From an uncultured Candidatus Binatia bacterium (GTDB lineage Bacteria > Desulfobacterota > Binatia > UBA9968 > JAJDTQ01), in NCBI GenBank assembly GCA_965242525.1, contig OZ251459.1, forward strand, positions 2,080,001 through 2,144,000: a stretch of 64,000 nucleotides of DNA. Direction: 5' to 3'. Both the position numbers and the translations under genes were made by a program. This document shows, in pieces, positions 1-64,000 of this stretch; the first letter of the stretch is position 1, and the number at the start of each line of letters is the position of its first letter. Under the pieces are notes generated by a model. It was not told the origin of the DNA. It made no database searches and worked only from the letters and a program-made list of their open reading frames with translations.

Positions 1-1
1 C

Positions 2-1276
2 TGGATCAGGAATTACCGGGTGTTGAGGCACATCGTACTCGGAAGACTAGCGTCTATGCGGCAAGCTCAACCCTTGACCCCGATAACCGCGGTGATTGGC
101 AAAAACGGGGTTGGCAAGAGTTCTCTATTCGATGCGTTCGGGTTTCTTTCAGACTGCCTGAAATTGGGCGTCGAAGATGCATGCGACGCCCGAGGACGGG
201 GAGGATTCGAGCGTGTCCATTCCCAGGGAAGCGACGGCCCGATTATCTTCGAGGTCTGTTATAGGGAAAATCCCCACAGCCAGCCCATTACATACGATCT
301 GCTGATCAAGAAAGACGATTCTGGCAGACCCTACGTAGAGCGTGAAATCCTTCACCAGCGCGATGAAGCACAGGGAAGCGGCAGACCTTTTTTCATCTTC
401 ACAATGCATCAGGGTCAAGGATACGCCTGGAAAGGGTATGCCCAAGGGCAACAAATTGAAGAGAACGATCCCATTCTATCGGATCTGATGGCATTGCCTG
501 ACCAGAGCAAGGATCAATCGACCGGCGAGAACGGCACAGAAAGGGAAGACTTCGAACTCCATGACAACCGCAAACTCGGCATCGCAACCCTCGGCGCGTT
601 GAGGGATCACCCTCGGATCGCGGCGTTTCGCCAGTTCCTCGAAGACTGGTATCTGAGCTACTTCACGCCGGACGCGGCCCGCGGTCTGCCCTTGGCCGGT
701 CCCCAGAGGCGCTTGAACGTCCACGGCGACAACCTCGGCAACGTCGTCCAGTTCATGCAGCGTGAACACCCCGACCGATTCAAGACCATCCTGGAGCGGA
801 TTGCCAAGCAGGTTCCGGGCATCGACCGCATCGACACGCAACAAAGCCCGGACGGGCGGTTGCTGCTGCGCTTCAACGACAAGGGCTTCACCGACCCGTT
901 CTACGCGCAACAGATGTCCGACGGGACCTTGAAGGTCTTTGCTTACCTGTTGATGCTGCACGATCCGTCGCCGCCGCCGTTCATCTGCATCGAGGAACCG
1001 GAGAACGGCCTGTACCACAAGCTGCTGGAAGTCCTAGCCGCGGAGTTTCGCAGCCGCGCCACCGGCGAACAGAACACGCCGCAGATCTTCGTGACCACCC
1101 ACCAGCCCTATCTCATCGACGCGCTCACGCCCGAGGAAACCTGGATCCTGGAAAAGGGAGAGGACGGCTTTGCGGCCATCAGCAGGGCCAGCGACGACCC
1201 GACGGTCAGGGCCATGGTGGAGGAGGGGTTGCCGCTCGGCAGTCTGTGGTACAGCGACTACCTGGACCCGAGGTAG
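2..1276 (+). CDS. AAA_21/ABC-type ATPase (defence-associated), 5' end outside window
   Basis: Walker A GKNGVGKS, signature MSDGTLK, Walker B ICIEEPENGL, H-loop VTTH; frame is open from base 2 (WIRNYRVLRH, the typical N-terminal strand), so the true start is upstream. Confidence 0.9.
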   Translation, partial: WIRNYRVLRHIVLGRLASMRQAQPLTPITAVIGKNGVGKSSLFDAFGFLSDCLKLGVEDACDARGRGGFERVHSQGSDGPIIFEVCYRENPHSQPITYDLLIKKDDSGRPYVEREILHQRDEAQGSGRPFFIFTMHQGQGYAWKGYAQGQQIEENDPILSDLMALPDQSKDQSTGENGTEREDFELHDNRKLGIATLGALRDHPRIAAFRQFLEDWYLSYFTPDAARGLPLAGPQRRLNVHGDNLGNVVQFMQREHPDRFKTILERIAKQVPGIDRIDTQQSPDGRLLLRFNDKGFTDPFYAQQMSDGTLKVFAYLLMLHDPSPPPFICIEEPENGLYHKLLEVLAAEFRSRATGEQNTPQIFVTTHQPYLIDALTPEETWILEKGEDGFAAISRASDDPTVRAMVEEGLPLGSLWYSDYLDPR

Positions 1277-1280
1277 GCCG

Positions 1281-1934
1281 GTGCATTTCGAGGTGCTGGC
1301 GGAAGACAGGTCGGAGAGCATCGCGCTCGAACACGTCCTGGAGAAGATCCTTGGCCCGAACAACGCCGCCCATTCCTGGAGGGTCCATCCCTACAGGGGT
1401 ATCGGGCGCATTCCGAAGGACTTGCGGAGCGGAAAGGACCCGAAGAAACGGCTTCTCCTGAATCGACTGCCAGGAATCCTGCAAGGATATGGGCGCAGCC
1501 TCGGCGACATGGGCCCTGCCGCGGTCATTGTCGTCGTCGATTCGGACGCCAGGGATTGCAGGGCGTTCAAGCGGGAACTGCTCCACGTGCTGGACGCCTG
1601 CAACCCTCGCCCAAGGACGCTGTTCAGGATCGCCGTCGAGGAAAGCGAGGCGTGGCTGTTGGGAGACCGTGACGCAGTGAAGGCCGCCTATCCCGGCGCA
1701 AGGGATTCCGTTCTGGACGGGTACGTGCAGGACAGCATATGCGGCACCTGGGAACTGCTTGCGGACGCCATCCATCCCGGCGGGTCGCCGGCCCTTGGGA
1801 AGTGGCCCGCGTCCGGGCAGGCGAAATGCGAATGGGCCGAAAGGATCGCCCCTCGGATGGACGTGGACCGCAACCGGTCGAGGAGCTTCCGGGTCTTTCG
1901 AGACGGGGTTAGGAAACTTGCGGGAATCTGCTAG
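1281..1934 (+). CDS. DUF4276-family (TOPRIM/RloB-like) putative nuclease partner
   Basis: GTG 4 nt after ATPase stop; FEVLAEDRS, VVVDSD, EESEAWLLGD, NRSRSF motifs. Confidence 0.8.
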   Translation: MHFEVLAEDRSESIALEHVLEKILGPNNAAHSWRVHPYRGIGRIPKDLRSGKDPKKRLLLNRLPGILQGYGRSLGDMGPAAVIVVVDSDARDCRAFKRELLHVLDACNPRPRTLFRIAVEESEAWLLGDRDAVKAAYPGARDSVLDGYVQDSICGTWELLADAIHPGGSPALGKWPASGQAKCEWAERIAPRMDVDRNRSRSFRVFRDGVRKLAGIC

Positions 1935-1984
1935 AAACACCGGACGCCCCCCGGCGGTGCTAAGGCAAAGCAAGGGTTAGTCCC

Positions 1985-3328
1985 ATGGACCGGATCACAC
2001 TGAAGAACTTCCGCTGCTTCCGCGAGGAGCAGACCGCCCGCCTTGCGCCCCTGACCCTGCTCGTGGGCGAGAACAGCACCGGCAAGACCTCCTTCCTGGC
2101 CCTGATCCGCGCACTGTGGGACGTGGCCTACCGGTCTCGCGTTCCCGACTTCAAGGAAGACCCCTATGATCTCGGCAGCTTCGACGAGATCGCCCATCAC
2201 CGGGGAGCACGGGGAAGCAGAGCAGAGACCTTTGAGGGCGGGTTTGATGTTACCCTGGAGAAAGGACGAAGTGAACTGACAAACCGCTATCGGTTCGAGG
2301 CAACCTTTGGGAAAGAGGGCGTCGTTCCCGTTCCCGTGAGGAGGTTTCTTTCCGATATGGATAAGACTGGTTGGGTCGAATATGGCTCTCAAGAAGATCC
2401 AATCCGTTTCGGCACCACCAGGGGCGCTTGGGCGTGGAAAGATCTGGATGGTTTCAACCGTCAATTGAAAAAGGATGACCGCGTACTTCCGTTCTACCAC
2501 CTTGTTATGAGCAGATACCGACGAAGAACACCCCTTGATCTGACGACGCTGGACGGCCCAAAACAACCAAGCAGCAATGATTGGAAAGTGATCGACCTGA
2601 TTTGCGATGCTATGGCCTCCTTCATCAACTTCCCGGAGCGGCTGTATGCTGGCGCTCCGGTCCGCTCCAAGCCGCGCCGAACATATGACCCTTCACGTAC
2701 CACACGAGACCCTGAAGGCGATTACGTCCCGATGTATCTTGCCCATGTACACTTTCAGGACAAGGAAAAATGGAACAGACTCAAAATTGCCCTCGAAAAC
2801 TTTGGGAAGGCATCCGGCCTCTTCAACGAAATATCGGTGAAGCCTTTGGGCCACAAGGAAAGCGGACCCTTTCAGATACAGGTCAGGGGGTTCGGGAAAG
2901 CGAGGCGAAAAGGACCGCAACGGAACCTGATCGACGTGGGCTATGGCGTCAGCCAAGTACTGTCGGTTATCATCGAACCCCTACGTAGCGACGCCCCGCA
3001 AAGGTTTCTGCTGCAACAGCCCGAAGCGCACCTCCACCCCAGCGCCCAAGCTGCTCTCGGAAGCCTGTTCTGCCAAATCGCCGGACCGGAACGTCAACTG
3101 GTGGTCGAAACGCACAGCGACCACCTGATCGACCGTGTACGCATGGACGTGCGCGACGGCAAGACAAAACTGAAACCCGAAGATGTTTCCATTCTGTACT
3201 TCGAGCGGAACGATTTGGATGTACACATCCATTCCTTGCGTTTCGATGAAGACGGGAATGTCCTGGACGCTCCCGATGGCTATCGTCAATTCTTTCTGGA
3301 AGAAACGCGAAAATCCCTGGGGCTGTAG
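1985..3328 (+). CDS. AAA ATPase with DUF3696-like C-terminus
   Basis: LKNFRCF, GENSTGKT, DVGYGVSQVL, LLQQPEAHLHP, VETHSDHL, C-terminal FDEDG..PDGYRQFF. Confidence 0.85.
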   Translation: MDRITLKNFRCFREEQTARLAPLTLLVGENSTGKTSFLALIRALWDVAYRSRVPDFKEDPYDLGSFDEIAHHRGARGSRAETFEGGFDVTLEKGRSELTNRYRFEATFGKEGVVPVPVRRFLSDMDKTGWVEYGSQEDPIRFGTTRGAWAWKDLDGFNRQLKKDDRVLPFYHLVMSRYRRRTPLDLTTLDGPKQPSSNDWKVIDLICDAMASFINFPERLYAGAPVRSKPRRTYDPSRTTRDPEGDYVPMYLAHVHFQDKEKWNRLKIALENFGKASGLFNEISVKPLGHKESGPFQIQVRGFGKARRKGPQRNLIDVGYGVSQVLSVIIEPLRSDAPQRFLLQQPEAHLHPSAQAALGSLFCQIAGPERQLVVETHSDHLIDRVRMDVRDGKTKLKPEDVSILYFERNDLDVHIHSLRFDEDGNVLDAPDGYRQFFLEETRKSLGL

Positions 3329-3331
3329 AAG

Positions 3332-3383
3332 ATGTGTGCAATCTTCCGTCGCAGTCATCGGGACATGCTGAGAAGGAACCCCC
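3332..3383 (+). pseudogene. Stub of ATPase partner gene (MCAI fused to a short tail), probable internal deletion
   Basis: ATG 3 nt after ATPase stop encoding MCAI-FRRSHRDMLRR; resembles, from recollection, the two ends of the small PIN-like genes that follow DUF3696 ATPases. Confidence 0.45.
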
Positions 3384-4505
3384 ATGCCAAACTTGATCGA
3401 ATCCATACACATCAGAGGCTTCCGCTCCCTTGCGGACGTGGAAATCAACGAACTGCCCCGGGCCGCGGTGCTGATAGGAGGCAACGGCTCCGGCAAGTCC
3501 AACGTCATTCGCTTCTTCGAGATGCTGAGCTGGATGCTGCGGTCTCGCCACCTGGGTGACTTCATAGAGCGGCACGGAGGCGCTGACAACCAGTTGTTCG
3601 GCGGGAGCAGGGTCACCGCCCGCATGGAGGCCACACTGACCATGCGCACCCCGGTGGGTCGAAACGACTATCGGTTCGCGCTCGCTCACGTCCACCCGGA
3701 CCGTTTCATCTTTGCGGACGAGGCGTTCCGCTTCAGCCGGGACGATCATCCCGACGAAGCCGAGTGGCAACACCTTGGGGGCAGCCATTCGGAAGCGAAG
3801 ATCGTCGAGGCCGCGCAATCGCCCCAGTTCGGGGGCAATCGGACCACGGCGCGGGTCCTCCTCCATCTCCTGCGCAACTGCGCAGTCTATCAGTTCCAGG
3901 ACACCTCCGACCGATCCGGTTTCAATATCCGATGGGACGCAGAGGACAATAACTACCTCCGTTCGGACGGGAGCAACCTGGCCGCGGTGCTGCTCCGCCT
4001 GGAACGCGAAGACCCTCAACGCTTCGAGACGATCTGCCGCCACGTCGAACGGGTGCTGCCGGTCTTCGACCGTTTCCGGATCGAAGACCGCTATGGAAAA
4101 GCCCTGCTCGGATGGAAGGCCAAGGGGATGGACAAGACCTTTGGCGCGCACCTGACCTCCGACGGCTCGCTGCGTCTCTTCGCCCTGGTGACGCTGCTGA
4201 ACCTCCCGCCCGATATGCTGCCCGACGTCATCCTGCTGGACCAGCCGGAGTTGGGGCTGCATTCCGCGGCAATCACCCTGCTGGGCAGCATGATCCGGTC
4301 GCTCTCCACGGACAGGCAGATCATCGTGGCAACCCAATCCCCCCTGCTCGTGGACGGGTTCGATCTCGACCAGATCCTGGTGCTGGACCTGCACGAGGGC
4401 CGGACGGAGGTCCGCCGGCTCGACGAAAACGACTACCGCCACTGGCTGGAAGAATACACGACAGGCGAACTGTGGCAGAAGAAGCTGCCTGGGGGGCGCC
4501 CGTGA
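3384..4505 (+). CDS. AAA_21 ATPase, paralog copy 1, Walker B E->Q
   Basis: GGNGSGKS, TSDGSLR, ILLDQPE, VATQS; highly similar to 4655-5776. Confidence 0.85.
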   Translation: MPNLIESIHIRGFRSLADVEINELPRAAVLIGGNGSGKSNVIRFFEMLSWMLRSRHLGDFIERHGGADNQLFGGSRVTARMEATLTMRTPVGRNDYRFALAHVHPDRFIFADEAFRFSRDDHPDEAEWQHLGGSHSEAKIVEAAQSPQFGGNRTTARVLLHLLRNCAVYQFQDTSDRSGFNIRWDAEDNNYLRSDGSNLAAVLLRLEREDPQRFETICRHVERVLPVFDRFRIEDRYGKALLGWKAKGMDKTFGAHLTSDGSLRLFALVTLLNLPPDMLPDVILLDQPELGLHSAAITLLGSMIRSLSTDRQIIVATQSPLLVDGFDLDQILVLDLHEGRTEVRRLDENDYRHWLEEYTTGELWQKKLPGGRP

Positions 4506-4623
4506 TCCATCTCGATACCGAAAGCCTCTTGACGGTCCTCTGGCAGCAACGCAGGTTGGCTTGGCCGCGATCCGCGCGCAATACCCGCGCTTCAACGATT
4601 GGGTGAGGCGCCTGGAATTGTAG
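4502..4623 (+). pseudogene. Internally deleted DUF4276 gene
   Basis: GTGATCC start overlaps ATPase stop as in the intact paralog 5773-6411; remainder encodes RYRKPLDGPLAATQVGLAAIRAQYPRFNDWVRRLEL*, matching that paralog's C-terminus. Confidence 0.85.
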
Positions 4624-4654
4624 TTTACAAGCGCCTGCTTAGCAGGAAAAATCT

Positions 4655-5776
4655 ATGCCGAACCTGATTGACTCCATCCACGTCAAAGGCTTCCGCTCCC
4701 TGGCGGACGTGGAAATCAATGAACTGCCCGGGGCCGCGGTGCTGATAGGATGCAACGGCTCTGGCAAGTCCAACGTCATTCGCTTCTTCGAGATGCTGAG
4801 CTGGATGCTGCGGTCTCACCGTCTGGGTGATTTCATGGTACGGCAGGGCGGTGCTGACGACCAGTTATTCGGTGGGAGCAAGGTCACTTCCCGTATAGAC
4901 GCCACACTGACCATACGTACCGAGGTAGGTCAAAACGATTATCAATTTGCACTCGATCACGTCCCCCCAGACCGCTTCGTCTTTGCGAAAGAGGCATTCC
5001 GCTTCAGTCGAGAGAATCATCCTCCCGAACCCGACTGGCAGCACCTTGGAAGCGGCCATTCGGAAGCGAAGATCGTCGAGGCAGCACAATCGTCCCAATT
5101 CGAGGGCAATCAGACGACAGCACGGGTCATCCTCCATTTACTACGCGGTTGCGCGGTCCATCAGTTTCACGACACCTCTGACCGATCGAATTTTAAGCTC
5201 AGCGGGGACGTGGATGAAAATAACTACCTCCGTTCGAACGGGAGTAATCTGCCCGCGATACTGCTCCGCTTGGAACGCGAAGACTTCCGACGTTTCGAGA
5301 TGATCTGCCGCCACATCAGCCGGGTACTGCCGGTCTTCGACCGCTTCCAGATCGAAGAGAGCTATGGAAAAGTTCTGCTCAGATGGAAAGCCAAGGGGAT
5401 GGATAAGACCATTGGGGCGCACTTGACCTCCGACGGCTCCCTGCGTTTCTTCGCCCTGGTGACGCTGCTGAACCTCCCACCGGAGATGCTGCCCGACGTC
5501 ATCCTGCTGGACGAGCCGGAGTTGGGGCTGCATCCCGCGGCGATCACCCTGCTGGGCGCCATGATCCGGTCGCTCTCCACGGACAGACAGATCATCGTAG
5601 CAACCCAATCCCCCTTGCTCGTGGACGGGTTCGATCTCGACCAGATTCTGGTGCTGGACCTGCAGGAGGGCCGGACGGAGATCCGCCGGCTCGACGAAAA
5701 CGACTACCGCCACTGGCTGGAGGAATACACGACGGGCGAACTGTGGCAGAAAAACCTGCTTGGAGGGAATCCGTGA
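4655..5776 (+). CDS. AAA_21 ATPase, paralog copy 2
   Basis: GCNGSGKS, TSDGSLR, ILLDEPELGLHP, VATQS. Confidence 0.9.
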   Translation: MPNLIDSIHVKGFRSLADVEINELPGAAVLIGCNGSGKSNVIRFFEMLSWMLRSHRLGDFMVRQGGADDQLFGGSKVTSRIDATLTIRTEVGQNDYQFALDHVPPDRFVFAKEAFRFSRENHPPEPDWQHLGSGHSEAKIVEAAQSSQFEGNQTTARVILHLLRGCAVHQFHDTSDRSNFKLSGDVDENNYLRSNGSNLPAILLRLEREDFRRFEMICRHISRVLPVFDRFQIEESYGKVLLRWKAKGMDKTIGAHLTSDGSLRFFALVTLLNLPPEMLPDVILLDEPELGLHPAAITLLGAMIRSLSTDRQIIVATQSPLLVDGFDLDQILVLDLQEGRTEIRRLDENDYRHWLEEYTTGELWQKNLLGGNP

Positions 5777-6411
5777 TCCGTCTCGCCCTTTCGGTAGAAG
5801 GTCTAACTGAGGAGGAGTTCGTCAAGTCCGTCCTTGCCGACCACCTGTGGACAGCGAAGGTTTATGCAATTCCGGTCAAGCTTGGCCGTGCTCGCGGTAG
5901 CGGTCCTGACGGCGGCAACGTCAGCGTTAAACGACTCGTCTCGGACATGAGCCTCCTGTACTGGTCCTTTGATTTCGTGACCTCACTCGTCGATTTCTAC
6001 GGATTTCGCGACAAGGGAAAAATGACGGTAGAGGAATTGGAGGAACGTCTCACCCGGGAAATCCAAGCTCAAATCCCTCGCGGTTGGGACCAGAGAAGGG
6101 TAATTGCCTATGTTCAGAGACATGAGTTCGAGGGTCTGCTGTTCTCGGACGTCACGGCGTTCGGAACCTCGATAGACGCATCGAACCAAAGCATAACGCA
6201 ACTTCAAGAGACTCGTTCAGCATTTCCGACGCCGGAAGACATCAACGACAACAAAGAAACGGCGCCGAGCAAGCGTATCGCGAAAGCCATATCGACATAC
6301 CAAAAACCTCTTGACGGCCCCCTGGTGGCAATGCAGATTGGCTTGGATAAGATCCGCGCACAATGTCCGCGGTTCAACGATTGGGTGACGCGCCTGGAGA
6401 CCCTGGCGTGA
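5773..6411 (+). CDS. DUF4276-family protein
   Basis: GTGA overlap with ATPase; VEGLTEEEFV, SLVDFYG, HEFEGLLFSD, PEDIND..TAPSKRI, CPRFNDWV. Confidence 0.85.
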   Translation: MIRLALSVEGLTEEEFVKSVLADHLWTAKVYAIPVKLGRARGSGPDGGNVSVKRLVSDMSLLYWSFDFVTSLVDFYGFRDKGKMTVEELEERLTREIQAQIPRGWDQRRVIAYVQRHEFEGLLFSDVTAFGTSIDASNQSITQLQETRSAFPTPEDINDNKETAPSKRIAKAISTYQKPLDGPLVAMQIGLDKIRAQCPRFNDWVTRLETLA

Positions 6412-6419
6412 CCGTGCCC

Positions 6420-7363
6420 ATGCTTCACAGGTTGTCCCTGCTCCATTTCCGAAGTCTTCCGGCTGCGGAATTGGAGTTCGACAACCCGACCTTTCTGGTG
6501 GGCCAGAACGGCGCCGGAAAGAGCAAACGAGATGCAACGGTCAACGAAACTGCTTCGACCGCTCGGAAGGCACATGGAAGAGCAGCGAAAAATCCTTGGA
6601 TCCGGCCTTGGAATCACGGTCCTTGGCCCTTCCGGTAGTCGCAGGCGACACGCGGTTTGCTGCGGTATGGCGGTTTCTGTCGGAGATGCGGGTGTACCGG
6701 ATCGAACCGGGTGTCCTCCGAGAGATGCAGGACCCGGATGGCGGGGGCCGGCTGCGAATCGACGGAAGCAACGCCGCGAGCGTGCTGCGCGAGATCATGC
6801 GCGATTCGCCGGACGACTGGGAGAACATCCGCGGCCTTCTCGAAAGTATCGTCCCCGGCGTGATGGACGTGAAACCGAAGAAGCTCGGCAACAAACTGGG
6901 GCTGGAGTTCACGCAGGAATGGCTGACGTCGAGACCCCTCAAGTTCGAGGCGTACAACATGTCCGACGGAACGTTGCGAGTCTTGGGCATGCTTGCCGCA
7001 GTCTTTCAACGGCCGGCGCCCTCGGCCCTGGTCATCGAAGAGCCGGAAGCCACGATACATCCCGGAGCGCTCGGCTCGGTGCTCGACCTGCTGCGACACG
7101 CAGGGCGCTTTACCCAGACGGTGGCGACGACCCACAGCCCGGATATTCTCGACGCCTCATGGATCGAGGATCGCCATCTACGGATCGTAGGCTGGGACCG
7201 GGGAGCGACACAGGTAGCGCCCGTCTCCGAACCTGTACGCAAGGCGCTGAAAGAGCACCTGATGGGCGCAGGGGAGATGATGCGCTCCAACGCCCTGACG
7301 GCCGCCGAAGGGTCCAACCCCGACCCGGCCGCAATCTCGTTGTTCGAGGATGTTGCCGAATGA
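6420..7363 (+). pseudogene. AAA_21 ATPase broken by deletion/frameshift after Walker A
   Basis: ATG 6420 gives MLHRLSLLHFRSL..GQNGAGKSK; the C-terminal half (MSDGTLR, VIEEPEATIHP, TTHS) is in another frame (ORF 6596-7363). Confidence 0.8.
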
Positions 7364-7455
7364 TGATCCAACCCCGCGCCTTCGGCGCCCTGCTGCGCGC
7401 AATGGGGCGGGAAGTGGCCCCGTGGCCTCCTCCCGCCTGGAGGGAGGAGGTGTAG
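7360..7455 (+). pseudogene. Stub of DUF4276-like partner (MMIQP fused to RAFGALLRAMG..PWPP tail)
   Basis: ATGA overlap with ATPase stop; 31 codons ending immediately before the DUF499 ATG and carrying its GGAGG RBS. Confidence 0.55.
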
Positions 7456-10257
7456 ATGGACCCCTGGTACAAGGTCGTCACTCCCCGCAAGGAGGTCCGC
7501 GAAGGCCGGTCGTTCAGCCCGGACGAGTTCGCCATTGCGCTGGAACAGGTGGTGGCCGGGACCGCGCCGCCGGACTACCGGGACCCGGCGCAGTTCTTCT
7601 CGCGCACCTGCTTCACCCGGGCCTTGACGGATCATTCCGGCATGGTGCTGCGGCGCCTGGCCGGACGGACCGAGAACACCGCCCCGGTGCTGACCCTGAT
7701 TACCCAGTTCGGCGGCGGCAAGACGCATACGCTGACCTCCCTCTACCACCTGGCCCGGTCCGGGGCCGGCGCGTCCGGGCTGCCCGGGGTCCCGGGGCTG
7801 TTGCGCGACGCGGGCATGGCCGAAGCTCCGGCCGCCCGGGTCGGCGTCTTCGTGGGCAACGCCTGGGACCCCGCGGAGGGGCGGGAGACGCCTTGGATCG
7901 ACTTGGCGCGCCAGCTTGCCGGCGACGCGGGGGCGGCCGCCCTCGGCCCCTCGGCCAGGGACACGCCGCCGGGGACCGAAGCGCTGGCCAAGGTGTTTGC
8001 GGCCGCGGGGGCGCCGGTGCTGCTGCTGTTCGACGAGGTGCTGAACTTCGTCAACCGCCACCGGGGCATGGCCGAGGGCTTCCATGCCTTCGTACAGAAC
8101 CTGACGGTGGCGGTCACCGGCGCGACCCGGGCCGCGGCGGTCATCAGCCTGCCGCGCAGCCAGGTGGAGATGACCGACTGGGACCAGCAGTGGCAGGACC
8201 GGCTCACCAAGGTGGTGCGCCGGGTGGCACGGGACTTGATCGCCAACGACGAGGCCGAGATCGGCGAGGTGGTGCGCCGCCGGCTGTTCGAGGACCTGGG
8301 CCCGGAGCGCGCCCGCAGGAAGGTCGCCCGGACCTATGCGGACTGGTGCTTCGAGCGCACCGCCCGGCTGCCCGCGGAGTGGACCGCGGTGGACGCCGCG
8401 GCCGAGACCCGGGCGCGGGACTTCCTGCGCGGGCGGTTCGAGGGCTGTTACCCCTTCCATCCGGCCACGCTGTCGGTGTTCCAGCGCAAGTGGCGCGCGC
8501 TGACGCAGTTCCAGCAGACCCGCGGCACGCTGGCCATGCTGGCCCAGTGGATCTCCTGGGCGGCCCGGGAGGGCTTCCAGCAGGCCCGGCGGGAGCCGCT
8601 CATCACCCTGGGGTCGGCGCCGCTGCATGTGCCGGAGTTCCGCGCCGTCCTCCTCGGCCAACTGGGCGAGTCGCGGCTCGACACCGCCATCGACGCGGAC
8701 TTGGCAGGGCTGGCCCCGCGCGCCAGGGCGCTGGACGTGGACACCCGAGGGCCGCTCCGGGACATCCATCGCCGGGTAGGCGCGACGATCCTGTTCGAGT
8801 CGTCCGGCGGGCAGGTGGACAAGGTGGCCCACCTGCCGGAGTTGCGCTTCGCCCTCGGTGAACCGGAAGTCGATACCACCTCCATCGACAGCGCCGCGGC
8901 GGCCCTTGAAGCCGCGGGGTTCTTCATCCGCAAGGTCGGCTCCGACGGTTTCCGCATCCACCACCAGGCGACCCTGAAGAAAGTGGCCAGCGACCGGCGC
9001 GCCTCCCTGGACGAGGAAACGGAGATCAAGCCCGCCATGCGGAAGCTGATCGAGGGCGCGTTCCAGCGCGGGGCCAGCGTGCCGCTGGTCCTCTTTCCGC
9101 AGGACGGCGCCGCGGTCCAGGATTCGCCCCGGCTGACGCTGGTGGTGGTGGACCCGGACGTGGAATGGGAGGGCCGGGGCGTCGAGCGCATCCGCAGGTG
9201 GACCACCGAGCGCGGCTCCTCCCCGAGGCTGTACCCGGGCGCGCTGGTGTGGTGCGCCAAGAAGCCGGGACGGGAACTGCGGGAACGGGTCGCCACTTGG
9301 CTGGCCTGGGAGCGCGTGGCCGGAGAGATGGCCGAAGGCGTCCTTGGCGCCGAGTTCGACCGGAGGGAACGCGACGAGTTGCGGTCCAAGGTCAGGGAGG
9401 CGAAGGAAGAGGCCGTGGACGAGGTGTGGGCCGGCTACCGCTTCGCGACGTTGACCGACGCCAAGGCGGAGACCGGCCTCAAGACCCTGGACCTGGGCGC
9501 GGGCCACGCCAGCGCCAGCGACACGCTGTGCGGGCGGGTGATCGGGACCTTGAAGGCCGAGGCCCTGCTGAACGAGTCGGTGGGGGCCGGCTACATCGAC
9601 CGGAACTGGCCGCCGGCCTTCGAGGGCACGGGGGCCTGGCCCCTGGCCGGCCTGCGCCAGAGCTTCCTGAACGGCTCGTTGACGCGGCTGCTGGACCCGG
9701 ACGCGGTTCTTCGCCGGAAGGTGGTCGAGTTCGTGGCCAACGGAGACTTCGGCTTGGCTTCCGGGGAAAGCGGCAACGGCCGATACCGGAGGGTGTGGTA
9801 CCAGGAGCCGGTGGCCCCGGAAGAGGTGGCCTTCGAGTCGAACGTCTTCCTGCTGGGCAAGGCCAGAGCCGAAGCGCTTCGAGCGCCCGAGACCCCGCCC
9901 GAGCCGCAACCCGATCTTCCTCCGGACCGGGACGACCGCCCCGAATTGAAGCCGGACCCCGATCCCGACACCCGGCCCGTCTCGCCCCCCGCGCAGACCG
10001 GGGGCGAGACGACGTTGCGGCTCACCGGCGTCGTGCCCCTCGAAGCGTGGAACAAGGTCGGGATCCGAATCCTGCCGAAGCTCCGGTCCGGCAACGATCT
10101 GAGCCTGGGCATCGAGTTCTCCGTGAACGTCGAGTCACGACTCTCCGGGAACCTGGAGTCGGAATTGAAACAGGCCCTCGCCGAACTCGGCCTCGGGGAC
10201 CAGGTGGACATCAAGAGCCGGGACCGAGGTTCCGAAGATGACCGAAAGACTCATTGA
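7456..10257 (+). CDS. DUF499-domain AAA+ ATPase (BrxC/PglY-related; restriction-like DUF499/DUF1156 systems)
   Basis: PWYKVVTPR..EFAIALEQV, TQFGGGKTH, LLFDE, YPFHP, FQQTRGTL motifs; strong RBS. Confidence 0.88.
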   Translation: MDPWYKVVTPRKEVREGRSFSPDEFAIALEQVVAGTAPPDYRDPAQFFSRTCFTRALTDHSGMVLRRLAGRTENTAPVLTLITQFGGGKTHTLTSLYHLARSGAGASGLPGVPGLLRDAGMAEAPAARVGVFVGNAWDPAEGRETPWIDLARQLAGDAGAAALGPSARDTPPGTEALAKVFAAAGAPVLLLFDEVLNFVNRHRGMAEGFHAFVQNLTVAVTGATRAAAVISLPRSQVEMTDWDQQWQDRLTKVVRRVARDLIANDEAEIGEVVRRRLFEDLGPERARRKVARTYADWCFERTARLPAEWTAVDAAAETRARDFLRGRFEGCYPFHPATLSVFQRKWRALTQFQQTRGTLAMLAQWISWAAREGFQQARREPLITLGSAPLHVPEFRAVLLGQLGESRLDTAIDADLAGLAPRARALDVDTRGPLRDIHRRVGATILFESSGGQVDKVAHLPELRFALGEPEVDTTSIDSAAAALEAAGFFIRKVGSDGFRIHHQATLKKVASDRRASLDEETEIKPAMRKLIEGAFQRGASVPLVLFPQDGAAVQDSPRLTLVVVDPDVEWEGRGVERIRRWTTERGSSPRLYPGALVWCAKKPGRELRERVATWLAWERVAGEMAEGVLGAEFDRRERDELRSKVREAKEEAVDEVWAGYRFATLTDAKAETGLKTLDLGAGHASASDTLCGRVIGTLKAEALLNESVGAGYIDRNWPPAFEGTGAWPLAGLRQSFLNGSLTRLLDPDAVLRRKVVEFVANGDFGLASGESGNGRYRRVWYQEPVAPEEVAFESNVFLLGKARAEALRAPETPPEPQPDLPPDRDDRPELKPDPDPDTRPVSPPAQTGGETTLRLTGVVPLEAWNKVGIRILPKLRSGNDLSLGIEFSVNVESRLSGNLESELKQALAELGLGDQVDIKSRDRGSEDDRKTH

Positions 10258-10763
10258 GCCATGAAACCCAGGAACGCGACGAGTCCAAGCACGATAGCCA
10301 ATGTCACGTAGCTGACCTGCTTCACCTTCTGTATCTGATGAAACTGACGTTCGACAACTTCCCCGAGCGCTCTTCGGGTTTCCTGACTACTCTCCTCGAT
10401 TCGTGTACCGACCTTGCCGATCTCATCGAACTGCTCACGCATGTGGCGTTCGACAACTTCCCCGAGCGCCCTTCGAGTTTCCTGACCGCTCTCCTCGATT
10501 CGCGCGCTGACCTTGCCGATCTCATCCAGTACGCCCCTGGGGTCGTGTCGCTTGAACGCCTCTACAGCCTCTCGAAACGACCCCAGGGCGCTGTGGAGAG
10601 ACTCCACGGCTCCTTTCGTCGATCTGGCGAGACTGCGGATGTCAGCGCCGGCCTTGGTCAGTGATTTTTCGAGAGAAACCTGCTGTTCGAGATGCCCGAG
10701 CAACTCCTTGACTCGCTTCTCCGTATCCGTGATCCGCTCGCTAACCTCTGTCATCAAGTCCAT
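10251..10763 (-). CDS. Coiled-coil protein with internal 33-aa duplication and C-terminal TM helix
   Basis: GGAGG RBS before ATG 10763; heptad-like composition; tail YVTLAIVLGLVAFLGF; start overlaps end of RecQ gene. Confidence 0.7.
   Translation of the reverse strand: MDLMTEVSERITDTEKRVKELLGHLEQQVSLEKSLTKAGADIRSLARSTKGAVESLHSALGSFREAVEAFKRHDPRGVLDEIGKVSARIEESGQETRRALGEVVERHMREQFDEIGKVGTRIEESSQETRRALGEVVERQFHQIQKVKQVSYVTLAIVLGLVAFLGFMAQ
10348..10527. repeat. 99-bp-period intragenic direct repeat
   Basis: GTTCGACAACTTCCCCGAGCGC at 10349 and 10448; encodes DEIGKV..RIEES.QETRRALGEVVER twice. Confidence 0.85.
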
Positions 10764-13700
10764 GTGAAACTCCTCCAAGCGCCCGCGCCACTCCCCGCGC
10801 GCCATACCCTTGAATCACGCGGTCCACCGCGGACTCCATCCTGTGGACCATTCCATGGAGTATCTGCGCTGTCATCGCCGCCGACACACGCGGGTCGGCA
10901 AGACCCCTCGCTCTCTCCCTTCCCCTTTTCAGAACATGCTCGAACTCGGTTCCCTCCGAGTCAAGATCAAGCAGAGCAACGGTCAAGGGCAAACCAAGAC
11001 CCGGTGCACGAGTGTGCGCAAAATCGAACAGACCGTCGATGACCGCGGCAACGTCTTCCTGCGCAAGCTGGTAATCGTGAATACCCTTGCGCATCGATGC
11101 GCCGATTCCCCGGGAGCTGACCCGATCGTCATGATCGGAGCACATCGATTCGGCAACGGCCCGCGCCAAAAGCAGCCCCGGATGGTCCGGATACGACTCC
11201 AGTGCGCGGATGCAGAGACCGCGCAACTCGCCCGCGTCCATGGGTGTCTGGACCTTGTAGACAAGCTCACTCCAGGCCGGCAGATCGATCTCTTCGTCGT
11301 CGAGCAGTTGGGCGATACGCTCGGCGCCGATACCCTCCTGAAGATAGTCGAGCAACCGCACGCGGATCTCCGCGTCATTCCTTGCCTGACGGGCCAGCAA
11401 GACGGATTCCTGAATCATCCGACGACGCGAACGCTCGATGACGTCGTAAGTAAACTCGATCAGTATCCGGGCAAGACCGGAAATGAGGTCGAATGGCCTA
11501 CCCTTGTTGATCTGCTCCAGCCTGCGAGCAACTATCTTGCTCTTTGCCGGTTGCGCTGCATGGATATGGTCAAAGAGTTTCTTCTTGCAGTGACCGAGAT
11601 CGAACGCCTTGACGTGGACGTTGAACTTGCGTGAGCCGTAGTCCACCTCATAGTCGTCAATCACCCCGATCCTAAGCAGCCGATGGATCGCCCTTTCCTT
11701 GTGAACCTGTTCGCTTTCGAAAGGCAACTCCACCAGTCGGCGTGCAGAGAGCTTGCCCATCTCTGTGAGAACGCCCTCAACGTCACTGAGTTCCTGATAG
11801 GCTCCGCTGAAAGATTGAAGATGGAACCAGAGAGATAAAGTCACGTCGTCTCCGGTCTTGCGTTGGTCGTTGGCTTGGTTGAAACGCTCACGGACCGTTT
11901 CGAGGTCGAGATCTGGATCGAGCAACTCGTCCGAGCGATTCGCATCGTACTCGGAAAACACCATGACACATCGAGCAGATTGTCGGTCTCTGCCGGCGCG
12001 GCCTGCTTCCTGATAGAAGCCCTCAAGCGAGGACGGCATACCAAAATGCACCGTGTAACGGATGTTCGGCTTGTCAATGCCCATGCCGAAGGCCTTGGTG
12101 GCGACAAGGACAGGTGCGCGGTTTCGCTTGAACTGGCGTGCGTTCTCGCGCTTCACGGCGTCCCAGGTGGCCTTGTCCTTCGATCTTGGCGGCAGACCGG
12201 AATAAACGGTGACCTGCGCGCCCGTCGCGGTTCTCGCGGCCGCGCGTGCATCGTCCACGCCGTGAACCCGCCCATTGACCGTAGGCACGAACACGATCCC
12301 GGACGCCGTACTGCGGCCAGAGGGATGGAAGAACTCCGTTCGCGGGAGTCCGAACTTTGCTGGCAGCTTGTTCAGGACGCCGCGAAGCGCCGCCGTTGCG
12401 TCTTCGCTTGGCGAGGTCCTTACGATTTCAAAGTGGAGTTCGGGGCGATCAAATGATTCAGGCCGAATTAGTGCGTCGGACCGATTCCGGTCGATGTCCA
12501 GCACCGTGAGCATGTCGATAAGGACCACACGCGAAGCCGTGCCGGTGAGGGCAAGGAGCGGAGGGATATTTTTCTCCCGGTCTGCACAGAAACGACGCAG
12601 GTTGTTTGCAAGATTGAGATACGCAGGTCTGAAATCATGCCCCCAATCCGATACACAGTGCGCTTCGTCGATGACCGCAAGATTGACAAGAGAGGTCTCT
12701 GCCAATGCCCGAAGGGTGCTTCGGAACTGCGGTGACTGCAATCGTTCCGGCGAAAGCAGAACGAATTGGTACTCGCCACGTTCGACACGCAACAGGACAT
12801 GTTTCCGTTCGACAGGGGTGGCGAGACTGCGGGCGATCGGCGCTGCACGATCGATTCCGTAAGCCTGCAACCCCTCGACTTGATCCTCGATCAAGGAAAC
12901 CAGCGGATCTACCACCAGCGTAATGCCCGGCATCAGAAGGCCGGCAAGCTGGTAGATAAGGCTCTTGCCTGCGCCGGTGGGCAGAAGCACCACACAATCG
13001 TTTTGGCGCAGTATGTTGAAGATTGCCTCTCCCTGGTTTGCCCGGAACTCGAACTTGCGGAAGATGTTCTGAAGGAAGGTCTTGAGAGGCGCATGGGCCT
13101 GATCGTAACTCGACGGTGCAATGGCCTTGCGCTCGAAGTCGAAGGTGTTCTCGGTTGCGAACGCCGCTGGCACGTATGCGGGTCGGATCACGAAATCCGT
13201 TCGCTCGTCGTGATGGACTTGATGAAATGGGCTTGCCGTGGATTCGACGACGATTCGGAGATCTTCACCCTGCGCTTCGCAGTCCGCGGCTTCACGCCAA
13301 CCACCATCGACGTCGCGAATCTCCGTTACCGTAAATCCGTCATCCGCTCGGACGGTGCAGCGTACCGGAACCGAACATCCGTCATACAGGGCATCGAATC
13401 CGCCAAGCAGCCTCAGTATATCCCGCACGCCTTGAGCCGCCACGGAACCGGCGCCGACCAGATCGATCCGCCATACCTCGTCAGCCGTCAGCCAACCAAA
13501 GGCGATAGCACGCGCTATGGCAAACTGCACCTTTGCAGCCACCGCACAATCGATGACGAAAGAAGCGAATTTCCTGTCCACGGAGGACGACCCGCAAGCT
13601 GTCAACGCACCCTCGCATCGGCGACGGATTTCGTCGAGAACTTTTCCGCTGCCGGAAACGACTTCTTCGTTGCTCACGCGAAGCACGTCGATGCCGATGT

Positions 13701-14610
13701 TGTGCAAGGACTCATCGCGCAGTTTATCGACAAGTTCCGACGAACCGTGTTCGGGGCCGTCTATTTCGATGGCGAGAGCAGAACCTCCGGGGTGATCGAA
13801 CAGAAAGTCAACACGTCGTGCGCTGCCGTCATCGTGCTCACCCGACGATTCGAGTAGCTTGTCGAGGGGAGCTTGAGGCGTGAACCAATGACCTGCTGGC
13901 GGCCCGAGGACGTCGGGAACCCAACCATCGAGGAAGCGCATCTCGGCATCACTGCCCAACAGTCCGGTTTCGGAACCGCGTACAAAACTGAATGCCGGGT
14001 CAAGGACAAAGGGCTTCCGCTCGGCAAGGACTGCCAACACATTCTCCGGCGTTACGGGTCGCCGTACTCCGGGCCGCAACTCCCAGCCAACCTCATGGCC
14101 TTCGACTTCGAGGTCCTGTACCTCGTCCATGAGTCCGTGCGCCTGGAGCGCCTCGCGTTCGACTTCGAGTGTAGGCAAGGGAGTCCGCCCGCGTTGCAGG
14201 ACCTTGACGAGCAGCGCGCTCACGAAGCGAGCGTGGTCCGACGGATGACGAGAGCGGCCTCGACCTGAAAGCACAATGCACTGGCTGAGAGCTTGCTCGA
14301 GACGTTTATCCTGATGCAATTGCTCTCGTAACAAGCCGGGCATGGCCCCAACCGATACGTACTCCGAGACGAAATCGAGGCGCCGGACACCCTCTTGCCA
14401 TGAGACGGGCAACGCTGCGAGGGAATGGGCCTTGACTTCCGCAGTTGACCCCACATCTGTTATCGGAGGCTGGTCTTCGGCATCCCGTGTTCCCCTGCAA
14501 TCCGGAAACCGCGTGCAGCCCCAAAAATGGCTGCCCGCTTTGCGGCCCTGCCTCGCGGTGCGAAGCGCCATCGGAGCAGAACACTTGGGGCAAGGAGGAG
14601 ATTCTGACAC
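10741..14610 (-). CDS. Topoisomerase-type C4 zinc ribbon + DUF559/Vsr-like endonuclease + RecQ-family helicase fusion
   Basis: CPKC..FWGCTRFPDC; RVDFL..AIEIDGPEH..RD..L..G..VLR; LPTGAGKSLIYQL, SPERL, IDEAHCVSDWGHDFRPAY, TKAFGMGIDKPNIR, YQEAGRAGRD. Confidence 0.88.
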   Translation of the reverse strand: MSESPPCPKCSAPMALRTARQGRKAGSHFWGCTRFPDCRGTRDAEDQPPITDVGSTAEVKAHSLAALPVSWQEGVRRLDFVSEYVSVGAMPGLLREQLHQDKRLEQALSQCIVLSGRGRSRHPSDHARFVSALLVKVLQRGRTPLPTLEVEREALQAHGLMDEVQDLEVEGHEVGWELRPGVRRPVTPENVLAVLAERKPFVLDPAFSFVRGSETGLLGSDAEMRFLDGWVPDVLGPPAGHWFTPQAPLDKLLESSGEHDDGSARRVDFLFDHPGGSALAIEIDGPEHGSSELVDKLRDESLHNIGIDVLRVSNEEVVSGSGKVLDEIRRRCEGALTACGSSSVDRKFASFVIDCAVAAKVQFAIARAIAFGWLTADEVWRIDLVGAGSVAAQGVRDILRLLGGFDALYDGCSVPVRCTVRADDGFTVTEIRDVDGGWREAADCEAQGEDLRIVVESTASPFHQVHHDERTDFVIRPAYVPAAFATENTFDFERKAIAPSSYDQAHAPLKTFLQNIFRKFEFRANQGEAIFNILRQNDCVVLLPTGAGKSLIYQLAGLLMPGITLVVDPLVSLIEDQVEGLQAYGIDRAAPIARSLATPVERKHVLLRVERGEYQFVLLSPERLQSPQFRSTLRALAETSLVNLAVIDEAHCVSDWGHDFRPAYLNLANNLRRFCADREKNIPPLLALTGTASRVVLIDMLTVLDIDRNRSDALIRPESFDRPELHFEIVRTSPSEDATAALRGVLNKLPAKFGLPRTEFFHPSGRSTASGIVFVPTVNGRVHGVDDARAAARTATGAQVTVYSGLPPRSKDKATWDAVKRENARQFKRNRAPVLVATKAFGMGIDKPNIRYTVHFGMPSSLEGFYQEAGRAGRDRQSARCVMVFSEYDANRSDELLDPDLDLETVRERFNQANDQRKTGDDVTLSLWFHLQSFSGAYQELSDVEGVLTEMGKLSARRLVELPFESEQVHKERAIHRLLRIGVIDDYEVDYGSRKFNVHVKAFDLGHCKKKLFDHIHAAQPAKSKIVARRLEQINKGRPFDLISGLARILIEFTYDVIERSRRRMIQESVLLARQARNDAEIRVRLLDYLQEGIGAERIAQLLDDEEIDLPAWSELVYKVQTPMDAGELRGLCIRALESYPDHPGLLLARAVAESMCSDHDDRVSSRGIGASMRKGIHDYQLAQEDVAAVIDGLFDFAHTRAPGLGLPLTVALLDLDSEGTEFEHVLKRGRERARGLADPRVSAAMTAQILHGMVHRMESAVDRVIQGYGARGVARALGGVSHGLDDRG

Positions 14611-14702
14611 GGTATTGTCGCCGTTCTGAACGCCGGAAGCCGGGAATCATCCCGGAGCGAGGCAGGCATGTACGGACACGCGCCCTGATGCTATGCGACC
14701 CG

Positions 14703-14731
14703 ATTATAGAGCCACGAACGGCCAAGCGCAA
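14703..14731 (-). promoter_or_regulatory. Sigma70-type promoter for the RecQ fusion
   Basis: Minus strand TTGCGC-17 nt-TATAAT about 90 nt upstream of start. Confidence 0.6.
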
Positions 14732-15032
14732 GTCACAGCCCGCCAACGAAACAAGGGAGCGACCCGGCATCCTTCCCGTCATGGTTGACCCATGCTGCGC
14801 AACGGCTGAATGGACCACGTCGACGGCCACGGCGTCCCTTCGGACGCCGAACGAGCTTCCCTGCTTTCAGGCATGGTCCGTGCCTGTCGGTTGCCCAGGA
14901 CCCGTCCTTGCAAGTATGATCAGAAGCGCGGTTCAGGAACGTTCCGCGTACCGTTTCCGACGGAAAGCTACGAGGGTGTCTCAGGGGCGTAAGCGCCGCG
15001 GACGGTCACCCTGGCCCCGCACCGAGGAACCC

Positions 15033-17783
15033 ATGCACGAGAATGAGATCCGGTTCGAGTTGAACGGCAGGACGCGCCGGGCCGCGGTGGCCCCGGAACT
15101 GCTGCTGTCGGACTTCCTGCGGCGCTCGTTGGGGCTTCGGGGCGTCAAGACCAGTTGCGAGGTGGAGGTGTGCGGCGCCTGCACGGTGCTGCTGGACGGC
15201 CGCCCGGTGAGTTCCTGCGCCACCCTGGCCCGGGAGATCGACGGCCGCTCGCTGGTGACCATCGAGGGGTTGGCCGACGGGGACGAGCTGCACCCGGTGC
15301 AGGAGGCGTTCTGGGAAGAAGCGGGGTTCGAGTGCGGCTTCTGCACGCCGGGCATGGTCCTTGCGGCCTGCGCCCTGCTCCACGAGAACCCGGACCCGTC
15401 GGAGGACGCGATCAAGGCCGCGCTGGACGGCAACATCTGCCGCTGTACCGGCTACCTTTCCATCATCCGGTCGGTGCGGAGGGCCGCGGAGTTGCTGCGC
15501 GGGCAGGGGGCAGCCCCTGCGAGGCCCGCGGACGAGCGCCGGCTCGACGGCGCCGCCAAGGTGCGGGGGGAGCCGGTGTACACCGCGGACCTGACGCGCC
15601 CGGACATGCTCCATGCGCGGGTACTGCGCAGTCCCCACGCCCACGCCCGCATCCTGGGCATCGACACCGCGGCCGCGGAGGCCCATCTCGGGGTGGCCGC
15701 GGTGCTCACGTCCGCGGACCTGCAGGACATCTCCCCCTACTACGGCCCGCTGGTGAAGGACATCCCGGTGCTGGCCGTGGACAAGGTCCGCTATGAAGGA
15801 GACCCGGTGGCGGCCGTGGCCGCGGAGACCCCGGAGGCGGCGACCGAGGCGCTGGGGCTCATCCGCGTGGAGTACGAGCCGCTGCCGGCGCTCCTGACCC
15901 TGGATGCGGCCCTGGACCCCGACGCCCCTCCCCTGCACGAGTCCGTGAGCGAGCACGGCACGAAATACCCCGGTTATCCCGACATCGACGACGAGGCCCG
16001 GAAGCACGCCAACGTGAGCTTCCACTACGAGCGCAGCCAGGGCAGCGTCGAGGAAGGGTTCGCCGCCTCGGAACGGGTCTTCGAGCACACCTTCGAGTTC
16101 CCCAAGGTCTCCCACTACTCCATGGAGCCGCAACTGGTCCTGGCCGAGTGGCGCGACGACGGCGTCACCGTATGGGCCTCGACCCAGCACCCGTTCCTCA
16201 TCCGCCGGGAGTTGGCCGAGATGTTCGGCCTGCCGCAGGAGCGCGTGCGGCTGGTGGCGCCGCTGGTGGGCGGGACCTACGGCAACAAGAACCACACCAA
16301 GCTCGAACCCCTGGCGGTGGCCCTGGCGCGCAAGGCGCGGCGTCCGGTGTTCCTGCACCTCTCCCTCGAAGAGGAGTCCCGCACCGTGGGCAAACCGGCC
16401 ATGCGCGTCCGGCTCCGCACCGGGGTCGATGGGGACGGCCGCCTGCTGGCGCGGGATTGCCTGGTGCACGTGGACGGCGGGGCCTACTCGGACTCGGGAC
16501 CCCGGGTGACCCAGAAAGCGGGCTACCGGGCGCCCGGACCCTACCGTATCCCCCATCTCCGGTCCCACGCCTATACCGTCTATACCAACACGGTCCCCGC
16601 GGGCGCCTTCCGCGGCATGGGCACGCCCCAGGTGGTGTGGGCCTACGAGTCCCAGATGGACATGATAGCCCATGAGATGGGATGGGACCCGGTGGAGTTC
16701 CGGCTCGGGAACTTCCTTCGGAAGGGGGAAGCTTTCGCGCCGGGGGAGACGCCCCTCGACTGCGACTTGGCACAGGGCCTGCTGCGGGCCGCCCGGGAGA
16801 TCGGCTGGGGCGAGGAGGGAGCCGCGGACGCGGACTGCGGCATCGGCTTCAGTTGCGGGGTTAAGGACGGCGGCGGCAACTACAAGGTCTCGTGTGCGCG
16901 GGTGGAGATCGACGACGCCGGAACGGTCACGCTGCACGAAGGCACGGTGGAGATCGGACAGGGCTCCCACACCGCCCTCTCCCGGATCGTTGCGCGCGAG
17001 CTCGGGGCGGCGCCGTCCGCGGTGCGGCTGGCCCCGCTGGACACGGACTCGACGCCCTTCGACATGGGGACCTACGCCAGCAGCGGAACCACGGTCATGG
17101 GCCTCGCGGTCCAGAAGGCCGCGCAGGCGGTCCGGCGGCAGCTCGTCGAGGCCGCCCGTTCACTGGCCGGGAACCCTGCCGCCACCGTGATCCTCCGGCG
17201 CGGCGAGGCGCGCGTGGGGGAGGTCGCCTTTCCGTTCTCGACGCTGGTGCAGCGCCTGAAGGGCGCCGGGGGCGCCATCGTGGGAGAAGGCCGGCAGGAA
17301 AGCCCGCAGGACCCCGATGCCCCCCTCGGTGCGCGGGCGCCGTTCTGGGAAGTGGGATGGGGCGCCGCCAAGGTCCGCGTGGACCGGGAAACGGGCGAAG
17401 TCCGGGTCCTCAAGTACGTGTCCATCGCGGACGCGGGCAAGGCCATCAACCCCCAGCAGTGCCACACCCAGGAACAGGGCGCCTTCCTGCAGGGCCTGGG
17501 ACAGGCCCTGTTCGAGGAGACCGTCTATGAGAACGGCCTGATGCTGACGCCCGACGCCCTCACCTACCGGCTCCCCAAGGTCTCCGACCTGCCGGACGCT
17601 CTGGTGAACGTCATCTTCGAGGACGGCAACGGCGCCGGCCCCTACGGCGCCAAGGGGTTGGGGGAAAGCGGCATCCTCACCGTCCCGTCCGCCATCGCCA
17701 ACGCCGTGGCCCGGGCCGTGGGCGTGCGTATCACCCGCCTGCCGCTCACCGGCGAAAAGGTCTGGCGCGCCCTGAAGGGGTGA
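15033..17783 (+). CDS. Xanthine dehydrogenase/CoxL-family molybdopterin protein with fused N-terminal 2Fe-2S (CoxS-like) domain
   Basis: GAGGA RBS + ATG 15033; CEVEVCGAC, CGFCTPG, NICRCTGY; RSPHAHARI, AFRGMG, EIGQGS, GPYGAKGLGE. Confidence 0.9.
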   Translation: MHENEIRFELNGRTRRAAVAPELLLSDFLRRSLGLRGVKTSCEVEVCGACTVLLDGRPVSSCATLAREIDGRSLVTIEGLADGDELHPVQEAFWEEAGFECGFCTPGMVLAACALLHENPDPSEDAIKAALDGNICRCTGYLSIIRSVRRAAELLRGQGAAPARPADERRLDGAAKVRGEPVYTADLTRPDMLHARVLRSPHAHARILGIDTAAAEAHLGVAAVLTSADLQDISPYYGPLVKDIPVLAVDKVRYEGDPVAAVAAETPEAATEALGLIRVEYEPLPALLTLDAALDPDAPPLHESVSEHGTKYPGYPDIDDEARKHANVSFHYERSQGSVEEGFAASERVFEHTFEFPKVSHYSMEPQLVLAEWRDDGVTVWASTQHPFLIRRELAEMFGLPQERVRLVAPLVGGTYGNKNHTKLEPLAVALARKARRPVFLHLSLEEESRTVGKPAMRVRLRTGVDGDGRLLARDCLVHVDGGAYSDSGPRVTQKAGYRAPGPYRIPHLRSHAYTVYTNTVPAGAFRGMGTPQVVWAYESQMDMIAHEMGWDPVEFRLGNFLRKGEAFAPGETPLDCDLAQGLLRAAREIGWGEEGAADADCGIGFSCGVKDGGGNYKVSCARVEIDDAGTVTLHEGTVEIGQGSHTALSRIVARELGAAPSAVRLAPLDTDSTPFDMGTYASSGTTVMGLAVQKAAQAVRRQLVEAARSLAGNPAATVILRRGEARVGEVAFPFSTLVQRLKGAGGAIVGEGRQESPQDPDAPLGARAPFWEVGWGAAKVRVDRETGEVRVLKYVSIADAGKAINPQQCHTQEQGAFLQGLGQALFEETVYENGLMLTPDALTYRLPKVSDLPDALVNVIFEDGNGAGPYGAKGLGESGILTVPSAIANAVARAVGVRITRLPLTGEKVWRALKG

Positions 17784-17842
17784 CCCTGCCCCGTCTTTTC
17801 GGGCGCTTCCGGAGTTCGTGCGAGTTGCGACACTCCCCATCC

Positions 17843-17868
17843 CGTCATTCCCGCGAAAGCGGGAATCC
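17843..17868. repeat. REP family A palindrome (GTCATTCCCGCGAAAGCGGGAATCC)
   Basis: Hairpin TTCCCGC-GAAA-GCGGGAA; further copies at ~20006, 45370, 51125, 54960 and inverted at 55055. Confidence 0.85.
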
Positions 17869-18012
17869 AGACGGACGGCTACGGTTGGACGGACGGCCGC
17901 CTCGAACGTGGCTTTGGCGGTGGGTTTGGGCTATAGATCGTCGGTAGTCTTGGCCGGTCGGGAGGAGCGCAATGAAGGAGACAATCGGGTTTGCCGCGGG
18001 AAGGAGTTGCGA

Positions 18013-18240
18013 GTGATACGCGTGGATCCCCACAAGTGCGACGGATGCGGCATCTGCGTGTACGACTGCGGGGCCGACGTCTTCCGCTTCACCAACAAGA
18101 AGGACAAGGTCTTCCCCTTCGGCAACAAGTACTGCGTCAACTGCTTCCTGTGCGAACTGGTCTGCCCGGAAGACGCCATCGAGGTGGTGCTGCGGCCCGG
18201 CAAGAGGAAGGCCCCGGCGGACTCCCCGGCAGGAGAGTGA
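18013..18240 (+). CDS. 4Fe-4S dicluster ferredoxin (AprB-like)
   Basis: AAGGAG RBS + GTG; CDGCGICVYDC and CVNCFLCELVCP. Confidence 0.85.
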   Translation: MIRVDPHKCDGCGICVYDCGADVFRFTNKKDKVFPFGNKYCVNCFLCELVCPEDAIEVVLRPGKRKAPADSPAGE

Positions 18241-19910
18241 TGGATCCGGTCCCCACCACCGACTGCGACGTCCTCATCATCGGCGGCGGGCTGGCCGCGT
18301 GCATGGCGGCGCTGGAAGCGTCCAAGCGCAACATGGAAGTGGTGCTGGTGGACAAGGGGCGGCTCGGGCGAAGCGGCTCCAGCCCCACCTCCGGCGGCGT
18401 GCCCCAGGCGGCCTTCGGCCACGCCGACCCCCGTGACAGCAAGGAGATGCACTTCCGGGACACGGTGGTGGGGGGCGACTTCATCCCCGACCAGAAGATC
18501 GTCCGCGCCATCGTCGAGGACGTCACCGGGCGGGTCGTCGAACTGGAAGAGATGGGCCTGCGCTTCAAGAAGACCCCGGACGGCCTCAAGTTCTACCAGG
18601 AGAAGCGGCTCGGCAGTTCCTTCGCGCGCAGTTGTCCGCCAGTGGGGGGCAGCGTGGGCATGCTGGGGTCCCTCCGCAAGGAGGTGTTCAACCGGGAAGT
18701 GCAGGTGCACCAGTGGACAATGGTCACCAAGCTGTTCCGCGGGGACGGCCGCGTGACCGGGGCCTTCGGCGTCAACGTCCAGAACGGCGCCTACCGCGCG
18801 TACCGCGCCAGAGCGGTGGTGCTGGCCGCGGGCAGCGCCATCGCCATCCAGAAATACGCCAGCGCCAACTTCCTGACCACCGGCGACGCCTACGTGGCGG
18901 CCTTCGACGCCGGAGCCTCCCTGGCGAACCTGGAGTTCCTGGAGTTCACGCTGATCCCCGCTCCCGGGGGCGAGGCCATCTCCATGGCCGGGTTGTCCCC
19001 CTTCACCAGCAAGGGCGGCCGGTTCTTCAACGCGCTGGGAGAACGGTTCCTGGAACGGTACGACCCGGCGCGGCTCGAAGGCACGACCCGGGCCATACTC
19101 GTGGGCGCCGCCTACAAGGAGATGCTCGAAGGGCGCGGCCCGGTCTATCTGGACCCGTCCTACATCCCCGACGAGAAATGGGACGACGAGATCCAGTTCG
19201 AGTACTGCCCCAAGCTGGCCAAGGCCGGCGTCAACGGCCGCTCGGACCGTTTCGAGTGGGTGCCGGCGTTGCATACCTTCCTGGGCGGCCTCCACATCAA
19301 CGAGCGGTGCGAGACCGGGCTGGAGGGCCTCTACGCCTCGGGGGAGTCCGCCACCGGAACCCACGGCTCCAACCGGTTGTCCGGCAACGCCATCGCCAGC
19401 GCGTTCGCCCTGGGCAGCCGCTCCGGCAAGTTCGCCGCCATCCGTGCCGCGGACGCGGAGTTGACCGACCTCGACCCGAGCGAGACCGAAGCGGAGATCC
19501 AACGGATCGAGGCTTTCCAGGGAGAAGGCGGCCTCGACCCTACCGAGCTGCAACGGGAGATCCGGGAGACCGCCTGGGAGAGCACCGGCGTGGTCCGCAA
19601 CGAGCGGGGACTGACCGCGGGCCTGGACTGCTTCCGGGAGATCCGCCGCGAGAAGGTCCCGAGACTCAAGGCCGCCAACGTCCGCGACCTCATCAAGTCG
19701 CTGGAATGCTCGAACCTCTCCCGGGTCGGCGAGATGGTGGCCCGCTGCGCCCTGGAGCGCCGGGAATCCCGCGGCCAGCACACCCGCGAAGACTACCCCG
19801 CCCGCGACGACGCCAACTACCTGACCTGGATCACCGTGGAGAAGGATGGCGACGACGTCCGAACCGTCGCCAAGCCCATCCCCTTCAAGGAAGACGACCT
19901 GAGACCGTGA
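18240..19910 (+). CDS. FAD-dependent flavoprotein of the SdhA/FrdA/AprA/NadB superfamily
   Basis: IIGGGLAA, TTGD, HTFLGG, HGSNRLSGNA, RRESRGQHTREDYP. Confidence 0.88.
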   Translation: MDPVPTTDCDVLIIGGGLAACMAALEASKRNMEVVLVDKGRLGRSGSSPTSGGVPQAAFGHADPRDSKEMHFRDTVVGGDFIPDQKIVRAIVEDVTGRVVELEEMGLRFKKTPDGLKFYQEKRLGSSFARSCPPVGGSVGMLGSLRKEVFNREVQVHQWTMVTKLFRGDGRVTGAFGVNVQNGAYRAYRARAVVLAAGSAIAIQKYASANFLTTGDAYVAAFDAGASLANLEFLEFTLIPAPGGEAISMAGLSPFTSKGGRFFNALGERFLERYDPARLEGTTRAILVGAAYKEMLEGRGPVYLDPSYIPDEKWDDEIQFEYCPKLAKAGVNGRSDRFEWVPALHTFLGGLHINERCETGLEGLYASGESATGTHGSNRLSGNAIASAFALGSRSGKFAAIRAADAELTDLDPSETEAEIQRIEAFQGEGGLDPTELQREIRETAWESTGVVRNERGLTAGLDCFREIRREKVPRLKAANVRDLIKSLECSNLSRVGEMVARCALERRESRGQHTREDYPARDDANYLTWITVEKDGDDVRTVAKPIPFKEDDLRP

Positions 19911-19954
19911 GTGGGCACGCAATTCCCCGTAATGGACAGCGGGAGACATCGACA

Positions 19955-20035
19955 CGTGTCATTCCCGCAGACGCCCACCCCGTCATTCCCGCAGTGCCTA
20001 CCCACGTCATTCCCGCGAAAGCGGGAATCCAGACC
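19955..20035. repeat. REP family A cluster (two half copies + one full)
   Basis: GTCATTCCCGC repeated at 24-nt spacing, ending in the full palindrome. Confidence 0.8.
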
Positions 20036-20068
20036 TTGCGAGCAAAGCCCATGGCGCCCTGTAATGCT

Positions 20069-20161
20069 TTTCACGAAACCGGCGACCGGACGACGGTGCG
20101 GATCATCTCGGCACGGCCGGCTATGCGGAGCGAACAACGCCAGTTCGAGTCAGGTAGATGA
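20069..20161 (+). pseudogene. C-terminal remnant of BrnT-family toxin
   Basis: FHETGDRTTVRIISARPAMRSEQRQFESGR* (RIISAR motif); ATGA overlap with next gene; 5' part replaced by REP region. Confidence 0.7.
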
Positions 20162-20961
20162 GACGAGAGTACGACTTTTCCAAGGGTGAGCGAGGCAAGT
20201 TCTACCGCCAGGACGCCAAGGTGAACCTGCCGCGTCCCACCCGACGCCCTGTCTGGGCCGGTGGCGAGAACCGGATCGCCGACTTCATCACGGAGCAAAC
20301 CGAGAACACCCTCCGCGCCTATCGAGAGCAACCGAATCTCGTGACCGAGCACGCCAACCACGAGCACGATACGGCTCACGGCGGCTATGCCGATCGGCAG
20401 CTCTTCGAGTTGGTCCAGAACGGTGCGGATGCGCTGACCCACTCGGAGGGCGCGAGCATCCTGGTGCGCCTGACCGGGGAGTACCTCTATTGCGCCGACG
20501 ACGGAAAGCCCATCGACGAAGACGGTGTTCGAGCGCTGATGTCCTCCCACATGTCGAACAAGCGGGACACCGGCGAGATCGGACGCTTCGGACTCGGCTT
20601 CAAGTCGGTGCTGGGCGTCACGGACTCGCCCGAGTTCTACAGCCGTCCCGGTTCTTTCCGGTTCGACAGGAAATACGCCGCAAAGCGCATAGCCGAGGTC
20701 GCGCCAGCAGACCGCTATCCGGTACTCCGGTTACCGGTTCCGGTGGATGCCGGCAAAGCGTCGGAGGGAGACGAGGACCTGCGCGAGATGATGACGTGGG
20801 CGACGAACATCGTCCGCCTGCCCCTCGAACCGGGCACACGGGAAGACTTGGCCGAACAACTCAAGGCCTTTCTCCCGGAGTCCCTGCTCTTCGGCGATCA
20901 CGTCCGCTATCTGACCCTGGAGGACGGGGAGTGGTCCCGGGATTTCGCCTTCAAAGGGTGA
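20158..20961 (+). pseudogene. BrnA-like N-terminus fused to sacsin-type GHKL ATPase domain, truncated
   Basis: MRREYDFSKGERGKFY; FELVQNGADA, CADDGKP, IGRFGLGFKSV; stops right after the GHKL fold, with a short continuation in another frame. Confidence 0.7.
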
Positions 20962-21032
20962 ACGGCGAGCTTCGGCTCGACACCGGCGCAGGCTTCCCGA
21001 AACGGCACCGCACGTAGTGGATCCGCCCTTCC

Positions 21033-22040
21033 TCACACGTGCGGCAGCACGGCCGAGCCGAACAACTCCATGGACTGCAGGATGTCCCGTTGCTCCAGGC
21101 CCGGGGTCCAGTCGAAGCGGAGCAGGATCATGTCCGGTTCGAGGGATTCGGCGTAGGAGCGGATCTCGGCGATGCAGTCTGCGGGGGAGCCGAGGATGAA
21201 GCGGTGGCGGGCCAGGCGGTCGAAGTCCCAGGTGAGTTCGTCGGGGTTGGTCATGGCGTCGTCCTGGCCCCATTGGACGTACACGTCGCGGTAGAGCTTG
21301 TCGAGGCAGGGACGGGCCTTGGCCACGGCCTCGTCCCGGGTGGGGGCCACGAAGCATTCCCGGACCATGACGAGGGCGCCGGCGCCCGGTTTCTCCGTCT
21401 CCTTCCACGCCTGGCGGAACAGCGCCGCCTGGTCCCGCAGCTCCTCGATGGCGGAATGGGGTCCCACCAGCCAGCCGTCGCCGATGCGGGCCGCGCGCCG
21501 CACCCCCTTGTCGCCGTTGGCCGCGATCCACACGGGCGGGCGCGGCCGTTGCAGCGGCCGGGGCGCGATGGTCACGTCCTTCAGCCGGAACGCCTTGCCC
21601 GAGAACGACACGTGCTCCTCGGTCCACAGCCGCCGGACGATCTCCACCCCTTCCACGAAACGCTGGAACCGCTGTTGCCGGGTGAGGCCGAAGGCGTCCA
21701 ACTCCTGCTGCCGGTAGCCTAGCCCGAAGGAGAAGAACGAGCGCCCCTCGTTCATGACGTCGATGGTGGCCAGTTCCTTGGCGATGACCACCGGGTCGTG
21801 TAGCCCCAAGAGCGTGGCGGCCGTGCCCACCGCGCATTGGCGCGCTTCGGCGCAGAGCCGTCCCAGGAGCGGGACCTGGTGCAGCCGCTGGAAGCCCGGG
21901 ATGTTGTAGTGCTGCCCCATGGAGACGGCCTCGAAGCCTGCGGCGTCGGCCATCCGGACCTGCTCCGCCAGCGTGGGCAGGAGGGTCCGGGGCGGTTTTT
22001 CGATGGAAACCTGGGGGTTGAGCTGGATGCCGAACTTCAT
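21033..22040 (-). CDS. LLM-class flavin-dependent oxidoreductase
   Basis: MKFGI, AKELATID, GLGY, PPVWIAA, AARIGDGW. Confidence 0.88.
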   Translation of the reverse strand: MKFGIQLNPQVSIEKPPRTLLPTLAEQVRMADAAGFEAVSMGQHYNIPGFQRLHQVPLLGRLCAEARQCAVGTAATLLGLHDPVVIAKELATIDVMNEGRSFFSFGLGYRQQELDAFGLTRQQRFQRFVEGVEIVRRLWTEEHVSFSGKAFRLKDVTIAPRPLQRPRPPVWIAANGDKGVRRAARIGDGWLVGPHSAIEELRDQAALFRQAWKETEKPGAGALVMVRECFVAPTRDEAVAKARPCLDKLYRDVYVQWGQDDAMTNPDELTWDFDRLARHRFILGSPADCIAEIRSYAESLEPDMILLRFDWTPGLEQRDILQSMELFGSAVLPHV

Positions 22041-22102
22041 CCCGGACTCCCGTGGAACCTCTGTTCCATTCCGGCTCGAATTCCTTCTCTCTCCGGGAAA
22101 GT

Positions 22103-22142
22103 GCGTCCTTCGACTTCGCTACGCTACGCTCAGGACGAACGG
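22103..22142. repeat. REP family B (GCGTCCTTCGACTTCGCTTCGCTACGCTCAGGACGAACGG)
   Basis: 40-bp unit; near-identical copies at 45227, 50745, 54782 and inverted at 50988, 55331. Confidence 0.85.
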
Positions 22143-22259
22143 GAATCGTAGGGCGCCGTCACCCGGACGTCAGGCGTGGGAACCCCGAACATCTGCGCGA
22201 TCTCGGCGCGGATGAGGGACGGTGCGATGCGGCATGGCGGAGGCGGCGGTCCCGCGCCG

Positions 22260-22616
22260 TCACTTCCTGTCGTAGTAGCGCAGCTCGAAGGTGATGCAGC
22301 CGTTGGGGCTCTTGTAGGGGCCGTGCTTCATGCCCGGCGGGCGGCAGCCGTACATGCCCTTGGTGAACTCCTGGTTCAAGCGCGTGTCGATGAGGCTGCC
22401 CTCGACGATGATGACCTCTTCCCAGAAGTCGTGCTCGATGGTCTCGGTGGTCTCCACCCCGGCCGCGAAGTGGACCATGCGGGTGTAGTTGCCCGTGTCC
22501 TCGTCCTCGCTCAGGATCTTCTCGGTGACCCCGTCGGCCGCGGCTCCCGAGCCGGCGCCCACGGGGCGCCAGTCGATGGTGTCGGTGTCGAAGAACTCTC
22601 TTTCTTCCTTGGGCAT
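22260..22616 (-). CDS. ChrR-like cupin domain protein
   Basis: HDFWEEVIIVEGSL, CRPPGMKHGP; RBS upstream of ATG 22616. Confidence 0.8.
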   Translation of the reverse strand: MPKEEREFFDTDTIDWRPVGAGSGAAADGVTEKILSEDEDTGNYTRMVHFAAGVETTETIEHDFWEEVIIVEGSLIDTRLNQEFTKGMYGCRPPGMKHGPYKSPNGCITFELRYYDRK

Positions 22617-22633
22617 CTCTCCGCTCCCTCCCT

Positions 22634-23431
22634 TCAATCGATCAGGACCCGGTCGTGGAAACTCGTGAAGACCGACCGGGCCGCCCGGACCTGCGCCGCG
22701 TCGATCTCCGCGCGCACGATGCGCTCGCCGTCGCCCGCGGCCGCCAACGGCGTCCCCCAGGGGTCCGCCACCATGCTGTGCCCCACGAAGCCCTTGCCCC
22801 GGTTGGCGCCGGCGCAGTTGCTGGACACCAGGAAAACCTGGTTCTCCAGCGCACGGACCCGGTTGAACAGGAGCCACGCCTCCAGACGGGGATACGGCCA
22901 CGCCGAGGCCACCAGGAAGACCTCGGCCCCGGACACGGCCATGCCGCGGTAGAGCTCCGGGAACCGCAGGTCGTAGCAGGTGGAGAGGCCGAACGTCCCC
23001 AGTTCCGTTTCCACCACCGTCGGCGCGCGGCCCCGGGTCAGCAGCCTGGCTTCCTCGGACTGGTGGCCGAACAGGTGGATCTTGCGGTAGCTTCCGGCAA
23101 TGGCGCCCTGCCGGTCGATGAGCACGCTGGTGTTGTAGTACTCGCCCTGGTCCGCCTCCACGATGCTGCCGCCGAAGAGGAAGCAGCCCTTGGCCGACGC
23201 CTTCTCCCGCAGCATGGATACGGTGGGGCCGGAGAGGGTCTCGCTCTCGGCCCGGTAGGCGTCGAAGGCGAAGTAGCCGACGTTCCAGATCTCCGGGAGG
23301 AGGATCAGGTCCGCCCCGTCCACGCCGTCGATGAGCGCCGCGGCCCGGCGCAGGTTGGCCGCCTTGCCTCCGTCGTCCATCTTCATCTGGATGGACGCCA
23401 CGCGAATCCGTCGGTCTTTCTCCTTGCCCAC
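22634..23431 (-). CDS. Carbon-nitrogen hydrolase (nitrilase family)
   Basis: LPEIW, YRKIHLF, TCYDLRFPE catalytic triad. Confidence 0.9.
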   Translation of the reverse strand: MGKEKDRRIRVASIQMKMDDGGKAANLRRAAALIDGVDGADLILLPEIWNVGYFAFDAYRAESETLSGPTVSMLREKASAKGCFLFGGSIVEADQGEYYNTSVLIDRQGAIAGSYRKIHLFGHQSEEARLLTRGRAPTVVETELGTFGLSTCYDLRFPELYRGMAVSGAEVFLVASAWPYPRLEAWLLFNRVRALENQVFLVSSNCAGANRGKGFVGHSMVADPWGTPLAAAGDGERIVRAEIDAAQVRAARSVFTSFHDRVLID

Positions 23432-23453
23432 TGCGTACCTCGGGTGGCCGCGG

Positions 23454-24161
23454 TCAGGCCAGCCAGTCCATGGGGCGGATGTCGTACCGGAACGACAGCT
23501 CCCGCCCGAGCGCTTCGTCGGAAAGGCGGCCCTCGAACGTGGGCGAGAACAGCAACTCCTTGCCCAGGGTCGGCATGGTGCCCATGTACAGCACCATACC
23601 GTCGAGGGAACCGTCTTTCACCACCGCCCTGACGCCATCGAGGAACTCATCCACCGGCAGGAAGCCGGACAGGGAACCCTGCTGGTAGAGCGTCCGCTTG
23701 CCCTCCGACTCCACCCAGCTCTCCAGCGTCAGCCGGTCCCAGTGCGGCGCCGCGTCCTCCAGTTTCCACACTTGGCGGGAGACCACCTTGGGGCAGATGA
23801 CCTTGGACCGGGGGATGCTGTCCTTCTCCAACTCCCGGTCCGTGTGGTCGCTGCCCACGGCCACGTAGGTCTGCTCCCCCCGGAACAGGAAGACCGCCTC
23901 CACCTCGCCGGAGGTGGCGCCGCCCAGCACCTCGATCTCGTCGTCGGTGGTGATCATCTCCCGGGCCACCGCGTAGTAGGCCGGGATGCGGTCCGGCGCG
24001 GACACGCCGTGGGCCTTGAGCTCCTCCACGTGCTTCATGGCCTCGGCCCGGTTCCGGCCGGTGAACCCCGCGTCCAGGATCCGCGCCACCGGGAACTCCA
24101 GGTCCGAGCGCGTCCCGTCCTCGTGGACCACCGTCAGCTCGAGCGTACGCACGCGCGTCAC
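23454..24161 (-). CDS. DUF2848-family protein
   Basis: AGFTGRN..KHVEEL..GV, TSGEVE, VGSDHTDRELE; GTGA overlap with upstream gene. Confidence 0.8.
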   Translation of the reverse strand: MTRVRTLELTVVHEDGTRSDLEFPVARILDAGFTGRNRAEAMKHVEELKAHGVSAPDRIPAYYAVAREMITTDDEIEVLGGATSGEVEAVFLFRGEQTYVAVGSDHTDRELEKDSIPRSKVICPKVVSRQVWKLEDAAPHWDRLTLESWVESEGKRTLYQQGSLSGFLPVDEFLDGVRAVVKDGSLDGMVLYMGTMPTLGKELLFSPTFEGRLSDEALGRELSFRYDIRPMDWLA

Positions 24162-25168
24162 CCTCCTTCCCGCCGCCCGAAATGGGGCGCGATCCTCTCC
24201 GCGATCAAGTCCAGTTGGCGGATGTCCGGGGCCGCGGGTTGCAGGGTCACGTGCTCGACGCCGCACGCCTCCAGCACCTTCAGCTTCTCCACGATCTGGG
24301 GGATGCTGCCCACCATGTAGCACTCCCGGAGGTGGTCCCAACTCCGGTTGCTCCCCATCATGCGCTCCATGTGGGGCCGCTGGAGCCGCAGCGCTTCCTC
24401 CGGGTCCTCGGTATCCACCACGTAGGCGGCCTGCACGTGGGCGAAGCCCAGGGTGGCGGGGTCCCGGCCTACGGTCTTCAGGTAGGCGGCCACGGTCTCG
24501 AAGTCCCGCTGGACCCATTCGAGCTTCCCCGAGGCCCGGCAGGTGAAGACGTCCGCGTGCCGGGCGATGCGCTGCATCACGGTCTTCACCATGTAGGGCT
24601 TGTCGGGGGAAAGCTCGTCGGGGATGCGCGAGCCCCCGGCCACCCATACTTCGGGATACCGGGGAGGCATGGGGTCGATGGTGACGTCGTCGAACCGGAA
24701 GAACTCGCCCTCGAAGGAGACGTTCTTCCGAGTCAACAGGAGCTTCACCGCGTCCAGGATCTCGTCGGTGCGGCGGCCCCTCTCCCGCAGGTCGATGCCC
24801 ATGGCGTCGAACTCCGGCTTGCTCCATCCCGGCCCCACGCCGAAGAAGAACCGCCCGCCGGAGATGTAGTCGAGCGTCGCGACCTCCTTGGCCAGCAGCA
24901 CGGGATGGCGCAACGGCAACACGAGGATGTGCGTGCCCAGCCGGATGCGCTCGGTGCACGCCGCCGCGGCCGACAGGCAGACCAGGGGGTCCATCCACGA
25001 GCCGCCGTAGAGCCCCGGGGCGTCCGTCAGGTGGTCCCACACGGTCAGGGACTCGAACCCCAGTTCCTCCGTCCGTCTGGCGAACTCCTGCACCACGGTG
25101 TGCGCCATCCGGTAGTCCATGTCCGGCCACGTATAAGTGGGGATGGTAATGCCAAGCTTGAGACCCAC
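24158..25168 (-). CDS. LLM-class flavin-dependent oxidoreductase
   Basis: VWDH, RIRLGT, PVLLAKEVATLD, GVGPGW; GAGGAG RBS + GTG. Confidence 0.88.
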   Translation of the reverse strand: MGLKLGITIPTYTWPDMDYRMAHTVVQEFARRTEELGFESLTVWDHLTDAPGLYGGSWMDPLVCLSAAAACTERIRLGTHILVLPLRHPVLLAKEVATLDYISGGRFFFGVGPGWSKPEFDAMGIDLRERGRRTDEILDAVKLLLTRKNVSFEGEFFRFDDVTIDPMPPRYPEVWVAGGSRIPDELSPDKPYMVKTVMQRIARHADVFTCRASGKLEWVQRDFETVAAYLKTVGRDPATLGFAHVQAAYVVDTEDPEEALRLQRPHMERMMGSNRSWDHLRECYMVGSIPQIVEKLKVLEACGVEHVTLQPAAPDIRQLDLIAERIAPHFGRREGG

Positions 25169-25287
25169 GTTCGCTCCTCGGGCAGTCGGGCAACAGTTAG
25201 AGAGACTTGCCGGTAATGTCAAGGCGGCGGCGTCTTTGACACACCCTTACGACTGGGGTAGGCATCGGAACACGGAAGGAGCGATCC

Positions 25288-26325
25288 ATGGACAAGGTTC
25301 CCATCATCGACGCGGACGGCCACATACTCGAAGAGAACGACGAGATCGAGGAGTACTTCGAGGGTCCCTACGAGGGCCACCGCCGGCACAAGGTGTTCAC
25401 GCTGTTCCCCTCGCTGGACGGCTGGCCCCGGGGGGCGGTCAAGGGGCTCAGGAAGGCGACGCAGACCTCGCCCGAGAGCTGGATGGAGTTCATCGACGGG
25501 GCAGGCATCGACGCCGCGGTGCTCTATCCCACCGCGGGCCTGGGGTTCGGCCTGATCCAGGACTCCGACTGGGCGTGCGCGCTGGCCCGGGCCTACAACA
25601 ACTGGTTCCACGACAAGTACGCCCGCACCAGCCCGCGCCTCAAGGGGGTGGCGCTGCTGCCGGTGCACGACGTGCCGCAGGCGGCGGCGGAGCTGCGCCG
25701 GGCGGTGACGGAGCAGGGGATGGTTGCGGGACTGCTGCCCGCGGTCAACGTGCTCCACAAGGGGTTCGGACACTCCGACTTCCACCCTCTCTACGATGAG
25801 GCGCAACGGCTGGGCTGCCCGCTGGCCATCCACGGCGCCCCGAGCCAGGGGCTGGGGTTCGATTACCTGAAGACCATGTCCATGATCCACACCCTGGAGC
25901 ACCCCATCGCCCAGATGATCCAGCTCGCCAGCATGGTGCTCGACGGGGTGTTCGAACTCTTCCCCGACCTGCGGGTGGGCTATCTGGAAGCCGGCGCCGG
26001 CTGGGTGCCGTACATGATGGACCGCATGGACGACAAGTTCCACGTGGACCGCAAGCGCAAGCACTTCCCCCTCGGGAAGCTGCCCAGCGAGTACGTGCGG
26101 GGAGGCAACGTCTTCGTCACCTGCGAACTGGACGAGAAGGTCCTCGACGCGGTGGCCAGGGAGATGGGCGAGGACTGCCTCATGTATCCGTCGGACTTCC
26201 CGCACGAGAAGGCGGTGGGCGAGTTCGGCGCCGACATCCCCGAGTTCCTCCAACGGCCCGACCTGTCCGAGGGCCTCAAGAAGAAGGTCCTCTACGACAA
26301 CGCCAAGCGGTTCTACGGACTTTGA
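25288..26325 (+). CDS. Amidohydrolase_2 family protein
   Basis: IDADGH, AYNNW, LEAGAGWVP, SDFPH. Confidence 0.88.
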   Translation: MDKVPIIDADGHILEENDEIEEYFEGPYEGHRRHKVFTLFPSLDGWPRGAVKGLRKATQTSPESWMEFIDGAGIDAAVLYPTAGLGFGLIQDSDWACALARAYNNWFHDKYARTSPRLKGVALLPVHDVPQAAAELRRAVTEQGMVAGLLPAVNVLHKGFGHSDFHPLYDEAQRLGCPLAIHGAPSQGLGFDYLKTMSMIHTLEHPIAQMIQLASMVLDGVFELFPDLRVGYLEAGAGWVPYMMDRMDDKFHVDRKRKHFPLGKLPSEYVRGGNVFVTCELDEKVLDAVAREMGEDCLMYPSDFPHEKAVGEFGADIPEFLQRPDLSEGLKKKVLYDNAKRFYGL

Positions 26326-26340
26326 GGCGAACGGCCGCGG

Positions 26341-27783
26341 TCAACCCAGGCGCAGGGAGAGGTCCGGCCTGCGGATGAAGATCTGCCGAGTCTCGGAACG
26401 CTCGGTCAGGGACCGGATCAGCCCCACCAGGTTCCCGGCGTTGGCGGGCCGGCGCGGCGCCTGTTGCATGGCCCGGACGTCGTCCTCGGAGGTGAGGTAG
26501 CGCAACAGCAACTCGTCGTCCGACACGCCGGCGCCGCCGACCTGCCGCCGCAACTCCTCGACGGACGTCCGGGGCAGCTCCCAGTTCCGAAGCTCTCTGG
26601 CCCGGGGCCGGTCCAGGATACGGTCCCGGACGTCCGCGTCCATGGACGAGCTTTCCTCCTCCCCCCAGAAACCCAGGGCGTACTGGATCACCTCGTCGGT
26701 GACCTGCTCGTAGCGCCGGCCCAGGATCACGTTGATGGCGCACTGGGTCCCCACGAACTGGGAGTAGGGAGTGACCATGATGGGATAGCCGAACTCCGCC
26801 CGCACCCGGCATGCCTCTTCCAGCACCTCCCCCAGCCGCTCGCCCATGCCGATGCCGGCGAGCTGGTGCCGCAGGTTCGAGATCATCCCCCCGGGCACCT
26901 GGTGCACGAAGTGGTAAGCGTCGTAGTGGAGGGGAACCCCGACGGGGAAGCCCTCCCGCTTGGCCACACGGGTAAAATGCTCCGACACCGGGGCGAGGAC
27001 CTCCTCGTCGATGACCGGGGCGTAGCCCAGGGCCCGGGCGTTCCGGGCGACGCTGAACAGCGACGGGTTCGACGAACCGTTCGCCAGCGGGGGCAGCGCC
27101 GCATTGATGATGGGGATGCCGGCCCGGATGGCGTCCAGCGTGCACAGGGGACCGAGGCCGCTGTTGCAGTGGGTGTGGAACTCCACGGGAACGCCGCCGG
27201 CGTTTTCGAGCACCACCGGCGCCAGCGACCGGGTGCGCTCGGGGGTCAACAGGCCGCCGGGGTCCTTCAGGCAGATGCGCTTCACCGGGAGCCTGGCGGC
27301 TTCCCGGGTGCGTTCCGCGTAGTAGTCGTCCGTGTGTTTCGGCGAGATGGAGAAGATCAGGTTGACGATGGTCTCCAGGCCGGCCGCGGTGGCGGTGCGG
27401 ACCTGCTCGGCCCACACCGCGGGGGTGTTGGAAGGGTCGGAGGTCCGGGCCTCGCCGATGCCGTTGGCCGACAGGCGTTCGAGCCAGAGCTGGTTCACCT
27501 CCGGAGGGGTATGCTGGAACGCCGCCATGTAGCGGTTCCGGATCAGGCGCAGCGGGGTCCTGGGGACCAGTTCCTTCACCCGGCGAACGCGCTCCCAGGG
27601 GTCGTCCCTGAGCTCCCGCACGCACTTCTTGAAGAAGGCCGAGGCGATGATCTCCAGGGCCAGGAAACCGGCCTCGTCCATCCGGGAGGCCACCGGCAAG
27701 ATCATGTCCGTGGTGATGCCCATGGCCCAGAGGCTCGATGGACCGTCCCGCAGCGTGGTATCGACGAAATGGACTTCGTTCAT
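26341..27783 (-). CDS. Pyruvate/oxaloacetate carboxyltransferase-like subunit (no biotinyl domain)
   Basis: DTTLRDG, LKDPGGLLTP, HTHCNSG, HQVPGGMISNL, GYPIMVTPYSQFVG. Confidence 0.85.
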   Translation of the reverse strand: MNEVHFVDTTLRDGPSSLWAMGITTDMILPVASRMDEAGFLALEIIASAFFKKCVRELRDDPWERVRRVKELVPRTPLRLIRNRYMAAFQHTPPEVNQLWLERLSANGIGEARTSDPSNTPAVWAEQVRTATAAGLETIVNLIFSISPKHTDDYYAERTREAARLPVKRICLKDPGGLLTPERTRSLAPVVLENAGGVPVEFHTHCNSGLGPLCTLDAIRAGIPIINAALPPLANGSSNPSLFSVARNARALGYAPVIDEEVLAPVSEHFTRVAKREGFPVGVPLHYDAYHFVHQVPGGMISNLRHQLAGIGMGERLGEVLEEACRVRAEFGYPIMVTPYSQFVGTQCAINVILGRRYEQVTDEVIQYALGFWGEEESSSMDADVRDRILDRPRARELRNWELPRTSVEELRRQVGGAGVSDDELLLRYLTSEDDVRAMQQAPRRPANAGNLVGLIRSLTERSETRQIFIRRPDLSLRLG

Positions 27784-27978
27784 GCCCGCCAGCATACAGG
27801 TTTCGGAAGCCGAGGGACAGCGCGCGTTGTGGATCCGCGGCGGACGTGGTAGTGGTTCAGCCGGAAGGGTCGAAGCCGCGGAGTCCTCGTTGCGTCCGTC
27901 TTGCGCCCGCGGCGGAGTGCCCCGTTCCCGGTTCGACCCGACCCTCGCCTCCCCCGTCCCCCGCGGGCGCAGACGAAC

Positions 27979-28863
27979 ATGGCCGCAAGCAAGAAGAAAT
28001 GGCTCGCGGGAACCGCGGTTCTCATGCTGCTGGCCGCGGCCGGCTTCGGCTTCTGGGTGTGGTCGTCGCTGGGCTACGTCACCACCGACGACGCCCGGGT
28101 CAAGGCCGACATCGTCACCATCAGCACGGAGGCGCCGGGCAGGATCCTGGCGCTGCGGAAGGACGAAGGCGACAGCGTGGAGCCCGGCGAGGTCATGGTG
28201 GAGCTCGACCCGCGCGAGGTCCGGATACGGATCGAACGACACCGGGCCGCGGTGGACCGGGCCCGGAGCCGGCTCCTGCAAGCGGAGCGGGAGGTCCGCC
28301 ACGCGCGCGCGAGGCGGCAACCGGAACTCGCCGAGGTCCGGGAGGCCGACCTGCTGGCCAGGAAGGCCCGGGTGCGGGAGGCGGAAGCCGAGTTGAAGGA
28401 GCTCCGGTTCCGGTTGGGCCTGATGAGCGTGCGCAGTCCGGTGAAAGGGCTGGTGGTGAAGAAGAACTCCCACCCCGGCGAGTTCGTGCAGCCCGGCCAA
28501 CCCGTGTTCATGGTGGTGGACTCCAGCCGTTACTGGGTGGAAGCCAACGTGGACGAGACCGAGATCCGTTTCGTCAAGCCCGGCAACAGGGCCGCGGTGC
28601 GGCTGGATTCGTATCCGGGAGTCCGGTTCGAGGGCAAGGTCGTGGACGTGGGGGGCGCCACCACGTCCGAGTTCTCCCTCTTCTCGCCCCACAAGCTCAC
28701 CGGGGTCTTCATCAAATCGACCCAGAAGCTACCGGTGAAGATCGCGGTCGAGGACACCGACGGGATACTGCGGGTGGGAATGCTCGCGGTGGTTCGGATC
28801 GAGAAGCCCGAAACCCGGCAGGATCGGCCGGAAGCCGGCGGCCGGCCGGGCTTGCAGCCGTGA
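27979..28863 (+). CDS. HlyD/EmrA-family membrane fusion protein
   Basis: N-terminal TM, TTDDARV, RSPVKG, WVEANVDET, QKLPVKI. Confidence 0.88.
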   Translation: MAASKKKWLAGTAVLMLLAAAGFGFWVWSSLGYVTTDDARVKADIVTISTEAPGRILALRKDEGDSVEPGEVMVELDPREVRIRIERHRAAVDRARSRLLQAEREVRHARARRQPELAEVREADLLARKARVREAEAELKELRFRLGLMSVRSPVKGLVVKKNSHPGEFVQPGQPVFMVVDSSRYWVEANVDETEIRFVKPGNRAAVRLDSYPGVRFEGKVVDVGGATTSEFSLFSPHKLTGVFIKSTQKLPVKIAVEDTDGILRVGMLAVVRIEKPETRQDRPEAGGRPGLQP

Positions 28864-28916
28864 CGGGACCCGCCGGACGCTGACACGACCCTGCTCGCCA
28901 ACCCTCGTCCCCGCGC

Positions 28917-30524
28917 ATGATCCCTGCCGCGCCCCGCGTACAGAGCTACGACCCGGCCCACAAGTGGCCCGTCACCGTCACCCTGTCCCTGGGGATGATC
29001 GGCGTGGGCCTGGGCATCACCGGCATCGACATCGCCATCCCGGCCATGATGTCGTCCCTGGGCACCTCGCTGGACCGGATCCAGTGGGTGCTGATCGCCT
29101 TCATGATCACCCGCACGGTGCTCATCCCCTGCGTGGGCTGGCTGGGGCAGCGCATCGGCGACCGCAACCTCTTCATGTGGAGCGCCGCCACCTTCGCGCT
29201 GGGCTCGTTCCTGTGCTCCATCGCCTGGGACGTCAACTCCCTCGTCTTCTTCCGCATCCTGCAGGGCATGGGCGTGGGGCCGCTCATCGGCGTGTCCATG
29301 TCCATCATGTACGAGGCCTTCCCGCGCAACGAACGCGGGCTGGCCATGGGCCTGTTCATGACCGGCTGGTCGCTGGGTCCCTTCTTCGGACCCCTGGCGG
29401 GGGGCTACCTGGCCCAGTACGTAAGCTGGCGGACCATCTTCTACCTGCCCCTTCCCACCCTGGTCCTCAGCATCGCCGCGGCCGCCTTCGTCCTTCCCCG
29501 CAGGACCTCGGCCCACAACCCCCCGGCCTTCGACCTCCTGGGGTTCGCCACCCTCACCGGCGGACTGGTGGCCATGCTCCTGGGCCTCACCCAGGGACAG
29601 GAAGCGGGTTGGACCGACCGGCGCATCCTCTCCCTGTTCGGGGCCGCGGCGCTGCTCATCGCCCTGTTCATCGCCGCCGAGCTCCGGGCGGCGAACCCCT
29701 ACGTGCAACTCCGCTACTTCCGGAGCGCCAACTTCAGCATCTCCAACGTCATCGTGCTGGTGCGGGTCATGGGCTTTCGCGGCACCAGCTTCATACTGAA
29801 CCTGTTCCTCCAGCGGGCGCTCCACTACACGCCGTTCCAGGCGGGCGTCTTCATGCTTCCCGCGGCCATCGCCGTGGGCGTGGTCTCCCCTTTCGCCGGC
29901 ATGTTGTCGGACCGGTTCGGCCCGCGGCTCCTGCTGGTGCTGGGGCTCGTGCTCCTCGCCGGCACGCTGTTCGGACTCTCCACCGTCACCCTCTGGACCG
30001 GCGTGGGACTGATCTACTTCCTGGTGGTGCTCAAGAGCGTGGGGCAGTCCACCATCAACGCGCCGCTGAACTCCATCGCCCTGGGCGCGCTCCCCGAAGG
30101 CGAGTCGCGCATGGGGAGCGGCATCCTGGGGCTCAGCCGGGGCCTGGGCGAGGCGTTCGGCATCGCCACCCTGAGCTTCCTGCTCGAACGCCACGTCTTC
30201 TACAAGGTGGAAGCCATGACGCCGCTGCTGGGCGCCCGGCTGACCGAGGGCCTGCGCGACCACGTGATGGCCCAAATGCGCGCCCTGCTGCAGCACGCCG
30301 GCCAATACGGCGGCGCCCTGGAGGAAAGGGCCCAGTCCCTCTTGGGCTACAGCCTGCTCGGCGAGGGCGTAACCCAAGCCTACCACGAGATCTTCACCCT
30401 GATCGGCCTCGCGTACCTGGCCCTGGTGATCATGGTGTGGCTGCTCAGGACCGGGAAGGCGCAACCCGCTCCCGCCACGGAACCGACCCCCACCGGCGCC
30501 GTTCGATCAGCCGGAACCTCCTGA
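28917..30524 (+). CDS. DHA2/EmrB-family MFS efflux permease
   Basis: IQWV, FRILQG, GPLAGGYL; many TM helices. Confidence 0.9.
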   Translation: MIPAAPRVQSYDPAHKWPVTVTLSLGMIGVGLGITGIDIAIPAMMSSLGTSLDRIQWVLIAFMITRTVLIPCVGWLGQRIGDRNLFMWSAATFALGSFLCSIAWDVNSLVFFRILQGMGVGPLIGVSMSIMYEAFPRNERGLAMGLFMTGWSLGPFFGPLAGGYLAQYVSWRTIFYLPLPTLVLSIAAAAFVLPRRTSAHNPPAFDLLGFATLTGGLVAMLLGLTQGQEAGWTDRRILSLFGAAALLIALFIAAELRAANPYVQLRYFRSANFSISNVIVLVRVMGFRGTSFILNLFLQRALHYTPFQAGVFMLPAAIAVGVVSPFAGMLSDRFGPRLLLVLGLVLLAGTLFGLSTVTLWTGVGLIYFLVVLKSVGQSTINAPLNSIALGALPEGESRMGSGILGLSRGLGEAFGIATLSFLLERHVFYKVEAMTPLLGARLTEGLRDHVMAQMRALLQHAGQYGGALEERAQSLLGYSLLGEGVTQAYHEIFTLIGLAYLALVIMVWLLRTGKAQPAPATEPTPTGAVRSAGTS

Positions 30525-30641
30525 CGGACGGAGCGCACGCTTCCGCCGGCCCGATGGAGTCGAGGCCGCGCCGGAAACTCGCCCTACCCTTCGACGACGT
30601 CCCCCGGTGAACGCGCCCTGCTCTTGCTTGTCAATACTTAT

Positions 30642-30788
30642 GAAGTTGACCCGATCCCCCTGATGGTACAGAATCCCGCCAAGCACTTGGACCACGCCAA
30701 AAAGGTGGTCGTAGCGGCCCGATACTACGACCTGCCGGCCGACGCAGTGGAGCAAACGGCGTTCGGACAACGCGAGAGGCGAGGGTAG
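30642..30788 (+). pseudogene. Possible C-terminal remnant of a DUF3883/SNF2 helicase gene
   Basis: Reads ..PIPLMVQNPAKHLDHAKKVVVAARYYDLPADAVEQ..* ending 17 nt before the OLD start; similarity from recollection only. Confidence 0.4.
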
Positions 30789-30805
30789 AGCAAGGACACA
30801 GCCGG

Positions 30806-32722
30806 ATGCGTGTAACACGAGTCGAGATCGAGAACTTTCGGTCGATAAAACACTTGGTCGTCGATCTCGGCGAAACGACGGTGTTCGTTGGCCCGAACAA
30901 CGCCGGCAAGACGGCGATCCTCGAAGCGTTGCGAATCGCCTTGATGCGCCGCTGGGGGCAGCATGGCACCGGATTCACCGAGTACGACGTGCACCTCACA
31001 AGCGATGCCGACGACCCCAAGACTTCCAAGGGCGTAAGCATTGAGCTCCACACGGAAGAGTCCAGGCCGGAAGAGTGGCCCGAAACCATCGGACAGGATC
31101 TCGAACAGATCGTGCAACTGAACCCGAATACGGGCGTCCGGTCCATTGCTTTGCGAGTGACGTGCGCCTGGAGCGAGGACAGCGCAGCGTTCGAGCCAAG
31201 TTGGGAGTTCCTCAACGCAGCCCGTGACCCACTCCCCGGCCGGAGCGCCCGCCGCATGAACCTCGAACGGTTCTGGCGCTATCTCCCGGTGTTCTATCTC
31301 AGCGCCTTGCGCCAAGTCGACGACGAGTTCTCCCCGCGTTCACAGTTCTGGGGACGGCTGCTCAAGGCCCTCGAGATTCCGGCAGGTCTGGAATCGCGGA
31401 TCATGAGGGTCCTCGACGTCCTCAACCGCCGTTTGCTGAACGCCGACCCACGCTTGCAGGAGATTGCCAAGACGTTGTCCGGAGCTACCCGGATCTCCGC
31501 CCGCGACAAACAGGGCGGCCTGGATCTGCGCATGGTCCCTCTGAAAACATGGGATCTGCTTTCGAAGGCGGAGATCATCCTGCGAAACGAATCCGATTGG
31601 CCGTGGCTGCCATTGCAACGGCAGGGTCAGGGAGTACAGAGCCTTTCGGTGATCTTCCTGTTCCAGGCATTCGTGGATCATCTTCTCCGGGAACTGTACG
31701 AGCAGGAAAGCGAACCGGTGCTGGCTCTCGAGGAGCCCGAAACCCACCTGCATCCCCAGGCCGCGCGCACCTTGTGGACGCATATCCGCGATCTGCCGGG
31801 CCAGAAGATCGTGACCACACACTCGCCGTACTTCGTCCAGCACGTCCCTTTTCGGAGTCTGCGTCTCGTGCGTCTCACCGAGCAGGGAACGGAAGTCAGA
31901 TGGTTGCCCGCGAGCTTCTCCGCGACGACGATTCCATTTGTGGATACCCTACGGACCGTTGTCGCGGGTTCGGGCGGAGCTCTCCACTACGAGGAGGCGT
32001 CCGAAACGCTTACCGTCAAGGGTGCGCTCGACCAACGGAATTATCGTGAACTCCTTGACTGTTACCGCTCGCACGACCGCCGCTCGGAGATCCAAGATGC
32101 GTTGAAGGACTTGCGCCTTCGATCCTCCCTGTACATCGACGACACGGAGCTTCAGTCGCTGGAGACCTTCGCCCGGCGCATGCGCGGGGAGATCTTCTTT
32201 GCCGAACGCTGGATGATCGTCGAAGGACAAGCCGACTACCTCATCGTTCATGCGCTGGCGCATTCCATGGGATACGACCTTGACGAGCACGGCGTGTCCG
32301 TCATCGACGCACAGAACAACGGCAAACCGGAAACCTTCGCGGTGCTGGCGAGGGCCCTGGGCATTCCGTGGCTTGCCGTCTTCGACGGCGATGACGCCGG
32401 CAAGGGCTACGTGGAGCGAATAGGAAAGCGAGGGTTCAGCAACGAGGAACTGCGGCGTCGCTGTCGAACCCACGGCAGCGGAGGCCTGGAAGCACAACTC
32501 GTGACCGACGGTCTCGGTCCGGAACTGCGGGAAATACTGGCCGAACTGGGCGAACAGAACGCCCATGACTTCGAAGAACAAGCGCTTCAGGCACGATTGG
32601 GAAAATACAAGACTGCCTACGCCGCGACGTTGGCTGCCCGCCTCCGCGCTGACGCCACTCTGGCGGAACGTGCCCCTGAAGAATTCCGAAAGGCAGTGAG
32701 GGATTTGCGAGGTCTGACATGA
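30806..32722 (+). CDS. OLD-family ATP-dependent endonuclease (GajA-like)
   Basis: IENFRSI, GPNNAGKT, QGQGVQS, LEEPETHLHP, TTHSP; TOPRIM IVEGQAD, FDGD. Confidence 0.9.
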   Translation: MRVTRVEIENFRSIKHLVVDLGETTVFVGPNNAGKTAILEALRIALMRRWGQHGTGFTEYDVHLTSDADDPKTSKGVSIELHTEESRPEEWPETIGQDLEQIVQLNPNTGVRSIALRVTCAWSEDSAAFEPSWEFLNAARDPLPGRSARRMNLERFWRYLPVFYLSALRQVDDEFSPRSQFWGRLLKALEIPAGLESRIMRVLDVLNRRLLNADPRLQEIAKTLSGATRISARDKQGGLDLRMVPLKTWDLLSKAEIILRNESDWPWLPLQRQGQGVQSLSVIFLFQAFVDHLLRELYEQESEPVLALEEPETHLHPQAARTLWTHIRDLPGQKIVTTHSPYFVQHVPFRSLRLVRLTEQGTEVRWLPASFSATTIPFVDTLRTVVAGSGGALHYEEASETLTVKGALDQRNYRELLDCYRSHDRRSEIQDALKDLRLRSSLYIDDTELQSLETFARRMRGEIFFAERWMIVEGQADYLIVHALAHSMGYDLDEHGVSVIDAQNNGKPETFAVLARALGIPWLAVFDGDDAGKGYVERIGKRGFSNEELRRRCRTHGSGGLEAQLVTDGLGPELREILAELGEQNAHDFEEQALQARLGKYKTAYAATLAARLRADATLAERAPEEFRKAVRDLRGLT

Positions 32723-34644
32723 TGGACAACCTGTTGCAATCCACCCTCGCGGAGTTGACGCACGTCCAAAGGCAGGCTGTCGATTGGGACGATGGATCCC
32801 TGCTCGTCCTTGCCGGACCCGGTTCCGGCAAGACCCGTGTCTTGACGTGTCGTATCGCCCGCCTGCTCGATTCTTCGCGTGACCGGCGATTCCGCATCCT
32901 CGCTCTGACGTTTACCAACAAGGCGGCGAACGAGATGGCAAACCGGGTAACGGCCCTCGTTCCGGGGCTGGAGGGACGGGCCAACATCGGTACGTTCCAC
33001 CGCTTCTGTACGCAAGTATTGCAGCAACACGGAGTCCATGTGGGCATCCGTCCCGACTTTGCGATCTATTCGCAAGCGGAAGATCGGAAGGCGCTGCTGG
33101 AGGACGCACTCCTTCGCGACGACGGGCAGGCGGTCAGCCGCGAAGACGTGCGTTTCCTGCCGTTGATCGACCACTTGAAGGGCCGTCTGATCCGTCCCGA
33201 AGAGGCGGAAGAGCGGCTTGCGGCAACGAACGGATACATGGACCCTGGGCGTGCAGCGCGTGTTTACCGTCTGTATGAACAGGAGCTCCGCCGCGTGGGC
33301 GCCTTGGACTTCAACTCGTTGATCCTGGAAGCCCATCGGTTGTTCACGACCTTCCCCGCCATTGCCAGGCAGTACCAGAAGTCCTACCCCCACTGGCTGA
33401 TCGACGAGTTCCAGGACACCAACGGCGCTCAGTATGCACTGCTCCGCAGCATGGCCGTAGGCGGGTTTCGGGAAGTGTTTGCCGTGGCCGACGACGACCA
33501 GACGATTTTCGAGTGGAACGGCGCGAACGTCCGTCGAATCGGAGAGCTGGTCGAGGAATTCTCTTGCGCCGTCCTGCAACTGCCGACGAACTTTCGCTGT
33601 CCTCCGGTCATCGTCGAGGCAGCGAACCGTCTGGTCATGTACAACTCCCGCAGGGTGGTTCGGAAGCAACCCGCGGCCGCGGCCGGGAATGCTTCCTCAC
33701 CGTCGATGCCGGATGGAATCGAGTACCGCGAATTCGACACCGATTGCGAGGAAACGGCCGGCATAGCCGACGAGATCGGAAGGGGAGAAAGCGAGACCCG
33801 CAGCGGCACCGCGGTGCTGGCGAGAAACCATACGCTCCTGAACGCCATGCGGAACGCCTTCAAGGAACGTGCGATTCCGGCAGAGCTCACGTCGCGCCGT
33901 GACGATTTCATCTCGCCTCAAATGCGTTGGTTCGTGGCTTCCCTGAAGCAGATCCAGAGGCCCCTCGACAGGCGCAACCTGGCTGTACTGGTCGAGTCGT
34001 TCAACGGTTTCGCGGGTCCACTCCTGGATTGGGAGACACTGGTTTCACGGTCGGAAACCGACGGTATCACCGGACTTTCGGTCTGGACCGATACCGTTCG
34101 CAATGCCGGGATCTCCAGTGCCGAGAGTGAACTGGTTGACTCCATTGCAAATTTGGCCGCCGGAAGCATCAAGCTACGGACCGCTATCGAGCAGGTTCTC
34201 GCACACTTCGAGAACGGAGACCCGGACGACAATCTCAAGGAGGATCTGAGTGCCTGGCGCAGGATTGCGGGGGAAATCAGGGACACCCGGATTCATGCCT
34301 CGCTCGACGGGTTTCTCCGGGAATTGGACCTGCGATCGAAAGAACCCGTACCGAGGCCGGGGGCCGTCTCGCTCACAAGCATCCACGGCGCCAAGGGACG
34401 GGAGTTCGACACCGTGTACCTCATCGGTATGGCAGAGGAAGTCCTCCCGTCCTGGCAAAGCATCAGGAAGGGCAGCGCCACGCTCGAGGAAGAGCGCCGC
34501 GGATGTTTCGTAGCCATCACCCGCACCAGACGCCGCCTGATCCTGTCGCGGGCACATCGGTATCGGGGCTACGGGAAAGCTCCATCGCGTTTTCTCGAAG
34601 AAATGGGCTGCATGGGCGATCATGCGCCGCAACGGGTTGGATGA
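32719..34644 (+). CDS. UvrD-family SF1 helicase (GajB-like)
   Basis: AGPGSGKT, TFTNKAA, IDEFQD, ADDDQTIF, IHGAKGREF, EERRGCFVAITR; ATGA overlap with OLD gene. Confidence 0.9.
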   Translation: MMDNLLQSTLAELTHVQRQAVDWDDGSLLVLAGPGSGKTRVLTCRIARLLDSSRDRRFRILALTFTNKAANEMANRVTALVPGLEGRANIGTFHRFCTQVLQQHGVHVGIRPDFAIYSQAEDRKALLEDALLRDDGQAVSREDVRFLPLIDHLKGRLIRPEEAEERLAATNGYMDPGRAARVYRLYEQELRRVGALDFNSLILEAHRLFTTFPAIARQYQKSYPHWLIDEFQDTNGAQYALLRSMAVGGFREVFAVADDDQTIFEWNGANVRRIGELVEEFSCAVLQLPTNFRCPPVIVEAANRLVMYNSRRVVRKQPAAAAGNASSPSMPDGIEYREFDTDCEETAGIADEIGRGESETRSGTAVLARNHTLLNAMRNAFKERAIPAELTSRRDDFISPQMRWFVASLKQIQRPLDRRNLAVLVESFNGFAGPLLDWETLVSRSETDGITGLSVWTDTVRNAGISSAESELVDSIANLAAGSIKLRTAIEQVLAHFENGDPDDNLKEDLSAWRRIAGEIRDTRIHASLDGFLRELDLRSKEPVPRPGAVSLTSIHGAKGREFDTVYLIGMAEEVLPSWQSIRKGSATLEEERRGCFVAITRTRRRLILSRAHRYRGYGKAPSRFLEEMGCMGDHAPQRVG

Positions 34645-34853
34645 AGATGACGACCAATGACCGCAGGCTGATCGAGGATTGCCTTCCCGTGGACTGGCCG
34701 AGTGCGGAGGCGCGAGCCGAACCGAGGACGAAGGGGCATATCTCGACCCTGCATCCGTGGCGCGCACGCCGGCCGCCGCCGGCGTGTCGAGCGGCGATCT
34801 ACTCCGCCCCGGCCAAGCCCTGGGGGACCCTGCCGAGGCCGCTCAGTCGATGA
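34641..34853 (+). pseudogene. N-terminal remnant of DUF1156 adenine methyltransferase
   Basis: RRLIEDCLP..SAEARAE..GHISTLHPWRARRPPPACRAAIY, a degraded HISTLHxWWARRPLxACRA motif; ATGA overlap with helicase stop. Confidence 0.8.
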
Positions 34854-35136
34854 TCTCGTATCGCTTGACCACCGCGCGGGCGCCCTGAAGGGCGCGGGCA
34901 TGGGACTGGATCGCCTGGTGGTCGTCGCTTTCGCGATAGCGGTCGATGTCCTCCTGGGCCTCCCACTCGGAGTAGGAGATGTATTCACCCGGGGAGTCCA
35001 TGCACTTCAGCAACTGCTCGGAGACGCAGCCCTTCTGGCGGATCATCAGCGGACTGCAATCCTCCTTCCAGATCCGCTCCGCTTCCCGGATCTGGCCGGG
35101 GTCAACGTTGACGTGGATCAGGCGAACGATGGCCAT
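34843..35136 (-). CDS. Antibiotic biosynthesis monooxygenase (ABM) family protein
   Basis: 97 aa, PGEYISYSEWE..YRESDDH; GGAGG RBS. Confidence 0.8.
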   Translation of the reverse strand: MAIVRLIHVNVDPGQIREAERIWKEDCSPLMIRQKGCVSEQLLKCMDSPGEYISYSEWEAQEDIDRYRESDDHQAIQSHARALQGARAVVKRYEIID

Positions 35137-35261
35137 TGTGGTTCCTCCTGTGGGATTCATCCATGCGGCGACAGGGAGTGCACGATTTCCCGTGACGCCC
35201 GCTGGAGGATATTCGAAGACGGCACCGCATTGCAACGCGAGACCTTCCCCGGGCCGCGGCG

Positions 35262-36716
35262 CTACCGGTCCTCCACGATGCTGCCGCGCTCGATGACGAA
35301 GGTCCGGTCCAGGAGACCGGCGATGTGCACGTCGTTGGACTCGGCCACCAGCACCGAGGCGCCCTCCCGCTTGAGGTCGTCCAGGATCTCCACCATGCGA
35401 TGGGCGAAGATCGGGGCGATGCCTTCGCTGGGCTCGTCCAGCAGCAACAGCCGCGTGCCCCGCATGAGCGCCCGGGCGAAGGCCACGTACTTCTGCTGTC
35501 CGCCCGACAGGGTGGTGGCCCCGCGGCGCCGGAACTCCTCGACCTCGGGCATGAGACGGTAGATCCATTGCAGGCGTTGGCGGACGTCCCCCGCGCCGGT
35601 GGCCCACACCGGCAGCAGGATGTTCTCCTCCGCGGTCAGGTCGGGGACCAGCCGGCGGTCCTCCGGCATGAAGCCGATGCCCAGGTGGGCCCGGCCATGG
35701 GCCGGGGTAGCGGTGAGGTCCACGTCGCCGAGTTCCATGGCGCCGCGCCGGACCGGCAGCGCGCCCATGACCGCGCGCATCAGGGTGGTCTTGCCCGCGC
35801 CGTTGCGTCCGATGAGCCCGCACATGGAGCCGGAGGGGACGCTCAGCCGGACGCCGCGCAGTATCGGGGTGGCGCCGATGCGGACGTTGAGGCCGCTGAC
35901 CGAGAGCACCGGACGTCCGCCTTCCGACGGAGCCGGCCGCGGCGCCGCCTGCGCTTCCGTCTCCGCATGGCGTTCCCGGCCCAGCACGTATTCCCGAACG
36001 CTCTCGTCGCCAAGGGCTTGCCGGGTGGGGGCGTCGCAGATGATCGCGCCCTGGTAGAAGGCCAGCACCCGTTCCACGTAACGCTCCACGATCTCCATGT
36101 CGTGCTCGATGAACAGCACGGTGGTGCGCTCCTCCCGCAACGCCTGCATCAGGATGTCCATGACGCCGAACTTCTCCTCGGCGCTGATGCCGCTGGTGGG
36201 CTCGTCCAGCATGAGGAGCCGCGGCCGGCGCACCGTGGCCATGGCGATGTCCAGCAGCTTGCGCACGCCCTGGGGCAGCGCGGAGCCGGCCACGTCCCGG
36301 TACTCGGTGATCCGGTAACGGGCGAGGTGGGCCTCCACCCGGGCCGCGCGCCGGTCCGCTGCGAGGGGGGCCAGCAGCCCCGGACCGTCCTCCTCGGCAA
36401 CGCCGTAGGCCATCATCAGGTTGTCGAAGACGGTTTCGGAAAGGAACACCTGGGGGACCTGGAAGGAGCGGCAGAGGCCCATCCGGGCGATGGCGCGCAC
36501 CGAATGGCCGAGGATGCTGCGGCCCATGAACTCGATGGCGCCGCGGTCGGGGGCAAGGTACCCGGTGACCATGTTGACGAAGGTGGTCTTGCCGGCCCCG
36601 TTGGCGCCGATGACGCCCACGGTCTCGCCCTCTTCCACCGCCACGTTGACGTCCCGGGCCGCGGCCACCGCGCCGAAGGACTTCTCGAGACCGTGGACTT
36701 CCAGGACTGCGGCCAT
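35262..36716 (-). CDS. Fused LivG-LivF-type ABC ATP-binding protein
   Basis: Two ABC domains: GANGAGKT..LDEP..IEHDM and GRNGAGKT..LSGGQ..LDEP. Confidence 0.88.
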   Translation of the reverse strand: MAAVLEVHGLEKSFGAVAAARDVNVAVEEGETVGVIGANGAGKTTFVNMVTGYLAPDRGAIEFMGRSILGHSVRAIARMGLCRSFQVPQVFLSETVFDNLMMAYGVAEEDGPGLLAPLAADRRAARVEAHLARYRITEYRDVAGSALPQGVRKLLDIAMATVRRPRLLMLDEPTSGISAEEKFGVMDILMQALREERTTVLFIEHDMEIVERYVERVLAFYQGAIICDAPTRQALGDESVREYVLGRERHAETEAQAAPRPAPSEGGRPVLSVSGLNVRIGATPILRGVRLSVPSGSMCGLIGRNGAGKTTLMRAVMGALPVRRGAMELGDVDLTATPAHGRAHLGIGFMPEDRRLVPDLTAEENILLPVWATGAGDVRQRLQWIYRLMPEVEEFRRRGATTLSGGQQKYVAFARALMRGTRLLLLDEPSEGIAPIFAHRMVEILDDLKREGASVLVAESNDVHIAGLLDRTFVIERGSIVEDR

Positions 36717-36722
36717 GCCCGG

Positions 36723-37706
36723 TTACGCCCCTTTCCTCTCCGTTGGCGGCGCGTCCGCGCTCCGTCTCCGCCAACGCGCGTCCACCAGCGACCACAGCCC
36801 GTTGGGGAGGAACAGGATGATGAGCAGCAACGTGCCCCCCATGATGAGCTGCCACACGCCCGGGAACTGGTCGAAGGCATAGGTGCGGATGAGCTCGTAC
36901 ATGGTCGCGCCGATGAAGGGCGCCACCACGTTCCCCGTGCCGCTCAGGATGGCGATGAAGACGAAGTCCCCGGACACCGGCCAATAGACCATGGAGTCCG
37001 GGTCCACGTGGCCCACCGTGAGGGCGGCGATGGCGCCCCCGAACCCGCCCAGCAGCCCGGAGATGACATACTTGGCGTGGATCGCCCGTTCCGCGGAATA
37101 GCCCAGGTAACCCAGCCGGATCTCGTTCTCGCGGACCGCGGTGGTCATTTGCCCCAGGGTCGAGCGCAGGTACAGGTGCGCGAGGACCGCCGCCGCCCAG
37201 GTGAGGACCGCGGCGAAGACGAACAGGGCCGCCTTGTTCTCCGCGCCCAGGGGCGCGTACCCCAGGTAGGTGGTGGCCTCCAGGCTGATGCCGTCGGTGG
37301 ACCCCAGGTCTTCGAGCTTGGCCAGGACGCCGTAGAGGATCATCGAGAACGCCATGTTCAGGAGGGCGAAGAAGATGCCCCGGTACTGGCGCAGCAGGAA
37401 CCCCAGCACGAAAGCGAAGAGACCCGCCACCGCCACCGCGCAGGCGGTGGTGAGGAAGGCGTCGGTAAAGCCCAGGTACTTGCCCATCAACGCCACGGTG
37501 TAGGCGCCGAACCCGCAGTACAGGGCATGGCCGAAGGAGATCAGCCCGCAGCGCCAGAGCACCAGCAGCCCCAGGGCCACCGCGCCGCGGGCGAGGGAGA
37601 GCGTGAGGATGGCCCGGAACCACTCCGGCGCCACGAGGTTGAGCAGCAGCAGGACCGCGAGCCCCGCGGTCAGCCCCCACAGCGTCATGTCCCGGCGCCC
37701 GGTCAT
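36723..37706 (-). CDS. Branched-chain amino acid ABC permease (LivM-like)
   Basis: SFGHALY, AVRENE..LGY; hydrophobic. Confidence 0.88.
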   Translation of the reverse strand: MTGRRDMTLWGLTAGLAVLLLLNLVAPEWFRAILTLSLARGAVALGLLVLWRCGLISFGHALYCGFGAYTVALMGKYLGFTDAFLTTACAVAVAGLFAFVLGFLLRQYRGIFFALLNMAFSMILYGVLAKLEDLGSTDGISLEATTYLGYAPLGAENKAALFVFAAVLTWAAAVLAHLYLRSTLGQMTTAVRENEIRLGYLGYSAERAIHAKYVISGLLGGFGGAIAALTVGHVDPDSMVYWPVSGDFVFIAILSGTGNVVAPFIGATMYELIRTYAFDQFPGVWQLIMGGTLLLIILFLPNGLWSLVDARWRRRSADAPPTERKGA

Positions 37707-38605
37707 ATCCTCCTCGCCCTTGCCGGCGCGAACAACCCCTGGGGCCGGAGGATCAGCACCAGCGCCATGATCATGTAGATGACGAACAACTCCAAGGCGG
37801 GTTCCTGGTGGACCGCGAACGCCCGGGCCACGCCCACCACCACCGAGCCGATGAGGGCGCCGGGGATGCTGCCCATGCCGCCGATGACCACCACCGCGAA
37901 GGCCAGCACGATCACCTCCACGCCGATGCCGGGCTGGACGGAAATGGCCGGGGCCTGGTAGGCGCCGCCCAGCGCGCCCAGGAACGACCCCACCATGAAG
38001 GTCACCAGAAAGACCTTGTTCACGTCGATGCCCATGGCCTGGGCGAGCTCCCGGTCGTGGATCACCGCCAGCAGCAGCTTGCCGAAAGTGGTCCGGTTGA
38101 GCCCGTACCACAGGACCCCGGCCACCACCGCGGACAGCAGCACCATGGACAGGCTGTAGTTGTCGAAGGGAAGCCCGGCGATGTCGGTCTGGCCCAGCAG
38201 GCCGAGAGGCTCCGCAGCGATGTAGGGGTCGGTTCCCCAGATCAGCAGCAACACGTCCTCGAGGGCCAGGAAGGCGGCAAAGGTGGCCAGGACGATGATG
38301 TGCTCGTCCTCGTGGTAGAGGCGCCGGAGCAGGCCGCGCTCGATGACCAGGCCGAAGAGGACGCCGAGGAAGACGGCCGCCAGCAGCATCACCGCGAACG
38401 CGCCGAACTGGGGCCACTCCACCCGGGCGTAGAGGATCAGCAGCGTGGCGGCCAGGTAGGCGCCGAAGGCGTAGAACGAGCCGTGGGTGACGTTGAGGAT
38501 CTTCTGGACGCCGCAGATGACCGTCAGGCCCACCGCCACCATGAACAGGTAGGAGCCATAGACGAGTCCATCGACGAGGATGACGAGCAGGAGTTCGGGA
38601 TCCAA
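37703..38605 (-). CDS. Branched-chain amino acid ABC permease (LivH-like)
   Basis: GLT..G...LNVTHG, VVIGGMGSIPGA, RPQGLF. Confidence 0.9.
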   Translation of the reverse strand: MDPELLLVILVDGLVYGSYLFMVAVGLTVICGVQKILNVTHGSFYAFGAYLAATLLILYARVEWPQFGAFAVMLLAAVFLGVLFGLVIERGLLRRLYHEDEHIIVLATFAAFLALEDVLLLIWGTDPYIAAEPLGLLGQTDIAGLPFDNYSLSMVLLSAVVAGVLWYGLNRTTFGKLLLAVIHDRELAQAMGIDVNKVFLVTFMVGSFLGALGGAYQAPAISVQPGIGVEVIVLAFAVVVIGGMGSIPGALIGSVVVGVARAFAVHQEPALELFVIYMIMALVLILRPQGLFAPARARRI

Positions 38606-38705
38606 CGTTTTCCCCTTGGCGCCGCGGCAGTGGTCGAAGCCGGGCGGAGACGGCCCGTGCGCCCGCCGGCGCCCGGGGGACGGAGGCGCCAGGGCCGTCC
38701 GCGGG

Positions 38706-40022
38706 TCAGCCGCACTTGGCGCCCTTCATGCCGCCCTCGAGCCACTCCACCGCGCCCACGCCGTCCGGCGGGTTCACGCACTCCGCGTCGAACACCTCCA
38801 CATCCTTGACCACCATCTCGCCCCTGGCGTCGTCCCACACGGTAAGGCCCCAACGCTCCTCTGTGATCGCCTGGTGGCCGTTGTTGAGGGACATCTTCAC
38901 GGTGGCAAAGGCCTCGAAGGTGGCTCCCTCCAGCGCGGCGATGACCTGCTCGGTGGAGGGAAACTTGCCGCGGTTGTCCTTCATGGCCCGGTCGTAGGCG
39001 TACTTGGCCGCCAACACGCCCTGGGCGAACTGGTAGGACGGCTGCGAGGGTGCTTCCCCGTAGGTCTTGCGGTATTCCTGCTGGAACCAGTTGTTGAGCG
39101 GCGTGTCGATGTCCACCGCGTACATGCCGTAGGGGCCGCGGGTGCCCACGAGCTGCCCTTCCGGGAACTTCCGGCCGAGCCGGTACGCCACCGTCTCGCC
39201 CACCGTCAGCACGAAGGTCTTGCGCCGGAACAGCCCCCGGGCGCTGGCCTGGGCGATCAACGCTTCCAGGTCGCCGCCCCAGAAGCTCGAATGGACCAGC
39301 TTCTGCCTGGCCCGAAGCAGCACCGAGATCTCGGAACCGTACTGGCCCGAGAACAGCTTGGGGAACTGCTGCTTGGCGGCCGGCTTCGCGCCCGGGGCCA
39401 CCGCCTGCAGGGCCAGGTGGAAGTCGCGCCAGCTATCCTGTCCCCATGCGTAGTTCTGGTTGATGCCGATGTAACCGTCCTTGAGCGTGTCCCCGAGGTT
39501 CGCGGCCACGTAGCGCGCGGCGCTGACGCCGCTGGCGGTCCCGTGGTTCAGGATGCGGAACAGGTACTTGGGCTCCTTCACCAGCTCCTCGAAGATCCGC
39601 GGGGTGCCGCAGACCGTGAACAGGGTCAGCACCTCCAGCTCCTCGGCCACCCGTGCGGTGGCGGCGCAGGTGCCGGACGAAACGTAGCCCACCACCACGT
39701 CCACCCCTTCCTTCTGCACCTTGTTGCGCAGCTCGGTGACCTGCCTGGTGCCGCCCCCGGCCTCGTCATAGACCAACAGATCGATCTTGCGGCCGGCCAG
39801 GCCCACGCCGTCGTAAGGCGCGGGCAGCGCGCCCTCGTTGATGGCGCGCACCACCAGCTCCGCGCCCTGCTTGGCCGGGACCCCGAAGGCCGGCGCGCCG
39901 GCGCCGGTGAGGAACGTCGGGACCGCCATCTTCACGGTCTGGGCCGAGACCCCGCCGGCCGCAAGCAACACGGCGAAAGCCGCGGCCAACGTCATGCATC
40001 CGGTACGAAGTATTGCGCTCAT
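38706..40022 (-). CDS. Branched-chain-type ABC substrate-binding protein
   Basis: Signal peptide, NYAWGQD; head of the liv-like operon. Confidence 0.88.
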   Translation of the reverse strand: MSAILRTGCMTLAAAFAVLLAAGGVSAQTVKMAVPTFLTGAGAPAFGVPAKQGAELVVRAINEGALPAPYDGVGLAGRKIDLLVYDEAGGGTRQVTELRNKVQKEGVDVVVGYVSSGTCAATARVAEELEVLTLFTVCGTPRIFEELVKEPKYLFRILNHGTASGVSAARYVAANLGDTLKDGYIGINQNYAWGQDSWRDFHLALQAVAPGAKPAAKQQFPKLFSGQYGSEISVLLRARQKLVHSSFWGGDLEALIAQASARGLFRRKTFVLTVGETVAYRLGRKFPEGQLVGTRGPYGMYAVDIDTPLNNWFQQEYRKTYGEAPSQPSYQFAQGVLAAKYAYDRAMKDNRGKFPSTEQVIAALEGATFEAFATVKMSLNNGHQAITEERWGLTVWDDARGEMVVKDVEVFDAECVNPPDGVGAVEWLEGGMKGAKCG

Positions 40023-40137
40023 GATCGCCTCCCAATATGCCCTATATCTATACTACCGGATCGTCTCACAATCGCACAGGCACGGCAACCGGGGCGCGTC
40101 CCCGAAAGCTCGTCCCCGGCTCCGACCCGGGCATGGC

Positions 40138-41154
40138 CTACATTCCCTTGGGTACGGTCATGCCGATTTCCTCGAAGTAGCGTTTGGCGCCCGGGTGCAC
40201 GGGCGAGGCCACCTGGTTGAAGACGTTCTCCCGCTTGATCGCGGACCGGAACGCGGCCGCCTTCTTGTAAACCTCGTCGATGTTCTCCCAGAACACCTTG
40301 GTCATCCTGTAGGCTACCGCGTCCGGCACCGAGGACCGGATGCCGATGCCGCCCCAGGAACCCACCGTGATCACGTCTTCGGTGTTAACTTGGTTCTTGC
40401 CGTAGGTCCCGGGCTCGATGACGTCCTGGGTGCGTCCCGCGCTGGCGAAGAGCTTGCGCGCGTCCGCGGAATCCAGCCGGTCTTTCGGGATGCCCAGGAA
40501 GCGGATCTTCGTGGTCAGCGCAATCTGCTGGATGCTGGCCGACGGGATCGCCCCGGGCTGGATCATGGCGGCCACTTGCCGGTTGCGAAAGGCGTCGATA
40601 CCGGCGCCCCACGGCAGTTTCCGAACCGTGAAGTCCTTGCCGCCGTCGAGCCCGCTGGCTCCCTTCACGATGCCCGCGGCGATGACCGTGGCGGCGCCCG
40701 CGGGCGGCCCGAGGAAGATCGTCTTGCCCTGGAAGTCCGCGATGGACCGGATGCCGGAGTCGGCGCGGGTCACCACATGGTAGGTGGCCAGCTTGAAGTT
40801 GAACAGCACCGAGGCCTTTTTCGCGATGTCCGGGCCGTGCTCGATGTTCTTGAACACGCGCGTGCCGTCGGTCATCCACACGTGCATCAGGGGAGACGAA
40901 TAGAAGATGTCCACCGTCCCCTGCGTCGCCTCCACGTAGTGCTTGGTGGCGACCCCCGTGGCGTTGAGCTGGATCTCGATGTCGCCGGCGTGCCGGTTGA
41001 CGATATCGGTGAAGGCCGACACGAACAGGAAGGGCGGCGTCCCCGGCCGGGTGGCCGACGCCTTCAGGGTCGTCTGCGCCTGCGCCGAGACGGCCGCCAG
41101 GCAGAGCAGCAGGGTTGCCGCCGCCCACGTCATGGTCTGGGTCATGGTCTTCAT
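40138..41154 (-). CDS. TAXI-family TRAP solute-binding protein
   Basis: Signal peptide, SGIRSIADFQGK, PVHPGAKRYFEE. Confidence 0.88.
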   Translation of the reverse strand: MKTMTQTMTWAAATLLLCLAAVSAQAQTTLKASATRPGTPPFLFVSAFTDIVNRHAGDIEIQLNATGVATKHYVEATQGTVDIFYSSPLMHVWMTDGTRVFKNIEHGPDIAKKASVLFNFKLATYHVVTRADSGIRSIADFQGKTIFLGPPAGAATVIAAGIVKGASGLDGGKDFTVRKLPWGAGIDAFRNRQVAAMIQPGAIPSASIQQIALTTKIRFLGIPKDRLDSADARKLFASAGRTQDVIEPGTYGKNQVNTEDVITVGSWGGIGIRSSVPDAVAYRMTKVFWENIDEVYKKAAAFRSAIKRENVFNQVASPVHPGAKRYFEEIGMTVPKGM

Positions 41155-43055
41155 GGGGAACCTCCTCCCGGGTTGTTGTCTTCCACCTTTTGCGACTTCA
41201 CGAAATCGAATGCAACCACCGCGGCGCCCGCGGCAAGGCCTGCGGCCTGGACCGCGGCGCCGGGGTAGGCAAGCGCTGCGCAGCAGGCGAGGCGCACGGC
41301 GCGGGACGCCGGGGTCAGCGCACTGCGGTCGAACCCGCCGAGGCCCGTGACCAGCAGCCAGATGACGGCGCCGATCCGGAGCATGGCCCAGAGGAAGTCC
41401 GCGGGGTCGAACCCGGCCACGAGCAGCAACGACGGATGGAACACGAACATGTAGGGGATGACGAAACCCATGGTCGCAAGCCGAAGGGCGATGGCCCCGG
41501 TGCGCAACGGACTGGCGCCGGCGATGGGCGCCGCGGCGTAGGCGGCGAGGGCCACGGGCGGCGTGACCACGGACAACACGCCGAAATAGAGCACGAACAT
41601 GTGGGCCGCGAGCATCGGGATGCCCAGGTCCTGCAGCGCAGGCCCCATGACCAATACGATGATCAGGTACGCCGGCAGCGTGGGCAGGCCCATGCCGAGC
41701 ACCAGCGCGCCCAGCATGGTATAGACGAGGGACAGGAACAGGTCGCCGTCGCCCAGCGACAGGATCACGTTGGAGAAACGGAGCCCGATGCCGGTCATGT
41801 TGATGACCGCGAGGAGGACGCCGATGGCCCCCACCGCGATCAGGATGCGCGCCCCCGCAATGCCGCCGTTGGCGACCGCTTCCAGCATCGCTTGCGGACG
41901 GCGGCGCACCTCGGGGTTCACCAGGAACGGCAACACCAGCGCGGACAGCGCAGCCCAGAAACCCGCGGCCGCCGCGGACTGGCCGGAGACCAGGACGCCG
42001 ACCAGCACCGCGAGGGGCCCCGCGAACATGACCGACAGCAGCCAGTCCCGTTTCGTCAGGGCTTCGCGCTCCTCCCGGGGCGTGGGCCGGATCCCCAGGC
42101 GCGCGGCCTCTACGCCCACCGCGGCAAACAGGCTGCCGTAGTACAACAGGGCCGGGACCAGGGCGGCGACGGCCACCAGGAGGTAGGGCGTGTGCGTCAG
42201 CTCTGCGAGCAGGAACGCCGCGGCCCCGAGTATGGGCGGCATGATCTGGCCCCCGGAGGAGGCGGTGGTCTCCACCGCGCCGGCGAAGGCGGGCCGGAAC
42301 CCCCGCTTCTTCATCAGCGGGATGGTGAAGACGCCGGTGCCGACGACGTTTGCCACCGCGCTTCCCGACATGGCCCCGAACAGGCCGCTGGCGGCGATGG
42401 CGGCGTGGGCCGGCCCGCCCCGCATGCGGCCCGAGACGCGGACGGCGAACTTGAGCAGCACCGCGCCGGCGCCGCTTCCCTCCAGGATCGCGCCGAAGAC
42501 GATGTAGATGAAGACGACGTTGACCCCGACCCCCGTGGGCAGGCCGAACACCCCGTCCAGGCTGTACCATACGGTCTGGGCGATCTGCTCGGTGTTGAAA
42601 CCGACGTGGTGGAAGATCCACGGCAGTTGCCTGCCGAAGGCGGCGTAGATCAGGGCCAGGAAACCGAACAGGGCGAGGGGCAACCCCAGGGCGCGTCTGG
42701 CGAGCTCCAGGATCACCAGGGAAGACGCCAGGGCCGCGGCTAGGTCGAGGGTCGAGAACTCGAACAGGCCCGTCCAGAGCGCCTCGCGAATGGTGATGAG
42801 CTTGACCATCCCCACCGCGAGCACCGCCAGGAGGCACAGGTCGATGACGCCGGCCGCCTTCCCGGCCCGGGCCGAGGCCCCCAACCGCAGCGGGTAGAGA
42901 GCGAGGACGGCCGCGGCGGCCGCGGACATGGCCAGGGCTCGGTGGAGCCCCGGATCGAACAGGCCGAAACCCGAGGTGTAGAATGCCAGGAGGGCCAGGG
43001 CGAAACCGAGCACCGACGCGGCCCCGCTTCTCACGTTCGCCCCCAGCATACCCAT
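41151..43055 (-). CDS. TRAP fused permease (4TM/12TM)
   Basis: GGPAH, SGSAVANV, ASSGGQIMPP, GMGLPT, TPPVALA. Confidence 0.9.
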   Translation of the reverse strand: MGMLGANVRSGAASVLGFALALLAFYTSGFGLFDPGLHRALAMSAAAAAVLALYPLRLGASARAGKAAGVIDLCLLAVLAVGMVKLITIREALWTGLFEFSTLDLAAALASSLVILELARRALGLPLALFGFLALIYAAFGRQLPWIFHHVGFNTEQIAQTVWYSLDGVFGLPTGVGVNVVFIYIVFGAILEGSGAGAVLLKFAVRVSGRMRGGPAHAAIAASGLFGAMSGSAVANVVGTGVFTIPLMKKRGFRPAFAGAVETTASSGGQIMPPILGAAAFLLAELTHTPYLLVAVAALVPALLYYGSLFAAVGVEAARLGIRPTPREEREALTKRDWLLSVMFAGPLAVLVGVLVSGQSAAAAGFWAALSALVLPFLVNPEVRRRPQAMLEAVANGGIAGARILIAVGAIGVLLAVINMTGIGLRFSNVILSLGDGDLFLSLVYTMLGALVLGMGLPTLPAYLIIVLVMGPALQDLGIPMLAAHMFVLYFGVLSVVTPPVALAAYAAAPIAGASPLRTGAIALRLATMGFVIPYMFVFHPSLLLVAGFDPADFLWAMLRIGAVIWLLVTGLGGFDRSALTPASRAVRLACCAALAYPGAAVQAAGLAAGAAVVAFDFVKSQKVEDNNPGGGSP

Positions 43056-43130
43056 TGGTTATACGTATCGGCCAATGAAGTCTATCGTACCGGCTCGGGA
43101 AAACCTTTGCCGTCATGGAGGACACCGAAA

Positions 43131-43751
43131 ATGGAACAGAGCACGGCGCAACGAAGCAAGGTGGACCTGGAGGGGCTGCACCGCCCCGAGGTCCTGGCGA
43201 CGAAGGGCGTCCAGCCGCCCGCGGACATGCCCTTCCGCATCGGCAACATGGGACACGCCGTCCTGATGGTCCGGGACGTCGACGCGTCCGTTCGATTCTA
43301 CACCCGGGTGCTCGGCTTCAAGGTCTCCGACGTCTATCCCGACAGCATGGTCCAGGGCCGGATGGTCTTCCTGCGTTTCAACCGGGACCACCACGGTCTG
43401 GGCCTCGTGGGCCAAGCCAGGGAGGTTTCCGGGAACCGGGAACTGCACCACTTGGCGTTCGAGGTCCCTACACTCGACGACGTCTTCCGCGCAAGGGACC
43501 ACCTCGAGAAGAACGGCGTCGCCATCGACTTCCACGGCCGGAGGCGGGCGGGCTGCCAGGTATCGGTGGAGTTTCGGGACCCCGACGGCCACAGCCTGGA
43601 GATATTCTGGGGACTCGACAAGGTGGACTGGGAAGGCGAAGCGCGCCCGCCCGAAGAGTGGGTTCCCGAACCGTCGCTCGAAGAGGCCCTCGACCGCGCG
43701 CCGCGAGGACAGGACACCCGCCTTGCAGACCCCGGCTTGCGTCGAAGATAG
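43131..43751 (+). CDS. VOC/glyoxalase (extradiol dioxygenase-like) protein
   Basis: GHAVL, FYTRVLGF, DHH, LHHLAF, DPDGHSLE; GGAGG RBS. Confidence 0.85.
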   Translation: MEQSTAQRSKVDLEGLHRPEVLATKGVQPPADMPFRIGNMGHAVLMVRDVDASVRFYTRVLGFKVSDVYPDSMVQGRMVFLRFNRDHHGLGLVGQAREVSGNRELHHLAFEVPTLDDVFRARDHLEKNGVAIDFHGRRRAGCQVSVEFRDPDGHSLEIFWGLDKVDWEGEARPPEEWVPEPSLEEALDRAPRGQDTRLADPGLRRR

Positions 43752-43860
43752 GGCATTCTCCCACGACCAGCGGGCCGGAGGCCGGTACGTTCCTGAAACC
43801 TGCGCCGCTCCCTCACGCGGAAGCGCTACGGGCCTCGGCGGATCGGCTCCGGGCGCGTGC

Positions 43861-43948
43861 ATTCCGTATTGGCCGGTGCTATATTCCGAATTGGACGACA
43901 GGTTACTCCGAATTGGACGACACTGTATTCCGAACTGGACGAGCAGCC
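43861..43948 (+). repeat. Four tandem 22-bp direct repeats abutting a start codon
   Basis: ATTCCGTATTGGCCGGTGCTAT / ATTCCGAATTGGACGACAGGTT / ACTCCGAATTGGACGACACTGT / ATTCCGAACTGGACGAGCAGCC, then ATG. Confidence 0.85.
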
Positions 43949-45208
43949 ATGCCGAACGAGACGGTACGCCCCGGGAAATACATGCCTCGGCACGCGGAGG
44001 CGCAGGTTCGGGTTGCGCTGGCGGACACCCGCATCGTCGCCATCGTCGGACCGCGGCAGTCCGGCAAGACGACGCTCGCTCGGCGCATCGCCCGTGACCA
44101 CGGCCGTCCTTTCGTCACGCTGGACGACGAACAGCACAGGCGGTTCGCCGAGGACGACCCCATCGGCTTCACTCGGAGCAACCCCGCCGCGGTGATCGAC
44201 GAGATCCAGCGCGTGCCGAGGCTCATCCTCGCAATCAAGCAAATGGTGGACGAGAACCCCCAACCCGGCCGCTATTTGATCACCGGCTCGGTGGACCTGT
44301 TCCGGGGCTCGATCTCTCCGGATTCGTTGGCGGGCCGCATCGAGACCATCGAATTGCTGCCGTTTTCCCAGGCTGAAATCGCCGGAGCCGGCTTGCCCGG
44401 TTTCTTGGACCGGGCCTTTGCGGGAGATTTCCCGAAACTCGCGAAGACGGGGCCCACGTCCGGCCTGACCGAACGCGTCCTCGCCGGCGGCTTCCCCGAA
44501 GCCCTTTCACGCGAGGTCCCCGCGCGGCGCCGGAACTGGCTGCTGTCCTATGCGCGCTCGCTGGCCCGACGCGACGTATCCGACATCGCCGCCATCGGAA
44601 AGCTCGATGAAATGGCCCGCCTCATGGACCACGCAGCCGCGTCCGCGGGCCAGTTGCTCAACATGTCCGGGCTCGGTTCACGGCTGGGCGTTGACGGCAA
44701 GACCGTCGATCGCTGGCTGAACCTGTTCGAGCACATGTTTCTCGTGCGTCGTGTTCGCGCCTGGCATCGCAACGACCTGAAACGGCTGGTCAGGACGCCG
44801 AAGCTCCAGTTCCTGGACTCCGGTCTGCTTGCCGCACTCCGCCGAGTGGACGCGGCGACCATCGACAGGGACCGGCGGCAGGTGGGGGCGCTGCTCGAAT
44901 GTTTCGTCCATTCCGAGCTCGTGAAAGCCGCCGCCCTGTCCGAAGAGCCGACGGCCATCAGCCACTACCGCGACAAGGACCGGGCCGAGGTCGATTTGGT
45001 CCTGGAGCGGTCACCGGGCGAGGTCGTCGGCGTGGAGGTCAAGGCGGGGGCCACCGTGCGCCCCGGCGACTTCAAGGGACTGGCCCGCCTGAAAGAAGCC
45101 GCAGGCCGACGGTTTTCCTGCGGCATCGTGCTCCACGACGGCGAACGGGTGCAAGAGGCGTCCCCCCGATTGTTCGCCATGCCCATCAGCGTACTGTGGG
45201 ACGCCTGA
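43949..45208 (+). CDS. AAA_14 ATPase with DUF4143 (wHTH + PD-(D/E)xK) C-terminus
   Basis: GPRQSGKTT, IDEIQR, TGS, SLAGR, GGFPE, DSGL, EVDLVLE..GVEVK. Confidence 0.9.
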   Translation: MPNETVRPGKYMPRHAEAQVRVALADTRIVAIVGPRQSGKTTLARRIARDHGRPFVTLDDEQHRRFAEDDPIGFTRSNPAAVIDEIQRVPRLILAIKQMVDENPQPGRYLITGSVDLFRGSISPDSLAGRIETIELLPFSQAEIAGAGLPGFLDRAFAGDFPKLAKTGPTSGLTERVLAGGFPEALSREVPARRRNWLLSYARSLARRDVSDIAAIGKLDEMARLMDHAAASAGQLLNMSGLGSRLGVDGKTVDRWLNLFEHMFLVRRVRAWHRNDLKRLVRTPKLQFLDSGLLAALRRVDAATIDRDRRQVGALLECFVHSELVKAAALSEEPTAISHYRDKDRAEVDLVLERSPGEVVGVEVKAGATVRPGDFKGLARLKEAAGRRFSCGIVLHDGERVQEASPRLFAMPISVLWDA

Positions 45209-45226
45209 GACCCCTCTCCGAAGAAT

Positions 45227-45394
45227 GCGTCCTTCGACTTCGCTTCGCTACGCTCAGGACGAACGGGGATCGTTGTTCCGGGTTTCCCTTGGAAGGGTCT
45301 TCCGGCTTTTGTGTGTGAAAGGTGGGAGGGACAGGAGTCAGGCCGTCGTTCCCGCAGACGCCCACCCCCGTCATTCCCGCGAAAGCGGGAATCC
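45227..45394. repeat. REP B + REP A cluster between convergent genes
   Basis: REP B 45227-45266; REP A 45370-45394. Confidence 0.85.
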
Positions 45395-45405
45395 AGGTTT
45401 CATAG

Positions 45406-46686
45406 CTATGGGTGCGGGGCGATCGTCTCCAGCCCGCCCATGTAGGGGCGCAGGGGCTCGGGGATGGCGACGCTGCCGTCTTGCTGCTGGCAGTTCTCCA
45501 GGATCGCCACCACGGTGCGGCCCACGGCCAGGCCGGAGCCATTGAGCGTGTGCGCGAAGAGCGGCCGCTGCCCGGGCCCCGGGCGGTAGCGGATGCCTGC
45601 GCGCCGGGCCTGGAAGTCCGTGCAGTTGGAACACGAACTGATCTCCCGGTAGGCGCTCTGGCCGGGCAGCCAGACTTCGATGTCGCAGGTCCGGGCCGCG
45701 GCGAAGCCCAGGTCCGCGGTGCACAACTCCACCACGCGATAGGGCAGTCCCAGCCGCCGGAGCACGGCCTCGGCGTCGCGGGTGAGGTTCTCCAATTCCT
45801 CGGGCGAGCGCTGCGGTTCGACGATCTTCACCAGCTCCACCTTGTTGAACTGGTGTTGCCGGATGAGGCCGCGCAGGTCCTGGCCGTAGGAGCCCGCTTC
45901 CCTGCGGAAACAGGGCGTGTAGGCGCAGTAGTTCCGGGGCAGGTCGCCCTGGTCGAGGACCTCCTCCCGGTGGATGTTGGTGAGGGGCACCTCCGCGGTG
46001 GGGATGAGGAAGTAGTCGGGGTCCCCGGTGTGGAACATGTCCGCTTCGAACTTCGGGAGCTGTCCGGTTCCGGTCATGGTGTCCCGGTTCACCAGGAACG
46101 GCGGCAGGATCTCCTCGTACCCGTGCTCCCGGGTCTGGAGGTCCAGCATGAACCCGATCAACGCCCGCTCCAGGAGCGCGCCCCGGCCACGGTAGAGGGT
46201 GAAGCGCGAGCCTGCGAGCTTGGCGCCCCGGGCGAAATCGAGGATCCCCAGGTCCTCGCCGATCTGCCAATGGTTCCTGGGAGTGAAGTCGAACGCCGGG
46301 GGTTCGCCCCAGGTCCGCAGCACCGGGTTGTCCGCGGCAGACTCGCCCACGGGGACCCCCGGGTCCGGCAGGTTCGGGAGGTGGAGCATGGACTCGTGGA
46401 ACCGGCGCTCCGCGTCGTTCAGGGGCTGCTCCAGCGCGTCGAGCTCCGCGCTGACGGCGCCGATGCGCTCCATCAGGGACGCGGCGTCGGCGCCGGACTT
46501 CCTGAGGCGACCGATCTCGCCGGAGAGTTTGTTCTTCTGCTCTTTCAGCCTCTCCCAGCGGGCGAGGGTCTCCCGCCGTCCGCGGTCCAGGGCGAGGAGC
46601 GCGTCCCAGTCCACGGGCGTCCGCCGCGCGGCCATGCGCTCCCTGACCATCTCGGGCTGCTCGCGCAAGATCCTGATGTCGATCAT
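45406..46686 (-). CDS. serS: Serine--tRNA ligase
   Basis: [46 protein letters not shown]. Confidence 0.97.
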
Positions 46687-46717
46687 CCGTGGTTCCTTAC
46701 GGTGGCCGCCGGCCCCT

Positions 46718-47089
46718 CTATGGCTCGGAACAGTCGAACGCGCTGCGGACGTGCTCGACTACCGGAGGCTCGGTCCGCAGCGAGATGCCGATGACGTCGA
46801 ACCGGACGTCCCGGTCGTGCAGTCCGTGTTGACTGAGGAAACAGAGGGCGGCGCGCTTCAACCTGCGCTGCTTGGCGGGACCCACGGACTCCAGCGGCGC
46901 GCCCGCGGTGTGCACCCTGCGGGTCTTCACCTCCACGAAGACCACCACGCGCCCGCTGAGGGCCACCAGGTCGATCTCGCCCCAGGGACACCGGTAGTTG
47001 CGTTCGACGATGGCGAAGCCGTGCCGCTTGAGGTAGCCCTCGGCGAGTTCCTCTCCGGCCTTGCCCAGGGATTTCCGCTCATGGCCCAT
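46718..47089 (-). CDS. yraN: YraN (UPF0102) family protein
   Basis: [28 protein letters not shown]. Confidence 0.9.
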
Positions 47090-47804
47090 CCCTATTTCTG
47101 GCACCAAAGAACGGAACCGGCAAGCCGCGCCCGGGGTCCCGGCAGGACTCCCGCACCGGCCGGAAGCTGCGCCGGTGGATGGGACAGGGGCCGTGCCGCC
47201 GCAGGGCCGCGGCATGGCTGCGGCTTCCGTACCCCTTGTTGCTGGCGAAACCGTACTCGGGATAGAGCGCGTCGAACTCCTCCATCATGCGGTCCCGGGC
47301 CACCTTGGCGAGTATGGACGCCGCGGCGATGGAGAAGCACAGGCTGTCTCCCCGCTTGATGGCCTTCTGCCGCGGCGCCGATGCTGCGCCGTCCTCCACG
47401 AAGCTGGCGGACGGTATGGCGTAAGGCCCGTCGATCATCAGGAAGTCCGGCGCCACCGCCAGGTCCCTGACGGCCCGGGACATGGCCAGCAGGCTCGCCT
47501 GCAGGATGTTGAGCCGGTCGATCTCCCGCGGCTCCGCAAGGCCCACGGCCCAGGAAGACGCCCGGCCCTCGATCCACTCGGCCAGGGTCTCGCGCCGCTT
47601 CCGGCTCAACGCCTTGGAGTCCTTCACGTCCGGGTGGAAGACCCCCCGCTCGAACACCACCGCCCCGGCCACCACCGGACCCGCCAACGGCCCCCGCCCG
47701 GCCTCGTCCACCCCCGCGATGCGCCGGAACCCGCGCGCGTACGCGTCCCGGGCATAGGCGTCCACGTCATGGCCGATCCCCCAGGGCTCCACGGGTCCGG
47801 GCAT
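47079..47804 (-). CDS. rnhB: Ribonuclease HII (start uncertain, alternative 47867)
   Basis: GVDEAGRGPLAGPV, DSK, IAAASILAKV, NKGY, HRRSF. Confidence 0.95.
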   Translation of the reverse strand: MPGPVEPWGIGHDVDAYARDAYARGFRRIAGVDEAGRGPLAGPVVAGAVVFERGVFHPDVKDSKALSRKRRETLAEWIEGRASSWAVGLAEPREIDRLNILQASLLAMSRAVRDLAVAPDFLMIDGPYAIPSASFVEDGAASAPRQKAIKRGDSLCFSIAAASILAKVARDRMMEEFDALYPEYGFASNKGYGSRSHAAALRRHGPCPIHRRSFRPVRESCRDPGRGLPVPFFGARNRDGP

Positions 47805-47892
47805 GGGCAGGAGGCCGTTCCGGGACGGCTCGGGGGACGACTCGCGCACGGTTGGTTTGCGGCCCATTCGAGGCGTATGGTAAGGAATCCGC

Positions 47893-48180
47893 GTGAAAAT
47901 CACCAGCGAAGAGGCGCGGCGCCTGGCCATGCTCGCGCGTCTGGACCTCTCGGAAGACGACCTGCAAACGCTCACCGGCCAACTCGACTCCATACTCGGC
48001 TACATGGACAAGCTCAACGAGTTGGACACGGACGGGGTGGAACCCATGTCCCACGCGGTGGACGTGGTCAACGCCATGCGCCCGGACCGGGCGGTGAACC
48101 GGCCGCGTACGGAAGAGTTGCTGGGCAACGCCCCGGACCGGGAACACGACTTCATCCGGGTCCCGAAAATCATTGAATGA
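47893..48180 (+). CDS. gatC: Asp/Glu-tRNA amidotransferase subunit C
   Basis: [24 protein letters not shown]; overlaps gatA. Confidence 0.95.
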
Positions 48181-49634
48181 AGGTCCACGACCTCACCATC
48201 CGCGAGCTGCACGACAGGCTGCTCCGCGGGGACCTCACCTCCACGGAGTTGACGCAAGCGCTGTTCGACCGGATCGAGGACGCGGACGGGAAGATCGGCG
48301 CCTACCTCACGGTCTGCCGGGACCGGGGCATGGCGGAGGCCCGGGCCGCGGACGCGAGGCTTGCCGACGGCGACGCTTCGTCGAAACTCCTGGGGATTCC
48401 CTTCGCCCTCAAGGACGTGCTGCTCACCGACGGCGTGCCCACCACCTGCGCGTCCCGGATGCTGCAAGGCTTCACGCCGCCCTTCGACGCCACCGCGGTC
48501 CGACGCCTCAAGGAGGCGGGGGCGGTGCTGCTGGGCAAGACCAACATGGACGAGTTCGCCATGGGCTCCTCCACCGAGAACTCCGGCTTCTCCGTTACCC
48601 GCAACCCCTGGAACCCGGACCGCGTGCCGGGCGGCTCCTCGGGCGGGTCCGCGGCCGCGGTGGCCGCGGGCCAATGCGCCGCCGCCCTGGGCACGGACAC
48701 CGGGGGGTCCATCCGCCAACCCGCGGCCTTCTGCGGCGTCGTGGGGCTCAAGCCCACCTATGGGCGGGTGAGCCGGTTCGGGGTGGTGGCCTACGCCTCG
48801 TCCCTGGACCAGGTGGGTCCCATCACCCGTGACGTCTCCGATTGCGCACTGGCGCTCCGGGCCATCGCCGGCCATGACCCTGCCGACTCCACCTCGGTGG
48901 ACGCTCCCGTACCCGACTACGCCGCGGAGCTGTCCCGCGGCGCGTCCGGCCTGCGCGTGGGCGTTCCCAGGGAGTACTTCGTGGCGGGGATGCAACCCGA
49001 AGTGGAGCAGGCGGTGCGGCAGGGCGTGCGCGAACTCGAAAAGGCCGGGGCCCAGGCGGTGGAAGTCTCGCTGCCGCGAACCGGGTATGCGGTGGCCGCC
49101 TACTACGTCATCGCCACCGCGGAGGCCAGCTCGAACCTCGCCCGCTACGACGGCATGAGGTACGGCCCCCGGGCCCAGGCCGAAGACCTGACCTCCACCT
49201 ACACCAAGAGCCGCTCCCAGGGGTTCGGACCCGAAGTGAAACGGCGGATCATGCTCGGCGCCTACGTCCTCTCCGCGGGTTACTACGACGCCTACTACCT
49301 CAAGGCGCAAAAGGCGCGGACCCTGGTCCGGCAGGACTTCGAGGCGGTCCTGCGCCAGTGCGACGCCATCGTCGCCCCCACCACCCCCACCACAGCCTTC
49401 CGCATCCGGGAGATGACCGAAGACCCGCTACGGATGTACCTCTCCGACATCTTCACGGTCCCGGCCAACCTCGCAGGCCTGCCCGCCCTGTCCCTGCCCT
49501 GCGGCTTCGACCGCGCCGGACTCCCCATCGGCATGCAGGTCATCGGCCGCCCCTTCGACGAGTCCACGGTCCTGCGCCTGGGCCACGCCTTCGAGCAAGC
49601 CACGGACTGGCACAGGCGGAGGCCCGGGATTTAG
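48177..49634 (+). CDS. gatA: Asp/Glu-tRNA amidotransferase subunit A
   Basis: [48 protein letters not shown]. Confidence 0.97.
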
Positions 49635-49670
49635 GAGAGCCGAAATACGGATGGTACGGTCCCCAAAGCC

Positions 49671-49712
49671 TTGACAAGTCCTGGACTCTAAACTAGACTT
49701 AGCTAGACTTAG
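49671..49712 (+). promoter_or_regulatory. Sigma70 promoter with overlapping direct-repeat operator for TA operon
   Basis: TTGACA(49671)-17 nt-TAGACT(49694); CTAGACTTAG twice at 49693-49712. Confidence 0.75.
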
Positions 49713-49728
49713 TTGAGGTGAGACGCCT

Positions 49729-49980
49729 ATGAAAGTGAACATGCACCACGCCAAGTCCCAGCTTTCGAAGCTGGGCAAACTCGCATGGCAGGGTGAAGAT
49801 ATCGTGATTGCCAAGGCCGGCGAGCCGTACTTGCGGCTGACGCCCTATCGGGAACAGCTAGAGAAACGGAAGATGGGCGGGCTCGAGGGGCAGATCCGGA
49901 TGTCTCCGGAGTTCGACGACGACGATGAAGAACTCATCGGGTTGATCGAGAACTCGAAGATCTTCCCGGACGAGGATTGA
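49729..49980 (+). CDS. Phd/YefM-family antitoxin
   Basis: VNMHHAKSQLSKL..GEDIVIAKAGEP; acidic tail. Confidence 0.9.
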   Translation: MKVNMHHAKSQLSKLGKLAWQGEDIVIAKAGEPYLRLTPYREQLEKRKMGGLEGQIRMSPEFDDDDEELIGLIENSKIFPDED

Positions 49981-50363
49981 CCGTGCAGCGCCTGCTGCTG
50001 GACACCCATGTATTGGTGTGGTGGCTGTCCGCGGTTTCGAGGCTGACCGAAGGCGCCCGCGCCGCCATCTCAGACCCGGAAAACGACGTCTTCGTCAGCG
50101 CCATCACCGCGTGGGAGATCTCGGTCAAGCGGGCAAAGGGACAAATGACCGTCCCTGACAACCTGTCGGCAATCATCGAAGAAAGGGGGTTCATTCACCT
50201 TCCCCTGACCTTCCACCACGCAGAGCAGGCGGGCGTTCTCCCCATGCATCACCGGGACCCGTTCGACCGATTCCTCATCGCCCAAGCCCAGGCCGAGGGG
50301 CTCATCCTCATCACAAGGGACAGGCGCATCCCGCTCTACGGCATCCGCACGATGGCGGCTTAG
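49977..50363 (+). CDS. vapC: VapC/PIN-domain toxin
   Basis: LLDTH, SAITAWEI, HRDPFDRFLIAQA, TRD. Confidence 0.92.
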   Translation: MTVQRLLLDTHVLVWWLSAVSRLTEGARAAISDPENDVFVSAITAWEISVKRAKGQMTVPDNLSAIIEERGFIHLPLTFHHAEQAGVLPMHHRDPFDRFLIAQAQAEGLILITRDRRIPLYGIRTMAA

Positions 50364-50449
50364 GGCAGCCGTACCGAGCCCATCGTCGAGCGCGTGAAAC
50401 GTGAGGGACGGCCGGAGTTACCGGAGTGACATTGCGCCAGCGTCGGGAT

Positions 50450-50692
50450 TCACAGGTTCCAGGCATCCTCTTGCAGGATTTCACGAAGCTGTTCGGGTGA
50501 GACCCGCATCGGCTGTTCGCAAAACAACCTGTAAGCCGCTTCCCGCCGGTCGAGTGCTGGCGCTTTCGACGTCAGGTAATGCTCCAGGGCGTCCTGGATC
50601 AGTTCGCTGAATGGCCGGCCCTCATCCGCGGCCTGACGCCTTGCGCGCCGCAGGAGGTCGGCTTCGACGACGGTTCCGATCTTCTGTTTCAT
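50450..50692 (-). CDS. Ribbon-helix-helix/antitoxin-like small protein (orphan)
   Basis: KIGTVV..LLRRARRQAADEGRPFSELIQDALEHYL; GGAGG RBS. Confidence 0.7.
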   Translation of the reverse strand: MKQKIGTVVEADLLRRARRQAADEGRPFSELIQDALEHYLTSKAPALDRREAAYRLFCEQPMRVSPEQLREILQEDAWNL

Positions 50693-50709
50693 GCAGGGAA
50701 CCTCCGATC

Positions 50710-51149
50710 AATTCCGGCTCGATGCGCTTCTCCCTATGAAAAGCGCGTCCTTCGACTTCGCTTCGCTACGCTCAGGACGAACGGGGCAATTGTTCAGAGT
50801 TTCCGCAGGTCTCTCCATCGGGTTGCGCCAGATTCGTGTCCTTATCGCACAGCGTTCACCGTAACGACAAATGGATCTTCCGGCTTTTGAATGGGCAAGG
50901 TTTCACGGCCTGCACGAAAGCCCGAAGAGTCCGTAAGGGAAACCCTGGACAACCATCCCCCGTTCGCCCCGATCCCGGCAAAATTCTCCGTTCGTCCTGA
51001 GCGTAGCGAAGCGAAGTCGAAGGACGCGCTTTCCCATAGGGAGATGCGCCTCAAGCCAGGATTGACCAGAGGTTCCCACCTCGTCATTCCCTCTCATCCC
51101 GTCATTCCGGAGAAAGCCCACCCCGTCATTCCCGCGAAAGCGGGAATCC
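50710..51149. repeat. REP mosaic, left flank of RM gene
   Basis: Inverted REP B pair (50745, 50988) plus tandem GTCATTCC units and REP A at 51125. Confidence 0.85.
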
Positions 51150-54100
51150 ACTTTCCAGTAGAATCGCGGCGATACGCCTTGCGGTATCGGTGAAGCGCCG
51201 GACTTCCTCCGGGCGCAACGGGCGGTCGAGGATGTCGCGTTCGCGGTAGGAAAGCCATTTCTTGAGGACCTGGTAGCCGCCGAGCTTGTAATTCCAGACC
51301 GCGGCTGAGACGTTGCGCCAGAAGGCGCGATCGTTCAGGTACACGTCGAAGGTGGTCCTGCCGAGGGCGGGGAGCGCGGCGTTCAGGGCGGTGCGTTCAT
51401 CCGGGGCGAAGGCACGTTCGACGATCCGGCCCTGGCCGGGCATGACCGCGCCGCCGGTTCCGTAGTGGCCCCATCCCTCGGTGAGGGCGAAGTCGTCGCC
51501 GGTCATGTTGCGTCCGTCCGTGGTGGCGGGAACGGCGACGGCGGCTATCTCCGGGCGCAACGCGCCCGTGGTGACGCCGGGGACCGTCGTATCGGGATCG
51601 AGCAGGGCCGCGAGTTGGCGGCCCCGGGCGGCCGATCGGGCGAGGGCGTCCGCCGCTTCGGTGGTCTCCTTGTCCGGGGATGCGAAACCTCCTTCGGATG
51701 CGGGCGGGACGCCCGCGTTCCCGGGAAAGGCGCTTTCCATGGCTGGCTCATGGCCTTCATAACCGGGGGATCCCCCCTGGGAGCGCGGGCGTCCCGCCCG
51801 CAGGGGTCGGGGCAAGGCAGGGCGGGCCGAAGCCGGGGATACCCCTGCGGTCCCGGGATCGGGCCAGCCGGGAAGCGGGATGCGCGGCCACTCCATGCGG
51901 AGCGCGCCGGCGTTGGCTTCCCGGTAAGCAGGATCGTGCAGGGTTGCGAGGATGTGGTGGAACAGGTCCTCGACTCCGAGGCCGAGGCGTTCGAGATAGC
52001 GTTGCGCCGCGCCTGAGAAGTTGGGGCGGCGGCCCGTGTCTTCGTTGTCGTCGCGAAGCCATGCGGGGAACATATTAGTCCCTCGCTCGATCAAGTGGCG
52101 TGAAGCAATATATCGCGTGAAACACGCTTGCGGTTCCTCTGCGCCACGCCGCAGATGCTGTGCAGAAGAGAGCCACAAATTTTCTTGGGAAATGTGGGGC
52201 GGATAGTGAGGGCTCTTCTCGCGAAGCAGCTTCGTTTCCGCCTCCCAGTACAGATACCGATTGTCAAACGGGCGGTAGGCATGGCGAACGAAGCCGTCTT
52301 CGTTCGGGCCGCCTCGTGATAGCAATGCGTCTCGCACTCCTCGCGCATCGAACCGTCCGGTATCCTTCATGACGCTTGGATAGCGCCGGGCGATCTCCTC
52401 ATGGCTCAGGGCCGGGTTGAAGTAGTCGCCAACGCGCACCTTCAACCGATCCAGGTCGGTATCAATGAGAAATGCGTCACGACCGGTCTCAGACCCTTGA
52501 AAGGACACCGGGAACAGATCAGGCAACGCCGGCCAGTCGAACCAATCCTCGCTCACCGCCGTTTGCACGAACGGCAGGCCCAGCGGCAGGAGCGGCGACA
52601 CCTCGGCATACACCGCGCCCGGCTCCGCTTCCGCGGTTTCCAGCAACTCCTCCCGCTTCCCCTGACCCCACAGATGGCGGAAACCCACCGCTTCCGCCGG
52701 CGCATGGTCCGCCTTGCGCACCAGCGTCGCTATCGCCGTCCCCACCTGTATGCCCACCGGGTCCCCTTCCGTCGAAAAGATGCTCGGGTCCGGCGTCCCG
52801 TCCGGCGCTACCTTCCCGGTCTTGTACTTGTCACCGTTCAGGCAGTCGATGCGCACCGCGTCGAAGGCTTCCAGGTAGCGTTCCCGCATCCCCGTGAACG
52901 ACAGGCCGTCGAGCCACGAGTAGTTGGAGATGAAGCACACCACGCCCCGGCCGGTCTTCTCCGCAATGCGTCGTTCCGCCATGCGGAAGAAGCGCACGTA
53001 CAGGTCGTTCAACCCCTGTCCATCCGGTCGCCGTACCCGCTTCGTCCTTCGGTAGGACTCCGACAGTTCCCGCTCCTCGTCCACTGCCATGCCGGCAAAG
53101 CCGTTGTAGGGCGGGTTGCCCAGAATCACCAGGATGGGCGTCTCCTGTTTCACCCGCTCCGCACGGTCGCGTTCTTCCTCCAGCTCGGGAAACGGCAAGG
53201 GCTTGATAGTGTGCGGCTCCCACCCGGTCAGTGCGTTGGTGAGGAAGACGCCGGGCCGTTCCGCGCCGTCGTCCTTCAGCGGCGCGTCCAGGTCCTGCAT
53301 GGTCAGCCCGACTTGCAGGTGAGCCACCACGAAGGGCGCGGGCATGATCTCGAAGCCGAACACCCGCTCGGTGGCCGCCTGCTTCACCCGCGCCCCGGAC
53401 AGCGCACCCAATCCCTGCCCTTCCAGGTTGGCGGCGATACGGCGCAAGACCTCCGCCAGATACGCCCCGGTGCCGCAGCACGGGTCCAGCACATAGACGT
53501 TCTCCGCAGCCAGCCCCTCCGGGATGTCCAGATCGTCCTTCAGGGCCCGGTCCACCCGCGCCACCATGTAGCGCACCACTTCCGAAGGGGTGTACCAGAC
53601 GCCCAGTTGCTTGCGCAGGTCGGGGTCGAAGGCTTCGAGGAAGGGTTCGTAGAAGTAGGGCACGGCCTCGCCTTCGTCGAAGCGGGAGAAGAAGGCGGCG
53701 TGGTCCACCCGATCCAGTGCTGCTGCGGTCCAGTCCAGGACTTCGACGAGACCCAGCGGTTGCAGGCGGCCGGGGTCGGATAGTTGCTGGAACAACGCTC
53801 GGAGCACCGGCGCGCGCAGGTGCCAGACCGCGGTGCGCCAGTCGAAGGAAGCGGGCGGGACGCCCGCGTTCCCAGAGGGGACGTTGGCAGGGACGTTCGG
53901 AGTGCCGGCCCTTGCCCACAGCACCCAGGCCGAGAAGACGCCGTAGAACAGCGTCTGCACCAGAGTCGAACGGAAGAAGCGCGCGCCTTTCTCCCCCTCG
54001 AAGCGCACTCCCAGGGCCTCTTCCAGCGCCTTGCGCACCAACTCCAACGACAGCGCGTCGCCCGCGGCCTCCACACGGGCCAAGCCATCCCGGGCATAGG

Positions 54101-54695
54101 AGGCCAGCAGCCACGCCAAGTCCTTGGGTTCGGCCAACGCAGCCCGGTGCGACAGCGCCCGGCACAGGTATTCGCCCAAGCCCGCGCCGACTTCCCGGGC
54201 AAAGGCGCGGGGCTTCTCCAGCTTGCGCCGGAAGTCGTCTGCGCTGTTCGCCAGCCGGAAGGTTTCGAACTTCGCAGCACGGCCCGCGGTGTCTTCGCCC
54301 ACCAGCACGAAGTCGCGAGTGTTGGTCACCAGCACCAGCCGGTAGCGGTCCCGATAGCGGCTTACCTGATCGCCTGCCGCGGTGAGCCAGGCGTCGTCGT
54401 CCGCGGTCTTCACTTCCACTACGCCGCGCTCCGGCGTCTGGCCTTCGCGCGGTTGGCCCCTCTGGACCTGCTTTGCCGCGTAGAGGCCGAAGTCGGGATG
54501 GCCCGCGCCCTGGTCGGCAAGCTCCTGGACGCAGAACACCCTGGGTTTGAGGGCTGTGCCCGCGGCGTTCAGCAGGTTCGCCAGCGGTCCGTAGCTCGAC
54601 CGCTCCCCGGTGGCGCCGCCCGAGGCATGCACCCGCCCCAGGTCGGCAAGGTATGTCTCTACCGCCGCGGTGATGTTCGCGTTCGCTGCCGCCAT
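51126..54695 (-). CDS. Single-chain restriction-modification enzyme (type IIG / helicase-less type ISP-like)
   Basis: N-terminal PDF..VVEVK nuclease motif; GVWYTP, VLDPCCGTG, GNPPY, DLYVRF; C-terminal YRPFD and YKLGGYQVLKKWLSYR. Confidence 0.9.
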   Translation of the reverse strand: MAAANANITAAVETYLADLGRVHASGGATGERSSYGPLANLLNAAGTALKPRVFCVQELADQGAGHPDFGLYAAKQVQRGQPREGQTPERGVVEVKTADDDAWLTAAGDQVSRYRDRYRLVLVTNTRDFVLVGEDTAGRAAKFETFRLANSADDFRRKLEKPRAFAREVGAGLGEYLCRALSHRAALAEPKDLAWLLASYARDGLARVEAAGDALSLELVRKALEEALGVRFEGEKGARFFRSTLVQTLFYGVFSAWVLWARAGTPNVPANVPSGNAGVPPASFDWRTAVWHLRAPVLRALFQQLSDPGRLQPLGLVEVLDWTAAALDRVDHAAFFSRFDEGEAVPYFYEPFLEAFDPDLRKQLGVWYTPSEVVRYMVARVDRALKDDLDIPEGLAAENVYVLDPCCGTGAYLAEVLRRIAANLEGQGLGALSGARVKQAATERVFGFEIMPAPFVVAHLQVGLTMQDLDAPLKDDGAERPGVFLTNALTGWEPHTIKPLPFPELEEERDRAERVKQETPILVILGNPPYNGFAGMAVDEERELSESYRRTKRVRRPDGQGLNDLYVRFFRMAERRIAEKTGRGVVCFISNYSWLDGLSFTGMRERYLEAFDAVRIDCLNGDKYKTGKVAPDGTPDPSIFSTEGDPVGIQVGTAIATLVRKADHAPAEAVGFRHLWGQGKREELLETAEAEPGAVYAEVSPLLPLGLPFVQTAVSEDWFDWPALPDLFPVSFQGSETGRDAFLIDTDLDRLKVRVGDYFNPALSHEEIARRYPSVMKDTGRFDARGVRDALLSRGGPNEDGFVRHAYRPFDNRYLYWEAETKLLREKSPHYPPHISQENLWLSSAQHLRRGAEEPQACFTRYIASRHLIERGTNMFPAWLRDDNEDTGRRPNFSGAAQRYLERLGLGVEDLFHHILATLHDPAYREANAGALRMEWPRIPLPGWPDPGTAGVSPASARPALPRPLRAGRPRSQGGSPGYEGHEPAMESAFPGNAGVPPASEGGFASPDKETTEAADALARSAARGRQLAALLDPDTTVPGVTTGALRPEIAAVAVPATTDGRNMTGDDFALTEGWGHYGTGGAVMPGQGRIVERAFAPDERTALNAALPALGRTTFDVYLNDRAFWRNVSAAVWNYKLGGYQVLKKWLSYRERDILDRPLRPEEVRRFTDTARRIAAILLESGFPLSRE
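51695..51860. repeat. REP family C palindromes inside RM coding sequence
   Basis: GCGGGCGGGACGCCCGCGTTCCC at ~51700, inverted copy at ~51780, degenerate copy at ~51833; another at ~53851. Confidence 0.8.
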
Positions 54696-54781
54696 TGTGT
54701 CCTTTGTTGCCGAGCGCGCCCTGACATGCAAGCACTGCACATGCCCGCGCCCTCATCCGAACCCTCTTCCAGAGGGAGAGC

Positions 54782-55452
54782 GCGTCCTTCGACTTCGCTT
54801 CGCTACGCTCAGGACGAACGGAGGGTGGAATCCCATTGCTCTCTCTTGCCCTTCACTGGAATCAACGGAGGTGACCACGTGTAAGACATGTTGGCGCTTC
54901 AGGAATTCGTGTGGGTTGCGACACTCCCCATGCCGTCATTCCCGCGAAAGCCTCGCCTCGTCATTCCCGCGAAAGCGGGAATCCAGACCCTGCGGGCAAA
55001 CCCTGTGGGCGCCCTGTATGAGAGGCTTGTACAACGAGAGCGAGGGAACCGGATGGATTCCCGCTTTCGCGGGAATGACGGGGTTCAGTTCGCGGAGCGG
55101 GCGTCTTCGAGATTCCAGGGGAATGACGTGAATGGGCGGCTGCGGGAATGACGGGGTTCAGTTCGCGGAGCGGGCGTCTTCAAGATTCCGGGGGAATGAC
55201 GTGAGTGGGCGGCTGCGGGAATGACGAGGGGTGGGCGTCTGGGGAATGACGTGGCAGGCTTCTGCGGAGCAATGACGGCGTGATCCCTTTCGCTCCCCTT
55301 TCCCTCCTACGGAAACTCTGAAAAATTACCCCGTTCGTCCTGAGCGTAGCGAAGCGAAGTCGAAGGACGCGCTTTCCCACAGGGAAAGGGAGTTCAAGCC
55401 GGAATTGTTCAGAGTTTCCCTACTCTTACCCGCACGAAAGCCCGAAGAGCCG
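54782..55452. repeat. REP mosaic, right flank of RM gene
   Basis: REP B at 54782 and inverted at 55331; REP A inverted pair 54960/55055; tandem GGGAATGACG units 55070-55280. Confidence 0.88.
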
Positions 55453-55469
55453 CACTCACATGCCCGCGC

Positions 55470-56624
55470 TCAGCCCGCGCCGAGGATCAGCGTGGCATGC
55501 ATGGCCAGGCTGCCGCCGTGGCCGCTGATGATGCCGGTGCGGGCGTCGGGCACCTGCCGTTCCGGCTCGACTTCGTTGCCGCGGAGTTGCCGGACGCCTT
55601 CGGTGAGGTGCAGCATCCCTTCCAGGTGGGCTTGCGAAAGCAGGCCGCCGTGGGTGTTCAGGGGGATCTCGCCGCCGATGGTGATGCGTCCGTCCTTGAC
55701 GAAATCCTTGCCTTCGCCCTTGCCGCAGAAGCCGTAGTCCTCCAGGGTAATCATGGCGGTGATGGTGAAGCAGTCGTAGAGCTCGGCCAAGTCCATGTCC
55801 TTGGGTTCCAGCCCGGCCATGTCGTAGGCCATGCGGGAGGACTTGCGTCCGCCCAGGGTCGTGAGCGAGGGCGCGTCGAGGAGGCTGAAGTGGGGATGGT
55901 GCTGTCCCATGCCGAGGATCGCCACCGGGGGTTTGGGGAAGTCCCGCGCCCGTTCGATGCCGGTCACCAGCACGGCGCCGCCGCCGTCGGACTCCAGCGA
56001 GCAGTCGAGCAGGTGCAGGGGATCGACGATCATGCGGGACTGCTGGTGATCCTCCACCGTGATGGGCTTCTTCATGGTGGCGTTGGCGTTCAGGGAGGCG
56101 TGCTTGCGGGTGGACACCGCGATCTCCGCCAGATCCTCGCTGCGGGTGCCGAACTCGTACATGTGGCGCTGGGCCGCCAGGGCGTGGCCCGCGGCCGCGG
56201 CGAAGTGCCCCCAGGGGCGCTCCCAGTGCTCGTCGCCCCGCCGGATGGGGAAGCCGGGTGTGGCGTCCCCGGTGGACCGCTTGCGCGCGTGGACGCACAG
56301 CACCGTGCTGGCCATGCCCGCTTCGATGGCCATGACCGCGTGCTGCACCATGGCGATGGGCGTGGCGCCGCCCAGGGCCAAGTCGGTGGCATAGACCGGC
56401 GTGATGCCGGCCATGTGGGCGAGCCTCACCGCGTAGCTGCGATGGGCGTCGTTGAGCGGCTGGTTGGTGAGGAAGCCGTCCACCGCCCCGGCGCCGATGC
56501 CGGCGTCGTCGAGGCACGCCCGGATGGACTCCAGATGCAGCGAGTGGGTGGTGGCGTCGGGCCGCTTGCCCACCATCGTTTCGCCCACGCCGACGATGGC
56601 GTATTTGCCCCCGAGGTTGGCCAT
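55470..56624 (-). CDS. Thiolase-family protein (SCP-x/Ltp2-like)
   Basis: AIVGVGET, LLDCSLESDGGGA, ELYDCFT, NTHGGLLSQAH; GGAGG RBS. Confidence 0.88.
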   Translation of the reverse strand: MANLGGKYAIVGVGETMVGKRPDATTHSLHLESIRACLDDAGIGAGAVDGFLTNQPLNDAHRSYAVRLAHMAGITPVYATDLALGGATPIAMVQHAVMAIEAGMASTVLCVHARKRSTGDATPGFPIRRGDEHWERPWGHFAAAAGHALAAQRHMYEFGTRSEDLAEIAVSTRKHASLNANATMKKPITVEDHQQSRMIVDPLHLLDCSLESDGGGAVLVTGIERARDFPKPPVAILGMGQHHPHFSLLDAPSLTTLGGRKSSRMAYDMAGLEPKDMDLAELYDCFTITAMITLEDYGFCGKGEGKDFVKDGRITIGGEIPLNTHGGLLSQAHLEGMLHLTEGVRQLRGNEVEPERQVPDARTGIISGHGGSLAMHATLILGAG

Positions 56625-57070
56625 GGTTCGTCCTCCTTTGCCGCGAGTTTGAAGCGTGTAGCCGGAAGTTGCAAGCGCGGGAAGGAGGAAATCGGTCCCG
56701 GGCCGGCGCTCTACCCGCACGGACGAGGCGCTTGGGCGATCATGCGCCCGCCATCCCATCCGCTGACAGCTCCGCCCGCACGGACGAGGCGCCTGGTGGG
56801 CGAACAGGGGCCGGAGCTTTTCGGCCCGCGCTCCGCCTGCGCGGACGAGGCGGGCAGCGGTCGCAGCGGTGGAGGTCAGCCAGGGCCGGCGCTCCGCCCG
56901 CGTTGACGGGCGCGAGATTGCGCAACCCACGCGGTTCTGTTACCCGTGCCGGGAAACGCCGTTGGCCACCTCGCCGTTGGCCACCTACTTCCTGCTGACC
57001 CGACAGAGCGAAAAACGCCCCGCAGGGGAACCGACCCGGCCGCTCCGGGGTTCCGGGAGAGAGCCATCGC

Positions 57071-58513
57071 ATGAGTTACGAACCGGTCATCGGCCTGGAG
57101 GCGCACGCCCAGATCCTGACCGAATCCAAGATCTTCTGCGGCTGCTCCACGCGCTTCGGCGAGGCGCCCAACCGCAACACCTGCCCGGTGTGCATGGGCT
57201 TCCCGGGGGTGCTCCCGGTGCTGAACCGCAAGGTGGTGGAGCACACCATCCGCACGGGACTCGCCACCCACTGCGCCATCGCCCCGCGCAGCCGCTGGGC
57301 GCGCAAGAACTACTTCTACCCCGACCTGCCCAAGGGCTACCAGATCAGCCAGTACGAGCTTCCGCTCTGCACCGGGGGCCGCGTGGACGTGAGCGTGGAC
57401 GGGGCGTCCCGGCGCGTGGGGCTCACGCGCATCCACATGGAAGAGGACGCGGGCAAGAACGTCCACGATTCCGGGGGCGGCCACAGCCTGGTGGACCTCA
57501 ACCGGGCGGGAGTGCCGCTCATGGAGATCGTCAGCGAGCCGGACATGCGGAGCCCCGACGAGGCCGGCGCGTACCTCAGGACCCTCCGGTCCATCCTCCA
57601 ATACCTGGAGGTATGCGACGGCAACATGGAGGAGGGCAGCTTCCGCTGCGACGCCAACGTCTCGCTGCGGGCCCCGGGCGCCGACGCCCTCGGTGTCAAG
57701 GTCGAGATCAAGAACCTCAACTCCTTCAAGGCCGTGGAGAAGGCGTTGGAGTACGAGATCGGGCGGCAGGGCCGGGTGCTGTCGGAAGGGGGGGCGGTGG
57801 AGCAGGAGACGCGCCTGTGGGACGCCGACCGGGAGGCCACGCGCCCCATGCGCTCCAAGGAGGACGCCCACGACTACCGCTACTTTCCCGACCCGGACCT
57901 GCTGCCCCTGGTCATCGACGACCGGTGGGTCGAGGAGATCCGCGCCACCCTGCCGGAGCTGGCCCGGAGCCGCCGGGAGCGTTTCCGGGAAGAGTACGGG
58001 CTGTCCGCGTACGACGCCGAGGTCCTCACCCAGCGGCGGGACGTGGCCGACTACTTCGAGGCCGCGGTCCGCGCCCACGCCAACCCCAAGGCCATCTGCA
58101 ACTGGCTCACGGGGGACCTCTTCCGGGCGCTCAAGGAGCGGAAGCTCGACGCCGCCCTGCGTATCGAAGCATGGCCGGTGCCGGCCGAAGACCTGGCCCG
58201 CATGGTGCAAATGGTGGATGGCGGGACCATCAGCGGCAAGCTCGCCAAGACCGTCTTCACCGCCATGCTCGAAACCGGCAGGGACCCGGACGCCGTGGTC
58301 AGGGAGAAGGGGCTGGAGCAGGTCTCCGACACCGGCGCCCTGGACGCCGCGGTGGACGAGGTGTTGTCCGCGTGCGCGGCCCAGGCCGCGGAGTTCCAGG
58401 CCGGCAAGGAGAAGGTCTTCGGGTTCCTGGTGGGGCAGGTGATGAAGGCCACCCGGGGCAAGGCCAACCCGCAGATGGTCAACGAGATCCTCGGGCGGAA
58501 GCTGCGGGGCTGA
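57071..58513 (+). CDS. gatB: Asp/Glu-tRNA amidotransferase subunit B
   Basis: [52 protein letters not shown]. Confidence 0.97.
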
Positions 58514-58521
58514 CCCCGGGG

Positions 58522-59708
58522 TCAGGTGCGGTAGTCGGAGTTGATGCGCACGTACTCGTGGCCCAGGTCCGAGGTCCACACCGAGGCCCGGGCGTCGCCC
58601 AGGCCCAGACTGATGCGCACCGTGAAGGACGGGCGCTGCATCACCCTGGCCGCGGCGTCCTCCCGGGCGCCCACCGCCACCCCCCGGCGCACCACCTTGA
58701 CGCCCCCCAAGGCCACGTCCACGGCCTCTTCCACCACCGGCGCGCCGGCGTTCCCCAGCGCCATCATGAAACGGCCCACGTTGGGGTCCTCGCCGAAGAA
58801 GGCTGTCTTCACGAGCTGGGAGTTGGCCACCGCGAAAGCCACCTTCCTGGCGTGGGCCCCGGTCCGGGCGCCGTCCACGCGCACCTCCACCAGCTTGGTG
58901 GCGCCCTCCCCGTCCGCCACCACCTTCAGCGCCAGATCCTTCATCACCCGGGTCAACGCGCGTTCGAGCGTCTCCTCGTCCGCGCTCCCGGGAGTGACCT
59001 CGGGGTTCCCGGCAAGGCCGTTGGCCATGCACAGCAGGGTGTCGTTGGTGCTGGTGTCCCCGTCCACGGTAATGGCGTGGAACGAGCCGTCCGCGGCCCG
59101 GCGCAGCATGGGCCGCAGGGAGGCCGCGGCAACGGCCGCGTCCGTGAGCACGTAGCACAGCATGGTGGCCATGTTGGGCGCGATCATGCCGGCGCCCTTG
59201 GCGAGGCCGGCCACGCGCACGGCGCGGCCCCCGAGGCGGCATCGGGCCGCGGCCACCTTGGGGCCGTTGTCGGTGGTCAGGATGGCCTCGGCCGCGTCCC
59301 CGAGGCCGTCCGGGGACAACGCTGGCGCCGCGGCCGCGATGCCCGACTTGACCTTCTCCAACGGCAGCGGCGCCCCGATGATGCCGGTGGAGGACGGCAG
59401 GACCTGGCTCGCCGGGACGCCCAGGAGCCGGGCGGCCTCCTCGCAGACGGCTTCGGCGTCCCGGAAACCGCGGCGGCCCGTGCACGCGTTGGCGTTGCCG
59501 CTGTTGACCACCACCGCCCGGATGCGCCCCCGGGCCACGCGCCGGCGGCCCGAAACGATGCTGGGGCTCCGGATCCGGTTGCGGGTGAACAACGCCGCGG
59601 CGGTGGCCGGGCGCTCGGATACGATCAGCGCCAAGTCCTTGCGGCCGCTCTCCTTGACGCCGCAGGCCACCCCGGCGAAGCGGAAGCCCGGCACCCTCGG
59701 CGGGGGCT

Positions 59709-59712
<4 letters not shown>
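58522..59712 (-). CDS. argJ: Bifunctional glutamate N-acetyltransferase
   Basis: [51 protein letters not shown]; GTGA overlap with secA stop. Confidence 0.95.
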
Positions 59713-63188
<3,476 letters not shown>

Positions 63189-63423
63189 GGCTCAAGGATA
63201 GCGGCTACGGAGGCCACATGCAATTTGTGAGGAAGGACGCATCGAAGGGACGGGTCGCCAATGATCGGAGCTAGCCATGGTGGAAAGCGGACCAGTCTCC
63301 ATGACCTCAGTGGTCTTGCGGGACGGCTGAAGGATATCGAAACCGAACTTCGGAACGTCGAGAAGGAGGTCGAGTCCGCACGCGACCTTGACTTGGGAAC
63401 CTCGGGGTTCCATATTGACCGTC

Positions 63424-64000
<577 letters not shown>

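Follow-up and report, generated by a model that had tools for sequence, protein, structure and literature searches.

Why are some ABC ATPase genes in a row of defence cassettes followed by the mere stub of a partner gene? The question is raised by the beginning of the window, the whole stretch of 64,000 nucleotides analysed here from contig OZ251459.1 of an uncultured Candidatus Binatia bacterium. Positions 1-7455 are a row of five two-gene cassettes, each of an ABC ATPase and a nuclease, located 5' of hmaC (Table 1). Four (cassettes 1, 3, 4 and 5) are of the HEC-01 type and one is HEC-03/Menshen-like; the window ATPases also match the AriA models of PADLOC. No lesion is apparent in cassettes 1 and 4 or in hmaC, although the window edge cuts off the 5' end of ATPase1; cassettes 2, 3 and 5 have most probably lost their function as two-gene systems. 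In cassette 1, DUF4276-1 aligns over residues 1-212 with positions 1-211 of 213 of the PADLOC model PDLC04205. The effector of cassette 4, DUF4276-2, has 3032 relatives at E<=1e-3. The hmaC gene is 62-73% identical to its counterparts in the best 12 of the 15 loci with a match, and it is richer in GC (about 72%) than the cassettes (53-66%).

Table 1. Features of the cassette row and of the adjoining hmaC gene
Feature	Positions	Strand	Evidence
ATPase1, HEC-01A-type ABC ATPase	2..1276	+	Pfam AAA_21 7.4e-38; PADLOC HEC-01A PDLC04182 6.1e-180
DUF4276-1, intact effector of cassette 1, 217 aa	1281..1934	+	PADLOC HEC-01B PDLC04205 1.3e-87; Pfam DUF4276 2.2e-9
ATPase2, ABC ATPase with DUF3696 tail (NsnB/HEC-03-like), 447 aa, partnerless	1985..3328	+	Pfam AAA_15, AAA_21, DUF3696; PADLOC NsnB 2.8e-47
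PIN-gene remnant, head: start and three codons (MCAI)	3332..3343	+	MCAI start in 117/118 full-length PIN-family homologues
PIN-gene remnant, tail: ~9 codons of the C-terminal region, continuing the frame of the head	3344..3370	+	Protein, HMM and DNA matches
ATPase3, HEC-01A type, paralogue of ATPase4, intact ORF	3384..4505	+	PADLOC PDLC04175 9.5e-113
DUF4276 remnant, head: GTG start overlapping ATPase3 stop	4502..4514	+	Local alignment to paralogue 5741-5785
DUF4276 remnant, tail: last ~36 codons and native TAG	4515..4623	+	85/102 nt identical to 6297-6398
ATPase4, HEC-01A type, intact	4655..5776	+	PADLOC PDLC04175 9e-118
DUF4276-2, intact effector of cassette 4, 212 aa	5773..6411	+	Pfam DUF4276 3e-49; PADLOC PDLC04188 2.4e-64
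ATPase5, N-terminal fragment: codons 1-39, to P-loop	6408..6524	+	tblastn with P0001 residues 1-39, 95% identity
ATPase5, C-terminal fragment: codons 122-399 and stop, other frame	6527..7363	+	tblastn with P0001 residues 122-399, 97% identity
DUF4276 remnant of cassette 5, in frame	7360..7455	+	Codons 1-5 = 7360-7374; codons 184-209 and stop = 7375-7455
hmaC, DUF499 ATPase of Hma system, intact	7456..10257	+	PADLOC HmaC 1.2e-87

The original prediction was that the partner genes beginning at 3332, 4502 and 7360 are stubs of one design, hollowed out by deletions that spare the first four or five and the last codons. The stub of cassette 5, MMIQPRAFGALLRAMGREVAPWPPPAWREEV, begins with MMIQP, as do the intact 209-aa proteins P0242-P0247, and its tail is identical to the last 26 residues of P0242 at 25 of 26 positions (96%). 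It therefore corresponds to residues 1-5 joined to residues 184-209 of such a protein, codons 6-183 (534 nt) having been lost and the reading frame kept. The tail matches positions 184-208 of an HMM built from 58 intact partners (E 1e-4); none of 2000 shuffles attains the score observed. The stub still overlaps the ATPase stop through ATGA, its own stop abuts the hmaC ATG, and the Shine-Dalgarno-like AGGAGG run ahead of hmaC sits within it.

The ATPase of the same cassette is broken too, which had been overlooked. Codons 40-121 of ATPase5 are gone, a net loss of 244 nt with a frameshift; its GTG start overlaps the DUF4276-2 stop, and its C-terminal fragment covers positions 145-392 of 399 of PADLOC PDLC04178. 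Intact alleles are represented by the 399-aa ATPases P0001-P0006, which are 91-97% identical to ATPase5, and the 209-aa partners are intact as well. For two ATPase/partner pairs the longest contigs are of equal size (15718 and 20839), which suggests that the matching ATPase and 209-aa partner sit together on one contig in those two cases. The sister allele P0241 has the identical stub junction but a larger ATPase deletion, flanked by two near-identical 15-16-nt stretches that can be read in the window sequence. Loss of the effector would thus have preceded, or coincided with, decay of the ATPase.

The stub of cassette 3 can be read against DUF4276-2, its reference paralogue in the window. Its left part follows the paralogue to 5785 and its right part resumes at 6287, so that 509 nt plus 2 nt (~511 nt) are absent, and CCATCTCG (4507-4514) at the junction agrees with either side at 7 of 8 positions. 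Such microhomology is readable solely at this stub, and is measured against an 86%-identical paralogue, not the true parent allele. The catalytic positions all belong to lost parts: the deleted segment of this stub includes the DUF4276-2 family invariants E9, G10, E13, D74, E118, E120 and E155. The tail, in its own frame, matches positions 190-224 of 230 of the PADLOC HEC-01B model PDLC04188 (E 6.5e-10), with a tyrosine in place of the family-invariant cysteine (C198). The deletion first read from the paralogue is thus borne out; the stub, described as VIHL plus a 36-aa tail, is not a single ORF, since the frame opened by GTG 4502 closes at TGA 4604-4606, after 34 codons, and the tail lies in a different frame. 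The adjacent ATPase3 is 86% alike to ATPase4, with a dN/dS of 0.31 and a similar amount of lineage-specific change (21 vs 19 residues), and is therefore not visibly decayed. Its Walker B nevertheless reads D-Q and not D-E (codon 287, nt 4242-4244) when aligned with ATPase4 and the homologue in the surveyed locus L043. Between these two ATPases, dS is 0.19 in the 3' third and 0.41-0.44 elsewhere.

In cassette 2 the common design holds only in part. A DUF4276 identity was rejected for stub 3332, whose family is PIN: the homologue in L008 matches Pfam PIN at 7.6e-5. ATPase2, an intact ORF which also matches a HEC-03 model of PADLOC, is 62% identical to L008 8060-9421 and 58% to L009 15764-17104; in both loci a PIN protein of 155-156 aa is encoded 3 nt beyond the ATPase gene, and the same spacing separates stub 3332 from the ATPase2 stop. 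Beyond MCAI the stub retains ~9-12 codons, the whole remnant comprising ~13-16. The best ungapped match of FRRSHRDML begins 19 residues from the C-end of a family member (score attained by 2 of 2000 shuffles), while the tail matches positions 138-150 of a PIN-family HMM weakly (E 0.11) and its DNA resembles L009 17521-17545 weakly (10 of 500 shuffles attain the score). All three stubs thus match homologous effector genes at both termini, which confirms the core of the original prediction, although several points of it were mistaken. At 3332, however, the gene has lost its stop and the native ~8-10 codons before it: the ORF continues into ATPase3, to 3559, and the DNA from ~3366 onward is similar to the ATPase4 leader.

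Related loci show comparable losses. Among the best 80 of 187 loci ranked by ATPase match, 76 were assessable and 4 were not; the partner gene is intact in 58 of the 80 and disrupted in 18 of the 76. Thirteen of these 76 carry large partner deletions, seven internal with both ends kept and six leaving a 5' piece alone, and small lesions were found in five of the 80 loci. All breakpoints of the large deletions differ, as do the phyla. In the second cassette of L043, a DUF4276-2-type gene has been independently gutted in the same manner, and two of the best 150 representatives of the family, P0349 and P0341, also have internal deletions. Frameshifted ATPases occur in 2 of the 80 loci, and of the 119 non-self ATPase clusters in the best 120, 8 are truncated or aberrant forms; the surplus of deletions in effectors relative to ATPases carries a bias, because the loci are the best 80 of 187 by ATPase match. 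Within the window, three of four deletions lie in effectors (p=0.11) and the fourth in ATPase5, so that nucleases are not, as had been proposed, the sole target of deletion. That effector deletions stay within the effector reading frames, and that they recur, is supported by the three window cases and by the independent deletions in 13 of 76 relatives.

The three window effector genes are best explained, with a probability of roughly 0.7, as pseudogene remnants of independent internal deletions, each confined to the effector ORF, with loss of the nuclease tolerated or favoured. Each of these deletions removed ~0.4-0.53 kb. They may be ordinary products of slippage at short homologies or of illegitimate recombination, and would survive only when limited to the effector ORF owing to constraints from its neighbours: the 5' edge would touch or overlap the ATPase stop, and the 3' edge would adjoin or carry the ribosome-binding region of the next gene. 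Nuclease loss could be tolerated, or favoured if the nuclease is costly, and selection against effector toxicity may have played a part. The orphan ATPase would then drift and later be broken as well. Remnants could erode stepwise, as exemplified by L020, which lacks 61 nt that L022 retains at the same junction and so keeps 6 rather than 13 codons; this proposed stepwise shrinkage would make old remnants resemble one another. The short heads of the window remnants, which are rare in relatives, count against this reading; they may likewise have eroded to a minimum of four to five codons, with no constraint evident on those ~12 nt. Signs of decay in the window are the Walker-B Glu to Gln change of ATPase3 and the Cys to Tyr change in the tail of stub 4502; ATPase2 and ATPase3 are, on the other hand, still intact ORFs. 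Relatives in other phyla have undergone similar independent losses, and therefore the toxic half seems to decay again and again, with no novel type of system in evidence; the array represents evolution of known families.

Much as proposed here, in toxin-antitoxin loci the toxic partner is lost first and the orphan partner decays later, and bacterial pseudogenes decay through deletion bias, their remnants shrinking by successive deletions. Unlike in toxin-antitoxin loss, what survives here is the gene of an ATPase sensor and not that of an antitoxin, and the remnants keep both gene ends within the operon.

It had been proposed instead that toxic nucleases are selected away while a short in-frame ORF is kept for translational coupling, the orphan ATPases signalling through surviving DUF4276 effectors. 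The in-frame stub 7360, with its overlap upstream and its stop against hmaC, would suit this idea, as would the in-frame remnants of L002, L015, L048 and L076 and the intact ORFs of ATPase2 and ATPase3, the latter with its dN/dS of 0.31 and as much lineage-specific change as ATPase4. The greater likeness of the 3' thirds of ATPase3 and ATPase4 would suit a common effector-binding part. All three starts are indeed retained at the ATPase boundaries, but the native stop is in frame at 7360 alone: the tail of stub 4502 lies in another frame, and stub 3332 runs stopless into ATPase3. The frame is kept at only 6 of 11 scorable junctions (one third expected, p=0.12), and 6 of the 13 large deletions in relatives also remove the 3' end. 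Preserved coupling is thus not upheld. The sensor role fares no better, with ATPase5 a pseudogene, its P0241 allele more extensively deleted and the Walker-B Glu lost from ATPase3. Moreover, ATPases beside deleted partners deviate at more conserved columns than the others (mean 6.5 vs 3.5 over 127 columns, one-sided p=0.009; p=0.036 with columns set on all sequences; kinship is ignored in both). The orphan ATPases seem to be under relaxed constraint, not in renewed use, and the coupling proposal as a whole appears unlikely.

It is considerably more doubtful that a dedicated or biased process cuts effectors at a fixed short distance past the start, giving the 4-5-codon design by something other than erosion and chance. 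All three window remnants keep four to five first codons, whereas just one of the 14 deleted partners found in relatives retains five or fewer, and every window cut falls just 5' of the first catalytic acidic residue. However, no common motif was seen at the three junctions when read by eye, the breakpoints of relatives are scattered, the ATPase5 deletion begins at codon 40, and the pattern was chosen post hoc. Maintenance of in-frame stubs as small proteins, whose C-terminal tail might dock on the ATPase, is highly improbable. The W-P-P..W motif of the tail is conserved throughout the partner family, the tail is kept in the window and in L002, L015, L048 and L076, and P0241 carries the identical stub; yet the cognate ATPase is broken in both the window and P0241, two of the three window stubs are unable to yield the tail in frame, and docking is a supposition. 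It is just as improbable that faulty assembly, or minority variants caught in the consensus, produced the deletions. The 86% likeness of ATPase3 and ATPase4 might mislead an assembler, but the 7360 junction recurs in an independent 644-nt contig and similar deletions occur in many independent assemblies, some titled single chromosomes. Stub 4502 is not a collapsed copy either, because its tail differs from the paralogue at 17 of 102 positions.

The preferred reading, of decaying effector genes, can be set against known systems. HEC-01, the Hma-embedded candidate 01 of PADLOC, is described as an ABC ATPase with a DUF4276 TOPRIM-like protein, and its representative is reported to have given no defence in E. 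coli (Payne et al., bioRxiv 10.1101/2024.01.29.577857). The ATPases of cassettes 1, 3, 4 and 5 match HEC-01A, their effectors or remnants match HEC-01B/DUF4276, and the row adjoins hmaC; unlike HEC-01, however, two of these four cassettes have a gutted effector, one with a broken ATPase too. That study states that Hma systems with pseudogene hma genes were excluded and that three embedded genes were permitted between hma genes (bioRxiv 10.1101/2024.01.29.577857), against five cassettes in a row here. HEC-03 and Menshen NsnB-NsnC are reported to consist of an ABC ATPase with a DUF3696 tail and a PIN-type effector directly downstream (bioRxiv 10.1101/2024.01.29.577857; NAR 2025, PMC12065111). 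ATPase2, with its AAA_15, AAA_21 and DUF3696 domains, and the arrangement in L008 and L009 resemble this; cassette 2 is not Menshen proper, because an upstream DUF262/NsnA gene is absent, and its PIN gene is reduced to a stub. PARIS (AriA ABC ATPase and AriB TOPRIM nuclease), Septu and Gabija can serve as working models of ATPase-controlled nucleases (PMC12065111). Like these, the window cassettes pair an ABC ATPase with an adjacently encoded nuclease effector that it would control, and the AriA matches point the same way; unlike in PARIS, the effectors are DUF4276 or PIN, not DUF4435, several are deleted, and HEC-01 is not known to be active.

Loss and replacement of defence genes is also the subject of a study of P4 satellite and P2 prophage hotspots, which describes a "swap without pseudogenisation", with <1-2% of pseudogenes resembling defence genes (NAR 2026, PMC13586616). 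The situation here is, by that account, the opposite: recognisable defence pseudogenes are present in 18 of 76 related loci and in three of the five window cassettes.

On its forward strand the window opens inside an ABC-ATPase gene and continues with five ATPase/effector cassettes followed by hmaC. Four of the ATPases match the HEC-01A profile in PADLOC (ATPase1, 6.1e-180; ATPase3, 9.5e-113; ATPase4, 9e-118; the C-terminal fragment of ATPase5, 4.7e-70), and a full-length DUF4276/HEC-01B gene lies directly 3' of the ATPase in cassettes 1 and 4, with remnants only in cassettes 3 and 5. ATPase2 carries AAA_15 (1.1e-20), AAA_21 (3.7e-15) and, at its C-terminus, DUF3696 (6.2e-5, residues 396-432), and it matches NsnB at 2.8e-47. 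HEC-01 and HEC-03 are 'Hma-embedded candidates' in which an ABC ATPase is paired with a TOPRIM-like DUF4276 protein or a PIN protein, respectively; in the sections of that preprint covered here, a HEC-01 representative gave no protection against the phages tested (bioRxiv 10.1101/2024.01.29.577857). The NsnB-NsnC part of Menshen likewise consists of an ATPase with a DUF3696 tail, directly followed by its effector (PMC12065111). ATPase2 shares this type of ATPase with HEC-03 and NsnB-NsnC, but no intact PIN effector is present directly 3' of it, only a remnant at 3332-3370. Menshen proper is separated from the two-gene HEC-03 by NsnA (ParB-like DUF262), which is absent upstream of ATPase2, where the neighbour is DUF4276-1. 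Neither hmaA nor hmaB occurs within the window, because the sequence is cut off upstream at position 1. These are known candidate defence families with decayed members, and the interest lies in the recurrent pattern of decay.

Coordinates of the defence cassettes and of other features in the window
Feature	ATPase or gene	Assignment	Effector
Cassette 1	ATPase1, 2-1276	HEC-01A	DUF4276-1, 1281-1934, intact
Cassette 2	ATPase2, 1985-3328	AAA_15/AAA_21 with DUF3696 tail; best PADLOC model NsnB, also HEC-03 model	55 nt only
Cassette 3	ATPase3, 3384-4505		118-nt stretch, 4506-4623
Cassette 4	ATPase4, 4655-5776		DUF4276-2, 5773-6411, intact
Cassette 5	ATPase5, 6408-7363, in two frames		remnant, 7360-7455
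307-codon ORF	6532-7455		
hmaC	start 7456	DUF499; PADLOC HmaC 1.2e-87	
184-aa ORF	10251-10805 (- strand)		
Helicase	10741-14610 (- strand)		
267-aa ORF	20158-20961		

The effector remnant of cassette 5 (stub 7360) can be traced to intact relatives. A contig scan with P0001, a database relative of ATPase5, matched 218 stretches, 187 of which encode relatives; the best 80 loci by ATPase match were used. In most of these the partner gene has ~209 codons and its start precedes the ATPase stop by 4 nt, and intact partners begin M-x-I-Q-P-I-V-E-G-H-G and end with a W-P-P-x-x-W motif. With a 41-residue stretch of the window as query, intact 209-aa proteins (P0242-P0247) were found that start MMIQP and share 88-96% identity with the stub over their last 26 residues. 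Since both of its ends are matched, stub 7360 corresponds to an in-frame fusion of residues 1-5 with residues 184-209. Neither stub 3332 nor stub 7360 matched any PADLOC model at E<=10; PDLC04196, the best PADLOC model for the intact partner in locus L009, spans only residues 2-191 of its 209 and thereby leaves out the C-terminal tail. Searches with ATPase5 and ATPase2 against plasmids (tblastn) returned only relatives of 25-33% identity, of no use for mapping the stubs.

The remnant of cassette 3 (stub 4502) was mapped onto the intact DUF4276-2 gene by local alignment, its tail being misplaced when the two tandem copies are aligned globally with MAFFT. The left match ends at 5785 and the right match begins at 6287, a loss of 509 nt plus a 2-nt gap. 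The junction CCATCTCG (4507-4514, eight bases) matches either side of the paralogue at 7/8 positions, in line with the microhomology described in the original prediction. The tail is identical to 6297-6398 at 85 of 102 nt (83%) and, in its own frame, matches the C-terminal 35 positions of a HEC-01B model (E 6.5e-10), with a tyrosine where 70 of 70 aligned family members have cysteine. That frame is not the frame of the GTG at 4502, which stops at 4604-4606 after 34 unrelated codons; a single gene made of VIHL and a 36-aa tail, as had been proposed, is thus contradicted. Judged from its sequence, stub 4502 is a remnant with a shifted frame rather than a gene in miniature. An origin of cassette 3 by simple tandem duplication of cassette 4 was rejected: similarity stops at 4616/6398 and begins only at ~3366/4636.

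For stub 3332, the remnant of cassette 2, counterparts are more distant. ATPase2 homologues occur in two of the best 80 loci (L008, 62% identity; L009, 58%), where a PIN-domain gene of 155-156 codons begins 3 nt past the ATPase2-like stop. Among the best 120 PIN-family matches, 118 are full-length and 117 of these start MCAI; the window has ATG-MCAI at the identical offset after the ATPase stop. The in-frame peptide FRRSHRDML finds its best PIN-family match starting 19 residues from the C-terminal end, with a score reached by 2 of 2000 shuffles. At the DNA level the tail resembles L009 only marginally, a score as high arising in 10 of 500 shuffles, and the head is too short for significance on its own (30 and 107 of 500 against L008 and L009, respectively). 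The partner is a PIN gene, and a DUF4276 identity was rejected. Its final 8-10 codons and stop are missing, the ORF continuing into ATPase3 as far as 3559, and from ~3366 the DNA looks instead like the ATPase4 leader. A competing match between 3352-3367 and the end of the ATPase gene in L008 was also discarded, as it is not significant (160 of 500 shuffles). Locus L008 itself (8060-12477) holds ATPase2-like, PIN, ATPase5-like, DUF4276 and hmaC genes that all look intact (hmaC read to 12477), an order equal to that of the window minus cassettes 3 and 4.

Homology to both ends of a counterpart with the middle missing, on which the original prediction had staked stubs 3332 and 7360, was found for both, the tail of 3332 being weaker, and also for 4502. 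Stubs 7360 and 4502 accordingly retain first and last codons as described; stub 3332 keeps its first codons, its extreme 3' end being lost. The intact counterparts are P0242-P0247 for 7360 and the paralogue within the window for 4502; for 3332 they are only relatives whose ATPases are 58-62% identical.

Effector genes are disrupted in related loci as well. Among the best 80, the partner is intact in 58 and not assessable in four where the contig ends inside it (L004, L040, L051, L079). Internal deletions that keep both ends are in frame in four (L002, L015, L048, L076) and frame-shifting in three (L037, L042, L078); the L002 tail amounts to 10 codons only, resting on the W-P-P motif. Six partners are reduced to a 5' piece (L001, L017, L020, L022, L023, L067) and five bear small lesions (a premature stop in L005 and L029, a stop near the start in L026, frameshifts in L013 and L039). 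No two deletion breakpoints in the relatives are alike, and the record titles name different phyla. Locus L043, a Latescibacterota record, has a second cassette of ATPase3/4 type with a gutted DUF4276 gene at 13203-13400, before hmaC, in which 12 first and ~47 last codons stand in different frames; this gene was gutted independently. Internally deleted forms also occur in the DUF4276-2 family, P0349 and P0341 being two such cases among its best 150 representatives. In two further Latescibacterota records, L020 (11209-11400) and L022 (3493-3720), common low-G+C DNA stands in place of the 3' part of the partner; L020 is without 61 nt present in L022 and keeps 6 codons versus 13, an example of stepwise erosion. 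Frameshifts of the ATPase occur in only two of the 80 loci (L037, L039), and none has a large ATPase deletion.

Compared with 399-aa relatives, to which its C-terminal fragment is up to 97% identical, ATPase5 is broken: residues 1-39 of P0001 correspond to 6408-6524 and residues 122-399 to 6527-7360 in another frame, codons 40-121 being gone (net 244 nt, plus a frame shift), and it is a pseudogene. P0241, a predicted protein on a 644-nt contig and 96% identical to the window over 70 residues, runs from the ATPase5 N-terminus through an out-of-frame ATPase end into stub 7360. Since it reads through the stub, it represents a second allele with the same effector deletion and a larger ATPase deletion, whose ends match two near-identical 15-16-nt stretches in the window. 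The 307-codon ORF, which passes out of frame through the ATPase5 C-terminal fragment straight into stub 7360 and has no family match, is unlikely to be a gene; P0241 represents a read-through of this kind in the other allele. The Walker-B glutamate is the catalytic base of ABC ATPases. ATPase3 has glutamine at this position (4242-4244, D-Q-P-E), whereas ATPase4 and the L043 homologue have glutamate (D-E-P-E). Apart from this substitution ATPase3 shows no visible decay: compared with ATPase4, its dN/dS is 0.31, with 21 residue changes specific to ATPase3 and 19 to ATPase4. The last third of the two genes is more alike than the rest (dS 0.19 versus 0.41-0.44; nucleotide identity 94-95% versus 78-89%), which could reflect gene conversion or shared constraint. 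A complex prediction with two copies of ATPase3 and DUF4276-2 (score 0.01, mark 0.32) speaks neither for nor against binding.

The remnants in the window are best explained, as far as sequence comparison goes, as products of ordinary deletions followed by erosion. Such deletions would have persisted by staying inside a dispensable or costly effector gene, sparing the stop of the preceding ATPase and, at the other edge, the initiation region of the next gene, and the remnants would then have gone on eroding. All 13 large deletions in the related loci lie in the effector, the shorter gene (~1e-6 if sampling is unbiased). The loci are the best 80 of 187 ranked by ATPase match, and the best 120 protein matches include 119 non-self ATPase clusters, of which 8 are truncated or have aberrant N-termini; a bias of deletions to the effector over the ATPase is therefore suggestive, not shown. 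The original prediction went further and supposed that translational coupling was preserved, through start/stop overlaps and the downstream ribosome-binding site. Stub 7360 would fit this: it retains the upstream ATGA overlap, has its stop directly 5' of the hmaC ATG and carries an AGGAGG run in its last codons, 6-11 nt ahead of that ATG. Stub 3332 has lost its stop, and start and native stop share one frame in one of the three stubs. Junctions are in frame in 6 of 11 cases (p=0.12), or 5 of 8 in the ATPase5-type family alone (p=0.088), and six deletions also removed the 3' end of the partner, so that selection for coupling is not demonstrated. One feature is unexplained: as the original prediction described, all three window remnants retain only 4-5 5' codons, a length of <=5 being found in only 1 of 14 deleted genes of the relatives.

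The surviving ATPases had been seen as orphan sensors that might signal through surviving effectors. ATPase5 is broken, and ATPases beside large partner deletions show a mean of 6.5 versus 3.5 deviations over 127 conserved columns (one-sided p=0.009, or p=0.036 with columns defined on all sequences, ancestry being uncorrected in both), which speaks for relaxed constraint more than for continued use. It seems improbable that effector-first disarming is a selected, recurrent stage of ABC-ATPase/nuclease abortive-infection cassettes, in which cells would repeatedly excise the nuclease by deletions confined to its reading frame, in this genome always within 4-5 codons of the start, with some surviving ATPases re-used. 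Under that reading ATPase3, offered as an example because of its Walker-B Glu-to-Gln change and a 3' third kept like that of ATPase4, might act as a degenerate subunit, or else as a second sensor that passes its signal to the one remaining DUF4276 nuclease.

These loci display the death of cassettes of abortive-infection type, with the nuclease half disrupted and the ATPase half readable, here and in about one quarter of the related loci. Confirmed by an unbiased survey, the pattern would provide a measurable signature of nuclease cost and would advise genome surveys against taking every 'orphan' defence ATPase for a working system. A further consequence would be a contrast with the P4/P2 mobile-element hotspots, where defence pseudogenes are reported to be rare and defence genes to be swapped without a pseudogene stage (PMC13586616), as opposed to the recurrent remnants of the window and its relatives. 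Literature searches, supplements apart, turned up no account of effector genes in such systems repeatedly losing their interior. In annotation, remnant rather than gene is the appropriate label for the ORFs at 3332-3559 and 6532-7455 and for the short ORFs at 4502 and 7360.

A promoter and terminator scan of 1200-7700 returned one promoter-like site versus 1.4 expected, with no sign of promoters within the tails. G+C content is a mosaic over 1-17800: 53-66% in the cassettes, ~72% in hmaC, ~54-63% over 10000-15000 and 67-74% in the housekeeping genes from ~15000. The 184-aa ORF has no Pfam or PADLOC match and a hydrophobic C-terminal end; a 57-nt direct repeat (10345-10401/10444-10500, 91% identical) gives its protein a 33-residue tandem repeat. 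The 1289-aa helicase, convergent with hmaC, combines an N-terminal zinc ribbon, a DUF559 nuclease-like domain and a DEAD/Helicase_C core, and its best PADLOC matches are DpdF models, not Hma models. The 267-aa ORF matches only the first ~230-260 positions of TmtA models of 1300-1800 residues (5.2e-45), with a Sacsin domain below the Pfam cut-off (32.5 versus 32.8 bits), and might represent either a fragment or a domain that stands alone.

Follow-up and report, generated by a model that had tools for sequence, protein, structure and literature searches.

A RecQ-family helicase-nuclease fusion and its predicted tail-anchored partner: a conserved two-gene module with a possible role in defense against invading DNA

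Introduction

What is the function of two overlapping genes, one encoding a large helicase-nuclease fusion and the other a small helical protein, that lie beside a DUF499 gene in the DNA of an uncultured Candidatus Binatia bacterium? Helicase-nuclease proteins recur at the core of bacterial immunity (Cas3, Hachiman, Druantia, Hna, and DdmD), and sensing coupled to the membrane has more recently emerged as a further theme, with Zorya and Kiwa as examples. An earlier note on this DNA had proposed that the pair, here termed gene A and gene B, is a defense system that carries no name as yet. We analyzed both genes within the window (i.e., the whole stretch of 64,000 nt, to which all positions refer), together with their relatives at 11 other loci and the known systems that they resemble. 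The features discussed are located in Table 1.

Table 1. Positions of the genes, domains, and sites of the A+B pair and of its convergent neighbor
Feature	Position	Strand	Basis or remark
Gene A, zinc-ribbon / Vsr-like nuclease / RecQ-family helicase fusion	10741..14610	(-)	GTG start, 1289 aa
C4 zinc ribbon, gene A residues 7-45	14476..14592	(-)	Pfam PF01396 Zn_ribbon_Top1
First alpha/beta domain without known family, gene A ~residues 66-215	13966..14415	(-)	Confident model
Vsr/DUF559-type endonuclease domain (predicted), gene A ~residues 221-336	13603..13950	(-)	Pfam PF04480
Second alpha/beta domain without known family, gene A ~residues 340-500	13111..13593	(-)	Structure model
RecQ-family two-lobe helicase core, gene A residues 509-891	11938..13086	(-)	Pfam, NCBIfam, PDB alignments
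Family-specific C-terminus, gene A residues 892-1289	10744..11937	(-)	Structure model, conserved blocks
Gene B, helical, predicted tail-anchored partner	10251..10763	(-)	170 aa
Single C-terminal transmembrane helix, gene B residues 149-169	10257..10319	(-)	Translation, hydrophobicity
Tandem duplication of 99 nt (33 aa) inside gene B	10348..10526	(-)	1.8 copies, 90% identical
Shine-Dalgarno-like GGAGGA inside the end of gene A	10771..10776	(-)	7 nt before gene B ATG
Promoter-like site TTGCGC, 17-nt spacer, TATAAT	14703..14731	(-)	~90 nt upstream of gene A GTG
DUF499/HmaC-like gene	7456..10257	(+)	PADLOC HmaC 1.2e-87

Results

Domain architecture of gene A

The earlier note had read gene A, whose stop codon occupies 10741-10743, as a fusion of a topoisomerase-type zinc ribbon, a Vsr/DUF559-like nuclease, and a RecQ motor, and this reading was borne out by Pfam and NCBIfam scores above the cut-offs for all three parts. 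The zinc ribbon, with its cysteines at Cys7, Cys10, Cys32, and Cys38 of the translation, belongs to the topoisomerase type (PF01396, 35.1 bits; cut-off 32), and Foldseek related its model to the Zf-GRF fingers found in NEIL3 and APE2 (probability 0.98-1.00). The nuclease domain was assigned to DUF559 by a match of PF04480 at residues 278-332 (33.4 bits, cut-off 20.6); the MTES_1575 model scored below its own Pfam cut-off. Foldseek related the model of this domain to 3hrl (probability 0.99) and 3r3p (probability 0.93), and phmmer aligned the IEIDGxxH block of gene A with 3hrl (E = 8e-4). Among 56 sequences, D268, E282, D284, G285, H288, D295, R298, and R311 were invariant, and the conserved D...ExDG..H...D..R core of Vsr and DUF559 proteins can be recognized in the translation. 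Gene A is predicted, from these residues and the structure model, to carry a Vsr/DUF559 endonuclease with a conserved acidic/histidine core. Neither of the alpha/beta domains on its two sides matched a Pfam or PADLOC family; in the first, R140 and G141 were invariant in the same number of sequences (n = 56).

In the helicase core, Pfam placed DEAD at residues 524-695 and Helicase_C at 772-875, both above the curated cut-offs, and membership of the RecQ family followed from the NCBIfam model recQ_fam TIGR00614 (259.3 bits, above the cut-off of 219.8). Solved RecQ structures aligned to residues 509-891 only (1oyw, E = 3.7e-55). Walker A (TGAGKS, K549), motif II (DEAH, 648-651), and motif VI (QEAGRAGRD) were all found, with K549, D648-H651, and QEAGRAGRD invariant across the 26 sequences of alignment A1; from its motifs, the RecQ-family ATPase motor is predicted to be intact. 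Gene A was rejected as a RecQ ortholog (TIGR01389, 279.5 vs 640.2; PRK11057, 223.6 vs 1015), and no RQC, HRDC, or RecQ zinc-binding family was among its Pfam matches. It shares with canonical bacterial RecQ both RecA-like lobes and the full set of helicase motifs, but has 500 additional residues at the N-terminus, a different C-terminus of 400 residues, and an accessory, patchy genomic setting.

The C-terminus proved to be helical and to lack an HRDC domain, as had been supposed. In the model of residues 881-1289 (pLDDT 91.2), a helical hairpin and a winged-helix-like unit (892-1004) are followed by an all-helical domain (1005-1289), which contains the conserved blocks ERSRRR, DYLQEG, DAGELRGL, and YPDHPGLL. 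This C-terminus had no structural match in either the PDB or BFVD at E<=0.001, and no match in PHROGs.

Gene B and the organization of the locus

The ORF lister began gene B at 10805 (184 aa); we adopted instead the ATG at 10763 (170 aa), which is the point where the alignment with a Bryobacterales partner begins, and from whose Met gene B aligned with the partner at locus L001 (34% identity over 97 aa, E 9e-14). With this start, gene B overlaps the end of gene A by the very 23 nt that the note had reported. From the overlap and the internal Shine-Dalgarno-like site, gene B is predicted to be translationally coupled to gene A.

The composition of gene B is helix-rich (P+G 0.09, AELKRQM 0.54), and its weak matches were to coiled-coil segments of JetC, ZorA, Rad50, and apolipoprotein. 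The former label "coiled coil" draws on this composition and these weak matches rather than on a dedicated prediction. The C-terminal membrane helix was found where it had been claimed, preceded by lysines and followed by one residue. We took as tail-anchored a protein that lacks a signal peptide and has a single hydrophobic helix, with positive charges on its N-terminal side, no more than about 30 residues from the C-terminus; gene B is predicted to belong to this class. Partners of the gene B type are usually predicted to be tail-anchored in the inner membrane, with the helical part in the cytoplasm. About one copy of the 33-aa duplication is absent from P0124, a 141-aa relative of gene B. 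No PsyrA match was obtained for gene B in PADLOC, and no specific family in PADLOC, NCBIfam, or PHROGs.

A near-consensus promoter had also been claimed for gene A. Its -10 box is indeed perfect (TATAAT, 14708-14703), but the -35 box is weak (TTGCGC, 14731-14726, 3/6 consensus positions; 9/12 overall), and the site was not called by a consensus scan for sigma-70-type promoters, which yielded one site over 10000-15200 where 1.2 were expected. The pair looks compositionally foreign: GC content, correctly noted as low, was 0.590 in gene A and 0.569 in gene B, as against 0.712 in the HmaC-like neighbor and 0.659 in the whole window, and GC3 was 0.65 on the side of the pair vs 0.91 in the HmaC-like gene. 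The latter, representing the DUF499 island that the pair was said to abut, is convergent with gene B and overlaps it by 7 nt. Other neighbors recognized by PADLOC in the window were HEC-01A/B, on the side of the pair opposite to the HmaC-like gene, and an NsnB-like gene.

Conservation and surroundings of the pair

Gene A has at least 120 full-length relatives (49-98% identity); PF04480 was carried by 110 of the 120 listed, and the N-terminal module alone gave 110 clusters (50% identity) at E<=1e-30. The family is populated and without a name. Directly downstream of the gene A homolog, a small helical gene was present at all 11 other loci inspected, so that the co-occurrence on which the earlier proposal depended was found. 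Judged by their record titles, the loci represent at least six phyla (Acidobacteriota, Proteobacteria, Chloroflexota, Actinobacteria, Bacteroidota, and Rhodothermota). The two genes overlap by 1-26 nt at nine of these 11 loci and are separated by 9 nt at L021 and 102 nt at L081; the partners are 141-292 aa long, and their homology was confirmed where the sequences were close enough for testing. Because the two-gene arrangement recurs in distant genomes, it is beyond chance, and A+B is a real, conserved two-gene accessory module that is co-inherited across phyla.

A C-terminal membrane helix was found in the partner at 9/11 family loci, compared with 2/66 other RecQ-type loci; a scripted control gave 6/8 family loci vs 2/66 (Fisher p=4e-6), and one of the two positive control loci was a distant family member. 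The hydropathy maximum of the partner lay at the C-terminus in six of the eight scripted loci, as well as at L021, L081, and L082. Membrane anchoring, as proposed earlier, is therefore frequent but not universal, the helix being absent from the Caldilineaceae-type partner (L017) and from that at L033. A homologous gene B-type partner was also found on pRHOM17201, behind an unrelated large protein.

The flanking genes differed at every locus examined (the window and 11 others), which is not the conserved housekeeping context that would have told against the proposal. Defense or mobile genes surrounded the pair at 7/12 loci. These include a DDE transposase (L001), an integrase (L002), a Druantia DruF/L-DruE-DruK set immediately upstream of the pair (L003), and DUF4134/DUF1896 genes (L027), which we take to be typical of Bacteroidota conjugative elements. 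At L081 and L082 the pair is located on two Rhodothermota plasmids, with a DNA methyltransferase and PDC-S14 upstream at L081 and an annotated CARF gene nearby at L082. No defense or mobile gene was recognized within the sequence scanned at L004, L017, L021, L033, or L041. As a raw count, PADLOC-recognized neighbors (E<=1e-8) were present at three of the 12 loci (the window, L003, and L081), or at four when the CARF gene of L082 is included.

Comparison with known systems

The N-terminal and C-terminal parts of gene A had no match in PADLOC (2023 release) even at E<=1, nothing specific for its family-specific parts or for gene B was found in NCBIfam or PHROGs, and full-text searches of the literature yielded no description of the A+B system. 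Three domains of gene A, together with gene B, have no existing family model, and the pair is probably unnamed, in agreement with the earlier note. Among the best 25 of 26 PADLOC matches, the closest to the helicase core were DpdF (9.4e-91) and PsyrT (1.2e-63). DpdF is part of the Dpd 7-deazaguanine DNA modification/restriction system, and the N-terminal and C-terminal parts of gene A are unrelated to it; gene A was rejected as DpdF on the NCBIfam equivalog (171.1 bits vs a cut-off of 550), and no other dpd gene was among the scanned neighbors of the pair.

With PsyrTA and RqlHI the pair has in common a RecQ-family core that is fused to a potentially toxic domain and encoded in a two-gene operon. 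They differ in (i) the effector, which is an N-terminal Vsr/DUF559 nuclease (predicted) with a zinc ribbon in gene A and a C-terminal PRTase in PsyrT and RqlH, (ii) the partner, gene B being helical, predicted to be tail-anchored, and without a PsyrA or RqlI match, and (iii) the helical C-terminal domain of gene A, which is absent from PsyrT, whose model aligned only at its positions 8-241 of 689. Since the match was to the PsyrT core only, with no PRTase in Pfam and no PsyrA match for gene B, we rejected an assignment to these systems.

Hhe, credited to Gao et al. in 2020, is reportedly a single-gene system in which an SF1 helicase bears a C-terminal Vsr-type nuclease and no partner gene is present. 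Gene A resembles it in combining a helicase and a Vsr/MTES_1575-type endonuclease in one polypeptide; unlike Hhe as so described, gene A is of the RecQ family, its nuclease is N-terminal, and it has a partner gene. Identity with Hhe was rejected, as residues 1-510 matched no PADLOC model at E<=1, HheA included; HheA was also absent from the best 25 of 26 PADLOC matches to the whole of gene A.

In Kiwa, a membrane component is coupled to a soluble DNA-targeting effector. Zorya likewise couples a membrane component to soluble DNA-targeting effectors (PMC11946911). The pair follows a similar logic, in that a membrane protein with a long helical stretch in the cytoplasm is joined by a helicase or nuclease effector, but it includes neither a MotAB-like channel nor any homolog of KwaA/KwaB, and its effector is one fused protein. 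Gene B was rejected as ZorA (17.5 bits vs a cut-off of 190, NCBIfam), the match being confined to the coiled-coil tail.

Discussion

We tentatively favor the reading that A+B is a horizontally mobile two-gene operon that protects the cell from invading DNA, whether of phages, plasmids, or other mobile elements, to which we would give, on sequence grounds, somewhat less than an even chance; because known defense genes flank the pair at only three or four of the 12 loci, a defense role is still something that we infer. In the mechanism that we envisage, gene B would tether gene A to the cytoplasmic side of the membrane or keep it in check there, and DNA with single-stranded regions or ends would bring about loading of the zinc ribbon and the RecQ motor. 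Gene A would translocate 3'->5', a polarity assumed from the RecQ family, and the Vsr-like domain would then nick or cut the unwound DNA, leading to destruction of the invader. The length of the gene B stalk, which varies rapidly, through the in-gene duplication and among partners, might set reach or specificity. A more far-reaching version, which we hold to be doubtful, is that the pair represents an undescribed and widespread immune system in which a stalk-tethered RecQ-Vsr protein at the membrane intercepts entering DNA, the stalk being an adaptor shared with other helicases.

The pair would unite a helicase-nuclease core and membrane-coupled sensing in minimal form: a single RecQ effector, a repair-type (Vsr) nuclease, an ssDNA zinc finger, and a one-helix anchor with a stalk length altered by duplication. 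If it is a defense system, it would offer a simple two-protein model of how membrane location distinguishes incoming DNA from self. With 110 clusters for its N-terminal module and members in at least six phyla, the family is big enough to be of consequence.

A tight, apparently translationally coupled operon whose partner is strictly co-inherited would also be expected of a pair that resembles toxin-antitoxin systems and is of the RqlHI/PsyrTA type, in which gene B restrains a genotoxic, nuclease-bearing gene A and any defense is achieved by toxin release (abortive infection) rather than by an attack on foreign DNA at the membrane. The PsyrT match to the helicase core is consistent with this, as is the behavior of the RecQ-like RqlH of E. 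coli, which is reported to bind RqlI, encoded in the same operon, and to be genotoxic when this partner is missing (PMC4670107). Gene B, however, is downstream and predicted to be membrane-anchored, unlike RqlI and PsyrA, and matches no PsyrA; moreover, the toxicity of RqlH lies in its PRTase domain, and Pfam reported none in gene A, all of which makes this explanation unlikely in our estimation. At L033 the big gene is broken and the small gene intact, an arrangement compatible with a toxin-antitoxin pair and not diagnostic of one. The module types seen in gene A (RecQ helicase, Vsr endonuclease, and GRF-type zinc finger) are all well known from DNA repair. Taken with the C5-cytosine methylase fragment upstream of the pair at L021 and, near the pair at L041, a gene whose product has the N-terminal domain of the competence protein CoiA, this would suit an accessory repair, recombination, or uptake factor, in which a RecQ paralog with a Vsr-type mismatch or nicking endonuclease processes, for example, transforming DNA or membrane-attached replication intermediates. 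We consider such a role quite improbable: no repair-gene neighborhood is conserved, the pair looks compositionally foreign, its surroundings are of a defense or mobile kind at more than half of the loci, and gene A falls below the RecQ ortholog cut-offs and is without RQC and HRDC. Should the pair nonetheless prove to be a repair factor, or a genotoxin kept in check as in RqlHI, it would still represent a RecQ subfamily that is new and has an obligate partner.

The two plasmids, pSR56 and pRHOM17201, and the integrase, transposase, and DUF4134/DUF1896 neighbors might instead point to a selfish function of mobile elements (plasmid or ICE maintenance, replication, entry exclusion, or anti-defense) rather than to host immunity. 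This seems very unlikely, given that no full-length gene A was present among 50,697 phage records, that only 3/203 plasmid records matching gene A extended beyond the helicase core and none reached 80% coverage, that most copies of the family come from large contigs of chromosomal origin, which reach 6.8 Mb, and that genes for replication or transfer are not regularly found beside the pair. Finally, the pair could be part of the neighboring Hma system, with gene A as HmaA, or an "Hma-embedded" cargo dependent on HmaC. The HmaC-like gene abuts the pair, HEC-01 cargo lies on the other side, and neither HmaA nor HmaB is visible in the window. Against this, HmaA was absent from the best 25 of 26 PADLOC matches to gene A, the orientation is convergent, and GC3 differs sharply between the two sides; the main text of the Hma-embedded paper makes no mention of RecQ, DUF559, or Vsr. 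An HmaC-like gene was present at 0/11 other loci, the large NTPase at L081 having no HmaC similarity, and we find an Hma origin scarcely credible.

The neighbors of the pair also include a molybdenum oxidoreductase, and Gabija, PDC-S01, and a Type IIG RM are likewise encoded in the window.

Domain architecture of the fused helicase-nuclease

The two overlapping genes of the pair comprise gene A, a zinc-ribbon, nuclease and helicase fusion, and gene B, its small helical partner downstream. The fusion of a zinc ribbon, a DUF559 nuclease and a RecQ motor without an HRDC domain, as read in an earlier note on this DNA, was borne out by Pfam, which detected neither an RQC nor an HRDC family in A, and by NCBIfam, which assigns the motor to the RecQ family (259.3 bits for TIGR00614, cut-off 219.8). 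Narrower assignments failed: A scored 279.5 as a RecQ orthologue (NCBIfam cut-off 640.2) and 171 as DpdF (cut-off 550). The solved structures of RecQ, BLM, RECQ1, RECQ5 and WRN aligned to A within residues 509-891 only.

An alignment of 26 full-length relatives indicated that conservation spans the entire protein, extending beyond the motor. Across 56 sequences, including distant ones of 14-31% identity, 12 residues of the first 510 are invariant (R140, G141, D268, E282, D284, G285, H288, D295, R298, R311, G372, and L509). Eight of these, from D268 to R311, lie inside the DUF559 domain and constitute its D...ExDG..H...D..R signature, so selection has preserved the nuclease site. Thirteen of the 26 aligned relatives begin at the conserved Met14, which deprives the zinc ribbon of its first CxxC; this seems to reflect misplaced start codons in public annotation and not a biological difference. 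Some others (P0004, P0016, and P0044) carry an additional helical extension of ~90 aa ahead of the zinc ribbon.

Confident AlphaFold2 models were obtained for residues 1-510 (pLDDT 88.8) and 881-1289 (pLDDT 91.2). Foldseek related the Vsr-like domain of the N-terminal model to 3hrl (probability 0.99) and to the catalytic domain of I-Bth0305I (3r3p, probability 0.93), and the zinc ribbon to the Zf-GRF fingers of NEIL3 and APE2 (probability 0.98-1.00), which are single-stranded DNA-binding modules; no match to this model reached E<=0.001. Two further alpha/beta domains (residues ~66-215 and ~340-500) have no family match. The C-terminal model consists of a helical hairpin, a winged-helix-like unit and an all-helical domain of ~285 residues, for which Foldseek returned nothing at E<=0.001 against the PDB or BFVD (best E 0.3 and 0.12), and the ESM Atlas no usable lead (best score 0.79). 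No PADLOC model (2023 release) at E<=1 and no PHROG matched residues 1-510 or the last 409 residues.

A word-indexed search yielded 1568 matches to A at E<=1e-3, a set that includes ordinary RecQs. The 120 top matches are full-length relatives (1033-1388 aa, 49-98% identity), 110 of them carrying PF04480, and are named simply "DEAD/DEAH box helicase" or "RecQ". Residues 1-510, run by HMMER against 1.84 billion cluster representatives, matched 3556 proteins at E<=1e-3, of which 396 reach 1e-10 and 110 reach 1e-30; most of the long proteins among the matches listed have ~1200-1350 aa. The fusion is thus a stable architecture of moderate spread. Full-length A was found neither in 50,697 phage records, where matches were restricted to the helicase core, nor in plasmid records.

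Coordinates of the pair, of other genes in the window and of features at compared loci
Feature	Sequence	Position	Strand	Remarks
Low-GC array of ABC-type ATPases	window	2-6411	+	PADLOC/Pfam
HEC-01A-like genes	window	2-1276, 3384-4505, 4655-5776	+	last two both 373 aa
NsnB-like ATPase	window	1985-3328	+	DUF3696 tail
HEC-01B	window	5743-6411	+	DUF4276
307-aa ORF	window	from 6532	+	abuts HmaC-like gene upstream; no Pfam, PADLOC or NCBIfam family
HmaC-like DUF499 ATPase	window	7456-10257	+	PADLOC 1.2e-87; NCBIfam 81 bits, cut-off 1200; GC3 0.91
A and B	window	10251-14731	-	overlapping genes
Tandem duplication in B	window	10348-10526	-	99 nt (33 aa), 90% identity
Gene A	window	10741-14610	-	GTG start, 1289 residues
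C4 zinc ribbon, topoisomerase-type	A	residues 7-45	-	Pfam, above curated cut-off
DUF559 (Vsr endonuclease family)	A	residues 278-332	-	Pfam, above curated cut-off
DEAD	A	residues 524-695	-	Pfam, above curated cut-off
Helicase_C	A	residues 772-875	-	Pfam, above curated cut-off
TTGCGC/TATAAT site	window	14731-14703		
267-aa ORF	window	20158-20961	+	Sacsin/HATPase_c_3; TmtA 5e-45
Gabija pair, complete	window	30806-34644	+	GajA (PADLOC 8e-253), GajB (1.6e-212); 4-nt overlap
PDC-S01	window	43115-45208	+	AAA_14 plus DUF4143; 2.9e-155
PIN-domain protein	window	49977-50363	+	
Type IIG restriction-methyltransferase	window	51126-54740	-	N6_Mtase plus Type_ISP_C
DruF/DruL-like, 1806-aa DruE, DruK	L003 (Dehalococcoidia)	114-7572	+	directly upstream of pair, same orientation
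Split big gene	L033	6632-10072	+	three ORFs (461, 197, 487 aa); 189-aa downstream partner intact
Zn_ribbon_3 gene	L041 (Balneolaceae)	826-1155	+	109 aa; 16 nt upstream of big gene
Second gene set	L082 (plasmid pRHOM17201)	9149-12632	-	converges on RecQ pair

The partner gene and its co-occurrence with A

The ORF call for B starts at an ATG at 10805 (184 aa). We prefer the ATG at 10763 (170 aa), because it lies 7 nt after GGAGGA, gives the 170-aa length of P0123, a 96%-identical relative, and agrees with the start of the alignment to the Bryobacterales partner. From this codon B overlaps the TAG end of A by 23 nt, the overlap that the earlier note had reported. B is helix-rich, and its translation contains the claimed C-terminal transmembrane segment as a single hydrophobic helix at the extreme C-terminus, preceded by lysines. 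The near-consensus promoter described for A held up in part: the -10 box is a perfect TATAAT at a spacing of 17 nt and the -35 box, TTGCGC, is weak, and a consensus promoter scan did not call the site.

A genome scan with generic RecQ motifs gave 80 loci, eight of which (L001, L002, L003, L004, L017, L027, L033, and L041) matched A beyond the helicase core; L021 and L029 were later recognised as further members of the A family among the 80. At all eight, the big gene is followed on the same strand by an ORF of 144-231 aa whose start lies 1-26 nt ahead of the big-gene stop; six of these ORFs end in a membrane helix. In a scripted control on the remaining 72 loci, of which 66 with at least 600 nt downstream were kept and six dropped, a downstream ORF of this kind with a terminal membrane helix was present in two (Fisher p=4e-6 against six of eight). 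One of these two positives, from Hymenobacter (L021), turned out to belong to the A family as a remote member; its big protein shares 31% identity over residues 219-889, which include the nuclease domain, and its partner is a tail-anchored protein of 278 aa. Two plasmid copies also carry a partner: that on Rhodothermus pRHOM17201 (L082) is tail-anchored, 202 aa long and overlaps the big gene by 4 nt, and that on Salinibacter pSR56 (L081) follows a 102-nt gap and has 292 aa and a membrane helix near the C-terminus. Counting the eight scan loci, L021 and both plasmid copies, the small gene accompanies A at 11 of 11 other loci, and the proposed co-occurrence is upheld.

A membrane anchor is present on nine of these 11 partners, against two of 66 loci in the scripted control. 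The exceptions are the Caldilineaceae-type partner (L017), whose type has many relatives of 217-247 aa, and that at L033, where the big gene is split and the pair is probably a decaying copy. At L041, the big protein has no zinc-ribbon match; the separate zinc-ribbon gene upstream may represent the A N-terminus split off as its own gene.

Partner sequences diverge fast, such that one partner (P0002) used alone as query retrieved two sequence relatives among 5.8 billion proteins. Sequence comparison indicates that partners are demonstrably homologous where close enough for testing, as with window B and the Bryobacterales partner (E 9e-14) or the L041 and L027 partners (56% identity), and the partner alignment contains a conserved N-terminal helix. 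The tandem duplication in B is recent: a 141-aa relative (P0124, 73-88% identical) lacks about one repeat copy, and partners from elsewhere (P0130, P0132, and P0133) also have internal repeats. Gain and loss of repeats seem to alter the length of the stalk. In the ESM Atlas, the clusters closest to B are unnamed hypothetical proteins (0.91, recognition being under the reliable level).

Genomic context of the pair

The flanking genes differ at each of 12 loci, and no conserved housekeeping context, which would have counted against the reading of the earlier note, emerged. In the window, the pair adjoins the DUF499 gene, as described previously, which is HmaC-like and convergent with B; beyond it lie three HEC-01A-type ABC ATPases, an NsnB-like ATPase and HEC-01B, and on the other side is a molybdenum oxidoreductase. 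The lower GC content ascribed to A is real and shared by B (A 0.59, B 0.57), compared with 0.712 for the convergent gene and a window mean of 0.659. Upstream at L003 is a Druantia-type set. On pSR56, the upstream genes encode a DNA methyltransferase, a PDC-S14 GIY-YIG protein and a 1003-aa NTPase; this NTPase is unrelated to HmaC, and a recurring link between the pair and Hma was dropped. Other flanks contain an integrase ~500 nt downstream (L002), a DDE transposase (L001), or DUF4134 and DUF1896 genes (L027), and no recognisable defence or mobile gene occurs within the available flanking sequence of L004, L017, L021, L033 and L041. The varied flanks fit an accessory, horizontally moving module and are compatible with defence; the 12 loci do not in themselves establish an enrichment beside defence genes.

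On pRHOM17201, the pair is flanked by TnpB, a CARF gene and a second helicase-plus-anchor module. The latter consists of a 210-aa gene annotated "DEAD/DEAH box helicase family", a 775-aa protein of no family, which has no similarity to gene A, and a 184-aa tail-anchored helical protein that shows homology over its N-terminal 80 residues with the partner in the RecQ pair (33% identity, E 4e-7). Different helicases may share the anchor protein as an adaptor.

Relation to known systems and proposed mechanism

The PADLOC models nearest to the helicase core of A are DpdF and PsyrT, and A lacks the defining features of both systems; the comparison was made with the 2023 release. Hhe shares with A the idea of joining a helicase to Vsr, but its helicase belongs to a different superfamily from the RecQ type, and the terminal parts of A outside the helicase core did not match the Hhe model. 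Zorya and Kiwa have in common with the pair only the logic of a membrane component plus an effector. In the full-text literature we found no description of the pair and no paper treating DUF559 and RecQ together, and term searches for a system with RecQ, DUF559 or Vsr drew a blank in the main texts of DefensePredictor and of three preprints, on Hma-embedded systems, component modularity and 7-deazaguanine.

The analysis shows the domain set of the pair, the intact signatures of its ATPase and nuclease, the co-inheritance of the two genes and their translational coupling. In the mechanism we propose, A would load onto single-stranded or forked DNA through its zinc ribbon and RecQ motor, would move 3'->5', the direction in which RecQ helicases translocate, and would cut DNA with the Vsr-like domain. 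B may either (i) dock A at the membrane, for which its conserved N-terminal helix is a plausible element, or (ii) hold A inactive until a trigger; the tail-anchor topology would put the helical part of B on the cytoplasmic side. We predict a defence role for the pair tentatively, at slightly less than an even chance, and consider it unlikely that the pair intercepts DNA at the site of entry.

The strongest rival is an arrangement like that of RqlHI or PsyrTA, in which B would restrain a genotoxic RecQ-like A. PsyrTA is listed as an anti-phage system, so this alternative overlaps with defence. The RqlHI paper describes a partner that restrains a genotoxic RecQ-like protein (PMC4670107). We regard the pair as a candidate helicase-nuclease immunity type with a membrane partner.

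Other genes in the window

The array at the window start is "Hma-embedded candidate 01" cargo, apparently in several copies. Neither an HmaA helicase nor an HmaB methylase is visible within the window, so the Hma system either extends beyond the window start or lacks components. The Gabija pair has a GC3 of 0.73, below that of neighbouring genes. The PDC-S01, Type IIG and PIN genes, also of defence type, are interspersed with core genes for SerRS, RNase HII and SecA. Finally, the 267-aa ORF matches only the first ~230 positions of the Tiamat TmtA models, which are 1300-1800 residues long, and seems to be either what is left of a truncated gene or an N-terminal module that stands alone.
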